64,000 bases of DNA, taken from the NCBI GenBank assembly GCA_030390025.1, contig CM059432.1:86182001-86246000 (forward strand), given 5' to 3'. Positions 1 through 64,000 of this stretch are shown here, piece by piece. This DNA is from Squalus acanthias (Eukaryota). Below the pieces are notes generated by a model. The model was not told the origin of the DNA. It saw only the letters and a program-made list of their open reading frames with translations, and did not search any database. The number at the start of each line of letters is the position of its first letter. Position 1 is the stretch's first letter. The translations under genes were made by a program, and so were the position numbers.

Positions 1-1250
1 CTTCACTAAATGTTTAATCCTAGTGTGATGGGCAAAGATGATAGCTCCCTGCTAGGGTGCAGAGCGATAGCTAGGAACAGACTGGAATCCTCCGTCCCTG
101 CAGCCGTTTCTTTTTGCCAAAAATCCACCTTGTAGCTTGGTCCTGGATTTCACAGAAGTGTTCAAAGAAGCCATTTCATTGCATGCCTGTTAGTTTTATA
201 TGCCATAATCTTAACTTTGCTGTCACTAAAAAAAGACAAGAAATATGAAAGTGCCCTTTTACCCCCTTCCCAGCACAGTCCCAAAGAACCATGTTCAGGC
301 AAAGCTGACAGCTACAAGAACTCTCAATTACCTATCGGAATCAACAATTAGGACAGAACCCATTATGTCTTCCAATTAATTCTTTTGTGATTTCCTCATA
401 ATACCACCACACTTCAAGACATTCACCACCATATTCTATTGTTCAAGCTGGCAAGTAGAGTGTACTTGATCTCCAGACAAATCTACTAATAACACAGTAT
501 CGTGTATGAAAAAAGTACTGAAATTCTTTCAAAAATGCCTGGAATAGACAACTCTGAGACAACCCCGTTATGATGTCATCCAACAAATTGTTGATGAAGA
601 CGTTGAATAGGTTGGATAAGAAAGTAAAACCTTGCCTTAGTTCTCTTTTGAGTGAAATAGTTAAATGAGTCTCACATCTACTCTTATATTGATCTTGGAG
701 TGGAAAGCGCATCCTATATAAAATCCAAGATTTGGCCGTGTACTCCTTCAGCTTCCAGTTTCTTCATGATGGCTGTGTGAGGCTAGGTTGCAAGACTTAC
801 AAAATGGATCAAAGTAACCCAAGTAGAATCACCCTAAACTTTACAACATTCAGTGATCTGAATAAAGCTTCAACCTACTCTACACATTCCATGAATGCAA
901 AATCCAGATAGTTTCTTTCTGATTAATCCACAGGCCTCCAAAGAATTTGACACGAGTGCCACATATAAAGAGAAGACAGGCAAGATATCAGGGCATTGTT
1001 GAACCTCACCTCCATAAAGGAAATAATTCCAAAATTTGTTTCAAATCAGTCCTACACTACATCATAAAGTGGATACATGAATTCATAATAATGTAGATAG
1101 TGTTATCTGCAATTAGTGGTAGGATATCTCTAAACCCTTTTCACATGCTTATCAAAGTGAACTCTAGAATTCTATAGTAACCCATTTAAACCCAACTGTG
1201 ACTAATGTAACTTTACAGACTAAAAAATTGGGGAAAGTTGCCAATTGCTA
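1..1250 (-). pseudogene. Ancient, heavily degenerate non-LTR retrotransposon reverse transcriptase relic (clade not determined)
   Basis: Minus-strand fragments in RT order across frameshifts and stops: NFGIISL (~NYRGISL), PHTAIMKKLEAEGVHGQILDFI, ISLKRELRQG..LSNLFNVFINNLLD (ORF 443..712), a YxDDTVLL-like segment, MVVNVLKCG, and IQDQATRWIFG near position 130. Confidence 0.55.
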
Positions 1251-1529
1251 ATTTTAGTGAAAACTATAAACGTTTTGCTGGCGTCTACTTTTTCCTTTAA
1301 AATTAACCTTGGAAATGGTTTAGAACATCAACTTGCATAGCAATAGTCGTTGAAGACATCACTGTGGAGACATTCTATCAGCTGCAACAATTGAGATAGC
1401 AGCAGTTAACAATGTCAAAATAATAGTTTTACCACAATAGCATAGTTCATTCAAACTACATCACTATCATAAGGGGAAAAAATCACTTATACTAGCATGG
1501 TATGGAATAAAGCATCCTAAAGAGATATT

Positions 1530-2259
1530 GGGCCGTATTTTCCGATCGGAGGCTTCCTGTGTGCGGAGGCCTCCGATCTGGAAAAAATCTCTGGACTTAC
1601 CTGAGGGCTCCCGAGGTCCGGACACTTCTGCTCCTGGGCCTCTCCAACTCGAAATGTGCAGGGCCCACGTATCCCAGAGGCGCATGCAGTTCGCAAGCAT
1701 CCCTGGGATCCCATGGGGAGCCAACAGGAGAAGGGAATCTCCCTTCATACACTTGACAGATAGACCTGTCAAATATATGAATGGAGATCACCCCAAAAAC
1801 ACTGTAAAACATTAAATACATTTTTTTTTAAATCACATTTTTAAAATGAGTTGAAATTACAATAAATTAAATATTTTAAACAAAAATTAAAATTTTTGAA
1901 AAAAATAATTAAAGTTTTTTACGGGGCTAAAATAAACTTACCTTTTTAAAAAAGTATTTTTAAATGATAAATGAGTGGAAAAATATATATTTTTTTTACT
2001 TTTTTCAAATCTTATGCTGGTAAAAGCATTAAGATTTCTAAGGGTTTTCTGCGGGCGGAGGTTCTCCAGAAAGCGGAACTATCCGCCCGCAGAGGCCCTT
2101 CTCCAGGGCAGGCGTCCGATCTGTCAAGAGCATTCTTGACAGATCGAAAATGCCGGTTTTCAGCGCATGTGCTTGGCATGCCTGAAACCGGCATTTCCGA
2201 TGTCCCTACAGGTGTGTACACAGCGCATACACACCCATAGGGATCGGAATATACGGCCC
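1530..2259. mobile_element. Non-autonomous TIR element (Harbinger-type MITE), multi-hairpin family, divergent member
   Basis: TIRs GGGCCGTATTTTCCGATC ... GATCGGAATATACGGCCC with flanks ATT/AAT. GC-rich hairpin arms surround an AT-rich core homologous to that of 4990-5733. Confidence 0.85.
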
Positions 2260-3149
2260 AATGATGTTGAGTAACCTGACCTTCCAGACTGGCCTTGACT
2301 GATTATATTATCAGACCAGGGCCGTCAGGTATCCTTGATTCTGTTAATTGTATGATGTGCATTTGAATACACCATTTGCCAACTAGTTTTAGCTTTGGAC
2401 CATAAAGATAGTCATTTTTGCCGTTTTTGTGTTTCTTAGCACACATAATATTTTGCCTTTATTTGAAAAGCTTGTCAGTGCAAAGAATAAGTTGCAGACT
2501 CCATAATTCCTAAGAATTCTTGTGAACAATCTGTTTGGAAGTTAATTCTGTTAGCAGTTCTGACTTTATGACTGCCTGCTTTTACTGTTTTGGACAATAT
2601 TGTTCAAGTATACCAGTGGAACTCCCATGACGTTGCACCTGAGAGTCAAGAGCAAGGCCACTTTTCAGTTTAAGCTGGGTTAGAAGGTAGGGAGATAAAT
2701 GAATGGAGAGGATTGGAGAGGAGAGGATTACCTCTTCTATCATTAGATGAAGTGCTCAGAGCACCTTATTTTTTAAAGCTGTGTCCAACAAGAAGTGACT
2801 TTCATCTTGTTCCTGAAGTAACCTTTTCATTGATTTTCCAGTTTCAGCACCTTGTAGATTTTTTCAGGTGTTCTATGTTTCTTTCAATAATCTTGTTTAA
2901 AAAAAACAATTTTTCCCCTCTTGTGTGGTTCCAAAGGTGGGTTCCTTATTTTTGCTTTGGGTGGCTCTGTCACATAATGTTATGCCATGTAACGTTATAC
3001 TCACAGTGGTATACCTTTGAAATGTTGAAACTACACACCATTTTGAATCTATTTCTTAATTTTATGAAATAAATTTTTTCAAAACTCTGACTAGGGTTGT
3101 CAATTTTCCTAAGCAGATGTACATTAAAATTGCTGAATCTTTCCATCAT

Positions 3150-3350
3150 TCTTCTCACTGGCCCAACCTACCTATTCTCACCTGCTTCACTGGCTCCCCA
3201 GAAAGCTAAGTTTAAAATTTGCATTCTCACCTTCAAATCCTTCCAATGTCCTCTCTACTTCCGCAATCTCCTCCAGCATTATATCCCTATACAAACCTCC
3301 ACTCCTCCAGCGCCAGCTTACATGTCATTTCCCTCTCCTCCCAATCCTTC
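3150..3350 (+). mobile_element. Old L2 LINE 3' coding fragment
   Basis: cactggctcccc...tttaaaatttgcattctcaccttcaaatcc resembles the LHWL..FKIL.L..K region of the L2 copy at ~13980-14050. Confidence 0.45.
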
Positions 3351-3399
3351 AGACAAGGTCAAACATCCTCTGGAACCATGCTCCATCAGCATCTCTACC

Positions 3400-4090
3400 T
3401 CACCAACTCCTCCCAGAGATGCCAGTGGGGTGGTGGGGGGTGGTAGGATCACGCCGCGTTCCCATCCCACACCATTTTAACACACCATCCAAGCACAGAT
3501 AGGCTGTCCATCCCAAAGGAGCTGGGTCATAATTTAAACAGCAAAGTCGCATTCCAATGATATCGTTGGGAAGCACAGGCCATTTTCACTGTGGGTCGAT
3601 TAAGGGTAGCAGAGTCTCAGGCCTGCCAGCTAAAGCTGGTGACAGCAAGGATCCTGGCCACAGAAAGCCCAAGTAAGTGTTTTTTTTTACTTTTAATGAT
3701 TTTTTGTGGGCCAGGAGGAGCAGGTGTGCTCTTCCTGGACCCACAAGGATACCTTGGACATCCCCTGCACTGAGCTATCCCCTCCTCCAATCATGGATTT
3801 CCCAGATCTCCCCCCTTCCCCCCAATACTTACTTACCTTGCCGGGGACCGTATCTGTGGGTCCCCGTCAGCGGTCTGACCTGCCCCCTCCTCCGTCGGCG
3901 GTCTGATCTGCCCCCTCCCTATTTTTGACTCCCGCCTGCTGGTGATTACGTTTCCACCAACTTCAGTATCAGAATATGTTAATGGGGCCCGGAAGTTAAA
4001 ATGTGCCGAGCCTCATGCTCCGGGGGACCGGACAGTTCGATTCAGCCCCTGCACATACAATACTCCCTTAAAGTTAAAAAAAATCGGCCC
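3400..4090. mobile_element. Probable non-autonomous Harbinger-type element (left end not resolved)
   Basis: Right end AAAATCGGCCC resembles the other TIRs. The internal segment gtaagt...ttgtgggccaggaggagc...caagga..ccttgg is shared with 38518-38610. Confidence 0.45.
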
Positions 4091-4423
4091 TCAAGTATCT
4101 ACATTATGGACAAGCCATTTTCCTTTCTTGTCACAATGAGAGAAACCTATATTAACACATTATTTATATAGAAAACATTGAGGAGCACAGATATATTTTA
4201 ACAGCAGATGGTGAAAAATTAAACCTACCAAAAGAGTTTTTTTGAATAATTAATGACATAAGAAAACCAACCACCTACTTAGACAATCCAGAAAAATAAA
4301 CCCTGCTCACGCTGCTTTTTCCAGGAAGGACTGCAGAATGACTTTTAAAAATGATTGACATATAAATCTCTGTTTATAGTTCAAATAATTTAAATTTTGG
4401 GTTCACACTAAATATTCAGCATA

Positions 4424-5968
4424 AATGTGGGACAAAATTAATTGGCATTTGGAAAAGTATGGGCTAATAAATGAAAGTCAGCATGGATTTGTTAAAGTTA
4501 AATCGTGCTTGACTAACCTGATCGAGTTCTTTGATGTAGTAATGGAGAGGATTGATGAGCATAGTGCGGTTGATGTTGTGTATATGGACTTTCAAAAGGT
4601 GATTGACAAAGTACCACATAATAGACATATTAGCAAAATTAAAGCCCATGGGATTAAAGGGACAATGGCAGCTTGGACACAAAATTGGCTAAGGGACAAA
4701 AAGCAGAGAGTCGTGGTGAACGATTATTTTTCAGACTGGAGGGAAGTATACAGTGGTGTTCCCCATGGGTCGGTACTAGGACCACTGCTCTTTTTAATAT
4801 ATATTAATGACCTGAACTTGGGTATACAGGGTATAATTTCAAAATTTGCAGATGACACAAAACTCGGAAATGTAGTAAGCAATGAGGAGGATAGTAACAG
4901 ACTTCAAGAGGACATAGACAGACTGGTAAAATGGGCAGACACATGGCAGATGCAATTTAATGCAATTTGTAAAAATGAGGAGAGGCAATGGCCCAGAAAT
5001 TGATCTCGCTCTGTTCCCGCGGGGGTAAGCCTTCCCCGCGATGTCTCACCTCACTTATGCTTTTTCTGATCCAGCTCGCACGAACTTGATGTTCCAGACA
5101 TCAGCTGTGCTGGGCTTGCGTATCCCAGCGGCGTAGTGAATTCGTGCGAGCTGTGGGATCACGTGACTCAGTTAGAGCCAATGGCAGCACACCATCTTCC
5201 ATTCATAAGTCTCACAGCATGGCTGTGAGACTTATGAATCTTACACCCCCCCAAAATAACAGCTAAACCTCAATTAAATTTTAAAAAAAAACCATCACAT
5301 TAATAAAATAAGTATAGTTAATTAAATTAACCATTTTAAATAAAAAATTAAATTTTTGAAAAAATTTAAAATCTTTTAAAAAGTTATAAAAATAAACTTA
5401 CCTGTCTTTAAAGTCTATAAAAAAGATATACCTGTAAAAAAAAATTCAAAAAAATACTTAATTCACTACTTACCTTCTTAAAAGCGGGTCTTACTCCTCC
5501 TTTTTACATTTCCAAAATCTTCCCTACTTACCTGCGCGTCCAAAGCATGAAGTGCACAGCGTGCGCGCAGCCTGTAGTGCGCACGCGATGCACCCAGGCC
5601 CCGCCCCCTTTTCGGAAGAGCAATTGCCGGTTTTCAGCGCATGCGCAGGGCATGCAGAAAACCGGCAATTGGAGTGGGAATACGCGAGAGTATGCAGTGC
5701 GTACTCTCGCGTCCCGGGATCAATTTTCGGCCCAATATGAACTAAATGGTACAATTTTAAAGGGGGTGCAGGGTGGTATGAACACAAATCTTTGAAGATG
5801 GCAGGACAAGTTGAGAAGGCTGTCAAAAAAGCATAGGGGATCCTTTGCTTTATTAAAAGAGGAATAGAGTACTAAAGCAAGGGACTTATGCTAAATCTTT
5901 ATAAAACACTGGTTAGGTCTCAGCTGGAGTATTGTGTTCAATTCTGGGTACCACACTTTAGGAAAGAT
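4424..5968 (+). mobile_element. CR1 LINE ORF2 (RT) fragment, split by the MITE at 4990-5733
   Basis: ORF 4425..5003 has [28 protein letters not shown]. It resumes after 5733 and matches the CR1 at 63190-64000. Confidence 0.92.
4990..5733. mobile_element. Non-autonomous TIR element (Harbinger-type MITE), multi-hairpin family, copy 1
   Basis: 16-bp imperfect TIRs GGCCCAGAAATTGATC / GATCAATTTTCGGCCC and an AAT target duplication. Removing it restores the CR1 sequence. A near-identical copy lies at 42583-43326. Confidence 0.93.
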
Positions 5969-5969
5969 G

Positions 5970-6362
5970 GAAAATGTTACAGATGAACAGCATTTAAAAA
6001 GAAACAGAACAAAAGGAGAGATGTAGGAGAAAAGCACAGGCATAAGAAATGAAACAATGATCTGTAAAGTGCTTAAGTGGAAAACAGGAGATGGTTAAAT
6101 TGCAGAAGTAGTGTTAGCATGAGACAATAGGAGGCATAATGAGAGAAATAAAATAAATACATCCAAAAGACAAAGAAAATATGAACAGCTGAGGTGTAGG
6201 ATGAGGCAGGTAGAAATAGAAGCACGGAGGTAGAAATAGCTCTGTTCACAAATGCAACCCCAAGCTCCATGTAGCTTGCCACTTCAATTCCCTGCCCCAT
6301 TCCCATTCTGACATCTCTGTCTTTGGCCTTCCATACTGTTCTAGTGAAGCTGAATATAAGGA
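5970..6362. mobile_element. Penelope-like element, 5' part: inverted arm (~5970-6230) plus GIY-YIG C-terminal coding segment (~6245-6362, +)
   Basis: The plus strand at 6248-6360 reads KCNPKLHVACHFNSLPHSHSDISVFGLPYCSSEAEYK. 5970-6230 is a diverged reverse complement of ~10072-10335. Confidence 0.75.
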
Positions 6363-6364
6363 TT

Positions 6365-9300
6365 ACATACATACATAGGATATACAGCACAGAAACAGAC
6401 CATTCGGCCCAACCAGTCCATGCCGGCATTTATACTGCACTCGAGGCTCCTCCTGTCTTTCCTGATCTAAATCTATCAGCATAACCCTCTATTCCCTTCC
6501 CCCTCTTATGCTTATCTAGCCTCCCCTTAAATAGCGAGTTCCACATTCTCACCACTCTCTGGGTAAAGAAGTTTCTTCTGAATTCCCTATTGGATTTCTT
6601 GGTGACTATCTTATATTGATGGCCTCTAGTTTTGCTCTTCCCCACAAGTGGAAACACTCTTTGTGTGTCTACTCTATCAAAACCTTTCATAATTTTAAAG
6701 ACCTCTATTAGGTCACCCATCAGCCTTCTCTTTTCAAGAGAAAAAAGACCCAGCCTGTTCATCCTTTCTGATAGGTATAACCTCACATTTCTGGTATCAT
6801 CCTTGTAAATCTTTTTTGCACCCTCTCCAGTGCCTCTATATCCTTTTTATAATATGGCGACCAGGATTGTACACAGTACTCCAAGTGTGGTCTAACCAAG
6901 GTTCAATACAAGTTTAGCATAACTTCTCTACTATTCAATTCTATCCCTCTAGAAATAAACCCGAGTGCTTGGTTTGCCTTATTAACCTGCATTGCTACTT
7001 TTAGTGATTAGTGTATTTGTACTCCAAGATCCCTTTGCTCTTCTACCCCATTTAGATTCTTATTTTCCAAGTAATATGTGACCATCTTATTTTTCTTACC
7101 AAAATGTAATACCTCACAATAATCTGTGTTGAAATTTATTTGCCAATTATATGCCCATTCAGCAAGTTTATTCATGTATTCTTGTAATTTGTTGCAGTCC
7201 TCCTCAGTATTGACTACCCACCCAATTTGATGTCATCCACAAATTTAGAAATTGTGCTTTTGATTCCAAAGTCTAAATCGTTAATATAAATTGTGAACAA
7301 CATTGTTCCCAGCACTGATCCTTCTGGGACCCCACTTTCCACCACTCTGAATAGTTACCCTTTACCGTCTCTGCTCTCTATCTTGAAGCCAGCTCGCTAG
7401 CCATTCTGCTACTTGTCTCCTGATTCCAAATTCTATGACCTTATTCATTAGTCTATTATGTGGTACCCTGTCGAAGACATTTGGGAAATCTAGATAAATT
7501 ACATCTACTGCATTACCCTTATCTACTCGCTCTTCAAAGAATTCAATGAGGTTGATCAAGCAAGACTTTCCTTTTGAAATCCATGCTGACTATTCATTAC
7601 TATATTTTTGGCTTCTAGATGTTCTTCTATTTTCTCCTTTAGCAGGGATTCCATTATTATAAGCTGACTGGTCTATAGTTCCCTGGACATGTTCTGTCTC
7701 CCTTCTTAAATATAGGTATTACGTTAGCTATCCGCCAGTTCTCCGGCACACCTTTTTCTAACAAATTATTAAATATATGTAATAGTGCTCTGCTATCTCT
7801 TCCCTAGATTCTTTTAAAATATGCGGATGTAATCCATCCGGATCAGGTGTTTTATCCTCTTCGAGTTTGATTAGTTTATTTAATATTTCTCTTTTTATTT
7901 TAATTGCGGTTATATCATTTCTAATCTCATCTTCCGATGTCATGTCCAACTGATCTGTCTCACTGGTAAATACTGAAGCAAAGTAATTATTTAATATTTC
8001 TGCTATTTCGCTATCACTGCCTGTGATTTTATCCTGACCGTCCCTTAGTGGCCCTAAATCCATCCTGACTTTCCCTTTTTTATTTATATGCCTGTAGAAT
8101 ATTTTACTGTTTTGTTTTATATTCCTTGATAATTTAATTTCATTGTTCCTCTTTGCCTTCCTAATTATTTTTATGACTTCTCTCCTAATCTCTTCATATT
8201 CTCCCTTATCATGCTCTCCCCTGCTGTCCATGTACTTAGTGCAAGCCTCTTTCCTGACCCTCAATTTTTCCCTTATGTCTTTATCCATCCATGGTGTCTC
8301 TTTAGTGTTTAGCTTGTTCTTGTTTTTTAGCTAAATATATTTTTCCTGGACTCTCTTGATCACCATTTTAAATGTTTCCCATTGCTGTTCTACGTCATTG
8401 TTTGCCAATATTGTTGTCCATGTCATTTTCCCAAGTTCTATTCTCAGCCCCTCAAAATCGGCTTTTCTCCAATCTATTACCATGGTCTTCATCATACTTA
8501 TGTCCTTCTCAATTATTATCTTAAAGCGTATTATATTATGGCCACTATTGCCTAGATGTTTCCCTACTTTTACTTCTCTTATCTGCTCTGGTTCATTCCC
8601 CATTACTAGATCCATAGCGAATCCTCCCTTATCAGGCTTCTTACATATTGGGTTAGAAAGGAGTCCTGTACAAATTGTAGGAACTCCATTCCCTTATCCC
8701 CTTTACCTACCTCTTCTGGCTAATTAATTTCGGAGTGGTTGAAATCCCCCATGATTATTATTCTATGTTTTTTACTCATTTCCCTAATTTGTGTGCATAT
8801 TTCTTCCTCCACCTCCCTTCCACTATTAGGTCATCTGTAGACTACCCCTATTAGTGTGATTGATCCTTTAATATCTTTTATCTCTATCCACATGGATTCT
8901 ATTTCTGTCTTACTGATAGCTGCGTCACTTTTTTCTACTGCCATTATGTTATTTCCAATAAGTACAGCTACTCCACCTCCCCTTTTTCCCTCTCTATCTT
9001 TTCTAAATATGTTGTACCTGCAATGTTTAATTCCCAGTCCTGATTTTTCTGTAGTCATGTCTCAGTAATCCTAACTATATCTGGTTCCTTGCAATGTATT
9101 ATTGCCTCCAGTTCCCCTGTTTTATTACGGATACTGTGTGCATTGCTGTTCAGACAGTTTAACTCATTTTTAATAGTAGTTCCTCTCACTTTATTTTTAA
9201 CCATCTTTTTACACTCCTGTTCTATAATTCTATTTATTCCCTGGCCATCTATGTCCTGCCTTAGTTTAGTCTTTCCTATGCTCTCTTTTCCTGTTTCGTT

Positions 9301-9771
9301 CATATTTAGGCTGGTTTCATTTCTTGTAGATCCTTTAATTTTAACTTTTTACCATTATTCCCTGCTTTCACCTTATTCGCTAATGCGCTATTACTGTTAA
9401 ACTCTCTGTCCCTTCCTGTCACACTCTGCTTACCTTTACCCAAATCGCTACACTGCTCCATTGCCTTGACTTTTCTCTTTAGATTTCTAAATTTCCCCTC
9501 ACCTGACCCCTCCCCCCCCCTTTTTAGTTTAAAGCCCTATCTACAGCCCCAGTTATTCGATTCGCCAGGACACTGGTCCTGGCCTGGTTTAAGTGGAGCC
9601 CATCTCAACGGAACAGCTCCTTCTTTCCCCAGTACTGGTGCCAGTGCCCCATGATTCGAAACCCCTTCCTTCCACACCACTCTTTGAGCCACGCATTTAA
9701 CTCCCTGATCTGCTTGTCCCTATGCCAACTTGCGCGTGGCTCAGGTAACAATCCAGATATTATTACCTTTG
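6365..9771 (-). mobile_element. CR1 LINE (end of ORF1, linker, degenerate EN-RT ORF2, 3' tail); chimeric at ~9333
   Basis: Minus ORFs give ORF1 esterase end (SKVIISGLLPEPRA), APE endonuclease (DREGKRGGGVAVLI), RT and C-terminal fragments, with the CR1 tail at ~6370-6480. 6370-9333 matches 30577-33008, while 9333-9550 matches 54581-54800. Confidence 0.92.
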
Positions 9772-10410
9772 AGGAACAGCACCGTATTTTTCTATTAGGC
9801 ACTCTGCAGCTTTCTGGCCTTAAGATCAACTTCAATAACTTCAGACCTAACTATAGCTCCTGATTTTCTCTGCGGCAGGAAGTGCTAGCGATATGGGATG
9901 GGTATGCCGTCATTTCCCAGGGGGGTGGTGGGGTGAAAGAGAGAGAACAGATTGGTGCTGGGGGTCGAGACCCTCCATCAGATGGCCATGCTCTCAGGGT
10001 GGTTTTCAATCTTGATGTTGGCCTGTTTTTTCTTTTCCCAAGCTCCTGGTCCACTGGAGCCTGTCAGTTTTTCGTGCTTTGATTTCTACCTGCCTCATCC
10101 CCCACCTCCTTAGCTATTCATATGTTCTCCGTATCTTGTAAATGTCTTTAACTTCTTGATTTCACTCATTGTGCTCCCTGTTGTCTCATGCTAATATCAT
10201 TACTACCATTTAGTCATCCCCAGTTTTCCACTTAAGCACTTTACAGGTTATTCCATTTCTTTTACCGTGTGTGTGTTTTTTCCTCTCTCCCTTCCCTTTA
10301 TTCTGTTCCTTTTTTAAATGTTTTTCATCTGTAATATCCTCTAGTTTTGACAAAGGGTCCACCCTGAAATGTTAACTCCTCTGTTCTCTCCACAGATGCT
10401 GTCTAATATG
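9772..10410 (+). mobile_element. Penelope-like element, 3' part (end of GIY-YIG ORF and 3' terminal repeat)
   Basis: EEQHRIFLLGTLQLSGLKINFNNFR continues the peptide broken at 6362 (E..xI..LxTLxPxGLN motif of Penelope endonucleases). It ends in the terminal sequence also seen at 47690-47822. Confidence 0.75.
10343..10377 (+). ncRNA. Degenerate minimal hammerhead ribozyme motif in a Penelope terminal repeat
   Basis: agt-tttgacaa-AGGGT-cc-ACCCT-gaaatgtta-act: decayed CUGANGA box, helix II, GAAA box and palindromic helix III. The core is mutated. Confidence 0.5.
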
Positions 10411-10478
10411 CCAGTTAAACAACAGCTCCTAAGTTCAAGTTATTAAATTTCAAATGGCTAATGTGATTAATGGTTACT

Positions 10479-10633
10479 TCAGCCAAGGTTTTGGATCGTT
10501 TCCCGTTTCCATTTAACCAGTTGCGCCCCATCTAATGGGTAATCTGTGGCATCGAGAACATTTTCCTTCATTTTTTGGTCTGTTGTAAGGCAGTGGTTTA
10601 CTGTGCTTTGTTGGTAAATACTGCCATCTGCTG
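10479..10633 (-). CDS. Possible host-gene coding exon (terminal?), product unknown
   Basis: Non-repetitive-looking sequence. Acceptor ttatag|, phase-1 open frame ADGSIYQQSTVNHCLTTDQKMKENVLDATDYPLDGAQLVKWKRETIQNLG*, phase-compatible with exon 39467-39606. The pyrimidine tract is weak. Confidence 0.25.
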
Positions 10634-11069
10634 CTATAAGACATCTGCAACAGTTTCCTAAGGAAGAGCACATTATAGAATAGAACATGCATTTAATACC
10701 CAATTATACATACTATAGGTTCCTGATTACAACAACGCCATGAGGGGAAGGCACTACATTTAGACAAGGTGAGGCACTGGCTGGCTATACTTCTCACAAA
10801 GGAAAAGGTGATTGCTGTGTGCACTTCAATACACTCAGTCTCTCACTGTCTCTATTGTTTTGCACAGATCCTGAAAGCCTCCTGTCTTCAATCTTCTTCA
10901 CCGTTTTTCAAACTTACAGCAATGAATCCTCATTAGTAAAAGCTTTCAAGTTTTAATGTTTTCTCATCTGCATGAAACACATTTTTTCACTTACCATTCC
11001 CTCTTCTAACATGGGCTTCCTAAATGGCACTTCTCAGTGTGCAATAACCCTCATCCCTGATTCAGTTCA

Positions 11070-11625
11070 TACAGGAGAAAGCAGCTCACAATCAAAGGTA
11101 GCACTTGGCAACAGGAGGAGAGGAAGCTTCCATGAGGGATCTCATCCACTTTGAGGAGTAGGCCAACTCCATACAAAAAATAAGTGCTGGAGGTTGTAGG
11201 AGATGGAGAAGCGGGAGTCCCAGCAAAGGGCTTGTATCCTAATGCGCCTTCCAGAACACTGCAATATAACAACCTATCAGAAGGATTCTCACACAATCTT
11301 TCCAGCAGTAGCAGAACAATGTGAAATGCTTGGCCATCTCACATTAGTATTACCATTATAAGCTCCTTTTTGTCACTCTGTCTGTTTGTGTTTTTTCACA
11401 GAATCTTTTCAGATTTCCAAAGCCAGCCCCTCCCAGGAATAGCACACTTAGCACCACATCACTGCACTTACCCCATCCACTCACAAGTTCAGCTACATCT
11501 ACCCCAGAAGGTTTAAATAGACAGCAGGAGGACAGCACATGTGGTGAGTCACAAGCAAGGTGGACAGGAACAAGTGGAGGAAGAGCGCAGGGTTCCTTCA
11601 CCAGAGGGTGGGGTCACCTCCCTCC
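11070..11625 (+). pseudogene. Old relic of a Harbinger Myb/SANT gene (exon 2-3 region)
   Basis: Shares catgtggtgagtcac and flanking similarity with 44900-45070. A KVA..NRR...FEE-like segment resembles exon 2 at 44536. Confidence 0.5.
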
Positions 11626-11631
11626 TCAGTT

Positions 11632-11755
11632 GTTCCCACATTACAACAGTGACTACACTCCAAAAATACTTCATTGGCTGTAAAGCGCTTTGAGATGTCC
11701 GGTGGTCGTGAAAGGTGCTACATAAATGTTAGTCTTTCTTTCTTTCTTTCTTTCT
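11632..11755 (+). mobile_element. 3' tail of an L2-tailed SINE (Deu-domain/SacSINE1-like) ending in (CTTT)n
   Basis: cattacaacagtgactacact..aaa.tacttcattggctgtaaagcgcttt...gtgaaaggtgcta; the same tail occurs inverted at ~40295-40385 and degenerate at ~14600-14745 and ~23800-24015. Confidence 0.7.
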
Positions 11756-11830
11756 TGTGTGATCACGATCTCCGTGGCTTAGATTATAAGAGGAGGATGA
11801 TTTCTGAGCACAAGAGGTTGTGAAGGTCAT

Positions 11831-14460
11831 TCCCCTAGTCCACCAAGCCAAACTTCCCCTAAGGTTCGCCCCTGCCCTAGCCCTGAACTCGCATCTTTCT
11901 CTAGTTTCTCTCCTATTTCCCCTCAAGTCCTCTCTGAGCTCATCTTGTCCATGAGACCTACCTCCTGCTCCCTCGACCCTACTGAACTGCTGACCACCTA
12001 ATTTCCCTTGCTGGTTCCCACGTTAACTGAGATTATTAACGTTTCCCTCTCCTCAGGTACTGTCCCATTCCCCTTCAAATCTGCCGTTATCACCCACCTC
12101 CTCAAAAAAACCACCTTTGACGTCTCTGTCCTTGCAAACTACCACCTCATCTCCAACCCACCTTTCCTCTCCAAAGTCCTTGAACATGTTGTTGCCTCCC
12201 AAATCTGTGCCCATCTCTCCCGCAACTCCACGTTTGAACCCTTCCAATCAGGTTTCTGCCCCTGCCATAGCACTGAAACGGCCCTGATCAAAGTCACAAA
12301 TGACATCCTATGTAACTGGCTGTGGTAAACTATCCCTCCTCATTCTTCTCGACCTGTTTGCAGCCTTTGACACGGTTGACCACGCCATCCTCCTCCAACG
12401 CCTCTCCTCTGTCATCCAGCTTTGTGGGACTGCCCTCACTGGTTCTAATCCTATCTATCCAGTTGTAGCCAGAGAATCGCCTGCAATGGCTTCTCTTCCC
12501 ACTCCCGCATTGTTACCTTTGGAGTCCCACAAGGATCTATCCATGGCCCCCTCCTATTTCTTATCTACATGCTGCCACTCGGCGACATCATCCGAAATCA
12601 CGATGTCAGGTTTCACATGTAGCTGCGACACCCAGCTCTAACTCTCCACCACCTCTCTCAACCCCTCCACTGCCTCTGATTTGTCATGCTGCTGGTCCGA
12701 CATGCAGTCTTGGATGAGCAGAAATTTCCTCCAACTAAATATTGGGCAGACTGATGCCATTGGCCGGAATTTTGCCGGCGCTCAGGGGGCAGGTTTGAAG
12801 GCGGGATATCCGGCAAAATCGCAAAGATTGATAGCGGGTCAGAAACCCGCTGTCAACCCGCCTCCAATCAATCTTCCCAAGTGTCGGGTCCCCATTTTGC
12901 GCATGGACCCAACACCTAGCGGTGGGAAGAGGATTATAGCCACTTAACTGCTTGTTAACAGGTTGTTAACAGGCAGTTAAGAGGCTTTTTGCAATTTTGA
13001 CAGTCCGGACACCACGCCAGGTAAGTGTGGCGTGCTGTGGGTCTACTGTAATGTTTCTGCATTGATGACAGCTGCAGAAGTGGTGTGAAGGATCCAATGG
13101 TGCACTGGTGAGTTTCAGAGGTAAGATAATGTTGGGAAAATCATTTCTAATGCATTTACACTTTTCTGTAGGTAACAAGTATTGATTTGTATGTGTAGTC
13201 CCACCTCATTGGGAGAACCTCTCTCACCAGTGACAGATCGCTTCTGTAACCTCACCTGCAGCTGCCATCTGTTCTAGCCTAAGGAGGGAGTCACGGGAGA
13301 GCCTGTGTGCAAGAGCTCACCTTTGTACAGTGATTGCCAGTGTTTGTAGCACCTCAATGCTGTCAAACACTGAGAAATCAGCTGTCAAAAAAAAATGTGC
13401 ATGGCCCCTTTAAGAAAACCGGCAGATGACACGTCATCAACTGATGTCATCTGACACCGGCTTCCTCTTAATTGGCCGGCAAGCCCACAGGGCGGGCTTA
13501 ACAAGGCCAATTGATGCAAAATCATGTTTGTGGGTCTGATGTCGTTGGGGGCGGGACTGGAACCTGGAAGGCAGCTGTCCCGCACCCAAGCTGCCTCGAG
13601 CAGAAAAATTGCAGCCATTGTCTTCGGTCCCTGCCACAAACTCTGTTCCTTAGCCACCAATTCCATCCCTCTCCCTGCCTCCTGTCTCAGACTGAACCAG
13701 ACCATTCACAGCATTGGAATCCTATTTGACCCTTAGATGAGCTTCCAACCATATATCCGCTTTATCACCAAGACGACCTACTTCCACCTCCATAACATTG
13801 CCCGACTCCGCTCTTGCCTCAGCTCATCTGATGCAGAAACCTTCATCCATGCCTTTGTTACCTCTAGATTTGACTATTTCATTGCTCTCCTGGCCAGCCT
13901 CCCATCTTCCACCCAAAATTCTGCTGCCCACATCCTAATTCGCACCAAGTTCTGTTCACCCATCACCCCTGTGCTCGCTGACCTACATTGGCTCCGGGTC
14001 CGGCAATATGTCGATTTTAAAATGCTCATCCTTGTTCTCAAATCCATCCATATCCTCGCAAACCCCCACCCCCACCGCCCCGCCGCCCCGCCCCCCCAGC
14101 CCCACCCCTCACCATCTCTAACATTCTTCAGCCCTACAAGCCTTCGAGATCTTGGCGCTCCTCCAATTCTGGTTTCTTGATCATCCCCGATTTTCATGGC
14201 TCCACCATTGGTGGCCGTACCTTCAGCTGCCTAGACCCGAAGCTGTGGAATTCCCTCCCTACACCTCTCTTCCTCTCTACTGCTCTCACCTCATTTAAGA
14301 CACTCCTTAAAACCTACTTCTTTGACCAAGCTTTTGGTCACCTGTCCTAATATCTCCTATGTGGCTTGGTGTCAAATTTTGTTTGTTAATGCTCCTGTGA
14401 AGCACCCTTGGATGTTTTACTATGTTAAATGCACTATATAAATACAAGTTGTTGTTGTTG
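11831..14460 (+). mobile_element. L2 LINE, 5'-truncated, degenerate ORF2, split by the element at 12762-13616
   Basis: NYHLISNPPFLSKVLE, QSGF..HSTETALIKVTND, LLDLFAAFDTVDH, FVTSRFDY, LHWL motifs. The tail ends ctatataaatacaag(ttg)n. Confidence 0.9.
12762..13616. mobile_element. Non-autonomous Harbinger-type TIR element
   Basis: Ends GGCCGGAATTTTGC / GAAAAATTGCAGCC with a perfect ATT duplication. Removal restores the L2 sequence gccATTgtcttcggtccc. Confidence 0.85.
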
Positions 14461-14744
14461 TCATTGGGGGTCTGCCCAGAAACCTCCAACAAATGACAAC
14501 TGAGGGTTGGCTTGTAGAATCTGCAGACATCCTTGAATAACGTGACAATTCTAGAGCCACCTGCAATGCAGGCCCCTGCCAGAAAGACCACAATGACAGG
14601 TCAGACAGTTGGCTTGCTGTTTGTGAGATCTTGCTGTACACATATTAGCTGCCAATTTTGCCTATATAACAATGACTGTACTTTAAGAATAATTCATAGT
14701 TGCAGAATACTTTGGGACATCTTGGGGATGTCATAAAGACCTAT

Positions 14745-16123
14745 AAGAACGTAAGAACATAAGAATTAGGCGCAGGGGTAGGCCATATGGCCCCTCGAGC
14801 CTGCTCCGCCATTCAGTAAGATCATGGCTGATCTTCGAACTCAATTCCACTTTCCCATCCAACCCCATATCCCTTGATTCCCTGAGAGTCCAAAAATCTA
14901 TCTATCTCAGCCTTGAATATACTCAACAACTGAGCATCCACACTCCTTTGGGGTAGAAAATTCCAAAGATACACAAACCTCTGAGTGAAGAAATTCCTCC
15001 TTATCTCAGTCTTAAATGGCTGACCCCTTATCCTGAGCCTATGCCCCCTAGTTCTAGACTCTCCAGCCAGGGGAAACAACCTCTCAGCATCTACCCTGTC
15101 AATCCCCTCAGAATCTTATATGTTTCAATGTGATCACCTCTTATTCTTCTAAACTCCAGAGAGTATAGGCCCATTCTACTCAATATTTCCTCATAGGACA
15201 ACCCTCTCATCCCAGGGATCAATCTAGTGAACCTTCGTTGCACCGCCTCTAAGGCAAGTATGTCCTTCCTCAGATAAGGAGACCAAAACTGTGCACAGTA
15301 CTCCAGGTGTGGTCTCACCAAAGCCCTGTACAAATGTAGCAAGACTTCCTTACTCTTGTACTCCAACCCCCTTGCAACAAAGACCAACATGCCATTTTCC
15401 TTCCTAATTGCTTGCTGTACCTGCATGCTAACTTTTTATGTTTCCTGTACGAGGACACCTAAATCTCTCTGAACACCAACATTTGAAAGTTTCTCACCAT
15501 TTAAAAAATAATCTGTTTTTCTATTCTTCCTACCAAAGTGAATAACCTCACATTTCCTCACATTATACTCCATCTGCCACCTTATTGCCCACTCACTTAG
15601 CCTGTCTATATCTCTTTGCAGGCTCTTTGAGTCCTCCTCACAGCTTACTTTCCCACCTAGCTTTGTATCATCAGCAAACTTGGATACATTACACGCGGTC
15701 CCCTCATCTAAGTCATTGATATAGATTGTAAATAGCTGAGGCCTAAGCACTGATCCTTGCGGTACCCCACTAGTTACAGCCTGCCAACCTGAAAATGACC
15801 TGTTTATCCCTACTCTCTGTTTTCTGTCTGTTAACCAATCCTCTAACCGTGCAAATATGTTACCCCCAACCCCATGAGCCCTTATTATGTGTAGCAACCT
15901 TTTATATGGCACCTTATCGAATGCCTTTTGGATTTCCAAATATATTACATCCACTGGTTCTCCTTTATCTACCCTGCTAGTTACATCCTGAAAAAACTCT
16001 AATAAATTTGTTAAATACGATTTCCCTTTCATAAAACCATATTGACTCTGCCTAATCATATTATGATTTTCTAAGTGCCCTGTTACCACTTCCTTAATAA
16101 TGGATTCCAGCATTTTCCCGACT
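14745..16123 (-). mobile_element. CR1 LINE, 5'-truncated (RT and 3' tail)
   Basis: ORFs 15436..16227, 15091..15426 and 14822..15079 carry CR1 RT motifs. (acataaga)n tail at ~14745-14764. Confidence 0.93.
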
Positions 16124-16379
16124 ATAAAAACGCAAGTTTTATCTTTTCTCTTTTCGCTCTCTGACTCCTTGCAAGAGGGCTTGCAGCATGCAGGGATGAC
16201 AAACTGACTTTTCTCACTCAATAGCACCCAAATTTACAGAAATCTGATGAGTAATCATGTAGCTTTGATCTCCCAGTGCTATTTCAGGTGCTAAACTGGC
16301 CGATAGATTGCAGTTCAATGCTGATTTAGAGGATTAGTGCCTTTTTTCATTGGCTGGCCCACCTTGATTGTACATTTTT

Positions 16380-16812
16380 AGGAATGATACAAAAGCAATG
16401 GAAAAGGTGTAGGTAGCCTAGGATGTTAGTAGGGATGAGGGGTTACATCTATGAAGAGCAACTTGAGATGATGAAGCTGAAAAGGTCAAGTGGTGACCTG
16501 GGAGATTTTAAGATTATGAAGGGTTATGATAAGGTAAATGGTGGCGGATTGTTTCCACTGGTCGGTGAGTCGGTAACAAGATGACACAAGTTTAAGCTAA
16601 TTCCAAAAGGAATTAAAGGGGAGGGTGGCAAAATAAATATTTACACAGAGGGTTGTTAGAATGTGGTGTTATCTGCCATAATCTATCCATAAATTCTTTT
16701 CAAAGGCAATTAATTATTTGAAAACAAGGAATATTAAAGGATGTGGGGAGCAAGGAGGAGAGTAAGGTTAGACTGGGTGACTTGTATGGAGAAAAACATT
16801 CTATGATTCATA
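16380..16812 (+). mobile_element. Old CR1 3' fragment
   Basis: Degenerate ...aagattatgaagggttatgataaggta...tttacacagagggttgttagaatgtgg..., ending ttctatgattc. Confidence 0.65.
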
Positions 16813-17076
16813 AATCTGCATTTCTCCACGAGCCACCTAGTCTACTCTCACTCTCCTGATTGCTCCCCAAAGCTCTGATTCCCAGATTTAAAACTAGCAG
16901 CAGTAAGTTCTGCCAAAAAGTTTCAGTAACCTATAGTTTCACCATGGATAGCTCATCAACAGCAATGTTTAGGTTCATGTCATTGGAAATTGGGAAATAA
17001 AACATACTGGGACTATGCTGCCCTTTACTTCCCAAATATAAGATTTCTGTGCTGCAAAAGGTTCACCAATCACAAT

Positions 17077-20000
17077 AGCCCAAGATTTGCTGTCAAAATA
17101 ACGTCAAGATTAATAACTTTCGCCGCTATTTAAGTGCTAATGCCATAGAAACTTCAGGCGAGGGCAGTTATGCTATTAAACACAGAAATCGAGATGTTGC
17201 AGTCGGAGATGTGCCGCTCTGCCATTAGCATTGCGAAAACGGCATCTTGCTGTCTGGTTCCCCATTCAAATGTCTTGAGCGGTGTGAAGTTCCTGTACTA
17301 GTACGGTAGATACAAAGTAAACTTGCTACAGAAAGCTAAGTCAAGTCATTTCAAGTCTAATTACCCTTTTAATGACGTGATAAGTGTTAATTACTGCCAG
17401 TCAACCTCTCTGGCACTGAATTTAACTATTACAAATGTGGATTCTCATTCCTTCAGGTTTTAATTATTGTTGGAGATTTTTTTTTACTTTTTCTTTCTGT
17501 CTCTTTTTTCTCTCTCTCTTAATCCAATCTTTCTTTTAAAAACATAAGAAATAGGAGCAGGAGTAGGCCATTTGGCCCTTTGAGCCTGCTCTGCCATTCA
17601 ATGAGATCATGGCTGATCTTCTGCCTCAATTCCATTCACCGGCCTTATCGCCATATTCCTTGATGCCCTTACTAGTCAGAAATCTATAGACTTCTGTTTT
17701 GAATATACCCAATGACTGAGCCTCCACAACCCTCTGGGGTAGAGAATTCCAAAGATTCACCACCCTCTGTGTGAAGAAATTTCTTCTCATCTCAGTCCTG
17801 AATGGCCTACCCTTTATCCTGAGGCTGTGGCCCCTGGTTCTAGACTCCCCAGCCAAGGGAAACATTCTCCCAGCATCCACCCTATCAAGCCCTGTAATAA
17901 TTTTGTATGCTTCAATGAGATCCCTTCTCATTCTTCTGAATTCAAGAGAATACGGGCCTAGTTTACACAATCTCTTCTCATACGACAGTCCCGCCATCCC
18001 AGGAATCAATCTCGTGAACCTTCGTTGCACTCCCTCTATGGCAAGTATATCCTTCCTTAGGTAAGGAGACCAAAATTGTACACAGTACTCCAGGTGTGGT
18101 CTCACCAAGGCCCTATATAATTGGAGTAAGACTTCTTTACTCCTGTACTCAAATCCTCTTGTAATGAAGGCCAGCATACCATTTGCCTTCCTAATGGCTT
18201 GCTGCTACTGCACATTCCCTTTCAGTGACTCATGTACAAGGACACCCAGGTCCCTTTGAGCATCTGCATTCCCCAATCTTTCACCATTTAGGAAATACTC
18301 TGCCTTTCTGTTTTTTCTACCAAAGTGGATAACTTCACATTTATCCACATTATAATCCATCTGCCATGTTCTCACCCACTCACTGAGCCTGTCGAGATCC
18401 CCTTGAAGCCTCTTCACATCCTCTTCGCAACTGACACTGCCACCTAGCTTTGTGTCATCAGCAAATTTAGAAATGTTACATTTAGTCCCCTCATCCAAAT
18501 CATTGATATAGATTGTGAATAGCTGGGGCCCAAGCACCGATCCTTGCGGTACCCCACTAGTCACAGCCTACCATCCTGAAAAAGACCCGTTTATCCCTAC
18601 TCTTTGTTTTCTGTCTGTTAACCCATTCTCAATCCATGCTAGTATATTACCCCAATTCCATGTGCCCTAATTTTGTTCACCAACCTCTTGTGTGGGGCCT
18701 TATCGAAGTCCTTCTGAAAATCCAAATACACCACATCTACCCGTTCCCCTTTGTCTACTCCACTAGTTACATCCTCAAAGAACTCCAATAGCTTTGTCAA
18801 ACAGGACTTCCCTTTCATAAATCCATGTTGACTCTGCCCAATCTTACTATTAGTTTCTAAGTGCCCAGTTAAGCATCCTTTATAATAGATTCCAGCATTT
18901 TCCCAACTACTGATGTGAGGCTAACAGGTCTGTAGTTCCCCGTTTTCTCTCTCCCTCCTTTTTTAAATAGCGGGGTTACATTTGCTATCCTCCAATCTGC
19001 AGGAACCGTTCCAGAATCTATAGAATTTTGGAAGATGACAACCAATGCGTCCACTATCCCAATGGTCACCTCTTTCAAAACCCTAGGATGTAGGTCATCC
19101 AGTCCTTGAGATTTATCGACTTTTAGTCCCATTAATTTTGCTAGTACTGTATTTTTACTAATAATAATTTCTTTAAGTTCCTCATTCTCGCCACACCCTT
19201 GGTTTTCTCGTATTTCTGGGAGGTATTTTGTGTCTTCCTCCGTGAAGACAGAAACAAAGTATTTATTTAATTTCTCTGCCATTTCCTCATTCCCCATTAT
19301 AAATTCTCCCGTCTCTGACTGTAAAAGACCTACAATTACCTTCGCCAGTCTTTTCCTTTTCACATACCTATAGAAGCTTTTACAATCCGTTTTTATATTT
19401 TTCGCTAGTTTGTGCTCATATTCCATTTTCCCTTTCTTTATCAATTTATTGGTCCCCCTTTGCTGATTTCTAAAAAGATCCCAATCCTCAGGCTGACCGC
19501 TTTTTCTGGCAACTTTATAAGCTTCCTCCTTTGACTGAATACTAGCTTTAATTTCTTTTGTTAGCCATGGTTGGATCACTTTTCCTTTTGGGTTTTTATG
19601 CCCTAGAGGAATATATGTTTGTTGCAAATTATGCATTATTTCCTTGAATGTTAGCCATTGTATGTCCACCTTCATACCTTTTAATGTAGTCTCCCAATCT
19701 ACCATAGCCAACTTGTCCCTCATACCCTTGTAGTTTCCTCTGTTTAGATTGAAGACCTTAGTTTCAGATTGGACTACATCACTCTCAAACTTAATGTAAA
19801 ATTCAATCATATTATGGTCACTTGTCCCTAAAGGCCCCTTTACCACAAGATTATTGATTAGCCCTTTCTCATTACACAGTACCAGATCCAGAATAGCCTG
19901 TTCCCTGGTTGGTTCCTCCACATACTGATCCAGGAAACCATCTCGCATGCATTCCAAGAATTCGTCCTCCACACCATTAATGGTAACTTGATTTGCCCAG

Positions 20001-20360
20001 TCAATATGTAGATTAAAGTCCCCCATGATTACCGTATTGCCCCTGTTACATGCACTTCTAATCTCTTTATTTCTCTTTCTGTACCTGATTTGACAGTAAA
20101 TTCACCATTCTAAATTAAATTTTCCTCTCAGTCTTTATGCTGGTAATTTCACGATTCTTCAATCTGATTAGTTAAGGAGATACACAGTTGCTTGCTCTGT
20201 TCACTCAGGTCCCAGATGCCCTGTAGAGTTTGCCGTGCTATTTCCATCTTGCACTTCCAGCAACTTGCAGTGCAAAATATTGTTGACATTAAGTGGGCAG
20301 GGGAAAGTCTAACTAACAGCGGGCGCTGTTTGTTGGCCTGCCACTGCAATTTTTGGGCCC
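17077..20360. mobile_element. Non-autonomous Harbinger-type element (~760 bp) split by the CR1 at 17540-20065
   Basis: Ends AGCCCAAGATTTGC ... GCAATTTTTGGGCC(C). A pyrimidine tract continues on both sides of the CR1. No clean TSD. Confidence 0.55.
17540..20065 (-). mobile_element. Young CR1 LINE, 5'-truncated within the endonuclease
   Basis: Long ORFs 18869..20026, 18205..18564 and 17626..18177. Nearly identical to 33737-36270. Confidence 0.95.
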
Positions 20361-20805
20361 TAGTTAGGGAAATGTAATACACACCTACTTATAATTAAAT
20401 AAAATCCTGAAGCTCTAAAAGAAAAATCCTATTTTTCATTTTTTTCAAGTCGGCCATTGCTCATTCATGTGACATATCATTGTTGACGATAAATATAACC
20501 AAAAACTATCTAATTGACTGGTCCAACAAAATTTGTGTAGCCTCCCCTTACTACCATGTGCTTCTTACTTGTCTCCTGTCTCTTTTTAAGTGTTTGTCAT
20601 TTTGAACATTTTTTCAAACAATGCATAAATATTTGACTCTAGGATTGGTGCAACAGTGTGGTGGTAGCAGCACCCATTCTGCTAGAAAGCCATTGATGAA
20701 GATGTAATTGTCCTTCAGAACAAACTAATTTTCACAGTAGAATCAAGCACCTGGTCCATCTCATTGGGACAATGTACAAGCACTTTAGATCTTACAACTA
20801 CTAAG

Positions 20806-20948
20806 GGACAAGTGTCAGCTTGGATCAATTGGTAGTACTCTCACATCGGAGTCAGATGGTTGTGGAATCAAGCTCCATTATAGACTTGGACTGTCATTTC
20901 AGTGCAGTTCTGAGGGAATACTACATTGTTGGAACAGCTGTCTTTTGG
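20806..20948 (+). mobile_element. 5' (tRNA-derived) head of a Deu/SacSINE1-like SINE, degenerate
   Basis: gtcagcttggatcaattggtagtactctc..gagtcagatggttgtggaatcaagc: decayed A/B boxes followed by cagtgcagttctgaggga. Confidence 0.55.
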
Positions 20949-21204
20949 TTGGGGGGAGTGATTTTCTTGGGGTTAGTGCCCAAATAGTGCCTGGAAAATG
21001 GGTGCTTTCCACATGACAAATAGACATTAATCATTTGCCTCCATTCTGTGCCTGAAGAGGGCACAACAATGTAAATTGCATACAAATGATTGTCAGAGAC
21101 CTGTACACTCAGAGATCCTGCTCTAGCAATGGGTGCAGTTCAGGGTCAAACTGCTCCCAGAAAAACCTGTGCTACAGCTTCTAGAGCTGCCGTTTGAGCA
21201 TTAT

Positions 21205-22104
21205 GGGGGAGAAATTCAGTATCGCCCCGTTTGGGGCGCAATTATCGGCCGGGCGCAAAGATTAGCGGCTGGCGCTAATTATCACCTCCGACTGCAAACT
21301 TGACTTTTATCGCCCCTGGAGGTGATTGGAGCGTTAAATCAGGCGCTACACATCTGTCTTAAGGCGCAAAGGCTGAGGAGCGAGGCGCTAACTCAGAGCG
21401 CTGGCGAAGCTCATGTGATGTCAGTCAGCAATGGAACACAGACACAATGGACAATGGCGCTGGCCAGTTCTTAAAGGGGAGGGTTGATCTTGCTTTCCAT
21501 CCACATCCTGCTCATTGCAGCCTTGAATCTAGGCCTGGAGAGACCTGTACATCAAATCTGCTGGAAAGAACAATGGAGAGTACCAGGGAAAGAGCTCAGA
21601 GTGCAACCCCCACAGTCTCTTCTAAATCGATACAAGGAGGGGCAAATCAAAATGAACCTGCAAAGTGCTGCTCAGTACCCAAAACTTCTTCACACAGCGT
21701 TGAATCTCTTCAGAAGTCTCTCTCTCTCTCTCTCAGAATGCGTGGTTCAAAAATGTCACCAACAAAAAAAGGCAGGAAGCGGTCACCTTTAAATAGCGCT
21801 CCCCCAGTCCCTTCCTGACTGCAAAACGCTCCCCTCAACCTGTCGTTGCTAGCGGCAGGCGGTAAGGCAGGGGGCACCACTCAATATCCGCTCCGGGGCG
21901 CTACCGGTGCGTTGCGCACTCGACTGACGTCACGATCTGCCGGCGCAGGAGATCGTGGCGGTAGTGTTTAGCGCCGCCGCAAAATGTCGAGTTAATTTCG
22001 CGAGCGGCGCAAACATCGCCGCGCCCGGGCACTAGTTGCTTTGCGCCCCATTAGCGCCCTCTTAAGGCACTAACGGGAGGCGCAACCAACTGAATTTTTC
22101 CCTC
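21205..22104 (+). mobile_element. Harbinger internal-deletion derivative (900 bp), CpG-rich ends
   Basis: TIRs GGGGGAGAAATTCAG / CTGAATTTTTCCCTC with a TAT duplication. Retains a Myb-like start (MESTRERA) and shares cgtcacgatctgcc with the right end of 43769-47469. Confidence 0.88.
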
Positions 22105-23058
22105 TATCTGTCTTAAAATGACAGGCTGGTTATTATTTATGGCCTTTTGAATAAAAAATGGCATTTCAGCTTCAGAAATTGTTTCAGAATGCAGTTACTT
22201 TTTTTCACTCACTAGTAGATACCATGCTTGGTACAGTGGTTCTATTTGTGAGATGGCTTGTTTGGAGGAAATGAGAAGCAACAGCCACAAGCTCCCTTGA
22301 CAGCTGCTGAAGATGTTTGCCTGCCCCTGTCCAGAGCCACCATCAACTGGATCATTAGCAAAGGACAGGAATCCCTCTTCCATCTTTCCATACTAAACAT
22401 CCAACCCAGAATCAAGAAGATAATTCTCACTGTCAAACCTGCACTTTCCTCCTATCCACATCACAGTTGTTTTCCCTGTCCATCTACAATAAACATAGGA
22501 ACAGGAGTAGGCCATTTAGCCCCTCGAGCCTGCTCCGCCCCTTTCTTTAAAATAAGAAGCTTGGCACAGGTGCAACACAGGTGTAAAAGCACAAATAGAA
22601 ATAGTAATCAGCTTCCAACAGTGATTTATTACAATACAATGTTTCTGTGACTCACTACTCTTTATCATCACAGTGCTTCACTCTTATCCACTTTCTCCAT
22701 GGTGGTGTTTTAAGTGCATGGCTGCCTATCCTAGTATGCCTCCTAAGTGAACTCTCACTGACAGAAGACTAGGAGAAGGGGCTAAGCTGTGACTCCGGTA
22801 CATGTTGATAGGAATGAGGTGGCACTTGATCTCTTCGAGCATAGATCCTGGATGATCCTGCTACAGACTGTGCCAAGCTTTTAGCAATAGGTATGTTTCT
22901 GCAATGAAAATGTATAGTGGTTAAAGAATATGAAGAGTGAAAACAGGAGGTTTTCAGAACCTATGCAAATCAACAGAGATTGTGAGGGACCAAACGCATT
23001 GAAGTATATAGAAGAAACACCTTTTCATGTGTGGAAAGCTAGCCAGCCAGTGCCCTAC

Positions 23059-23283
23059 CTTGCCCCTTTTTATAATGAACTTCTTTTGTCACTATATCCA
23101 TGTGCAGGTGTTCAGTTCCTCCGCTATTTGTTGTCACGCATTGTGTCCAGTTGTTTTGGATACTTTTATGCCCAAGGCAGGGTACAGCACTGCCCTCTGC
23201 CTCACCATAGCCTGCAGCAGCACTTCAGTGCTCACATCGTCAAACTGTGCTGCCCTTTGTCTTCCTCTTCATGCTGCTGTCAT
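23059..23283 (-). pseudogene. Degenerate Harbinger Myb/SANT exon 1
   Basis: MTAA*RGRQRAAQFDDVSTEVLLQAMVRQRAVLYP...A*QQIAEELNTCTWI**QKKF, ending AAG|gtagg at the same position as the other Myb exon-1 copies. Confidence 0.7.
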
Positions 23284-23794
23284 CCTATCCTGCCAGAAAA
23301 GCAGAAAAACATCATTAAAGGATGGAGCTTGAAAAACAGCATGAGTGCATACTTTCCAGGGCAGACTTCAGTCACAAATGCATTGAAAGCATTTTAAACA
23401 AAACCTTCAGCTAGCTTAAAATTTTTAACAATTTTGAAATATCAGTTACAGCAAAAACAGCCACTTACTTTCTTGCAGAAACAGTCAATAACGATTATTC
23501 TGCAGCAGTTCCTTGGAGTTGCCTCCTCTTGCTCCATGAACCTTTAATCAGCCTTATGACTTTAAGGCATGAGGTACACCCAAACCTCCCGTCACCTGGT
23601 TAGATTGCTCCATTTGCACACCTCCACGTGCCACGACGTCTGCACTCTATGAAGGCCATCAGGAAATCCAGGCGCTCCACTGCCTCCCGGCTTGTAGTGC
23701 CTCCCCAGGTAATGCAGCTCCGAGACGATAAACCTAGGCCAGGGTTGCTGGGCCTACTCAGTCCCATGGAATTATTTGAAAAGCAGCAGGACGT

Positions 23795-24015
23795 CCTCCT
23801 GGTATCCTGGCCAACATTCCTCCCTTATCAGATTATCTGGGTATTCATTCAATTGCTGTTAGTAGGACCTTGCTGTACGCAAACTGGCTGCCAATTTGTC
23901 TGCATGTTAACAGTGATCGTATGTATTCCAAAAAAAGTAATCTATTGGTTGTAAAGTGCTTTGAGATGTTCTGAGAACATGAAAGGTGCCATTTAAATGC
24001 AAGTTCATTCTTTAT
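23795..24015 (+). mobile_element. Deu/SacSINE1-like SINE 3' half
   Basis: tcctggccaacatt...accttgctgtacgcaaactggctgcc...attggttgtaaagtgcttt...gaaaggtgc tail. Confidence 0.6.
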
Positions 24016-26302
24016 TTTACACCAACACTTCAGCTCTTACAATTATTAACGGATAACAGAATGGCTTTTAAAGAAGTCAGGCACAAATTGCATTCTCATC
24101 AGGGTCTTGCAAAGAATCAGGTCATGTTACAGCAGAGAAACACACCCTTCGGTCCATCAGGTTTGCACCAGTTAGCCACCCAGTCTAATCCCACTCTCCA
24201 GCTCGCTTCCCATACTTAATATATTTCTTTACAAGCAACTATCTAATTCCCTTTTAAAATAATTTATGGACTATGCATCAACAATGGTTTGTGGCAGAAA
24301 ATTCCACAGTCTAATAGCACTTTGCGGAAATAATTTTTTCTGATTCTTTGTTATTATTTTAAATTTGTACCATCTAATTACCATCAAAACAACCAATGGA
24401 CAGTATTTAACACTGTTTTTTCTTATCAGAACCCTTCATGTCTTAGGTTACTCCTTATTTAGGAAAAAAATTATTTTCCAACTCTTTTGATGCTAGTGAG
24501 GTTTTTTAAACTGAATTAAATGTAGTTTAAACTGGCATATGTGAATCAAAAGTGAAATTTGTGACTATATGGACCACACCAAACTTAAGTTTTTAACCAG
24601 TTAGATGAGTCTAGCCAAAATACCACAGAATTTATTTCATGGTTGCAAAAACATGCACACAGCACAAATTAATTTGGTTCAGAGGATAAGTGCATAAGCC
24701 CCAAATATTCACGGGCCTTCTGGCGCATTCCCGCTATAAATCTGGTAGAAGTATGGCAAAAGGCCCATGAATTATTTCAGAACCCAGAAAGGCAAGATCC
24801 TAGCCTGTATTGCTACTTTCCACAGGATCCTGTTTGGATCGGAACCTCTATCTGCCCCAAATATTGTTCTCTGTGTCAGAGGGAGAATGCCAGGGAAAGG
24901 GAACTTTTCATGGCCCTGGCCTGAGATGCGCCAGACAACCAGTCTGCTGGAGGTAAGGAGGTTTACTGGCCTCCCAGTCAGGGAAAATCAGGTTCACCTG
25001 GGGATCCAGGCCTGGCCCCTAAAATTTCAGAAATCAGACCTCTTAGGCCTCAATGAAAAGGCTAGTGAGCCTGGGTATGTCAGAATATTTTCAAGTATTT
25101 TCTGCTGCAATACCCGCTTCCCCATCCCCAGCTATGTCGGAATCCAAAGATATGCCTATAGTGGTGCAGATGCCTGCCAGGAATTTTTGAATTAGAGAAC
25201 CTCTCATTGACCCTACATACTCCAGCAGGGTCAGTGGTAGAGGACCCCAATGGGTAGATTTCCACACTTATGCCAGGATTGACAGGCCACGGTTGTTCAG
25301 GTCCACTGGGTTTTGGATGACACTGTATTAGGGAGATCAAAAGACCCTAACCCTAACTAGACTCAAAACCAGCATCATTCACATCTGCCAAGTCCAGGCA
25401 GTGGTTCTTAGCAAAAGTTCAAGAATTCCCAAAAAGCAGATAAGCAAAGTTTAGAATAATATATTTTGGGTTTCCTGCCAGAGAGGTGGTAGTGGTAAAA
25501 AATGTACTCCACTCTCTTTGCTTAGAAACTTTGGGGGTTGGGGGCTGGGGGTGTGAAACTGGTCAACGACAGTAGCGTGAAACAGGCTCATAGTGAACTG
25601 GCTTCATTGGAAAAGAAAATCAGGTGTGTGTAAAATGGGCTGTCGAATCGCTATGAGCCCATAAGACTTAAGACCTTGGGACGATAAGTAATAAACAGTT
25701 GTTGTGCTTGTTTAAAATGCCCTACAACTATCCATATAGTGGAAGCAATCTTCTAATTCTAATTTATGAGGAGGTAGATAGACAAAGAGATGAGCAACTA
25801 TCATTGCTAGGAAATTGCTCAGTGTGCTGAGTAAGACAAGTCACGAACGAGGCATGTTGATACCACAGCCACCAAGAATAAAGCTTACTATAACAGGTAC
25901 TTAAGATAACACATGTGAACACACTTGAAAAGAAGGGTAGAACCAGACTGAGATCCTAATTTGGGATGAGTGGTAATTGATCAGGATTTAATTTCCCAAT
26001 GGCCTTCATCAATTCAGAAACTAAGGAGTGTCCTTCTAAGGAAGGGTGATGAAAGAAGCCCATGAAAGACAAAAATTGCCAAAAAAATTAGCATGGATAG
26101 AGCCCTGCCTCAGTTGCAGGTCAAGAGGCAATCTATATATATATCTCTCAGGATAGAATGTACACCACAGGAGAAAGTGAAAAGATTTGGCTCAACATCA
26201 CTGCACAAACTTTTCCCACTTGACATTATAAGTCCGTTTGATGGATAACTTGTTCAGGGCCAGTAAATTGTCCACTAGAGATGGTGGTAGTACTGCATCT
26301 AA

Positions 26303-29300
26303 TTTTTGTTATTCGTTCCTGGGATGTGGGCATCACTGGCAAGGCCAGCATTTATTGCCCATCTCTAATTGCCCTTGAGAAGGTGGTGGTGAGCCGCCTT
26401 CTTAAACCGCTGCAGTCTGTGTGGTGAAGGTATTCCCACAGTGCTATTGGGGAGGGAGTTCCAGGATTATGACCCAGCGACGATGAAGGAATGGTGATAT
26501 ACTTCCAAGTCAGGATGGTGTGTAACTTGGAGGGGAATTGCAGGTGATGGTGTTCCCATGCGCCTGCTGCCCTTGTCCTTCTATGTGGTAGAGGTCATGG
26601 GTTTGGGAGGTGCTGCCGAAGAAGCCTTGGCGAGTTGCTGCAGTGTATCTTGTAGATGGTACACACTGCAGCCACGGCGCACTGGTGGTGGAGGGAGTGA
26701 ATGTTTAAGGTGGTGGTTAGGGTGCCAATCAAGTGGGCTCCTTTGTCCTGGATGGTGTCGAACTTCTTGAGTGTTGTTGGAGCTGCACTCAGCCAGGCAA
26801 GTGGCGAGTATTCCATCACACTCCTGACTTGTGCCTTGTAGATGGTGGAAAGACTTTGGGGAGTCAGGAGGTGAGCCACTCGCCGCAGAATACCCAGTCT
26901 CTGACTTGCTCTTGTTGCCACAGTAATTTTCTGGTCAATGGTGACCCCCAGGATGTTGATAGTGGGGGATTCGGGGATGGTAATGCCGTTGAATATCAAG
27001 GGGCAGTGCTTAGATTATCTCTTGTTGGAGATAGTCATTGCATGGCACTTGTGTGGCGTGAATGTTACTTGCCACTTATCAGGCCAAGCCTGAATGTCTT
27101 CCAGATCTTGCTGCATGTGGGCATGGGCTGCTTCATTATCTGAGGAGTTGCGAATGGAACTGAACACTGTGCAATCATCAGCGAACATTCCCACTTCTGG
27201 CCTTATGATGGAGGGAAGGTCATTCATGAAGCAGCTGAAGATAGTTGAGCCTAGGACACTGCCCTGAGGAACTCCTGCAGCGATGTCCTGGGGCTGAGAT
27301 GATTGACCTCCAACAACCACAATCATCTTCCTTTGTGCTAGGAATGACTCTAACCAGTGGAGAGTTTTCCCCCGATTCCCATTGACTTCATTTTACTAGG
27401 ACTCCTTGATGCCACCATCGGTCAAATGCTGCCTTGATGTCAAGGGCAGTCACTCTCACCTCACCTCTGTGATTCAGCTCTTTTGTCCATTTTTGGACCA
27501 AGGCTGTAATCAGGTCTGGAGCCGAGTGGTCCTGCCAGAACCCAAACTGAGCATCGGTGAGCAGGTTATTGGTGAGTAAGTGCCGTTTAATAGCACTGTC
27601 AACGACACCTTCCATCACTTTGCTGATGATTGAGAGTAGACTAATGGGGCGGTAATTGGCCGGATTGGATTTGTCCTGCTTTTTGTGGACAGGACATACC
27701 TGGGCAGTTTTCCACATTGCCGGGTAGATGTCAGTGTTGTAGCTGTACTGGACCAGCTTGGCTAGAGGTGCAGCTAGTTCTGGAGCACAAGTCTTCAGCA
27801 TGACAGCCGGGATGTTGTTGGGGCCCATACCTTTGCTGCACCAGTGCGCTCAGCCGTTTCTTGATATCACATGGAGTGAATCGAATTGGCTGAAGACTGG
27901 CTTCTGTGATGGTGGGGACCTCAGGAGAAGGCCGTTGTGGATCATCCACTCGGCACTTCTGGCTGAAGATGGTTGCAAACGCTTCAGCCTTGTCTTTTGT
28001 ACTCGCATGCTGGGATCCGCCATCATTGAGGATGGGGATATTCATGGAGCCTCCTCCTCTCAGTTGTTTAATTGTCCACCACCTTTCACAACTGGATGTG
28101 TCAGGACTGCAGAGCTTTGATCTGATCCGTTGATTGTGGGATCGCTTAGCTCTGTCTATAGCATGTTGCTTTCGCTGTTTAGCATGCATGTAGTCCTGTG
28201 TTGCAGCTTCCCCAGGTTGGAACCTCATTTTTAGGTATGCCTGGTGCTGCTCCTGTCATGCTCTTCTGCACTCCTGATTGAGCCAGGGTTGGTCTCCTGA
28301 CTTAATGGTAATGGTAGAGTGAGGGATATGCCAGGCCATGAGGTCACAGATTGTGGAATACAATTCTGCTGCTGCTGATGGCCCACTGCGCCTCATGGAT
28401 GCCCAGTTTTGAGCTGCAAGATCTGTTCTGAATCTATCCCATTTAGTACAGTGGTAGTGCCACACAACTCAATGGAGGGTGTCCTCAGTGTGAAGATGGG
28501 ACTTCGTCTCCAGCAGTCCCTGCTACCAATGCTGTCATGGACAGATGCATCTACGTCAGGTAGATTGGTGAGGATGAGGTCAAGTAGGTTTTTTCCTTGT
28601 GTTGGTTCTCTCACCACCTGCCAAAGGCCCAGTCTGGTAGCTATGCCCTTCAGAACTTGACCAGCTCAGTCAGTAGTGGTGCTACCGAGCCACTCTTGGT
28701 GATGGATATTGAAGTCCCCCACCCAGAGTACATTCTGTGCCCTTGCTACCCTCAGTGCTCCTTCCAAGTGGTGTTCAACATGGAGGAGTACTGATTCATC
28801 AGCTGAGGGAGGGCGGTCGGTGGTAATCAGCAGGAGATTTCCTTGCCCATGCTTGACCTGAAGCTTGAGACTTTATGGAGACTGGAGTCAATGTTGTGTG
28901 CTCCCAGGGCCACTCCCTCCTGACTGTATACCACTGTGCCGCCACTTCTGGTGGGTCTGTCATGCCGGTGGGACAGGACATACCCAGGGATCGTGATGGA
29001 GGAGTCTGGGACATTGGCTGAAAGGTATGATTCTGTGATTATGACTATATCAGGCCGTTGCTTGACTAGTCTGTGGGACAGCTCTCTCAATTTTGGCACA
29101 AGTCCCCAGGTGTTAGTGAGGTGGACTTTGCAGGGTCAACTGGGCTGGGTGTGCCATTGTCGTGTCTGAAGCCAGTGCCTGGGTCGATGCCGGGTGGTCC
29201 ATCCGGTTTTATTCTTATTATTGATTTTCGTAGCACTTTGTTACAACTGAGTGGCTTTCTAAGCCATTTCAGAGGGCAGTTAAGAGTCAACCACATTGCT

Positions 29301-29658
29301 GTGGGTCTGGAGTCACATATAGGCCAGACCAGGTAAGGACGGCAGATTTCCTTCCCTAATCATAGGATCATAGAAATTTATGGCACAGAAGGAGGCCATT
29401 CGGCCCATCGTGTTTGCGCCGGTTGAAAAAGCGCTATCCAGCCTAATCCCACTTTCTCAGTTAACCAGATGGGCTTTTATGACAATCCGATGGTTTCATG
29501 GTCACCATTACTGATACGACTTTTTATTCCAGATTTATTTAATTAACTGAATTTAAATCCACCAGCTGCCATGGTGGGATTTAAACTCACGTCTCTGGAT
29601 CATTAGTCCAAGCCTCTGGATTACTAGTCCAGTAACGGAACCACTATGCTACCGGCCC
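26303..29658 (-). mobile_element. Apparently full-length ORF2-only LINE (CR1/L2 group, EN+RT) with a tRNA-like 5' head; degenerate
   Basis: Minus ORFs: PDIVIITESYL (EN), [56 protein letters not shown]. The head has an A box TAGCATAGTGG and a B-box-like GAGTTTAAATCC. A-rich tail at ~26303. Confidence 0.88.
29360..29456 (-). mobile_element. Short CR1 3' tail inserted in the LINE head
   Basis: cataggatcatagaaatttatggcacagaaggaggccattcggccc matches the reverse complement of the tail at 61810-61905. Confidence 0.75.
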
Positions 29659-29861
29659 TATAGTTGAGAGAGAAGTATCTGAGCGGGGTATCATCAACAC
29701 AAGAATGCCCAAGACCATAGAATGATTGAAATTTCAGCATAGAAGATGGTCATGCAGCCCTTGCGTCTGCCAGTGCCAACTCTGTATTGGAGCTGTCTAC
29801 TAAAATCCCATTTCCCTGCTCTTATCCTGTATCCTTAAATATTTCAGTCTATAAGTGTTTA

Positions 29862-32800
29862 TGTGACTGCTAGGGAGATGGGTAGCAGGGACTTAGGAGA
29901 GGTTGAGAAGGAGGTCCTGCAGACACTGGTCCTGTCCAACAGGTACGATGAACTCACTACCTGTGAGGACAAGAAGAAAGACTGTGGGGTGGACAGCCAC
30001 AATGCAGACCAAGGCACCGTGGCTCAGAAGGCTATCCAAGGGAGGGGAAGAGCAGAATAGAAATGTGGTCGTGATAGGGGATTCTATAATTAGGGGGATA
30101 GATAGTGTCCTCTGCAGCCATGAACAAGAATCCCAAAGGGTGTGTTGGGTAAGGGATATGGCGAGGTGCTGGAGAGGAATTTGGAAAGGGAAGGGGTAAA
30201 TCCAGTTGTCGTGGTCCATGTTGGAACAAACGACATAGGTAGGAACAGGGAGGAGGTCCTGCTGAAGGAGTATCAGGAGTTAGGAGCTAAATTAAAAAGC
30301 AGGACCTCGAGGGTAATAATCTCTGGATTATTGCCCGAGCCACGTGCAAATTGGCATAGAAGCAGACAGATCAGGAGAATTAACACATGGCTAAAGGGCT
30401 GGTGTGGGACAGAGGGGTTTCCTTTTCATGGGACACTGGCACCAGTACTGGGACAGGAAGGAGCTGTACCGATGGGACGGGCTCCAACTGAACCGGGATG
30501 GGACTCGTATCCTAGCGGAAAGGGTAAATAGGGAGGTGGCAAAGGCTTTAAACTAATAAGATGGGGGGGGGGGGAGGGATCTACAAGAAATGAAACCAGC
30601 CTAAATATAAACAAAACAGGAAAGGAGAGCATAGGAAAGAGTAAAGTAAGGGAGGACATTGATGGCCAGGGAATAAATAGAGTAATAGAACAGGAGAGTA
30701 AAAAGATGGTTAAAAATAAAGTGAAAGGAACTGCTATTAAAAATGAGTTAAACTGTCTGTACAGCAATGCGCACAGTGTCCGTAATAAAACAGGAGAGCT
30801 GGAGGCAATCATGCGTTGCGAGGAACCAGACATAGTAGGGATTACTGAGACACGGCTACAGAAAAATCAGGACTAGGAACTAAACATTGCAGGGTATAAC
30901 ATATTTAGAAAAGATAGAGAAGGAAAAAGGAGAGGTGGAGTAGCTGTACTTATTAGGGATAACATAATGGCAGTAGAAAAAGGTGACGCAGCTATCAGCA
31001 AGATAGAAACAGAATCCATGTGGTTAGAGATAAAAGACAATACAGGATCAATCACACTAATAGGGGTAGTCTACAGACCACCTAATAGTGGAAGGGAGGT
31101 GGAGGAAGAAATAGGCAAACAAATTAGGGAAATGAGTAAAAAACATAGAATAATAATCATGGGGGATTTCAACTATTCCAATATTAATTGGACAGAAGAG
31201 GTAGGTAAAGGGGATAGGGGAATGGAGTTCCTACAATGTGTACAGGACTCCTTTCTAACCCAATATGTGGAATAGGGCCACTAAGGGATGGACAGGATAA
31301 TACCACAGGCAACGATAGAGAGATGGCAGAAATATTAAATAATTACTTTGCTTCAGTATTTAACAGGGAGATAGAACATGTGGACATGACAATGGATCAT
31401 GAGATTAGTAATGAAATAAATGCATTTAAAATAAAAAGAGGAGATATATTAAATAAACTAATCAAACTGAAAGAGGAAAAAACACCTGGTCTGGACAGAT
31501 TATATCCGTGCATTTTAAAAGAATTTAGGGATGAGATAGCAGAGGCATTACTACACATATTTAATAATTTGTTAAAAAAGGTGTAGTGCCAGAGGACTGG
31601 TGGATAGCTAACGTAATACCTATATTTAAGAAGGGAGATAGAACATGTCCAGGGAACTATAGACCAGTCAGCTTAACATCAGTGGTAGGAAAAATAATGG
31701 AATCCCTACTAAAGGAGAAAATAGAAGAACATCTAGAAGCCAAAAATATAATAATGAAGAGTCAGCATGGATTTCAAAAGGGAAAGTCTTGCTTGACCAA
31801 CCTCATTGAATTTTTTGAAGAGGTAACAGAGAGAGTAGACAAGGGTAATGTAGTAGATGTAATTTATCTAGATTTTCAAAAGGCCTTCAATAAGGTCTAT
31901 CGAAGACTAGTCATAATAGACTATTGAATAAAGTCAGAGAATGCAGAGTCAGGGGACAAGAAGCAGATTGGATAGCTACTCACAGTGGCAGAAGGTGGGT
32001 AGTGGTGTTCCACAAGGATCAGTGCTGGGACCACTGGTGTTCACAATTTATATTAACAATTTAGACTTTGGAATAAAAAACACAATTTCTAAATTTGCGG
32101 ATGACACCAAATTGGGGGGCATAGTCAATACTGAGGAGGACTGCAACAAATTACAGGAGGACATTAATAAACTTGTAGAATGGGCATATAATTGGCAAAT
32201 GAATTTCAACACAGATAAATGTGAGGTATTACATTCGGTAGGAAGAATAGGGAGGTCACTTATTACTTGGAGGGGGTGAGTCTGGGTGGGGTAGAGGAGC
32301 AAGGAATCTTGGAGTACAAATACACAAATCATTGAAAGTAGCGACACAGGTTAACAAGGCCATAAAAAAAGCAAACCAATCACTAGGGTTTATTTCTAGA
32401 GGGATAGAATTGAAAAGTAGTGAAGTTATGCTAAACTTGTATCGAACCTTGGTTAGACCAGACTTGGAGTACTGCGTACAATTCTGGTCGCCATATTATA
32501 GAAAGGATACAGAGGCACTGGAGAGGGTGCAGAGAAGATTTACAAGAATGATACTAGAAATGCGAGGGTATACCTATCAGGAAAGGATGAATATGCTGGG
32601 TCTCTTTTCGCTTGAAAAAAGAAGGCTAATGGGTGACCTAATAGAGGTCTTTAAAATTATGACAGGTTTTGATAGAGTAGATCCACTTGTGGGAAAGAGA
32701 ATAACTAGAGGCCATCAATATAAGATAGTCACCAACAAATCAAATAGGGAATTCAGAAGAATCTTCTTTACCCAGAGGGTGGTGAGAATGTGGAACTTGC

Positions 32801-33008
32801 TACCACAGGGAGTAGTTGAGGCAAATAGTTTAGATTCATTTGAGGGGAGGCTTGATAAGCATATGAGGGAGAAGGGAATAGAGGGTTATGCTGATAGTGT
32901 TGGATGAGGAAAGATGGGAGGAGGCTCGAGTGAGTATAAACGCCAGCATAGACTGGTTGGGCTGAATGGCCTGTTTCTGTGCCGTATATCCTATGTAATC
33001 CTATGTAA
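29862..33008 (+). mobile_element. CR1 LINE with SGNH/GDSL-esterase ORF1 remnant and degenerate ORF2 (internal deletion at ~31272)
   Basis: VVIGDSIIRG, VVVHVGTND, EN and RT motifs, and a (cctatgtaat) tail. Same family as 6370-9333. Confidence 0.93.
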
Positions 33009-36000
33009 TCACCTCTTAAATGTTGTGATTCACTCAGCCATATCTGATAATACATTCCATATTCAATAACCCTTTGTACAAAAAATATTCTTCTAAGCTG
33101 CCCCTTTAAGCTTCCAGTACTCATTCGAAGTTTAAGCATCCTTATTATGTATTAATTGACTCGTAGAAATAGCCTTTCACTATTTATCTTTTCAGCTCCT
33201 TTCATAATATTAAACACAGCTTGTACGGTCAATCTTCATTCCCTCGGCTCACATTTTCTGCAATGCCAAGAATTAGGGGAAAGAGAGGAAACAAATACAG
33301 CAACATTCATTTCCAGAAGATGAAAAAACTTTCCAACTTCCAAGCTGACTCTTCCAATCTCCTTGAGCAGAAAGAAGGCAGCTGATGATTGTCCAGTGAT
33401 GCAAACAGGATCATCACCAGGTAACACCATGGCCTTGATTCTAAACCGTGCCCCTCTCCCCACCTCACCAGTGAGGAAAGGGTCAGGCAAAGTGTTAAAT
33501 CTTAAAAACTGAAATCCCGCTTCCAACCTACCATGTTCCCGGCCGCCATAATATTAAAGGTGGCAATTCAGGCCCTGGATGAGGCTCTTGCAAAGAGCAG
33601 GTGGGGGCCTACTTAAGATTCAAAAGTCATGGCCTGATGATGTCATCAGCACCACGATGCCATTTTAAGATCCACACAAGGGGAGTCTGGTGCCCGGCAA
33701 CAGAGCATGGTGGGAGGAACCGACTGGCCGGTAGAGAACATAAGAACATAAGAAATAGGAACAGGAGTAGGCCATTCAGCCCTTCGAGCCTGCTCCGCCA
33801 TTCAATGAGATCATGGCTGACCTTCTGCCTCAACTCCATTCACCGGCCCTATCACCATATCCCTTGATGCCCTTACTAGTCAGAAATCTATCGACTTCTG
33901 TTTTGAATATACCCAATGACTGAGCCTCCACAGCCCTCTGGGGTAGAGAATTCCAAAGATTTACCACGCTCTGTGTGAAGAAATTTCTTCTCATCTCAGT
34001 CCTAAATGGCCTACCCTTTATCTTGAGGCTGTGGCCCCTGGTTCTAGACTCCCCAGCCAAGGGAAACATTCTCCCAGCATCCATCCTATCAAGCCCTGTA
34101 ATAATTTTGTATGCTTCAATGAGATCCCCTCTCATTCTTCTGAATTCAAGAGAATACAGGCCTAGTTTACTCAATCTCTTCTCATACGACAGTCCCGCCA
34201 TCCCAGGAATCAATCTCGTGAACCTTCGTTGCAGTCCCTCTATGGCAAGTATATCCTTCCTTAGGTAAGGAGACCAAAATTGTACACAGTACTCCAGGTG
34301 TGGTCTCACCAAGGCCCTATATAATTGGAGTAAGACTTCTTTACTCCTGTACTCAAATCCTCTTGTAATGAAGGCCAGCATACCATTTGCCTTCCTAATG
34401 GCTTGCTGCACCTGCACATTCACTTTCAGTGACTCATGTACAAGGACACCCAGGTCCCTTTGAGCATCTGCATTCCCCAATCTTTCACCATTTAGGATAT
34501 ACTCTGCCTTTCTGTTTTTTCTACCAAAGTGGATAACTTCACATTTATCAATATTATATTCCATCTGCCATGTTCTCGCCCACTCACTGAGCCTGTCGAG
34601 ATCCCCTTGAAGCCTCTTCACGTCCTCTTCGCAACTGACACTGCCACCTAGCTTTGTGTCATCAGCAAATTTGGAAATGTTACATTTAGTCCCCTCATCC
34701 AAATCATTGATATAGATTGTGAATAGCTGGGGCCCAAGCACCGATCCTTGCGGTACCCCACTAGTCACAGCCTGCCATCCTGAAAAAGACCCGTTTATCC
34801 CTACTCTTTGTTTTCTGTCTGTTAACCAATTCTCAATCATGCTAGTATATTACCCCCAATTCCATGTGCCCTAATTTTGTTCACCAACCTCTTGTGCGGG
34901 ACCTTATCGAAGACCTTCTGAAAATCCAGATACACCACATCTAACGGTCCCCTTTGTCTACTCCACTAGTTACATCCTCAAAGAACTCCAATAGGTTTGT
35001 CAAACAGGATTTCCCTTTCATAAATCCATGTTGACTCTGCCCAATCTTACTATTAGTTTCTAAGTGCCCAGTTATTGCATTCTTTATAATAGATTCCAGC
35101 ATTTTCCCAACCACTGATGTGAGGCTAACAGGTCTGTAGTTCCCCATTTTCTCTCTCCCTCCTTTCTTAAATAGCGGGGTTACATTTGCTATCCTCCAAT
35201 CTGCAGGAACCGTTCCAGAATCTATAGAATTTTGGAAGATGACAACCAATGCGTCCACTATTCCAATGGCCACCTCTTTCAAAACCCTAGGATGTAGGTC
35301 ATCCGGTCCTTGGGATTTATCAACTTTTAGTCCCATTAATTTTGCTAGTACTGTTTTTTTACTAATAATAATTTCTTTAAGTTCCTCATTCTCGTCAGAC
35401 CCTTGGTTTTCTCGTATTTCTGGGAGGTTTTTTGTGTCTTCCTCCGTGAAGACAGAAACAAAGTATTTATTTAATTTTTCTGCCATTTCCTCATTCCCCA
35501 TTATAAATTCTCCCGTCTCTGACTGTAAAGGACCTACATTTACCTTCGCCAGTCTTTTCCTTTTCACATACCTATAGAAGCTTTTACAATCCGTTTTTAT
35601 ATTTTTCGCTAGTTTGTGCTCATATTCCATTTTCCCTTTCTTTATCAATTTCTTGGTCCCCCTTTGCTGATTTCTAAAAAGATCCCAATCCTCAGGCTGA
35701 CCGCTTTTTCTGGCAACTTTATAAGCTTCCTCCTTTGACTGAATACTCGCTTTAATTTCTTTTGTTAGCCATGGTTGGATCACTTTTCCTTTTGGGTTTT
35801 TATGCCCTAGAGGAATATATGTTTGTTGCAAATTATGCATTATTTCCTTGCATGTTAGCCATTGTATGTCCACCTTCATACCTTTTAGTGTAGTTTCCCA
35901 ATCTACCATGGCCAACTTGTCCCTCATACCCTTGTAGTTTCCTCTGTTTAGATTGAAGACCTTAGTTTCAGATTGGACTACATCACTCTCAAACTTAATG

Positions 36001-36285
36001 TAAAATCCAATCATATCATGGTCACTTGTCCCTAAAGGCCCCTTTACCACAAGATTATTGATTAGCCCTTTCTCATTACACAGTACCAGATCCAGAATAG
36101 CCTGTTCCCTGGTTGGTTCCTCCACATACTGATCCAGGAAACCATCTTGCATGCATTCCAAGAATTCGTCCTCCACACCATTAATGGTAATTTGATTTGC
36201 CCAGTCAATATGTAGATTAAAGTCCCCCATGATTACGGTATTGCCCTTGTTACATGCACTTCTAATCTCTTGATTGATACTGTGC

Positions 36286-36707
36286 CATAGAAACATAGAA
36301 TCTAGGAGCAGGAGTAGGCCATTCGGCCCGTCGATCCTGCTCCGCCATTCAATACGATCATGGCTGATCATCCAAATCCAGTACCCTGTCCCTGCTTTAA
36401 TCCCCACAGTACACATATCCCACCCTACCCCCGTAACCCCACGTATTTAATTCCCCCTAACATATCCCATCCTATCCCCATAACCCCACATATTTAATCC
36501 CCCCTAACACTAAGGGTCAATTTATCATAGCCAAATCAACCTAACCCACACATTTTTAGACTGTGGGAGGAAACCGGAGCACCCGGAGGAAACCCACGCA
36601 GACACGGGGAGAATGTGCAAACTCCACACAGACAGTCACCCGAGGTCAGATTCGAACCCGGGTCTCTGGCGCTGTGAGGCACCAGTGCTAACCACTATGC
36701 CACCGTG
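36286..36707 (-). mobile_element. HE1/V-SINE-type tRNA-derived SINE with CR1-derived tail
   Basis: A box TGGCATAGTGG, B box GGTTCGAATC, V-domain gtgtggagtttgcacattctccccgtgtctgcgtgggtttcctccgggtgctccggtttcctcccaca, CR1 tail ending tctatgtttctatg. Confidence 0.92.
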
Positions 36708-36829
36708 TACCATTACTGTTTGGTGGCTTATACACAACTTCCACCAATGTTTTCCGCCCTTTGCTTTTTCTTAGCTCCACCCAAACTGATTCCAGTTCTA
36801 CATCATGATCTGCCAAGCCAAGATCTTTT

Positions 36830-37590
36830 GGGGTAAAAATTGAGTCGCGCCCCATTTGGGGCGCTAACCTCGCCGGGGCGCGACTTTTAGCGCCCCGAAA
36901 AAATTAGCGGCCCCGCGCCGGAACTTCAGTGGTTGCGCCCCAAGAGGGAAGCGGGGCGCAACTGGAAGCAGCCCGCATCCCTCTTGGGGCGCTGCGAGTG
37001 AATATCCTGGCGCTACGTGCCGCAGCGCCACGCGCTGCGGCACGTCGCGCCGCGGTATTGCAGGCCTTCCTCCCCTTCTTAAAGGGGAGGGACCCTGCGC
37101 AGCGCGAACCGGGGCCCAGCTGGGCCCCCAGGGATCGGGAGTGCCGGCAAAAGAGCCCGGCACTCAAGAGAAGTGCCGGGCTCTTGGAGCGCAGCCGGCA
37201 CTTCACGGTGGGGGGGCTTCACGGGGGCCGGGGGCAGGTGCTGGCAGGCGGCCAGCAACAAAAATGGCCGCCTGCCACCTCCGCTTTAAATATCGCCGCC
37301 CCGGCCGCACGTACGCCTCCCTGAACCCGTCGGACATAGCGTCTGGCGGTAAATCAGGGGGCGCGACTGAAGATCACGGCCGGGGCGCGAGCGGGGTGCT
37401 GCGCACGGCGATGACGTCATCGCCGGCGGCGCAGCGCCACAGGGCGCTACCGGCTGCCGCCGCCGCTAACCTCCCACTAAATTTTTCGGGAGGCGTGGGC
37501 GGCGCTGCGCCCGGGCGTTAGCTGCTTTACGCCCCATTAGCGCCCTCTTAAGGCGCTAACAGGAGGCGCAAGCAGCTGAATTTTTCCCCC
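36830..37590 (+). mobile_element. Young CpG-rich non-autonomous Harbinger-type element
   Basis: TIRs GGGGTAAAAATTGAG / CTGAATTTTTCCCCC with a TTT duplication. Inserted in the CR1 endonuclease region; ends related to 21205-22104. Confidence 0.9.
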
Positions 37591-38865
37591 TTTATCTCTA
37601 CCGTACCTATCTCATCCCTTATTAACAGCGGTATGCCACCTCCTTTTCCTTTTTGTCTGTCCTTCCTAAATGTTGAGTACCCTGGAACATTCAGTTCCCA
37701 GCTTTGGTTACCCTGCAACCATGTCTCTGTAATGGCAATTACATCATACCCATTTACTTCTATTAGTGCCATTAATTCATCCACCTTGTTGCGAATGCTA
37801 CATGCATTTAGATAAAGTGCTTTCAACTTTGCCTGTTTAATATTTTTCTGCACATTGACCCTCTTTACTGTTGGCCTTTGTTTCTGCTCCCTATAGTTTT
37901 GCTGACTACTTTTCTAACTTGCACTTCCAGCTTCGTTTCTCTCCATTCTGGGCCCACACTTAGGTTCCCAGCCCCCTGACAAACTAGTTTAAATCCTTCC
38001 CAACAGCACTAGCAAACCCCCCTGCGAGGATGTTGGTCCCATTTCTGCCGAGGTATAACTCGTCCAGCTTTTACAGGTCCCACCTTCCCCAGAATCGGTC
38101 CCAATGCCTCAGGAATTTAAATCCCTCCCTCATATACCATCTCTCCAGCCACGCATTCATCTGGTCTATTCCCCTATTTCTGCTCTCGCTAGCACGTGGC
38201 ACTGGGAGTAATCCTGAGATTACTACCTTTGAGGTCCTGCTTTTTAATTTATTTCCTAGCTCCCTATATTCTGCTTGCAGGACCTCGTCCCTCTTTCTAC
38301 CTATGTCGTTGGTACCGATATGGACCACGACCTCCAGCTGTTCACCTTCCCCCTTCAGAACGTCCTGCAGCCGCTCAGTGACATCCTTGACCCTGGCACC
38401 AGGGAGGCAACATACCATCCTGGAGTCACGTCTGCGGCCACAGAAACGTCTATCTGTTCCCCTTACGATAGAATCCCCTATCACTATTGCTCTCCCACTC
38501 TTTTTCCTCCCCTCCTGGTAAGTTTTAAAACATCCCCTCTCTTTGAATTCCTTGTGGGCCAGGAGGAGCTGGTATGCTCCCCCCAGGATCCTCAAGGAGT
38601 CCTTGGGCCTCCCTAGCCCTGGAATCCCCCCGATCTTCGGGGAATCCTTTGACCCAGCATCCCCTTATCTTCAGGAAATAACGGCATCCCCAATCTTTGG
38701 GAACTAACAGCATCCCCCCAATCTTTGCAAAATCTTGTGACACGGAATCCCCGGCCTCCCCAAGCCACTGCGATGCAAGGGAATCCCCTCCTGCCGGGTA
38801 CCATTCCCATGGAGCCCCGGCTGCGTCCAAATTCCCGCTCCTGCCCGGAGTAGGCTATTAAGCCC

Positions 38866-39220
38866 CATGAGCTTGTTCATTCTATTAAATCATGGCTGAC
38901 CTGTACTTTAACTCCATTTACCCGCCTTTGCTCCATATCCCTTGATTCCCTTACCTAACAAAAAGTTACCGATCTCAATCTTGAAAATTTCAATTAATCC
39001 AGCATCCACACCTTTTTGGTTGAGAGTTGCAGATATCTACTTTGTCAGAAAATGTGTTTCCTGATTTCACGTCTGAAAGCCATAGCTCTAATTTTAAGAT
39101 TAATCCCCCTTGTTCTGGATTTCCCCACCAGAAGAAATGTTTTCTCTGGATGTACTCTATTGAATACCTTTCCATTTGAAAGGCCTCAATTATATCACCC
39201 CTCAACTCAAGGGAATACTT
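38866..39220 (-). mobile_element. Old CR1 3' fragment
   Basis: catggctgacctgtactttaactccatttacccgcc...ccatatcccttgattccc tail and a decayed C-terminus. Confidence 0.7.
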
Positions 39221-39466
39221 TGAAGAAACTGTGAGCAATTATGGTACTTTATGACAAATTTGCTAAACTGGTCATATGAAAACACCAACAACACAATCCT
39301 ACGTGAGCTTGTGCAAATGCAATTTGAAAACTGATTTTTCTACAGTGGAGCCAGGATGTTAGCAATATCCAATAGTAACAAAAATTAATTACAGCACACA
39401 AACCTATAAGCAATCTGTACAAAGAAAACTCAAGAGAATCATTCGAATGTTTAAACTTCAAATTAC

Positions 39467-39606
39467 CTTTATTTCCACCAAGTGCCACACCATTTTTCTT
39501 GTTCCAGTCAAATGGAAATTGACCTTTTGACAGCTCTTCAAATAATTTGGTATGAAGAGATTTGTGCTTAAGGCTTCGCTTTGTGCATTTCTGCTTTTCT
39601 TTTGAA
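39467..39606 (-). CDS. Candidate internal coding exon of an unidentified host gene (140 nt, phase 2 in / phase 1 out)
   Basis: Strong acceptor ttttcctctttttcag|, donor AAG|gtaatt, and a stop-free frame SKEKQKCTKRSLKHKSLHTKLFEELSKGQFPFDWNKKNGVALGGNK, in non-repeat-looking AT-rich DNA. Confidence 0.5.
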
Positions 39607-39810
39607 CTGAAAAAGAGGAAAATTTACCCTATTTTATTCACAAAAATGTTAAACAATTTATTGTAAATTCTCTTCACTCTAATTCATGCACTGTCAGTGA
39701 CATAGTAGCAACTAAGAAAACAAGCGTTAGCAACTGCTCTAGATGAGACAAACCATGATTATTTCTGGCTGTAAATGGACTGACCACTCAACCCACTTAT
39801 ATATGCCAAT

Positions 39811-40063
39811 GGGTACGGTAGCATAGTGGTTATGTTACTGAGGCCTGGATTAGTGATCTGGAGACGTGAGTTCAAAACCCACCACAGGCAGCTGGGGAAT
39901 TTAAATTTGTAAAAACCCATCTGGTTCACTCTGCCCTTTAGGGAAGGAAATCTGCTGTCCTTACCTTGTATGGCCTATATGAACTGCCCTCTGTGGCTCA
40001 CCACCACCTTCTCAAGGGCAATTAGCGATGCCTTGCCAGTGACGCCCACATCCCATAAAAAAA
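39811..40063 (+). mobile_element. Bipartite tRNA-headed SINE composed of the 5' head and 3' tail of the LINE at 26303-29658
   Basis: A box TAGCATAGTGG, B box GAGTTCAAAACC and tttagggaaggaaatctgc.gtccttacc (LINE head), joined to gctcaccaccaccttctcaagggcaattag..gcccacatccc (LINE tail) plus an A tract. Confidence 0.88.
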
Positions 40064-40791
40064 CAATACAACTTTGCATTGCTGTCCTATGCAGACCTAT
40101 CCGAGATATCGATGAAGTTCCATGGACAGAAAATTGAAGTATGATATTACAAGGTTGTGCGTGCCCAGTTTTTACTATTGCTCTGAAATCCACCTTTCAC
40201 TGAAGAAGCTGAAAAACTGTAGAACACTGCTACAAGAAACAGGTCCTTAATATAAATGCCATATGGTGCAATAATGGAGTCTTTACTGACATTTGACACC
40301 TTTCATGACCACCGGACATCTCAAAGCGCTTTATAGCCAATGAAGTACTTTTGAAGTGTAGTCACTGTTGTAATGTGGGAAAAACATTGTAGTCATCAAA
40401 CAAGATGCATGCTGAATAGAAGCATTCCTAATCCCAGAAGCTTTTGCCTGAATGGCAAGGTTCTCCTGAAAGCTGAAAAATAATCAGTGGCCTCTGATGA
40501 ACTAATGGGCCCCACGCGTCATATGATGCTGGAGCAGGTCTTGGACCACTAGTACTAGGACTAGCGTTAAAATTGAAGCTTATTGAGGTGTTCATTCTTC
40601 ACGATACATAGCTGGGACGAGTGAAAAATGTCTGGGATGAGTGAAGAATGCCGTCTTAATGGAGCTAACCAAATGTTGAGATGAGTTGAGATATGTAGAT
40701 ACTAACTTAACAAGTTGGGGCTGATTTTCCTCTGCATTGCACTTGTATTTCTGAGCATCCTGTTTTCACTTCACACGCACTTAAAATCATA

Positions 40792-41539
40792 GGGGGGCGA
40801 AATTGGCTGTCATTGCGCCCCCTGGGGGCGCTAACGGGACGCAAATGGCTTTGTGACCGGGTGTGGCGCTGACATCGACTCCCGCCATATTCGGCAGGAG
40901 TTTTGCAGCAGCACTACGGCATTGCACTCCGATCTCCTTCGCCCAGAGATCGTGACGTCATCGCCGTGCACATCGCCCCGGTAGCGCCCCTGACCCAAAA
41001 TTGACTTCTACCTCCTGCAGCAGCGCCGGTCAAAAACATCGGCAGCTGCAGGAGGCGTGCATCAGATGGCCGGCCGTTTCGGGGGCGATGATTAAAGGCG
41101 AGGTGGCTGAGGTAAGTAAAAAAAAACTTACCTTTCTTGTTCCAGTTTTTTTCGCGGGTTCCTGCCCGCAATCGATCAGCCTGGCACTCTGATTGCGTGC
41201 CGGGCTGATTGCACGGGATTGCAGCTACCTTGGTGGTCCAGGTAGGTACTTTTCATATTGCAGAGCCTGCAGTGATGGCCCTTCCCTTTAAGGGAGGGAA
41301 GGAGCCTTTGAACGCGGCAGCGCTGCACGGCCCAGTGTCCAGCGCTGCTGAAATCTCCGCCCCGCCTGCTGCCGATTGTGCTCCAAGAAGGAAGTGGAGC
41401 GCTTGATTTAGCGCTCCACTTCCTTCCTGGAGTGCAAAACTGAATTTTTTTAAAGTTTAAAAACATTAGCACCTGGCGCTAATTTTCTCAACTTTTAAAA
41501 TTTATCGCCCCTGATGGGGCTATAATGAATTTCACCCCC
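40792..41539 (-). mobile_element. Non-autonomous Harbinger-type element (relative of 21205 and 36830, opposite orientation)
   Basis: TIRs GGGGGGCGAAATTG / GAATTTCACCCCC with flanks ATA/ACA. Removal restores the CR1 tail atcatagaatcttacagcacagaa. Confidence 0.85.
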
Positions 41540-41989
41540 ACAGAATCTTACAGCACAGAAAGAGTCCATTCAGACCATCATACTTGTGCCGACACTTTGA
41601 AAGAGCTATCTGATTAGTACCACTCCCCTACCCTTTCTTATAGCCCTGCAAATTTTTCCTGAAGTGATGTCATTGTGGGCTGGTGTGGGTTTCCTCCACT
41701 TCCACTGGACAAAGGTCAGGGGCAGGCTGCCTCCATAAAAATTAAACAATCAGTTTCATTATGTTGCATTTTAAAAACTGGCAATTTAAAAAAAGAGCAG
41801 CAGCAACTTGGTAAGATGTGCATAAATTGATGTATGGCTGTATGGTGATAACAATTATAAAGTGCTCGGTTGCTGTTGGGGTGCACAGTGGGCGGAAGCA
41901 TTTAAGGAGATCTTGGAGTTCTTTGATCCTACCATCCTCTTTAGCAGAGTGGAGGGTGGGGGTTACCATTTTGGCATACTTTTATACAG

Positions 41990-43490
41990 GAGGAGGACAA
42001 AGAAGCACATTTAGATGACCGAGAATGAGGTATCAAACGAGGAGGGCACCTACCCACGGTAATCTTGCTACGCGTAGTCAAGGTGACCACTACCGTGAAC
42101 ATTTTTGAATGTTCTTTTCAGCGTGTATGGGGGGACATAAGCAACATGAGTCAGGCTGTAGTGCATAAAACAGGTGACTGCTGCCTTTTCGAGAGCAATT
42201 ACATCACATTCCTCATGAACACCAGGACGCAACAGAACTGAGCCCTAGGGTTCCTTTGAATGGCAGGATTCTGAAAAGTTCAGGGGGTAAGAGATAACAC
42301 CTAGTTAGCTCTTTATGCTCCTGCCACCAGGAGAGCCTTTATGTGAACTGCAAGGACTTCTACTTCTCTATAACTGTTCAGCTTGGATGTTACCACGTTC
42401 AATGGATAATAAGGCCAATGCCAGTTGATCAGGCCACATTCATGATGCCTTTATTTTGCACCATATATCATCTGCTGATACCCATCAAGTGTAGGGTTGG
42501 CCTCTGGATGACCAAGGATACACACTGCCGCCTTGGCTTATGACCCCTCTGCAATATCACTGCATCCAGCTGAAGACATAATGGCCCAGAAATTGATCTC
42601 GCTCTGTTCCCGCGGGGGTAAGCCTTCCCCGCGATGTCTCACCTCGCTTGTGCTTTTTCAGATCCAGCTCGCACGAACTTGATGTTCCAGACATCAGCTG
42701 TGCTGGGCTTGCGTATCCCAGCGGCGTAGTGAATTCGTGCGAGCTGTGGGATCATGTGACTCAGTTAGAGCCAATGGCAGCACACCATCTTCCATTCATA
42801 AGTTTCACAGACCTGCTGTGAAATCTATGAATCTTACACCCCCCCAAAATAACAGCTAAACCTCAATTAAATTTTTTTAAAAACCCATCACATTAATAAA
42901 ATAAGTATAGTTAATCAAATTAACCATTTTAAATAAAAAATTTAATTTTTGAAAAAATTTAAAATCTTTTAAAAAGTTATAAAAATAAACTTACCTGTCT
43001 TTAAAGTCTCTAAAAAAGATATACCTGTAAAAAAAAATTCAAAAAAATACTTAATTCACTACTTACCTTCGTAGAAGCGGGTCTTACTCCTCCTTTTTAC
43101 ATTTCCAAAATCTTCCCTACTTACCTGCGTGTCCAAAGCATGAAGTGCACAGCGTGCGCGCAGTCTGTAGCGCGCACGCGATGCACCGAGGACCCGCCCC
43201 CTTTTCCATTCACCAAGTGCCGGTTTTCAGCGCATGCGCAGGGCATGCAGAAAACCGGCAATTGGAGTGGGAATACGCGAGAGTACGCAGTGCGTACTCT
43301 CGCGTCGCGGGATCAATTTTCGGCCCATTGAGGCAAATGCCTCCACCAGATTCATCATAGAGTATACCACTGGCATGCTAAAGCAACAATCCAGGTGCCT
43401 TGACAGGCTAGGGGTGTCCTTTAGTATAATGCAGTCAAAGCTTCCTGGATCATTGTACTTTACTGTATTTTCAACAACATTGTGAATGAA
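41990..43490 (+). pseudogene. Harbinger (HARBI1-like, DDE_Tnp_4) transposase pseudogene of the outer element, split by the MITE at 42583-43326
   Basis: VKVTTTVNIF, GDISNMSQ, MAGF*KVQGV.D, VNCKDF, HDAFIL, DQGYTLPPWLMTPL, EANASTRFIIEYTTGMLKQQSRCLD. Confidence 0.85.
42583..43326. mobile_element. Multi-hairpin MITE, copy 2
   Basis: Same TIRs and length (744 bp) as 4990-5733 and nearly identical to it; flanks AAT/ATT. Confidence 0.93.
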
Positions 43491-44020
43491 AGAGGCAGTC
43501 ACTTGCAGCAGCTGCAGCAAAAACCTTCAGAAGAGCAGCTGGAGGACATGGCTGAGGAGCCGGAGGACCAGAGAAGTCTACAATCGATGTCTCTTTGGCA
43601 GCTGCATACCATGTGCTGGACCTTAATTCAGGACATTTTTCACAAACAAAGAACACTTCCTATTTTCAGTCCTCCTGCCATCTTCCATACCCCCTGCAAT
43701 AAATCCTGCAATAAATCACAATCACCTACATTTGCACACCTACCCTACTTATCCGCCAGTAAGACCGTGGCCTAGAAATTAGTTAGCCCCCAAAAATGGG
43801 CACGGGGATCACGATATGCCAGCAACCCGCGCCCGTTTGGAGGACTGCAGGCAGCACGTGAACTTCGCTGCTGAGTGGCTGAACACTCAGCAGGGGGCTA
43901 AAGTTCATGCAAGGCTAGCACCAATTAAAACTAGCCTGCACTACTTAAAGCTAGCCAGCACCTCTTAAAGGGGAAGTACATTCTGCCTGCAGCAGGGAAG
44001 ACAGTGGGAAAAATCTATTA

Positions 44021-45898
44021 ATGATGGCACAACAGTGCACCAAGGTTCTCCGATGCAGGACTTGAGGCCTTGGTGCAGGAGGTCAATTCAAGGAAAGAGG
44101 TCCACTTTCCACAGGGGGCAAGGAGACCCTCCAGGCAACAGATAAAAATGCAATGGGAGCAGATAGACAATGTGGTGAATGTCAGCAGTGTAGCCCCGAG
44201 GACGTGGACACAGTGCAGGAAGAAGTTTAATGACCTCATACGAGTGGTTAAGGTCAGTGAAATCATCTTCAAATGCCATATCCTACCATCTGCACCACTA
44301 GCCAGACACTGCTCAATGCACCACACCCCCATCATTCACCTACCAACAATCTCTACCAAACATGGCTCATACCTCACATTCATAGCTTCACCTCACCTTT
44401 ACACACTTACCACTGCTGCAAGCCTCACACCCACATCTCACAGCTTGCACACACTGCCAGCTATTTAACCATGACAGGCACATCACCCAAACACATTGGA
44501 CTACACTCACTGACACACTTCCCTTTCTCTTGTAGGAAAAGGTGGCACATAGCCGCCAGCAGGGCCTAACCTGTGGGGGACAGGTCGCCTGCATCACCTC
44601 ACCCCGTTGGAGGAGACGGTGCTAGCCATTCTTGGGAGGGGCATGGCGGAGACTGTGGCCAGAGGCGGGGCTGAAAGAGTACAAGATGCCGGTATCCTCA
44701 TATGTTATCTTCCTTCTCGTATCCCACTTCCCCCTCATCCCACAATCTCTTCTGATTTACAAGCTGCACATGGTGTAAGCATGCACCTCTTGCTTTCCTC
44801 CCCTCCCCTCACCACAACCCTACTCTTCGGCCCAAGAAATCCAACCTGCCTAGCCAGTGGTTGTACAAGAAGAGGGAGAGTAGAGTGATGAAGAAGAAGA
44901 AACACCCTCAATCGATCTGACACTTGCAGCCACCAGCTCAGATACTGGCACTCCGTGGAGTTTAGAGGGTAGCTTCAAGGCGGGATCCGCATGTGGTGAG
45001 TCACCGGGCACGCATGGGCTACAGCCAGGGCAGGGGGAAAAGGGTAGCGCAGGTGCCAGCTCCCTGGAATGCGAGGTCGCACACGAGTTCTGCTGCAGAG
45101 GACTCAAATGAGGACTTCGATGGGGCGGCCTACAGAAGAACGCTGATAGGTACGCACAATTAAATGCTTGCTGCATTGGCAGGCCTGCCAGAAAGCCTGA
45201 GTGCAATGTCAAGGAGCATGGAGGAGTCCAGCACCAACCTTGCACAGGGCTTTGCGCAGAGCTTGGAGACAATCCTTTCCAGCATGGAAGTGATGGCCAC
45301 CTCCATTAGCGCACTTGTGGACCCAGCCATCGTGCAGCGTCTGATGGCCGATGTCTCAGCTTCCATTGCAGCACAAGCACAAGCCACCCTGTGTCTGAGT
45401 GCTGCAATCGAAGCTCAAACTGAAGTCATGCAAGCTCAGACTGCTGCCATCGTGGCTAGGTTTACCAGTGTGGAAAGGGGCTTGCAGGGCGTCACAGCAT
45501 TCCAGCAATCTGTCCTCCAAAGGATGGCTAGGAATGCTGAGGCGCCATTCCAGGGGAGTGGCAGTGTCTCTGTGGAGGATGAACCAACTGTCCTCTCTCA
45601 GGAGGACAGCATTCGTCCTCCCATCACTGCCACTTCACCAGTGCCCTTGCTGCTACCTGTCAGCCAACCAGCCCAGACTGCTGCCACCCATGCTGAGATG
45701 GTACTGTCCGCAGCCAGGCATTCTAGGCCCAGAGCTGCTCGAGGTTGTCCTGAAAGGCCATCTGCAGTCTCCCCCACTGAAAGTCAGCAGCCTTCCACCA
45801 GCCATGTTGCAGCTACTGAGGTAGCAGTTCATAGGAGCACTAGGTCAGGCAAAGGCATACTGAAGACAGGCACTAAGGAAATGCACAAGGGTGACTAG
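44021..45898 (+). pseudogene. Harbinger Myb/SANT-like DNA-binding protein gene, 3 exons (~44021-44252, 44536-44691, ~44836-45898), with frameshifts and stops
   Basis: APRFSDAGLEALVQEV...WEQI...VNV....RTWTQCRKKFNDLIRVVK|gtcagt, acceptor cttgtag|GAAAAGGTGGCACAT, and a long low-complexity ORF 45164..45898. Confidence 0.85.
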
Positions 45899-46079
45899 TT
45901 GACTTTGTTAGGTTATATTGGATGGATTGATGGATAAAGTTGGATTGGAATGTTTCTTTTCTGGTGGCTTTTATTTCAGCATAGTGGCCAAGAGGACACT
46001 GTGACGGTCAGTAACAGAGGAAAGGTAAGGTGTGGGACTATTGTTGATTGGGGAATTGGAGTTGTGTTCACTCGTACCG

Positions 46080-47041
46080 CAGTTGGATGAGTGGATCACG
46101 GACAGCCCAGGTAGAAAGGGGCTGTCTGTGTTGCCGCTTCCACCTCTTCCGTTTCCTCCTCCTCCTCTTTCTCCTCCTGCCCCTCAGCTGGTCGCCATAT
46201 GCCTGGTGGCAAGGGCTGTGCCCTCATGATGCCGAGTTTGTGGAGCATGCAGCAGACCACCACGAATCTTGAGACGCGCTCTGGTGAGTACTGCAAGGCT
46301 CCTCCAGAGTGGTCCAGGCAGCGGAACCGTTGTTTAAGGACGCCAATGGTCTGCTCTATCAGATTCCATGCAGCAGCATGGCTCTCATTGTATGCATGCT
46401 GCCCACATGTGGTTGGGTTGCAGAGCAGAGTCGTGAGCCAGGTGGTCAACAGATAGCCCTTGTCGCCCAGTAGCCAGCCTCTGGTTTGTCTTGGTGGCTC
46501 AAAGATTTAGGGAACAGCGGAATGGCACAGAATAAAAGCATCATGACTGCTGCCATGATGTGTTGAGCATGGCCGCACACCAACTGCACATTCTTTGCAG
46601 TTGCGGTACATCTCAGCATTTAGTTACGGTGCCCTGCAAAGCTACGTGCATGCAGTCGATGGAACCTGCTATCCTGGCAAAGCCACGTGCACTTTCTGCT
46701 AGTTTCTCTCAGGTCAGAGAGAAGTAAATGAAGTCCCCTCCCCTGGCATAAAGAGCTCCTGTCCTTGCCCTGGTGTGAGGCTGCATGTCTGGTTGCAAGA
46801 AGAGGCAGAGTTATGTGAGCACCTCCTTTGTAAAGTGCAGACGCCTCACACTCTGCTCCTGGCTCAGGTTGAGGTAAGAGAATTGCTCCCGGTAGACCCT
46901 AGGTGGGTAAGGCCCCCTGCTGAGAGCCATTCTCCTCCTCCACCTCCTCCCTCTGTGAGCAGCTTGTCCTCTTCTTTGCTGCCTCTGCTCCATCTCCTGG
47001 TCATGCTGCAGGCCAAGGGGGGTGACAACTAGAGCACCCAT
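46080..47041 (-). pseudogene. Harbinger DDE transposase pseudogene (internal deletions)
   Basis: PYPPRVYREQFSYLNLSQEQSVRRLHF, IDCMHVAL, GSSHDAFIL, GWLLGDKGY, IEQTIGVLKQRFRCLD, CCMLH, followed by an acidic tail. Confidence 0.9.
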
Positions 47042-47689
47042 GACTGGAAGCAAGCGGTCTGACCAGAACCCTTGAAGTCAGAACCAAGGCCTTCTCCACT
47101 TGCAGCACCACTCCCTATCACCTCACCAACTTTAAACAACTCTAGAAAGCTGCAAACACTTCCACAAACTTACACAGAGCTAGTAGAATTTAATCAGCAA
47201 CTGACCTGAGAGTAGTTGATGATCCCTTTAAATATCGCTGGTAGGGGATCCTTGCAGCTGCTGAATGCCTGTTCAGCTGCGCAAGGTTAACACAGGGCAT
47301 TACTTCCAGCGTTGAGGACGAAAATGGCAGCACTGGCGTCAGATCAGCGTGCAACGTCACGATCTGCCTACTCTACATACTCTGGCGCATGCACCCAGCG
47401 CTGACGCTACCGCCCTCACCAAGATTTTTGACCCTTAATAGCACCGCTATGCACTTGAATTTCTAGGCCCATACCTCTTCACAGCACATTTCTTAATGGC
47501 ACAAATGAAACTGTAACTGCAGGTCTACAGTGCCAAAATCATTTATTGAACAAAAGGACAAGTGTATCTGAACCCAGCACCTACTAACACGGTTCTTTCC
47601 ATCCTTATCGGACTCTTCCCCCAAGTCACTTACTACTGCACTTCCAAATTCCCAACTGTCTAGGCTTTGGCCCTCCACACAACACAACA

Positions 47690-47822
47690 TTTCTACGAAA
47701 GGTCATCGACCTGAAACGTTAACTCTGTTTCTCTCTTCACAGATGCTGCCTGACCTGCTGAGTATTTCCAGCATTTTCTGTTTCTATTTCAGATTTCCAG
47801 CATTTGCAGTATTTTGCTTTTG
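47690..47822 (+). mobile_element. Penelope-type terminal repeat fragment with a degenerate minimal hammerhead motif (47691-47725)
   Basis: ct(g)acga-AGGTC-atc-GACCT-gaaacgtta, then actctgtttctctc..cacagatgctgcctgacctgctgag; homologous to 10343-10405. Confidence 0.65.
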
Positions 47823-47829
47823 TACAACA

Positions 47830-50800
47830 TTTTTAAAGTTACCGATCTGCTCAATCATACCCTCACCTCCACCTTTGATCCCCTTGTCCCAAAGAAAACC
47901 ATTACTCTCTCTCACCTGGGTCATTCCCCCTGGCATGGCCCTCATCTCAGCTCCCTTAAATCCAAGAGACACAGACTTAAACGTTTATGGCGGACAATTG
48001 GTTTAGCCATTCATCACCAGATCTGGCTGGACCACAAAATGCACGATCGGGTCCTGCTCTCCTCTGCCAAAACTGTTCACTATTCCAGGATCATCCTGGA
48101 ATGCAAAGATAACCCCCCGGCTTCTTTTCTCTACTGCAAACCGTCTTCTTAAACCCCTATCCCCAGCCTCCTCCACCCGCACCTCCAACAACAAGTGCGA
48201 GGAGCTCATGGACTTCTTTATCATTAAGATTGAGACCTTCCATTCAGCTACCTCTGTCGCTTCCCTTCCTTCCCCTAGCCCACCAAGCAAACCTTCCTCT
48301 AAGGTTCCCCCCTTCCCTAGCCCTGAACTCGCATCTTTCTCTAGTTTCTCTCCTATCTCCCCTCATGCACTCTCTGAGCTCAACTTCTCCATGAGACCCA
48401 CCTCCTGCTCCCTCAACCCTATTCCCACCAAACTGCTGACTATCCAACTTCCCCCCCACCCCGGCCCCCACGTTAGTTGATATTGTTAACGGTTCCCTCT
48501 CGTCAGGGATTGTGCCCCTCTCCTTCAAATCTGCTGTCATCACCCCTCTGCTCAAAATCCCACCCTTGACCCCACTGGCCTTGCAAATTACCACCCCAGC
48601 TCCAACTTCCCTTTCCTCTCCAAAGTGTTTGAACATGTTGTCGCCTCCCAAATCATGTTTGTATCGCTCCAATCAGGTTTCCACACCACCACAGTACTGA
48701 AACGCCCTTATCAAAATCACAAATTACATCCTATGTGACTGTGACCGTGGTAAACTATCCCTCTTAATTCTTCTCAATCTGTCTGCAGCCTTGTGTAACA
48801 TGATTGACCACGCAATCCTCCTCCAGTGCCCCTCCTCCATCGTCCAGTTTTGTGGGACTGCCCTCACCTGGTTCTATTCTTATCTATCCAGTCATAGCCA
48901 GAGAATCACCTGCAATGGCTTCTCTTCCTGCTTCTGCACCATTACCTCTGGAGTACCCCTCCTATTTCTCATCTACATGCTGCCCCTTGGCGACATCATC
49001 CAAAAGCACACATCAGGTTCCACATGTACGCTGACGACACCTAGCTCTACCACACCACCACTTTTCTCGACCCCTCCACTGTCTCTGATTTATCACACTG
49101 TCCTCCAGTGCTGGATGAGCAGAAATTTCCTCCAACTAATACTGGGAAGAACGAAGTCATTGGCTTCGGTACTCGCCACAAACGCCGTTTTCTAACCACT
49201 GACTCCATCCCCCTCCCTGGAAACTGGCTGAGGCTGAACCAGACCGTTCATAACCTTGGTGTTGTATTTGACCCCGAGATCAGCTTCCGACCACATATCT
49301 GCTCTATCACCAAGACCGCCTACTTTCACCTCCATAACATCGCCCGATCCACTCCTGCCTCAGCTCATCTGCTGCTGTAAACCTCATCCATTCCTTTATT
49401 AGCACTGAAGCATAGAAGATAGGAGCAGGAGTAGGCCATTCGGCCCCTCGAGCCTGCTCCGTCATTTAATGAGATCATGGCTGATCATCCAAATTCAGTA
49501 CCCTGTCCCTGCTTTCTCCCCATATCCCTTGATCCCTTTAGCCTTAAGAAATATATCTATCTCCTTCTTGAATATATTTAATGAATTGGCCTCAGCTGCC
49601 TTCTGTGGTAGAGAATTCCACAGGTTCACCACTCTCTGGGTGAAGAAATTCCTCCTCATCTCTGTCCTAAATGGCTTACTCCTTATCCTTAGACTGTGAC
49701 CTCTGGTTCTGGACTCCCCTGCCATCGGGAACATCCTTCCTGCATCTAGTCTGTCTAGTCCTGTTAGAATTTTATAAGTTTCAATGAGATCCCCTCTCAT
49801 TCTTCTAAACTCTAGCGAATATAAGCCTAATCGACCCAATCTCTCTTCATACGTCATTCCTGCCATCCCAGGTATCAGTCTGGTAAATCTTCGCTGCACT
49901 CCCTCCATGGAAAGAACATCCTTCCTCAGATAAGGCGACCAAAGCTGCACACAATACTCAAGGTGTGGTCTCACCAGGGCCTTGTACAACTGCAGCAAGA
50001 CATCCTTGCTCCTGTACTCGAATCCTCTCGCTATGAAGGCCAACATACCATTTGGCTTCTTAACTGCCTGCTGCACCTGCATGCTTACCTTCAGCGACTG
50101 GCGCACAAGGACTCCCAGATCTCGTTGCACTTCCCCTTTTCCCAATCTATTGCCGTTCAGATAATAATCTGCCTTCCTGTTTTTGCCACCAAAGTGGATA
50201 ACCTCGCATTTATCCATATTATACTGCATCTGCCATGCATCTGCCCAATCACCTCTACACTTGAGTATTCCAATGCTCTTATTGAATGGCGGAGCAGGCT
50301 CAAAGGGCCATATGGCCTACTCCTGCTCTTAATTCTTATGTTTTTATGCTCTCCTGGCCGGCCTCCCATCTTCCACCCTCCATAAAATTGAGCTCATCCA
50401 AAACTCTGCTACCTGTACATAAGAACATAAGAACATAAGAAATAGGAGCAGGAGTAGGCCAATTGGCCCCTCGAGCCTGCTCCGCCATTCAATAAGATCA
50501 TGGCTGATCTGATCCTAACCGCCAATCTACTATCACAGAACCATCTCCTGAACCTAACAGAATTGGACACACAGAAATAGGAGCAGGATCAGGCTACACG
50601 GCCCCTGGGCCCGCTCCTAGTCTCGTTCACCCATCACCCCTGTGCTCGCTGACCTACCTTGGCTCTCAGTTCGGTAACGCCTCAATTTTAAAATTCTCAT
50701 TCTTGTTCGCAAATCCCTGCATGCCTTTGTCCCTTCCTATCTGTAACCTCCTCCAGCCCTACGACCCTCCGAGATCTCTACGCTTCTCCAATTCTGGCCT

Positions 50801-51054
50801 CCTGCACATCCCCGAATTTAATTGCTCCACCATTGGCGGCCGTGCCTTCAGTTGCTTAGGCTCTAAGCTCTGGAATTCCCTCCCTATATATCTTTACCTC
50901 TCTATTCGCCTTTAAGACGCTCCTTAAAACCTACCTCTTATATCAAGTTCAAATATGTGGCTCGGTGTCAAATTTTGTTTGATAACACTCCTCTGATGCG
51001 CCTTGGGACATTTTACTATGTTAAAGTGCTATATAAATGCAAGTTGTTGTTGTA
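47830..51054 (+). mobile_element. L2 LINE, degenerate, interrupted by three CR1 pieces (49411-50252, ~50278-50348, ~50418-50620)
   Basis: Collinear with the L2 at 11831-14460; (ttg)n tail at ~51043-51053. Confidence 0.88.
49411..50252 (-). mobile_element. CR1 3' fragment with an intact C-terminal ORF
   Basis: ORF 49495..50229 (KCEVIHFG...LVRPHLEYC...VVNLWNSLP) plus a tail similar to the HE1 SINE tail. Confidence 0.92.
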
Positions 51055-51056
51055 AC

Positions 51057-51557
51057 AACATAAGAACATAAAAAGTAAGAGCAGGAGTAGACCATACGGC
51101 CCCTCGAGCCTGCTCCGCCATTCAATAAGATCTTGGCTGATCACTGACCTCAACTCCACTTTCCCGCCTGATCTCCATATCCCTTGATTCCCCTAGAGTC
51201 CAAAAATCTATCTGTCTCAGCCTTGAATATACTCAAAGACTCAGCATTCACAGCCCTCTGGAGCAGAGAATTCCAAAGATTCACAACCCTCTGAGTGAAA
51301 AAATTCTTCCTCATCTCAGTCTTAAATGGCCTACCCCTTATCCTGAGACTATGCCCCCTAGTTCTAGACTCTCCAGCCAGGGGAAACAACCTCTCAGCAT
51401 CTACCCTGTCATTCCCCCTCAGAATCTTATATGTTTCAATATGATCACCTCTCATTCTTCTAAACTCCAGAGAGTATAGGCCCATTCTACTCAATATTTC
51501 CTCATAGGACAACCCTCTCATCCCAGGGATCAATCTAGTGAACTTTCATTGCACCGC
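51057..51557 (-). mobile_element. CR1 3' fragment flanked by a 137-bp direct repeat
   Basis: ORF 51150..51533; closely matches 14745-15245 (shared EEILSRMG, GDHIET). Confidence 0.9.
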
Positions 51558-51691
51558 TCCTTAAAACCTACCTCTTTGACCAAGTTCAAATATGTGGCTC
51601 GGTGTCAAATTTTGTTTGATAACGCTCCTGTGATGCGCCTTGGGACATTTTATTATGTTAACGTGCTATATAAATACAAGTTGTTGTTGTA
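51555..51691 (+). repeat. Direct duplicate of the L2 tail at 50918-51054
   Basis: Same length, few substitutions, and the same internal deletion relative to the L2 tail at 14300-14460. Confidence 0.88.
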
Positions 51692-51693
51692 GG

Positions 51694-52060
51694 CCACCAT
51701 TGACCAGAAACTTAACTGGACCAGCCACATAAATACTGTGGCAACAAGAGCAGGTCAGAGGCTGGGTATTCTGCGGCGAGTGTCTCACCTCCTGACTCCC
51801 CAAAGCCTTTCCACCATCTACAAGGCACAAGTAAGGAGTGTGATGGAATACTCTCCACTTGCCTGGATGAGTGCAGCTCCAACAACAGTCAAGAAGCTCG
51901 ACAGCATCTAGGACAAAGCAGCCCACTTGATTGGCACCCCATCCATCACCTTAAACATTCATTCCCTCCACCACCAGTGCACTGTGGCTGCAGTATGTAC
52001 CATCTACATGATGCACTGCAGCAACTCGCCAAGGCTTCTTCAGAAGCACCTCCCAAACCC
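51694..52060 (+). mobile_element. Internal fragment of the tRNA-headed LINE family
   Basis: Reverse complement of ~55632-55995 and ~26599-26940. Confidence 0.88.
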
Positions 52061-54800
52061 GCATCTACCCTGTCAATCCCCTTCAGAATCTTGTGAGTTT
52101 CAATGAGATCACCTCTCATTCTTCTAAACTCCAGAGAGTATAGGCCCATTCTACACAATCTCTCATCATAGGACAGCCCTCTCATCCCAGGAATCAATCT
52201 AGTGAACCTTCGTTGCACCGCCTCCAAGGCAAGTATATCCTTCCTTAGATAAGGAGATCAAAACTGTGCACAGTACTCCAGGTGTGGTCTCACCAAGGCC
52301 CTATACAATTGTAGCAAGACTTCCTTACTCTTATACTCCAACCCCCTTGCAATAAAGGCCAACATGCTATTTGCCTTCCTTATTGCTTGCTGTACCTGCA
52401 TGCTAGCTTTCTATGTTTCTTGCATGAGGACACCCAAATCTCTCTGAATACCAACATTTGAAAGTTTCTCACCATTTAAAAAATATTCTGTTTTTCTATT
52501 CTTCCTATCAAAGTGAATAACCTCACATTTCCCTACATTAAAACTCCATCTGCCACCTTACTGTCCACTCACTTAGTCTATCTATATCCCTTTGCCGACT
52601 CTTTGTGTTCTCCTCATAGCTTACTGTCCCACCTAGCTTTGTATCATCAGCAAACTTGGATACATTACACTCAGTCCCTTCATCTAGGTCATTAATATAG
52701 ATTGTAAATAGCTGAGGCCCCAACACTAATCCTTGCGGCACCCCACTAGATACAGCCTACCAACCTCAAAAAGATCTGTTTATCCCTACTCTGTTTTCTG
52801 TCCATTAACCAATCCTCTATCCATGCTATTATATTACCCCCAACCCCATGAGCTCTAATCTTGTGTAATAATCTTTTATGTGGCACCTTATCAAATGCCT
52901 TTTGGAAATCCAAATATACTACTTCCACTGGTTTCTCTTTATCTACCCTGCTAGTTATATCCTCAAAAAACTTTAATAAATTTGTCAAACACGATTTCCC
53001 TTTCATAAAACCATGTTGACTCTGCCTAATCATGTTATGATTTTCTAAGTGACTTGATACCACTTCCTTAACAATGGATTCCAGCATTTTCCCGACAACT
53101 GATGTCAGGCTAACTGGCCTGTAGTTCCCTGTTTTTTCTCTCCCTCCTTTCTTGAATAGCGGTATTACATTTGTGACCTTCCAATCCGCTGGGACCATTC
53201 CAGAATCTAGGGAATTTTGGAAGATCAAAACCAATGCATCCACTATCTCTTCAGCCACCTCTTTTAGAACCCTAGGATGTAGGCCGTCAGGTCCAGGGGA
53301 TTTGTTGGCTTTTAGTCCCATTAGTTTCTCTAGTACTTTTTCTCTACTTATATTAATTACGTTAAGTTCCTCACCCTCATTAGACCCTTGGTTCCCCACA
53401 ATCTTTGGTACGTTTTTTGTGTCTTCTACTGTGAAGACAGATACAAAATATTTGTTTAACGTTTCTGCCATTTCCTTATTCCCCATAATAATTACTCCTG
53501 TCTCAGCCTCTAAGGGACCAACATTTACTTTAGCTACTCTTTTCCTTTTTACATACTTGTAAAAACTCTTACAATCTGCTTTTATATTTCTTGCTAATTT
53601 TCTCTCATATTCTATTTTTTCCCTTTTATTCAATTTTTTGGTCAACCTTTGCTGGTTTCTGAAACTCTCCCAATCCTCAGGCTTACTATTATTCTTTGCA
53701 ACATTATAAGCTTCTTCTTTCAATGTAATGCTATCCTTAACTTCTTTAGTTAGCCACAATTGGATCACTTTTCCCATGGAGTTTTTGTTTCTCAATGGAA
53801 TGTATTTTTGTTGAGAATTATGAAATATTTCTTTAAACGCTAACCACTGCTTATCTACCGCCATACCTTTTAATCTATTTTTCCAATCTACCTTAGCCAA
53901 CTCACGCCTCATACCTATGTAATTGGCTTTATTTAAGTTTAAGACTCTAGTTTCGGACTTAGGCAAGTCACTCTCAAAATTAACGTAAAATTCTATCATA
54001 TTATGATCACTCTGCCCCAGAGGATCCTTTACTATGAGATTGCTAATTAACCCTGTCTCATTACACAATACAAGATCTAAAATAGCCTGTTCCCTGGTTG
54101 GTTCTATGACATGTAGGATGTCCTGAATGCATTCCTTGAACTCGTCCTCCAGACTACCTTTGTCAATCTGATTTGTCCAGTCTATATGAAGATTAAAGTC
54201 CTCCAAGATTATTGCATTACCTTTGTTGCAAGCTCCTACTATTTCTTGATTAATATTCTGTCCAACGGTATAGCTACTATTAGGGGGCCTATATACTACT
54301 CCTACCAGTGTTTTCTGCCCCTTGTTATTCCTTATCTGCCACCCATACTGATTCTACTTCCTCATCTTCCAAGCCAAGATCCTTTCTCGCTACTGTCCTT
54401 ATGTCATCCTTTATTATCAGGGCTACTCCCCCTCTTTTTCCATTCTGCCTGTCTTTTCAAAACGTCAAGTACCCTGCACCCTGTCTCTGTAATGGCTATT
54501 AGATCAAACCCATTTATCTCTATTTGTACCACTAGTTCGTCTATCTTGTTACGAATGCTTCATGCATTCAGATAAAGAGCCTTTAATTTAAATTTTTTAC
54601 CATTATTCCCTGCTTTGACCTTATTCTCTGCTGCACAGCTACCATTAAACTCTCTGTCCCTTCCTGTCACACTCTGCTTATTTTTACCCAATTCGCTACA
54701 CTGCTCTATTGCCTTGACATTTCTCTTTAGATTTCTAAATTTCCCCTCACCTGACCCCTCCCCCCACTTTTTTAGTTTAAAGCCCTATCTACAGCCCTAG
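52061..54800 (-). mobile_element. CR1 LINE (linker + EN-RT ORF2), 3' end missing
   Basis: ORF 52746..54206 (486 aa) and adjacent RT fragments. Confidence 0.94.
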
Positions 54801-54829
54801 TTGTGGTTGTGTGTTCTGTTCAACTACCT

Positions 54830-57599
54830 AATCTTGTGCTTCTCAGTGCAATCCCCATGGCTAGATCCTGGGAGATGGCTGGTAGCTGAGGTTCCCATAG
54901 AGGTTACAAGGTTTCAGGTGGCTTTTCATGCTAGTATAGCCTCCAGATGAGCCAGCTTTCAGTTACAGCACCTGCATTGCTGCAGGGCATCCTGGCTTGC
55001 TTTCTGCCTCCTGTGAAGTAATTTGGGAGGGGGTTCAGACTGATATGAATGTGTTGCCAAGGAGAGATATCATCAACCATTGTTAGGTCCAGCCAACATG
55101 TGCTCCTGGCCTCCATGTCACTGTGTTTGCTAATATGTGGTTGAGCAGACCTCATTGCTGCAATGACATCGCAAAAGCCTGTAACAAACTCACTATATTT
55201 CACTAAGCTCATCAGCTATCCTGTCCAATACAGAGGAAACGTTCCAATCCAAAGGCCTGAATGGCAGTAGTCTAAGCATTCAGAGATGATAAGGCAGCCA
55301 TACAGACCTCTGCCTTAAGAGGCTGTGCTGCAGATTTTTTTTTATTCGTTCCGGGATGTGGGCATCACTGGCAAAGCCAGCATTTATTGCCCATCCCTAA
55401 TTGCCCTTGAGAAGGTGATGGTGAGCCGCCTTCTTGAACCGCTGCAGTCCGTGTGGTGAAGGTACTTCCACAGTGCTGTAAGGGAGGGAGTTCCAGGAAT
55501 TTGACCCAGCGATGATGAAGGAACGGCAATATATTTCCAAGTCAAGATGGTGTGTAACTTGGAGGAGAACTTGCAGGTGATGGTGTTCCCATGTGCCTGC
55601 TGCCCTTATCCTTCTAGGTGGTAGAGGTCACGGGTTTGAGCGGTGCTGCTGAAGAAGCCTTGGCGAGTTGCTGCAGTGCATCTTATAGATGGTACATACT
55701 GCAGCCACGGTGCGCTGGTGGTGGAGGGAGTGAATGTTTAAGGTGATGGATCGGGTGCCAATCAAGCGGGCTGCTTTGTCCTAGATGCTGTCGAGCTTCT
55801 TGAGTGTTGTTGGAGCTGCACTCATCCAGGCAAGTGGAGAGTATTCCATCAACTCCTTACTTGTGCCTTGTAGATGGTGGAAAGGCTTTGGGGAGTCAGG
55901 AGGTGAGACACTCGCCACAGAATACCCAGCCTCTGACCTGCTCTTGTTGCCACAGTATTTATGTGGCTGGTCCAGTTAAGTTTCTGGTCAATGGTGACCC
56001 CCCAGGATGTTGATGGTGGGAGATTCGGCGATGGTAATGTCGTTGAATGTCAAGGGGAGGTGGTTAGACTCTCGCTTGATGGAGACAGTCATTGCCTGGC
56101 ACTTGTGTGGCACAAATGTTACTTGCCACGTATCAGCCCAAGCCTGAATGTCGTCCAGGTCTTGCTGCATGCGGGCATGGACTGCTTCATTTTCTGAACT
56201 GTTGCGATTGGAACTGAACACTGCGCAATCATCAGCAAACATCCCCACTTCTAACCTTATGAAGGAGGGAAGGTCATTGATGAAGTAGCTGAAGATGCTT
56301 GGGCCTAGGACAGATGGCCCTGGAGCTGCCATTCGTTCCAAGGGTAACTGCATGCTTTTGCTGTCATGTACAAGAACCCCACACGTGGATTGTGGAATCC
56401 TCAACACTTGCCGCCTTGTGTTGGAAGCTGCTAGGCATGTCACCCAATAACTCAAAGAATCTTGCACTCAAAAACATCCCTCTTTTAAAAGGTATATTCT
56501 GGAGATCAGGATCCCTGCCTGAAGATGGAGGCTATCTGACCCAGCAGTCAGGTACTTTCTGCTTCTCCTAGATCATCTCTACCTGCTCTTGCTCACTTGT
56601 ACTCTGTGCATTACCCTGTATCTTCCCTCAAACTATGTGAGTCCTTGGGGTGGTTGGAGCTGTGTTGCTTGCCAGAGTGACAATAAGATATCTGGTGAAG
56701 TGCTGGGCGAGGCCTGGGGAACACCCCAGTTTTTCTTCCATATCTGCAGATATAAAAAGAGAAAAACAGTTAGGAGCACATCCTCAGAACAACTTCTTGG
56801 ACAACAACTTTCATCAAACAGCTAGCTTGGAGCTTGCATGTCAGTACTTGTGCAAGGAAATAGGATGGAGTGCAAAGGAAGGCAACTGCTGCACAATGCC
56901 CTGACCTGGGCCATGCCATCTGCTTCCACATCTCTTGGCTCTTACCCCTCCTCCCAGACCTGAATTTGCAGGGATCACTCCTCAAATGGGATCAGACCAT
57001 GCAGTGTTGCTGTACAGCTCCAGTTGCAGCTATCTGCCTCTTGTTTGTGCACTACCTTCTTCTACAAAAGTAGAAGCAAGCAATGATTATCTGACAATGG
57101 CTGCATGGAATTTGCCAGCCCCAGATATATTCCACAGGGATTGTGAAAATAGAAATGTGCAGCAACGAGGTACTGGTTATGAAAGCAACTGATTGTGGTG
57201 TGTCCTGGGCATCATTCTACTGAAGGTGGTGGTATAGGCAAGGGAAGTGCTGGAAAATGTACAGTCATGGGAAGGTGAAGAAAAAGTAAAGGAATACAAG
57301 GCTAAGAAGAATGAGATCATGCTAGTTAATATAGTGCCTAAATATGAGCTGGCAATAAGTGCACCTACCTTGTCCCTCCTGGTGAGGTTATTGAATTCTC
57401 TGCAGCACTGCAGCTACATCCTCTGTACAGTACCACTGAGCATTATCACATTTGCCATGTTCTTCACCTGAATGTCTTGGACACCCTGCAGCCATAACTG
57501 AGAGAATGTTCCCTCATATGCTCCACTTCCTGGATCAAGATTTTGGTGTTTTCCTACCAAAGCAGGAGTCCTGCTTCTCCCACAAGTACTGCCAGACAT
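54830..57599 (-). pseudogene. Myb/SANT gene relic of the outer Harbinger (exon 1 57369-57599; exon 2 starts at 57061; remainder split by a LINE)
   Basis: MSGSTCGRSRTP...LIQEVE...LQCCREFNNLTRRDK|gtagg and acceptor ttttgtag|AAGAAGGTAGTGCAC (KKVxH); same intron positions as 44252/44536. Confidence 0.72.
55335..56312 (-). mobile_element. 5'-truncated copy of the tRNA-headed LINE
   Basis: Collinear with 26303-27258, including MFADD and the A-rich tail. Confidence 0.92.
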
Positions 57600-58170
57600 C
57601 TGAGGCAATGAGCAAAGTTTGCAGTGATTTGTATTTCATTGACAAACTTCCATAAACAGCACTGCACTTTAAACTGCTCCAAGCTATTTTAAGGTATGAA
57701 GTTTTAAACAGCTTGAACCCTTTTTAAAGTCTGCAGCTTCACTCGGTTCCTCCCTCTAACTGCACTAAGATAGAGGAGGGAGGGAAGATTGAAAAATCAG
57801 CCTCATTGTAACTCCCCAAGGATAAGGTTCTTCAACCAATACACTATTCTTGTGAAATACCAGTAGTGTCAGTGGATATGGTCAGCAACCAAGGCACATT
57901 TACTGTTCAGTTTCTGTATTGCAGTCAACATGGATTGATGCTGAAGTTGAACCACTTTGGACAATACCAAAGCAAGGAAGTTAGGATCTTCTGGACTGTA
58001 TGATTCAGAGTGCTAGTCTATGCTGAGTTAACTGACTTAGCCAGAGCAGCAGTTAAGACACATTATCACCCTCAGTGCCCCCAGGTTGGATTGGGGGGGG
58101 GGGGTGGTAGAAAAGGAAATCAGCTACGGTTGCCACTCCTAGCTTCCCGGTTATAAAATATAAATATATG

Positions 58171-59308
58171 GGGCTAAAAATTCACCTGACCGCGATGCAT
58201 GATCAATCCGCGCCTGTTCAAAGTAATGCTGGCAACACGATAACTTCGTGCTGCCTGCTGATTAACATGATTGTGGTATTCAGCCCAGCACTGAATGCAC
58301 TGCTGACTGACTGAATGCTCAGCAGGGAGCCCAAGTTCATGCAAGGCTAGCACCAATTAAAGCTAGCCTGCACTTCTTAAAAGCAGTCTGCAACTCTGAA
58401 AGAGGAGGTGCATTCTGTCTGCAGCAGGTTATTCAACAGGCTGGCAAAGAGTGTTATAGCAGCAAAAAAAAAGTGATATCACAACAGGAGAGAGACCGTG
58501 GCTCCAAGGTTCTCCGATGCAGCACTGGAGGCCTGGGTGCAGGAGGTTAACATGAGGAGAGAGGTCCTGTTTCACAGGGGGCCACCCAGGCAAATGCGTT
58601 AAAGACATTGGGAGCAGATAGCTGTCATGGTGAATGCCAGCAATATAGTCCCGAAGACCTGGACGGAGTGTAGGAAGAAGTTTAATGACCTCACACGAGT
58701 GGTCAAGGTCAGTGAATTCATCTTCAAATGCCATATCTCACCATCTGCACCACTAGCCTCAGACACAGCTCAATGCACCACACCCAATCACTCACCTATC
58801 AACAATCTCTACCAAACATAGCTCATACCTCACATCCATAGCTTCACCTCACCCTCACATACTTACCACTGCTTCAAGCCTCACACACACATCTCACAGC
58901 TTGCACACATTGTCAGCTATTCAACCATGACAGGCACAACACTCAAACATATTGCACCACACTCACTGACACACTTCCCTTTCTCTTGCAGGACAAACTG
59001 GCTCACAACTGGCACCAGCAGGACCTAACCAGCCAGGGACAGGGGCACCTGCATCACCTGACCCCCTTAGTGTAGACGTTACTGGCCATTATTGGGAGGG
59101 CCATCATTGAGCCCGTGGCCAGTGGCAGGGCTGAAAGAATACAAGATGACAGTATCCTCATACATAATCCTCCTTCTCACATCCAACTTCCCCCTCATCC
59201 CACAATCTCTTCTGATTTACAAGCTACACACGGTGTAAGCATGTACCTCTTGCTTTCCCCCCTTCCCCTCACCACAAACTTACCCTTGTGCCTTTCTCTT
59301 TTCAAATA
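58171..59308 (+). mobile_element. Left half of another Harbinger of the 43769 family (TIR, Myb exons 1-2), cut by CR1
   Basis: GGGCTAAAAATT end, APRFSDAALEA...KTWTECRKKFNDLTRVVK|gtcagt, and introns alignable with 44253-44830. Confidence 0.88.
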
Positions 59309-62300
59309 GAGAACTAGGGAGCTAGGAAAGAGATTAATAAGCAGGACCTCAAAGGTAGTAATCTCAGGATTACTCCCGGTGCCAAGCGGTAGTGAGTACA
59401 GAAATAGGAGGATAGAGTAGATGAATGTGTGGCTGGAGAGATGGTGCAGGATGGAGGGCTTTAGATTCCTGAGGCATTGGGGGGAGGTAGGACCTGTACA
59501 AGCCGGAAGGGTTGCACCTCAATGGGGACGGGACCAATATCCGAGCAAGGGGGTTTGCTAGTGCTGTTGGGGAGGGTTTAAAGTAGCTTGGCAGGGGGAT
59601 GGGAACCTGAGCCTAGATTCAGAAGGGAGAGAAGCAAAGCTGGAAATCAAAGGCAGAAAATTAGTACATGAATTTGGGAGGTAGAGGAAACAAAGGTTAG
59701 AAAATAGGCAACAAAGGGGTTTGACATTGCTTAATGGTGTATACTTCAATGCAAGGAGTCTAGTGAATAAGGCAGATGAGCTGAGGGCACAGATAGGCAC
59801 GTGGAAGTACTGAAACATGGCTGAAAGAAGGGCAGGAATGTCAGCTCAACATTCCTGGTAACAAGGTTTTCAGATGAGATAGAAAGGGGGATAAAAATGG
59901 AGGGGGGGGGGGTTGCAATATTGATTAAAGAAACAATTACAGCTGTGAGGAGGGATGATGTGTTAGAAGGATCATCAAATGAGGCCATATGGGTTGAACT
60001 GAAGAAGAAAAAAGGGAAAACCACACTGCTGGGAGAGTACTATAGTCCCCCAAATACTCAGAGGGAGATAGATGAGCAAATATGTAGCCAAATTTCTGAG
60101 GAGTGCAAAAATAATAGGGCAGTAATAGTAGGGGATTTCAACTACCCTAATATTAACTGGGATAGAATCAGTGCAAAAGGTATAGAGGGTGCAGAATTCT
60201 TAAAGTGCATTCAGGAGAACTTTTTTAGCCAGTACATAGCAAGCCCAATAAGAGTAGGGGCGGTTCATAACTTAGTTTTAGGGAATGAAGCTGGGTAGGT
60301 GGAAGGGGTATCAGTGGGAGAGCATATTGGTGGTAGTGATCATAATTCGGTTAGATTTAGCATAGTTATGGAAAAGGACAAAGATAGACCAGGAATAAAA
60401 GTTCTCAATTGGAGAAAGGCCAATTTTACGAGGCTGAGATGTGCTTTAGCATAAGTGGGCTGGAAACAGCTACTTGATGGTAAATCAGTGTCAGAGCAGT
60501 GGGGAGGCATTCAAGGAGGAGATATTGAGGGATCAGAGCAAATATGTTCCCACAAAGAAAAAGGGTGGGACTTCCAAATCTAGAGCCCCCTCGATGTCAA
60601 GAGGCGTACGGGGCAGGATAAGGCAAAAAAGGAAAGCTTATGTCAGATACTGAGAGCTAAATACTGCAGAAAGCCTAGAAGAGTATAAAAATGTAGGGGC
60701 GAAATTAAAAAGGAAATTGGGAAAACAAAGAGAGTATTGAAAAAATATTGGCAAGTAAAATCAAGGAAAACCCAAAGATGTTTTATAAATACATAAAGTG
60801 CAAGAGGATAACTAAGGAAAGAGCAGGGCCTATTAGAGACCAAAAAGGTAACCCATGTATGGAAGCGGAAGACATGGGTATGGTTCTTAATGAATACTTT
60901 GCATCTGTCTTAACAAAAGAGAAGGACGATGCAGACATTGTAGTTAAGGAGCAGGATTGTGAAATATCAGATGAGATAAACATAGTGAGAGAGGAAATAT
61001 TAAGGGGTTTAGCATCTTTGAAAGTAGATAAATCGTCAGGCCCAGATAAAATGTATCCCAGGCTGTGAAGAGAAGCAAGGGAGGAAATAGCAGAGGCTCT
61101 GACCATCATTTTCCAATCCTCTCTGGCTATGGGTGTGGTGCCGGAGGACTGGAAGACTGCAAACATTGTACCATTGTTTAAAAAGGGAGAAAGGGATAGA
61201 CCGAGTAATTATAGGCCAGTCAGCATAACCTCGGTGGTGGGAAAATTATTGGAAAATATTCTGAGGGACAGTATTAATCATCATTTCGAAAGGCACGGAT
61301 TAATCAAGAGCAGGGAAATTATGCTGGAACTGTATACAACACTGGTTAGGCCACAGCTTCAGTACTGCGTGCAGTTCTGGTCACCACATTACAGGAGGGA
61401 TGTGATTGCACTGGAGAGGGTGAAGAGGAGATTTACGAGGATGTTGCCAGGACTGGAAAACTTTAGCTATGAGGAAAGATTGGATAGGCTGGGGTTGTTT
61501 TCCTTGGAACAGAGGAGACTGAGGGGAGATTTAATTGAGATGTATAAAATTATGAGGGGCCTAGATAGAGTGGATAGGAAGGACCTATTTCCCTTAGCAG
61601 AGGGGTCAAGAACCAGGAGGCATAGTTTTAAAGTAGTTGGTAGAAGGATTAGAGGGGAGATGAGGGAAAAAAATTTCACCCAGAGGGTGGTGGGGGTCTG
61701 GAACTCACTGCCCGAAAGGATGGTAGAGGCAGAAACCCTCATCACATTTAAAAAGTACTTGGATGTGCACTTGAAGAGCCGTAACCTACAGGGCTACGGA
61801 CCTAGTGCTGGAAGGTGGGATTAGGCTGGGTAGCTCTTTTCCGACCGGCACAACACGATGGGCTGAATGGCCTTCTTCTGTGTCGTAATTTTTCTATGAT
61901 TCTATGATAAAGGATAGTCAGCATGGATTTGTTAAGGGAAGGTCATGTCTGAATAACTTGATTGAATTTTTTGAGGAGCTAACAAGGAGAGTTGATGAGG
62001 GTAGCACGTTCGATGTAGTCTACATGGATTTGACAAGGTCCCACATGGCAGATTAGTCAGAAAAGTAAAAGCCCATAGGATCCAAGGGAAAGTGACAAGT
62101 TGGATCTAAAATTGGCTCAGTGGCAGGAAGCAATGGTGATGATCGACGGGTGTTTTTGTGACTGGAAGGCTGTTTCTAATGGGGTTCCACAGGGCTCAGT
62201 ACTAGGTTGCTTGCTTTTTGTGGTATATATCAATGATTTAGACTATATTGTAGGGGGCATGATTAAGAAGTTTGCAGATGATACAAAAATTGGCCATGTG

Positions 62301-62785
62301 GTTGATAGTGAGGAAAAAAGCTGTAGACTGCAGAAAGATATCAATGGGCTGGTCAGGTGAGCAGAAAAGTGGCAAATGGAATTCAATCTGGAGAAGTGTG
62401 AGGTAATGCATTTGGGGAGGGCTAACAAGGCAAGGGAATACACAAAAGATGGTAGGAGACTGAGAAGTGTAGAGGAACAGAGGGATCTTGGAGTGCATGT
62501 CCACAGATCCCTGAAGGTAGCAGTACAGGTAGATAAGGTGGTTAAGAAGGCATACGGGATACTTTCCTTTATTAGCTGAAGCATAGAATATAAGAGCAGG
62601 GAAGTTATGCTTCAACTGTATAAAACCTAGTTTGGCCACAGCCTGAGTACGGCATACAGTTCTGGTCACCATATGACAGGAAAGATGTGATTGCACTAGA
62701 GAGGGTACAGAGGAGATTTACGAGGATGTTGCCAGGACTGGAGAATTTTAGCTATGAGGAAAGATTGGATAAGCTGGAGTTATTT
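59309..62785 (+). mobile_element. CR1 LINE (ORF1 end, EN, RT), degenerate, with a nested CR1 3' fragment at ~61306-61907
   Basis: GGGVAILIK, VGDFNYPNINW and NYRPVSITS motifs. RT resumes at 61908 (aaggatagtcagcatgg) after a complete CR1 tail ending tctatgattctatga. Confidence 0.9.
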
Positions 62786-64000
62786 AGGGACCAAAAAGGA
62801 GACCTACGCATGTAGGCAGAGGGTATGGCTGAGGTACTAAATGAAGAACCAAGGAAGAAGATGCTGCCATAGACATAGTGAAGGAGGAGGTAGAGGAGAT
62901 ACTGGATGGGATAAGAATGGATAAAGACGAGGTACTAGAAAGGCTGGCGGTACTTAAAGTAGATAAGTCACCAGGACCAGATGGGATGCATCCAAGGACA
63001 CGGAGGGAAGTGAAGGAAGAAATCGTGGAGGTACTGGCCATAATCTTCCAATCCTCCTTAGAAACGGGGGACTGGAGAATTGCAAATGTTACACCCTTGT
63101 TCAATAAAGGGTGTAAAGATAAACCCAGAAACTATAGGTCGGTCAGTTTAACCTCGGTAGTGGAGAAGCTTTTAGAAACAATAATCAGGGACAAAATTAA
63201 CAGTCACTTGGACAAGTGTGGATTAATTAAGGAAAGCCAGCCTGGATTTGTTAAAGGCAAATCGTGTTTAACTAACTTGATCGAGTTTTTTGATGAGGTA
63301 ACAGAAAGGGTTGATGAGGGCAATTCGGTTGATGTGGTGTACATGGATTTCCAAAAGGCATTCGACAAAATGCCACATAATAGACTTGCCAGCAAAGTTG
63401 AAGCCCATGGAATAAAAGGGACAGTGGCAGCATGAATACGAAATTGGCTAAGTGACAGGAAACAGAGAGTAGTGGTGAACGGTTGTTTTTCAGACTGGAG
63501 GAAGGTATACAGTGGTGTTCCCCAGGGGTCGGTTCTAGGACCACTGCTTTTCTTGATATATATTAATGACTTGGATGTGGGTGTACAGGGCACAATTTCA
63601 AAATTTGCAGATGACACAAAACTTGGAAGTATAGTGAACAGTGAGGAGGATAGTGATAGACTTCAAGAGGACATAGACAGGCTGGTGAAAAGTGTGAAGT
63701 GATACATTTTGGTAGAAAGAATGAGGAGAGGAAATACAAACTAAAGGGTACAATTCTAAAAGGGGTGCATGAACAGAGAGACCTTGGGGTATATGTGCAC
63801 AAATCATTGAAGGTGGCAGGGCAGTGAGAAAGCAGTTAAAAAAGCTTACGGGATCCTGGGCTTCATGAATAGAGGTATAGAGTACAAAAGCATGGAAATT
63901 ATGATGAACCTGTATAAAACACTGGTTCAGCTTCAACTGGAGTATTGTGTACAATTCTGAGCACCGCACTTTAGGAAGGATGTGAAGGTCTTAGAGAGGG
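62786..64000 (+). mobile_element. CR1 RT fragment running off the window
   Basis: ORFs 62878..63435 and 63472..63702 ([18 protein letters not shown]). Confidence 0.92.

Follow-up and report, generated by a model that had tools for sequence, protein, structure and literature searches.

The terminal consensus of Harbinger transposons is GG(G/C)CC (Table 1 of PMC4423477). In zebrafish, the Myb-like protein of Harbinger3_DR binds the element ends, as cited in passages of PMC2836001 and PMC9179366, and in rice, internal sequence tunes the mobility of mPing, according to passages of PMC9921582. Excision of mPing with 5' overhangs from its target duplication has been proposed in the available part of PMC4561436. 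Maintenance of hairpins by template switching is described for rRNA genes and human variation in sections of PMC8794818 (see also PMC5453318), which presents it as a source of compensated stems. In a literature search of partial coverage, no paper was found that describes palindromes covarying within a MITE, a feature that we report here for a family from Squalus acanthias. The family may already have a name; it was compared with the literature alone.

We analysed a window, the whole 64,000-nucleotide stretch of contig CM059432.1 under study, in which a sequence-only reading had picked out three related elements. All three are present on the plus strand with TIRs of 16-18 bp: c1 at 1530-2259 (730 bp; flanks ATT/AAT), and c2 at 4990-5733 (AAT/AAT duplication) and c3 at 42583-43326 (flanks AAT/ATT), 744 bp each. 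Their similar size, related TIRs and homologous AT core were also borne out, c1 being 71-76% identical to c2 and c3 in the AT core. c2 and c3 are 95.3% identical, and c1 is a distant relative of both. c1 belongs to an older subfamily, S5, and its genome matches have 85-100% identity (40 matches scored). c2 belongs to the young subfamily S10a (~4,000 copies) and sits in a LINE-like repeat. c3 interrupts a decayed Harbinger transposase gene (42495-43410, plus strand), which matches the transposase of the coding element L216 in two stretches, at 54% across 26 aa and at 67% across 18 aa. Decayed Harbingers extend over 42050-47470; besides the remnant cut by c3 they include a minus-strand transposase remnant at 46186-46882, the single window match of a tblastn search with the partner transposase. 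A Myb-like remnant near 44020, recognized by eye, is repeated at 58286-59287. Another MITE of ~750 bp occupies 40793-41539. Its ends are of the GGGGG type, its donor-like motifs at 41111-41132 are inverted, and its 3' third folds strongly (z -7 to -10).

The window elements are copies of a high-copy, putatively non-coding PIF/Harbinger MITE lineage. Their TIRs start with GG(G/C)CC, as in other PIF/Harbinger elements, and their target duplication is 3 bp long, mostly AAT or ATT (AWT): 58 of 84 young copies have a perfect duplication, 44 of these AWT. Flank bias seen in 30 copies indicates an extended site preference. ISL2EU and Spy elements are associated with a 2-bp AT duplication or none, an assignment ruled out here by empty sites that contain one triplet. 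Insertion was recurrent at one LINE-like tail site (L002, L012, L016, L083 and L005), where the duplications differ (GTT/GTT, AAT/GTT, ATT/ATT and, in opposite orientation, TTT/AAT). Two short element patterns match the 3.7-Gb genome 17,490 and 16,355 times, and their reversed controls 0 times. We counted the young c2-type end 4,056 times, and copies that are 98-99% identical show recent activity.

After removal of truncated, nested and duplicated copies and of copies whose ends were unclear, there remained 138 full-length copies of 700-775 bp, a size range set by the selection filter. These form 18 groups, some with 1-3 members only, that are up to 47% apart and make a graded series from c1 to c2. 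Four internal palindromes, HB, HC, HE and HF, recur through all 18 groups. In c1 they lie at 1671-1709 (HB), 1744-1781 (HC, the pre-core hairpin), 2148-2196 (HE) and 2204-2242 (HF, subterminal), and in c2 at 5122-5159, 5202-5238, 5621-5671 and 5682-5712, respectively. The remaining stems are restricted to one end of the subfamily series, with stems gained and lost by lineage. The pre-core hairpin, the tgccgg hairpin and the last hairpin lie where the sequence-only reading had placed them and are homologous between copies; in the conserved tgccgg hairpin, c1 is 84% identical to c2 and c3. A post-core stem said to be kept in position did not hold up. It consists of two separate, non-homologous and lineage-specific hairpins, one in the c1 group (2048-2093; consensus alignment columns 584-631) and one in the c2 group (5559-5586; columns 624-651). 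Also lineage-specific are a second c1-group stem (2117-2147; columns 656-687) and a 13-bp inverted repeat of the c2 group (5072-5153; columns 82-175). Blocks matching older subfamilies were observed in the young copies L017, L029, L030, L013, L025 and L026; such mosaics suggest that copies may recombine with one another.

The stems covary among the 18 subfamily consensuses. Of 61 core pairs, 93% are Watson-Crick, a percentage inflated by picking the helices from the same sequences, and 15 show at least two pair types. When changes were followed along a minimum spanning tree, compensation was seen in 12 of 14 that are two-sided, compared with 0-3 of 4-9 when partners are slid. If every helix pair is included, compensation accounts for 20 of 155 changed pairs, compared with 4.7 expected. 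These events are counted between pairs of extant consensuses, and the direction of change was read solely from a tree. In HE and HF of 33 real copies, the paired share is 90.6% and 78 cells are two-sided, compared with 30 after shuffling and 5-17 after sliding; two pair-count measures on these copies were not significant, since 61 of 500 shuffles reached them. When the c1 and c2 consensuses are compared, 7 of 16 differing core pairs are compensated. The compensated stem differences originally claimed exist, but several stems are imperfect, the pre-core stem having two C.A mismatches in c1 and two mismatches in c3.

The cores of HE and HF are near-invariant across 45% divergence and in coding elements, and the variable positions between the cores change in pairs. 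Changes per column numbered 0.93 in core stems, 1.02 in the AT core and 2.04 in other GC-rich columns, although the measure is partly circular. Of the claim that pairing rather than sequence is maintained, one part is supported: symmetry outlasts letter changes beyond chance. The claim was overstated, however, since sequence is conserved at most stem positions and mismatches persist throughout whole subfamilies.

Both ends of the element fold beyond dinucleotide shuffles, on both strands and with RNA and DNA parameters (z -5 to -15). LINE, coding and GC-rich controls gave z values from +2 to -3.6, and the AT core of c2 (5245-5480) lacks a folding signal (z about -0.5). The ends of the other window MITE and of another Harbinger family fold too (z -0.6 to -9.7). 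Together with the palindromic internal repeats reported for Harbinger-N12A_XT in passages of PMC12676858, this weakens the notion that ordinary MITEs do without such structure.

A first look at the genome gave 63,886 Harbinger transposase candidates, and many of the 150 that were scored have open frames of 384-392 aa. Among 20 of these 150 loci that were widened, about half have ends homologous to the MITE. The eight coding elements examined measure 2.9-4.7 kb and have open frames of 384-391 aa. L216 pairs a DDE_Tnp_4 frame (PF13359, E 7e-43) with a convergent Myb/SANT frame (PF13873, E 4e-12). The MITE is 87-90% identical to its partners over the outer right 112 bp (for c2, to L211 and L213) and 88-95% identical over the outer left 40 bp; further in, identity is ~70% or there is no match. 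Over its outer 180 bp, c1 has 81% identity with L217. By this degree of sequence identity, the MITE ends derive from two-gene Harbingers. The right-hand palindromes HE and HF, both common to coding elements, sit inside the 112 bp whose sequence follows that of the corresponding coding lineage. The left 130-150 bp of the MITE are also common to coding elements, and HB and HC were not found in eight aligned coding-element left ends. L216 (7640-7730) and other coding elements carry, upstream of the Myb-like gene, a left end with its own short palindrome and GC boxes that the MITE is missing. A second, 4.1-kb Harbinger family (L219-L227) has GGGGG ends and varied 3-bp duplications.

The transposase is read from the MITE's right end, on the MITE minus strand. 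Counted from the right end, donor-like motifs of the MITE lie at 203 and 319-333 bp and match those of coding elements at 203-214 and 318-368 bp. In c1, a minus-strand 5' splice-donor-like motif at 1936-1942, 319 bp from the right end, is probably a remnant of the transposase 5' intron. In c2, a minus-strand motif at 5526-5532 lies 203 bp from the right end, where coding elements have one at 203-214, and the AT core holds minus-strand motifs at 5396 and 5468. The right part of the MITE may thus represent a transposase promoter, a short first exon and the start of an intron. Between subfamilies, the AT core changes at the slow pace of the stems, and its donor-like motif (1936-1942 in c1, 5396-5402 in c2) is retained in all or nearly all of them.

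The HC palindrome illustrates how a stem can change. In the young subfamily, a change at three positions of its right arm made this arm fully complementary to the left one, so that HC is perfect in c2, while c3 retains the older imperfect state. No partial state was found in any of 100 copies listed (21 new, 79 old), scored by eye with a pattern that allowed only two observed bases per site. With unrestricted scoring, 83 of 84 positionally sampled young copies likewise lack a partial state (40 new, 43 old), and 1 is deleted. A 4-base change in the loop equals the reverse complement of the old loop plus arm. Section 7 of PMC8794818 ranks loop inversion as the strongest template-switch footprint; HC has a rewritten loop with a one-base shift. 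A jump of three bases that skips all intermediates, and the rewriting of a loop as a reverse complement, are footprints of template switching.

The hairpin centre has been lost in 2 of 84 young copies, and a later T>A that breaks the perfected stem has spread to 13 of 84. In GC-rich parts, a local reverse complement explains 13 of 201 mutation clusters between pairs of consensuses, compared with 2 for the reversed and 1 for the complemented control; about 8 of the 13 are independent, or 4% of clusters. The AT core showed no excess of clusters matching a local reverse complement. G.A, T.C and C.A mismatches are fixed in subfamilies, and the G.A in HE lasts through several subfamilies before it is resolved.

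Once inserted, copies decay neutrally. Private non-CpG changes, counted over 106 resident copies, hit stems (146/12,148, 0.0120) as often as sequence outside them (310/27,125, 0.0114; P = 0.61). Stem changes in these copies are one-sided in 213 cases and two-sided in 2, both of which are compensating. Template switching within palindromes, which the sequence-only reading had set against its own interpretation, fits these observations, but it acts in source lineages and not in single copies.

We consider it probable, though far from settled, that the palindromes changed in matched pairs through template switching, which re-symmetrises source elements, while selection for mobility retains the cores because proteins bind them as end signals. 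Single strands would become exposed during repeated rounds of excision, gap repair and replication; these could fold back, and one arm would be copied onto the other. The observed stems did break, and their later repair took several bases at a step. The invariant cores would be read by the Myb-like protein and the transposase, or by host factors at the transposase promoter. HE and HF would be putative binding sites in inverted orientation, with template switching in source elements restoring symmetry at their free positions, and they are likely to be cis-acting end signals. Strict base pairing is unnecessary for spreading. The need for pairing appears weak because mismatches are fixed in subfamilies, the T>A variant has reached 13 of 84 copies and stems depend on lineage. 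Some observations argue against this account. The arms of different palindromes have no obvious common motif by eye, HB and HC were not found in the coding-element left ends aligned, the independent reverse-complement clusters make up only 4% of clusters, and most compensations are isolated pairs from which the mechanism is not readable. Because template switching is rare in resident copies (2 of 215), a higher rate in source lineages is assumed. Selection on pairing would likewise fit the pace of change in core stem columns, which is half that of other GC-rich columns.

A less likely but serious alternative is that the fold-back shape itself, a cruciform or a single-strand DNA hairpin, is selected because it aids excision, synapsis or gap repair of source elements. 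With the same limited likelihood, DNA shape would be what the Harbinger transposition complex recognizes, or what the repair step multiplying source elements recognizes, and an ordered hairpin array would be selected independently of sequence. Selection of this kind would account for the compensation of 12 of 14 two-sided changes (20 against 4.7 expected over all helices), for folding on both strands, for the gain of new stems in separate lineages and for the rarity of compensation in resident copies. It retains some probability because template switching is rare in resident copies and the excess seen in source lineages calls for a faster switch rate there or for selection. However, purine-purine and pyrimidine-pyrimidine mismatches have been fixed in subfamilies, the stem-breaking variant is carried by 13 of 84 young copies and HC is imperfect in 79 of the 100 copies listed.

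Alternatively, the segments could be under no selection, with palindromes that self-perpetuate through template switching and recombination between copies. We regard this as improbable. The template-switch footprints, the mosaic copies with blocks from other subfamilies and an AT core that is as slow as the stems (1.02 vs 0.93 changes per column) are all in its favour, but symmetrising by itself would leave the sequence free to change, whereas the cores of HE and HF are near-invariant across 45% divergence, also in coding elements.

Still less probable is a structured RNA, encoded by the element and carrying hairpins in a set order, which is one of the functions that the sequence-only reading had put forward. 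Covariation, strong folding and the minus-strand location of the donor-like motifs would suit an RNA. Internal mismatches comprise 6 G.T, 12 A.C and 18 others, and the surplus of A.C over G.T would correspond to G-U pairs on the minus strand (P = 0.24). However, half of these mismatches are neither G.T nor A.C, G-U is not favoured, the two strands fold alike, stems in resident copies are unconstrained, and HE and HF adjoin the TIR, likely upstream of the transposase start. Rfam gave no window match at the gathering score, and two loci gave two sub-threshold hits (E 0.6-0.8). Of 17 sequencing runs listed, 2 are recorded as RNA (shares 0.09-0.12), and these yielded 0 contigs for the right part of c2, counting contigs only. 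Two runs of guessed RNA type yielded 244 and 135 contigs for the same part, which extend into the flanks at the TIR; none of their displayed loose ends falls at a donor motif (9 ends lay outside the display). Apart from these runs, which weigh neither way, the evidence places the feature most likely at the DNA level and not in an RNA. The family also has motifs that we take to resemble NRF1, ETS, GC-box, CCAAT and E-box sites. Maintenance by the host as promoter or enhancer modules, which these motifs and the overlap of liver open chromatin with some Xenopus Harbinger MITE copies (passages of PMC12676858) might suggest, is the least probable explanation, given neutral decay family-wide and covariation between subfamilies that predates insertion.

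The target duplications of the family are often unequal. Mismatched duplications flank 26 of 84 young copies (31%; L231-L320) and 13 of 42 in an overlapping copy set, and they also occur at window positions 1527-2262 and 42580-43329. Private changes predict 1.3% mismatches and consensus distance 9.7% (P at most 5e-8). Of the 26 cases, 22 differ at the middle base and 11 are AAT/ATT swaps. Empty sites could be read from repeat paralogues in 7 of 26, and in 5 of these (L247, L280, L302, L303 and L304) one flank is the commonest target triplet and the other, on either side, is foreign. L268 and L297 are ambiguous, and L002 has one target-like and one foreign flank at its GTT site. These data fit excision of the element together with 5' overhangs that stem from the donor duplication. 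The carried-over overhangs would form a heteroduplex that is left unrepaired or is repaired at random. Perfecting of the TIR stem was considered as a cause; it suits 11 of 26 cases but fails for others, L280 and L302 among them. No paper on mismatched duplications at Harbinger insertions was found in a literature search of partial coverage. The staggered cleavage proposed for mPing concerns donor-site repair in yeast (in the available part of PMC4561436), whereas the foreign triplets here lie at new insertion sites, and they lend genome-scale support to Harbinger excision with overhangs derived from the duplication.

In passages of PMC2836001, PMC9921582 and PMC4423477, rice mPing and Tourist-like PIF/Harbinger MITEs resemble the present family in being short and non-coding, with GG(G/C)CC ends, a 3-bp duplication and an extended site preference. 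mPing also has a two-gene coding partner and internal sequence that possibly tunes mobility. It differs in its TAA/TTA duplication; the family here has AWT, a length of 720-770 bp and 18 graded subfamilies with covarying internal palindromes. These graded subfamilies, together with coding elements that have open frames, make it testable whether a MITE succeeds by the sequence, symmetry or shape of its internal DNA. Harbinger-N12A_XT of Xenopus tropicalis, likened here by description, is another Harbinger MITE from a vertebrate; its internal repeats are palindromic and its motifs include the NRF type. It measures 342 bp, and the available passages of PMC12676858 contain no covariation analysis. 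Zebrafish Harbinger3_DR and Harbinger3N_DR share the combination of a transposase with a Myb-like protein (passages of PMC2836001 and PMC9179366). End binding is reported there, while here it would follow from the conserved cores. As the family shows, a DNA transposon can acquire RNA-like covariation without sign of an RNA, a caution for covariation screens in repeats. Finally, the template-switch hairpins described in sections of PMC8794818 resemble ours in multi-base stem repair and in loop rewriting by reverse-complement copying; they are known from rRNA genes and human variation, whereas here the process would operate in the source lineages of a DNA transposon.

Follow-up and report, generated by a model that had tools for sequence, protein, structure and literature searches.

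The window analysed here, a stretch of 64,000 nucleotides of Squalus acanthias DNA, carries on its minus strand a full-length, dead retroelement (Table 1), which by its sequence is a decayed copy of an abundant elasmobranch Zenon LINE of the CR1 group. Relative to the family consensus, this copy has seven frameshifts and seven in-frame stops, and its broken EN+RT frame (minus strand, about 29240 to 26365) retains pieces of the Pfam domains Exo_endo_phos and RVT_1. Two consensuses built separately are 3311-3314 bases long with one frame of 973 codons, and the sampled family copies are 92-96% identical to the consensus. Genome candidates number 7563 for the UTR/EN junction and 5118 for the head, the best 40 of each being scored. 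Target-site duplications (7-10 bases, one mismatch) were seen at 3/12 copies compared with 16/132 mismatched flank pairs, which is no better than the control. Elsewhere in the window, positions 7001-21000 and 48001-55000 show long, strongly negative GC and AT skew and are probably minus-strand LINE copies.

Table 1. Zenon-related features of the window, with strand and remarks
Feature	Position	Strand	Remarks
Full-length dead Zenon LINE copy	26303..29659	minus	94.3% identity to family consensus
tRNA-Ser-like head	29565..29659	minus	A box 29651-29641; B box 29588-29577
Head arms	29632-29616; 29611-29595	minus	anticodon-type arm; second, similar arm in variable-arm position
5' UTR core	29247..29478	minus	nearly invariant across sharks and rays; interrupted by insertion in window copy
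95-base CR1 3'-tail insertion	29362..29456	minus	later event; absent from 29 other copies
Candidate non-AUG start signal	29232..29272	minus	hairpin 29272-29247 and in-frame codon 29234-29232; proposed from sequence, post hoc
Single EN+RT frame	26365..29240	minus	consensus 973 codons: basic leader, APE endonuclease, reverse transcriptase
3' stem-loop (predicted)	26321..26365	minus	includes AATAAA 26356-26351; also in short derivatives
A-rich tail	26303..26320	minus	family-wide: variable T-run, then A-run
Short non-coding derivative	39810..40059	plus	head, partial UTR and 3' tail
Internal fragment of Zenon family	51725..52060	plus	92% over 336 bases
5'-truncated copy of Zenon family	55336..56312	minus	88% over 979 bases

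Family identity and the tRNA-like head

The Zenon family has been published as an ORF1-less CR1-group LINE with a poly-A tail, all Zenons being described there as lacking ORF1 (PMC13343379, Stuart et al. 2026). The elasmobranch consensuses in that paper (SquAca_Zenon-1 to -3 and CarCar_Zenon-1, ScyCan_Zenon-1, RhiTyp_Zenon-1 and HypSab_Zenon-1) share with the window family the absence of ORF1, the A-rich tail and the one EN+RT frame, and over the first 400 bases, compared by eye, SquAca_Zenon-1 (3314 bases) matches our younger-copy consensus (3314 bases) with no sequence difference. Canonical CR1 elements are recognised by an esterase ORF1, or by clustering with esterase-bearing lineages, and by the lack of a poly-A tail, whereas the window family has no ORF1 and is polyadenylated, with A4+ within the first 25 tail bases in 58/63 tails. 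Our RT tree, built from unnamed homologs only, did not place the clade; the best RT identity was 51%, and the host CR1 fell out of the tree, its match being too short. Related loci comprised 8 distant ones in metagenomes, none in viral contigs and 80 distant ones in genome contigs; loci L211-L290 are eukaryotic LINE frames on contigs of many GTDB genome bins, that is, animal host contamination.

The initial annotation treated the missing ORF1 as the oddity of this element, an emphasis that is not supported, as all Zenons lack ORF1, the headless ones included. ORF1 absence is old and known, and therefore not news. At the locus itself, the statement that there is no room for ORF1 upstream holds. 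An esterase frame at 30124-30531, some 500 bases beyond the leader, was considered as an upstream ORF1 and rejected, since it lies on the opposite strand and is part of a neighbouring CR1. This neighbour (29900-33005, plus strand) is a near-complete canonical CR1 with a piece of esterase ORF1 (30124-30531) and EN+RT pieces, and it serves below as T-run control. About 520 bases separate the head start (29659) from the endonuclease start (about 29135), and 95 of them are an insertion with matches both to the CR1 consensus end and to further CR1 tails found in the window; this accounts for the earlier, now confirmed count of about 430 bases of own sequence. The UTR core downstream of the head is conserved in the published consensuses of five species (by eye), with few differences in the runs of four organisms, and its predicted fold is no better than that of shuffles (z -0.9). 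A purine-rich strand of the UTR can pair with a pyrimidine-rich strand downstream (29478-29420 and 29361-29330, minus strand); by eye, one position of this pairing is A-T in one published consensus, G-T in another and G-C in a third.

The leader does open with A and B boxes, as had been claimed; in the window copy, the B box has lost a conserved C present in the consensus. The resemblance to a tRNA is weak with generic tools and clear when the head is set against the tRNA-Ser(GCT) gene of the host. The Rfam tRNA model gives the window head 18.6 bits (E 0.62) and the heads tested 16.9-22.3 bits, all under the cut-off of 29, and ARAGORN called no tRNA in the window head. In alignments to host genes, the best match was to tRNA-Ser(GCT) (z 8.2, 500 shuffles), followed by Ser(AGA) (z 5.9-6.2), Ser(TGA) (4.6) and Cys and Lys (3.0-3.7); this ranking, which covered Ser, Lys and Cys genes only, leans towards Ser because the Ser genes were located with a pattern built from the head. 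An Rfam search for host tRNAs yielded Lys and Cys genes only among the 30 loci examined. The arm occupying the variable position looks like a second copy of the anticodon arm; in three other sharks, its sequence is different and still able to pair (by eye). Host tRNA genes also occur in long tandem arrays: tRNA-Ser(GCT) at C26:39.0-41.9 Mb, repeating roughly every 1623 bases (the genome has 391 matches to the search pattern), and tRNA-Lys(TTT) on C29, C2208, C1484 and C1516 with a period of about 1780 bases.

The tRNA-type head is an integral trait of full-length copies of the family. Among copies picked by the UTR/EN junction downstream of it, 17/29 start no more than 20 bases from the head start, 4/29 at 21-100 bases and 8/29 further in. 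Conversely, 20 of the 29 copies picked by the head continue into the endonuclease, while 7/29 pass from the UTR into the 3' tail at varying points and 2/29 have larger internal deletions. In a third sample, picked by the RT (40 of 150 candidates: 20 with long open frames and the 20 top-ranked), 16/40 copies reach the UTR, 7 of which begin at base 1-4, the remainder being 5'-truncated or rearranged; no alternative shared 5' end and no ORF1-type 5' end was found among these 40. A sequence common upstream of several copies was rejected as the family 5' end, as it is, judging by coordinates, a common repeat that received these copies at different positions.

The A box stands at the start of all seven published elasmobranch consensuses, which cover five species (four sharks and one ray; compared by eye over the first 400 bases), and the B box is intact in every elasmobranch consensus row except one ray row. 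The question of whether independent full-length copies begin at the head is thus answered by 17/29 downstream-picked copies and by the consensuses of five species. A one-off SINE-LINE juxtaposition is rejected, since the head moves with the element in three samplings and five species. Two hagfish rows and the coelacanth row show no such opening over the same 400 bases (by eye), which suggests that the head was acquired in the ancestor of sharks and rays; these three rows from outside the elasmobranchs may be incomplete at the 5' end. ARAGORN found no tRNA in 13 of the 80 related loci, a weak null because the program also misses the window head.

The main text of PMC13343379 contains neither "tRNA" nor "polymerase III", and "tRNA" is likewise absent from the part of its supplement text examined; the preprint of that paper has neither term. 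A whale shark preprint names CR1-Zenon once, in a passage that gives no structure. No description of a tRNA-headed or Pol III-driven autonomous LINE was found in the literature searched, which included few subscription papers and no Repbase or Dfam remarks.

Sense-strand T-runs and the 3' end

If the long element were transcribed by Pol III, its sense strand could be expected to be depleted of T-runs, the terminators of this polymerase. This predicted depletion is present in the consensus, which has no TTTT and a third of the expected TTT. Over the 3.3 kb of the sense strand, we counted 0 runs of T4+ and 7 runs of T3+, compared with 44 such runs of A, 49 of C and 37 of G. When the protein and the third-base use are kept constant, there are 5 runs of T3+ against 15.7 expected (P=0.0003) and 0 runs of T4+ against 2.9 expected (P=0.04), whereas the host CR1 control is normal (T3+ 21 against 21.1 expected; T4+ 6 against 5.5). 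Base shuffles produce zero T4 in 22/2000 cases. Permutation of the element's own codons does so in 192/2000 (P about 0.10), and because of this the zero alone is not decisive. Under the same codon permutation, the run deficit is found in T only (P=0.0055), with P of 0.2-0.7 for A, C and G. Run counts on the opposite strand of the consensus are normal, which speaks against avoidance of a double-stranded target site. The Phe content (1.85%) is lower than in any of the 54 long homologs that the first 60 hits contained (lowest 2.19%).

A frame of at least 600 codons is present in 62 of the 80 related loci, and none of these 62 frames is without T4. The TTT ratio is 0.26 in the window family compared with a lowest value of 0.51 among the 62 frames, a control set that is distant (33-44% RT identity), mostly T-richer and includes two frames (L212 and L272) with one T4 run each. 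As a side observation, L212, L272 and L260, which are related LINE frames from host DNA that was placed in microbial genome bins, have 1, 1 and 4 T4 runs against 4.0, 8.4 and 11.5 expected; these T4-poor LINEs may be independent cases.

The T-runs of the family are confined to its 3' end. T4+ occurs within the first 25 tail bases of 20/63 tails, compared with 2-10/63 in four flank windows, the flanks being the only control. A T-run of 1-10 bases precedes the A-run in 45/63 tails, namely those that can be parsed. Polyadenylated rodent SINEs are known for Pol III termination in U's, followed by adenylation. The order of T-run and A-run in Zenon tails fits such an ending; slippage or T-rich targets would also be possible sources. 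The predicted 3' stem-loop is likely to be the recognition site of the reverse transcriptase.

The start of the reading frame

In the consensus, the first in-frame Met is codon 287, past the endonuclease; of the AUGs within the first 480 bases, nine in all, each either opens a short frame or is out of frame. The window copy has one further AUG upstream of the endonuclease, which we rejected as a start, as it lies out of frame and arose from ACG by CpG decay. Before the first Met, the N/S ratio is 1.33 (12:9) for variants shared among copies and 3.49 (419:120) for singletons (p=0.036); after it, the corresponding values are 0.70 (19:27) and 2.79 (751:269; p=1e-5). Shared variants are thus poor in amino-acid changes before the Met as well, and therefore the front part is translated in source elements. 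The homolog P0002 begins with Met, followed by a similar basic leader, at the position where Zenon elements have a Thr or Ile codon.

A candidate signal for a non-AUG start is the hairpin that ends the UTR core together with an early codon of the frame (Table 1). Its loop has 7 bases and is anticodon-like, and the middle triplet is complementary to codon 3 of the frame. Neither this triplet nor the codon varies in the five consensuses or in the runs of four organisms, while the spacer does; invariance is no proof of pairing. One mismatch in the hairpin stem has become a pair through two distinct changes. A search of the 5' end of a clean copy found no Rfam IRES match up to E 10, and the UTR showed no Rfam ribozyme or IRES family.

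The intergenic IRES of dicistroviruses, as described in PMC3894237, starts translation without an AUG by means of a pseudoknot that mimics anticodon-codon pairing. The conserved Zenon UTR appears comparable in that it is similar in size and ends in a hairpin whose loop triplet would be able to pair with an early codon. In contrast to the viral case, the candidate Zenon pairing is invariant and hence uninformative as to covariation, and there is no Rfam IRES match; this is a resemblance only.

Transcription of the long element and its relation to SINEs

Taking these results together, we consider it probable, though by no means settled, that active Zenon forms are autonomous LINEs transcribed end to end by Pol III and translated from a non-AUG start. 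An ORF1-less Zenon would have acquired the tRNA-Ser-like head in the shark-ray ancestor, TFIIIC would bind the A and B boxes, and Pol III would initiate at the first base. Internal U-runs, including those in Phe codons, would have been purged as premature transcript ends; Pol III would stop at the 3' T-run, and an A tail would then be added to the RNA. The uncapped RNA would be translated via the conserved UTR, and the protein, bound to the 3' stem-loop, would copy this RNA in cis by target-primed reverse transcription, with short derivatives being moved in trans. As for the order of events, the head may have been acquired directly by the LINE, or else a SINE with a tRNA head, built on the two LINE ends by the route outlined in PMC5786205, may have recombined back onto it. 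A translated Pol III RNA of 3.3 kb is far outside the norm.

Pol III transcripts are reported to retrotranspose with ORF2p alone, whereas Pol II-driven Alu requires ORF1p (PMC2666806, Kroutter et al.). If Pol III RNAs need only ORF2p, as that work indicates, an ORF1-less LINE is a plausible host for a Pol III head. Conversely, Pol III is dispensable for life without ORF1, because headless Zenons lack ORF1 and a lepidopteran derivative has no Pol III promoter.

The foremost alternative, which we rate as unlikely, is that the head was captured from a tRNA-derived SINE and that Pol II transcribes the long element, using a promoter that lies internally, within the conserved UTR core; the A and B boxes would then serve the short derivatives or the RNA fold, and the low T content would have another cause. 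LINE promoters are normally internal Pol II promoters, the element has an AATAAA and an A tail, and across species the UTR core is better conserved than the head, all of which agrees with this account. The T-run data bear on it in two ways: the zero of T4 runs, at P about 0.10 under codon permutation, is compatible with Pol II, whereas a run depletion specific to T and to the sense strand over 3.3 kb, with a normal CR1 control, and the low Phe content are not predicted by it. In addition, a capped RNA would have to be scanned past nine upstream AUGs to a frame with no in-frame AUG for the endonuclease, and full-length copies begin at the tRNA's first bases.

A promoterless element is a still less probable alternative, and one in which we place little confidence. 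Here, Zenon would be read within host Pol II transcripts, and the tRNA-like fold would mark a cut, by RNase P or similar, that releases an uncapped 5' end. Ribozymes release defined 5' ends of some other ORF1-less LINEs. While the sharp 5' end of Zenon and the pairing of the D-type and variable-type arms, which appears kept despite sequence changes across species (by eye), suit such a cut, the acceptor and T stems needed by RNase P pair poorly and the predicted fold is no cloverleaf. An uncapped RNA would also account for the missing AUG; the T-run depletion is left unexplained, and no ribozyme family matches. Finally, we find it highly improbable that the head-bearing long form is an untranslated, giant non-autonomous SINE served by a separate AUG-bearing Zenon, for although there is no in-frame AUG before codon 287 and a rare partner could be missed when only the best candidates are scored, the 973-codon frame is open in two separately built consensuses, purifying selection acts both before and after the first Met, and no other 5' end occurs in the 40 RT-picked copies or the five species.

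A natural and abundant LINE transcribed by Pol III would, if our preferred reading is true, break the divide between SINEs and LINEs, which in the working definitions given in PMC4494074 are Pol III retroposons and Pol II coding elements, respectively. It would also present a long Pol III RNA as a working mRNA in a vertebrate, and internal deletion would offer a direct route to new SINEs for which no head addition is needed. The family makes the question of how ORF1-less LINEs start translation testable, and for retrotransposon tool building, a compact element of 3.3 kb that brings its own promoter and has no ORF1 would be of interest. In its most complete form, the element would be a self-sufficient SINE: a Pol III RNA of 3.3 kb with a captured tRNA-Ser promoter, terminated in a 3' U-run, given an A tail, translated with neither cap nor AUG by an IRES-like UTR whose anticodon-mimic hairpin pairs with the first codons of the frame, spread across sharks and rays since their common ancestor and budding ordinary SINEs by internal deletion. 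We put this complete version forward as a tentative and rather doubtful possibility.

Measured against SINE2 elements, the long element has the tRNA-derived head with A and B boxes and no internal oligo-T terminator. It is not short and non-coding, having a 973-codon frame under purifying selection; solely the short derivatives have that property. The build of these derivatives (tRNA head, LINE 5' UTR and LINE 3' end) is that of Bov-tA, SINE2-1_ACar and WALLSI2 as described in PMC5786205 and PMC4494074. The latter are non-coding, and in those descriptions their LINE partners are not given a head, whereas in sharks the coding parent carries it. The shark SINEs HE1 (V-SINE), SacSINE1 (DeuSINE) and the CmiSINEs (CORE) likewise have tRNA-derived heads with A and B boxes (PMC5499810, PMC3747384); compared by description, they have tails attributed to HER1, CR1-4_DR-like or L2-2 LINEs, the CmiSINE heads being traced to tRNA-Ala. 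The lepidopteran Zenon and its derivative Persaeus are described in PMC6740152 as likewise comprising an element of about 3.3 kb with a single frame, poly-A and short derivatives made of its two ends. Persaeus has the Zenon 5' end and, unlike the shark head, is reported there to have no tRNA homology and no Pol III promoter.

Derivatives made of head, UTR and tail recur at seven further loci (L033, L042, L044, L051, L055, L057 and L060), where the breakpoints differ. Runs X10 and X11 contain many contigs with a common breakpoint immediately upstream of the candidate start codon, and this points to a fixed SINE family in the organisms concerned.
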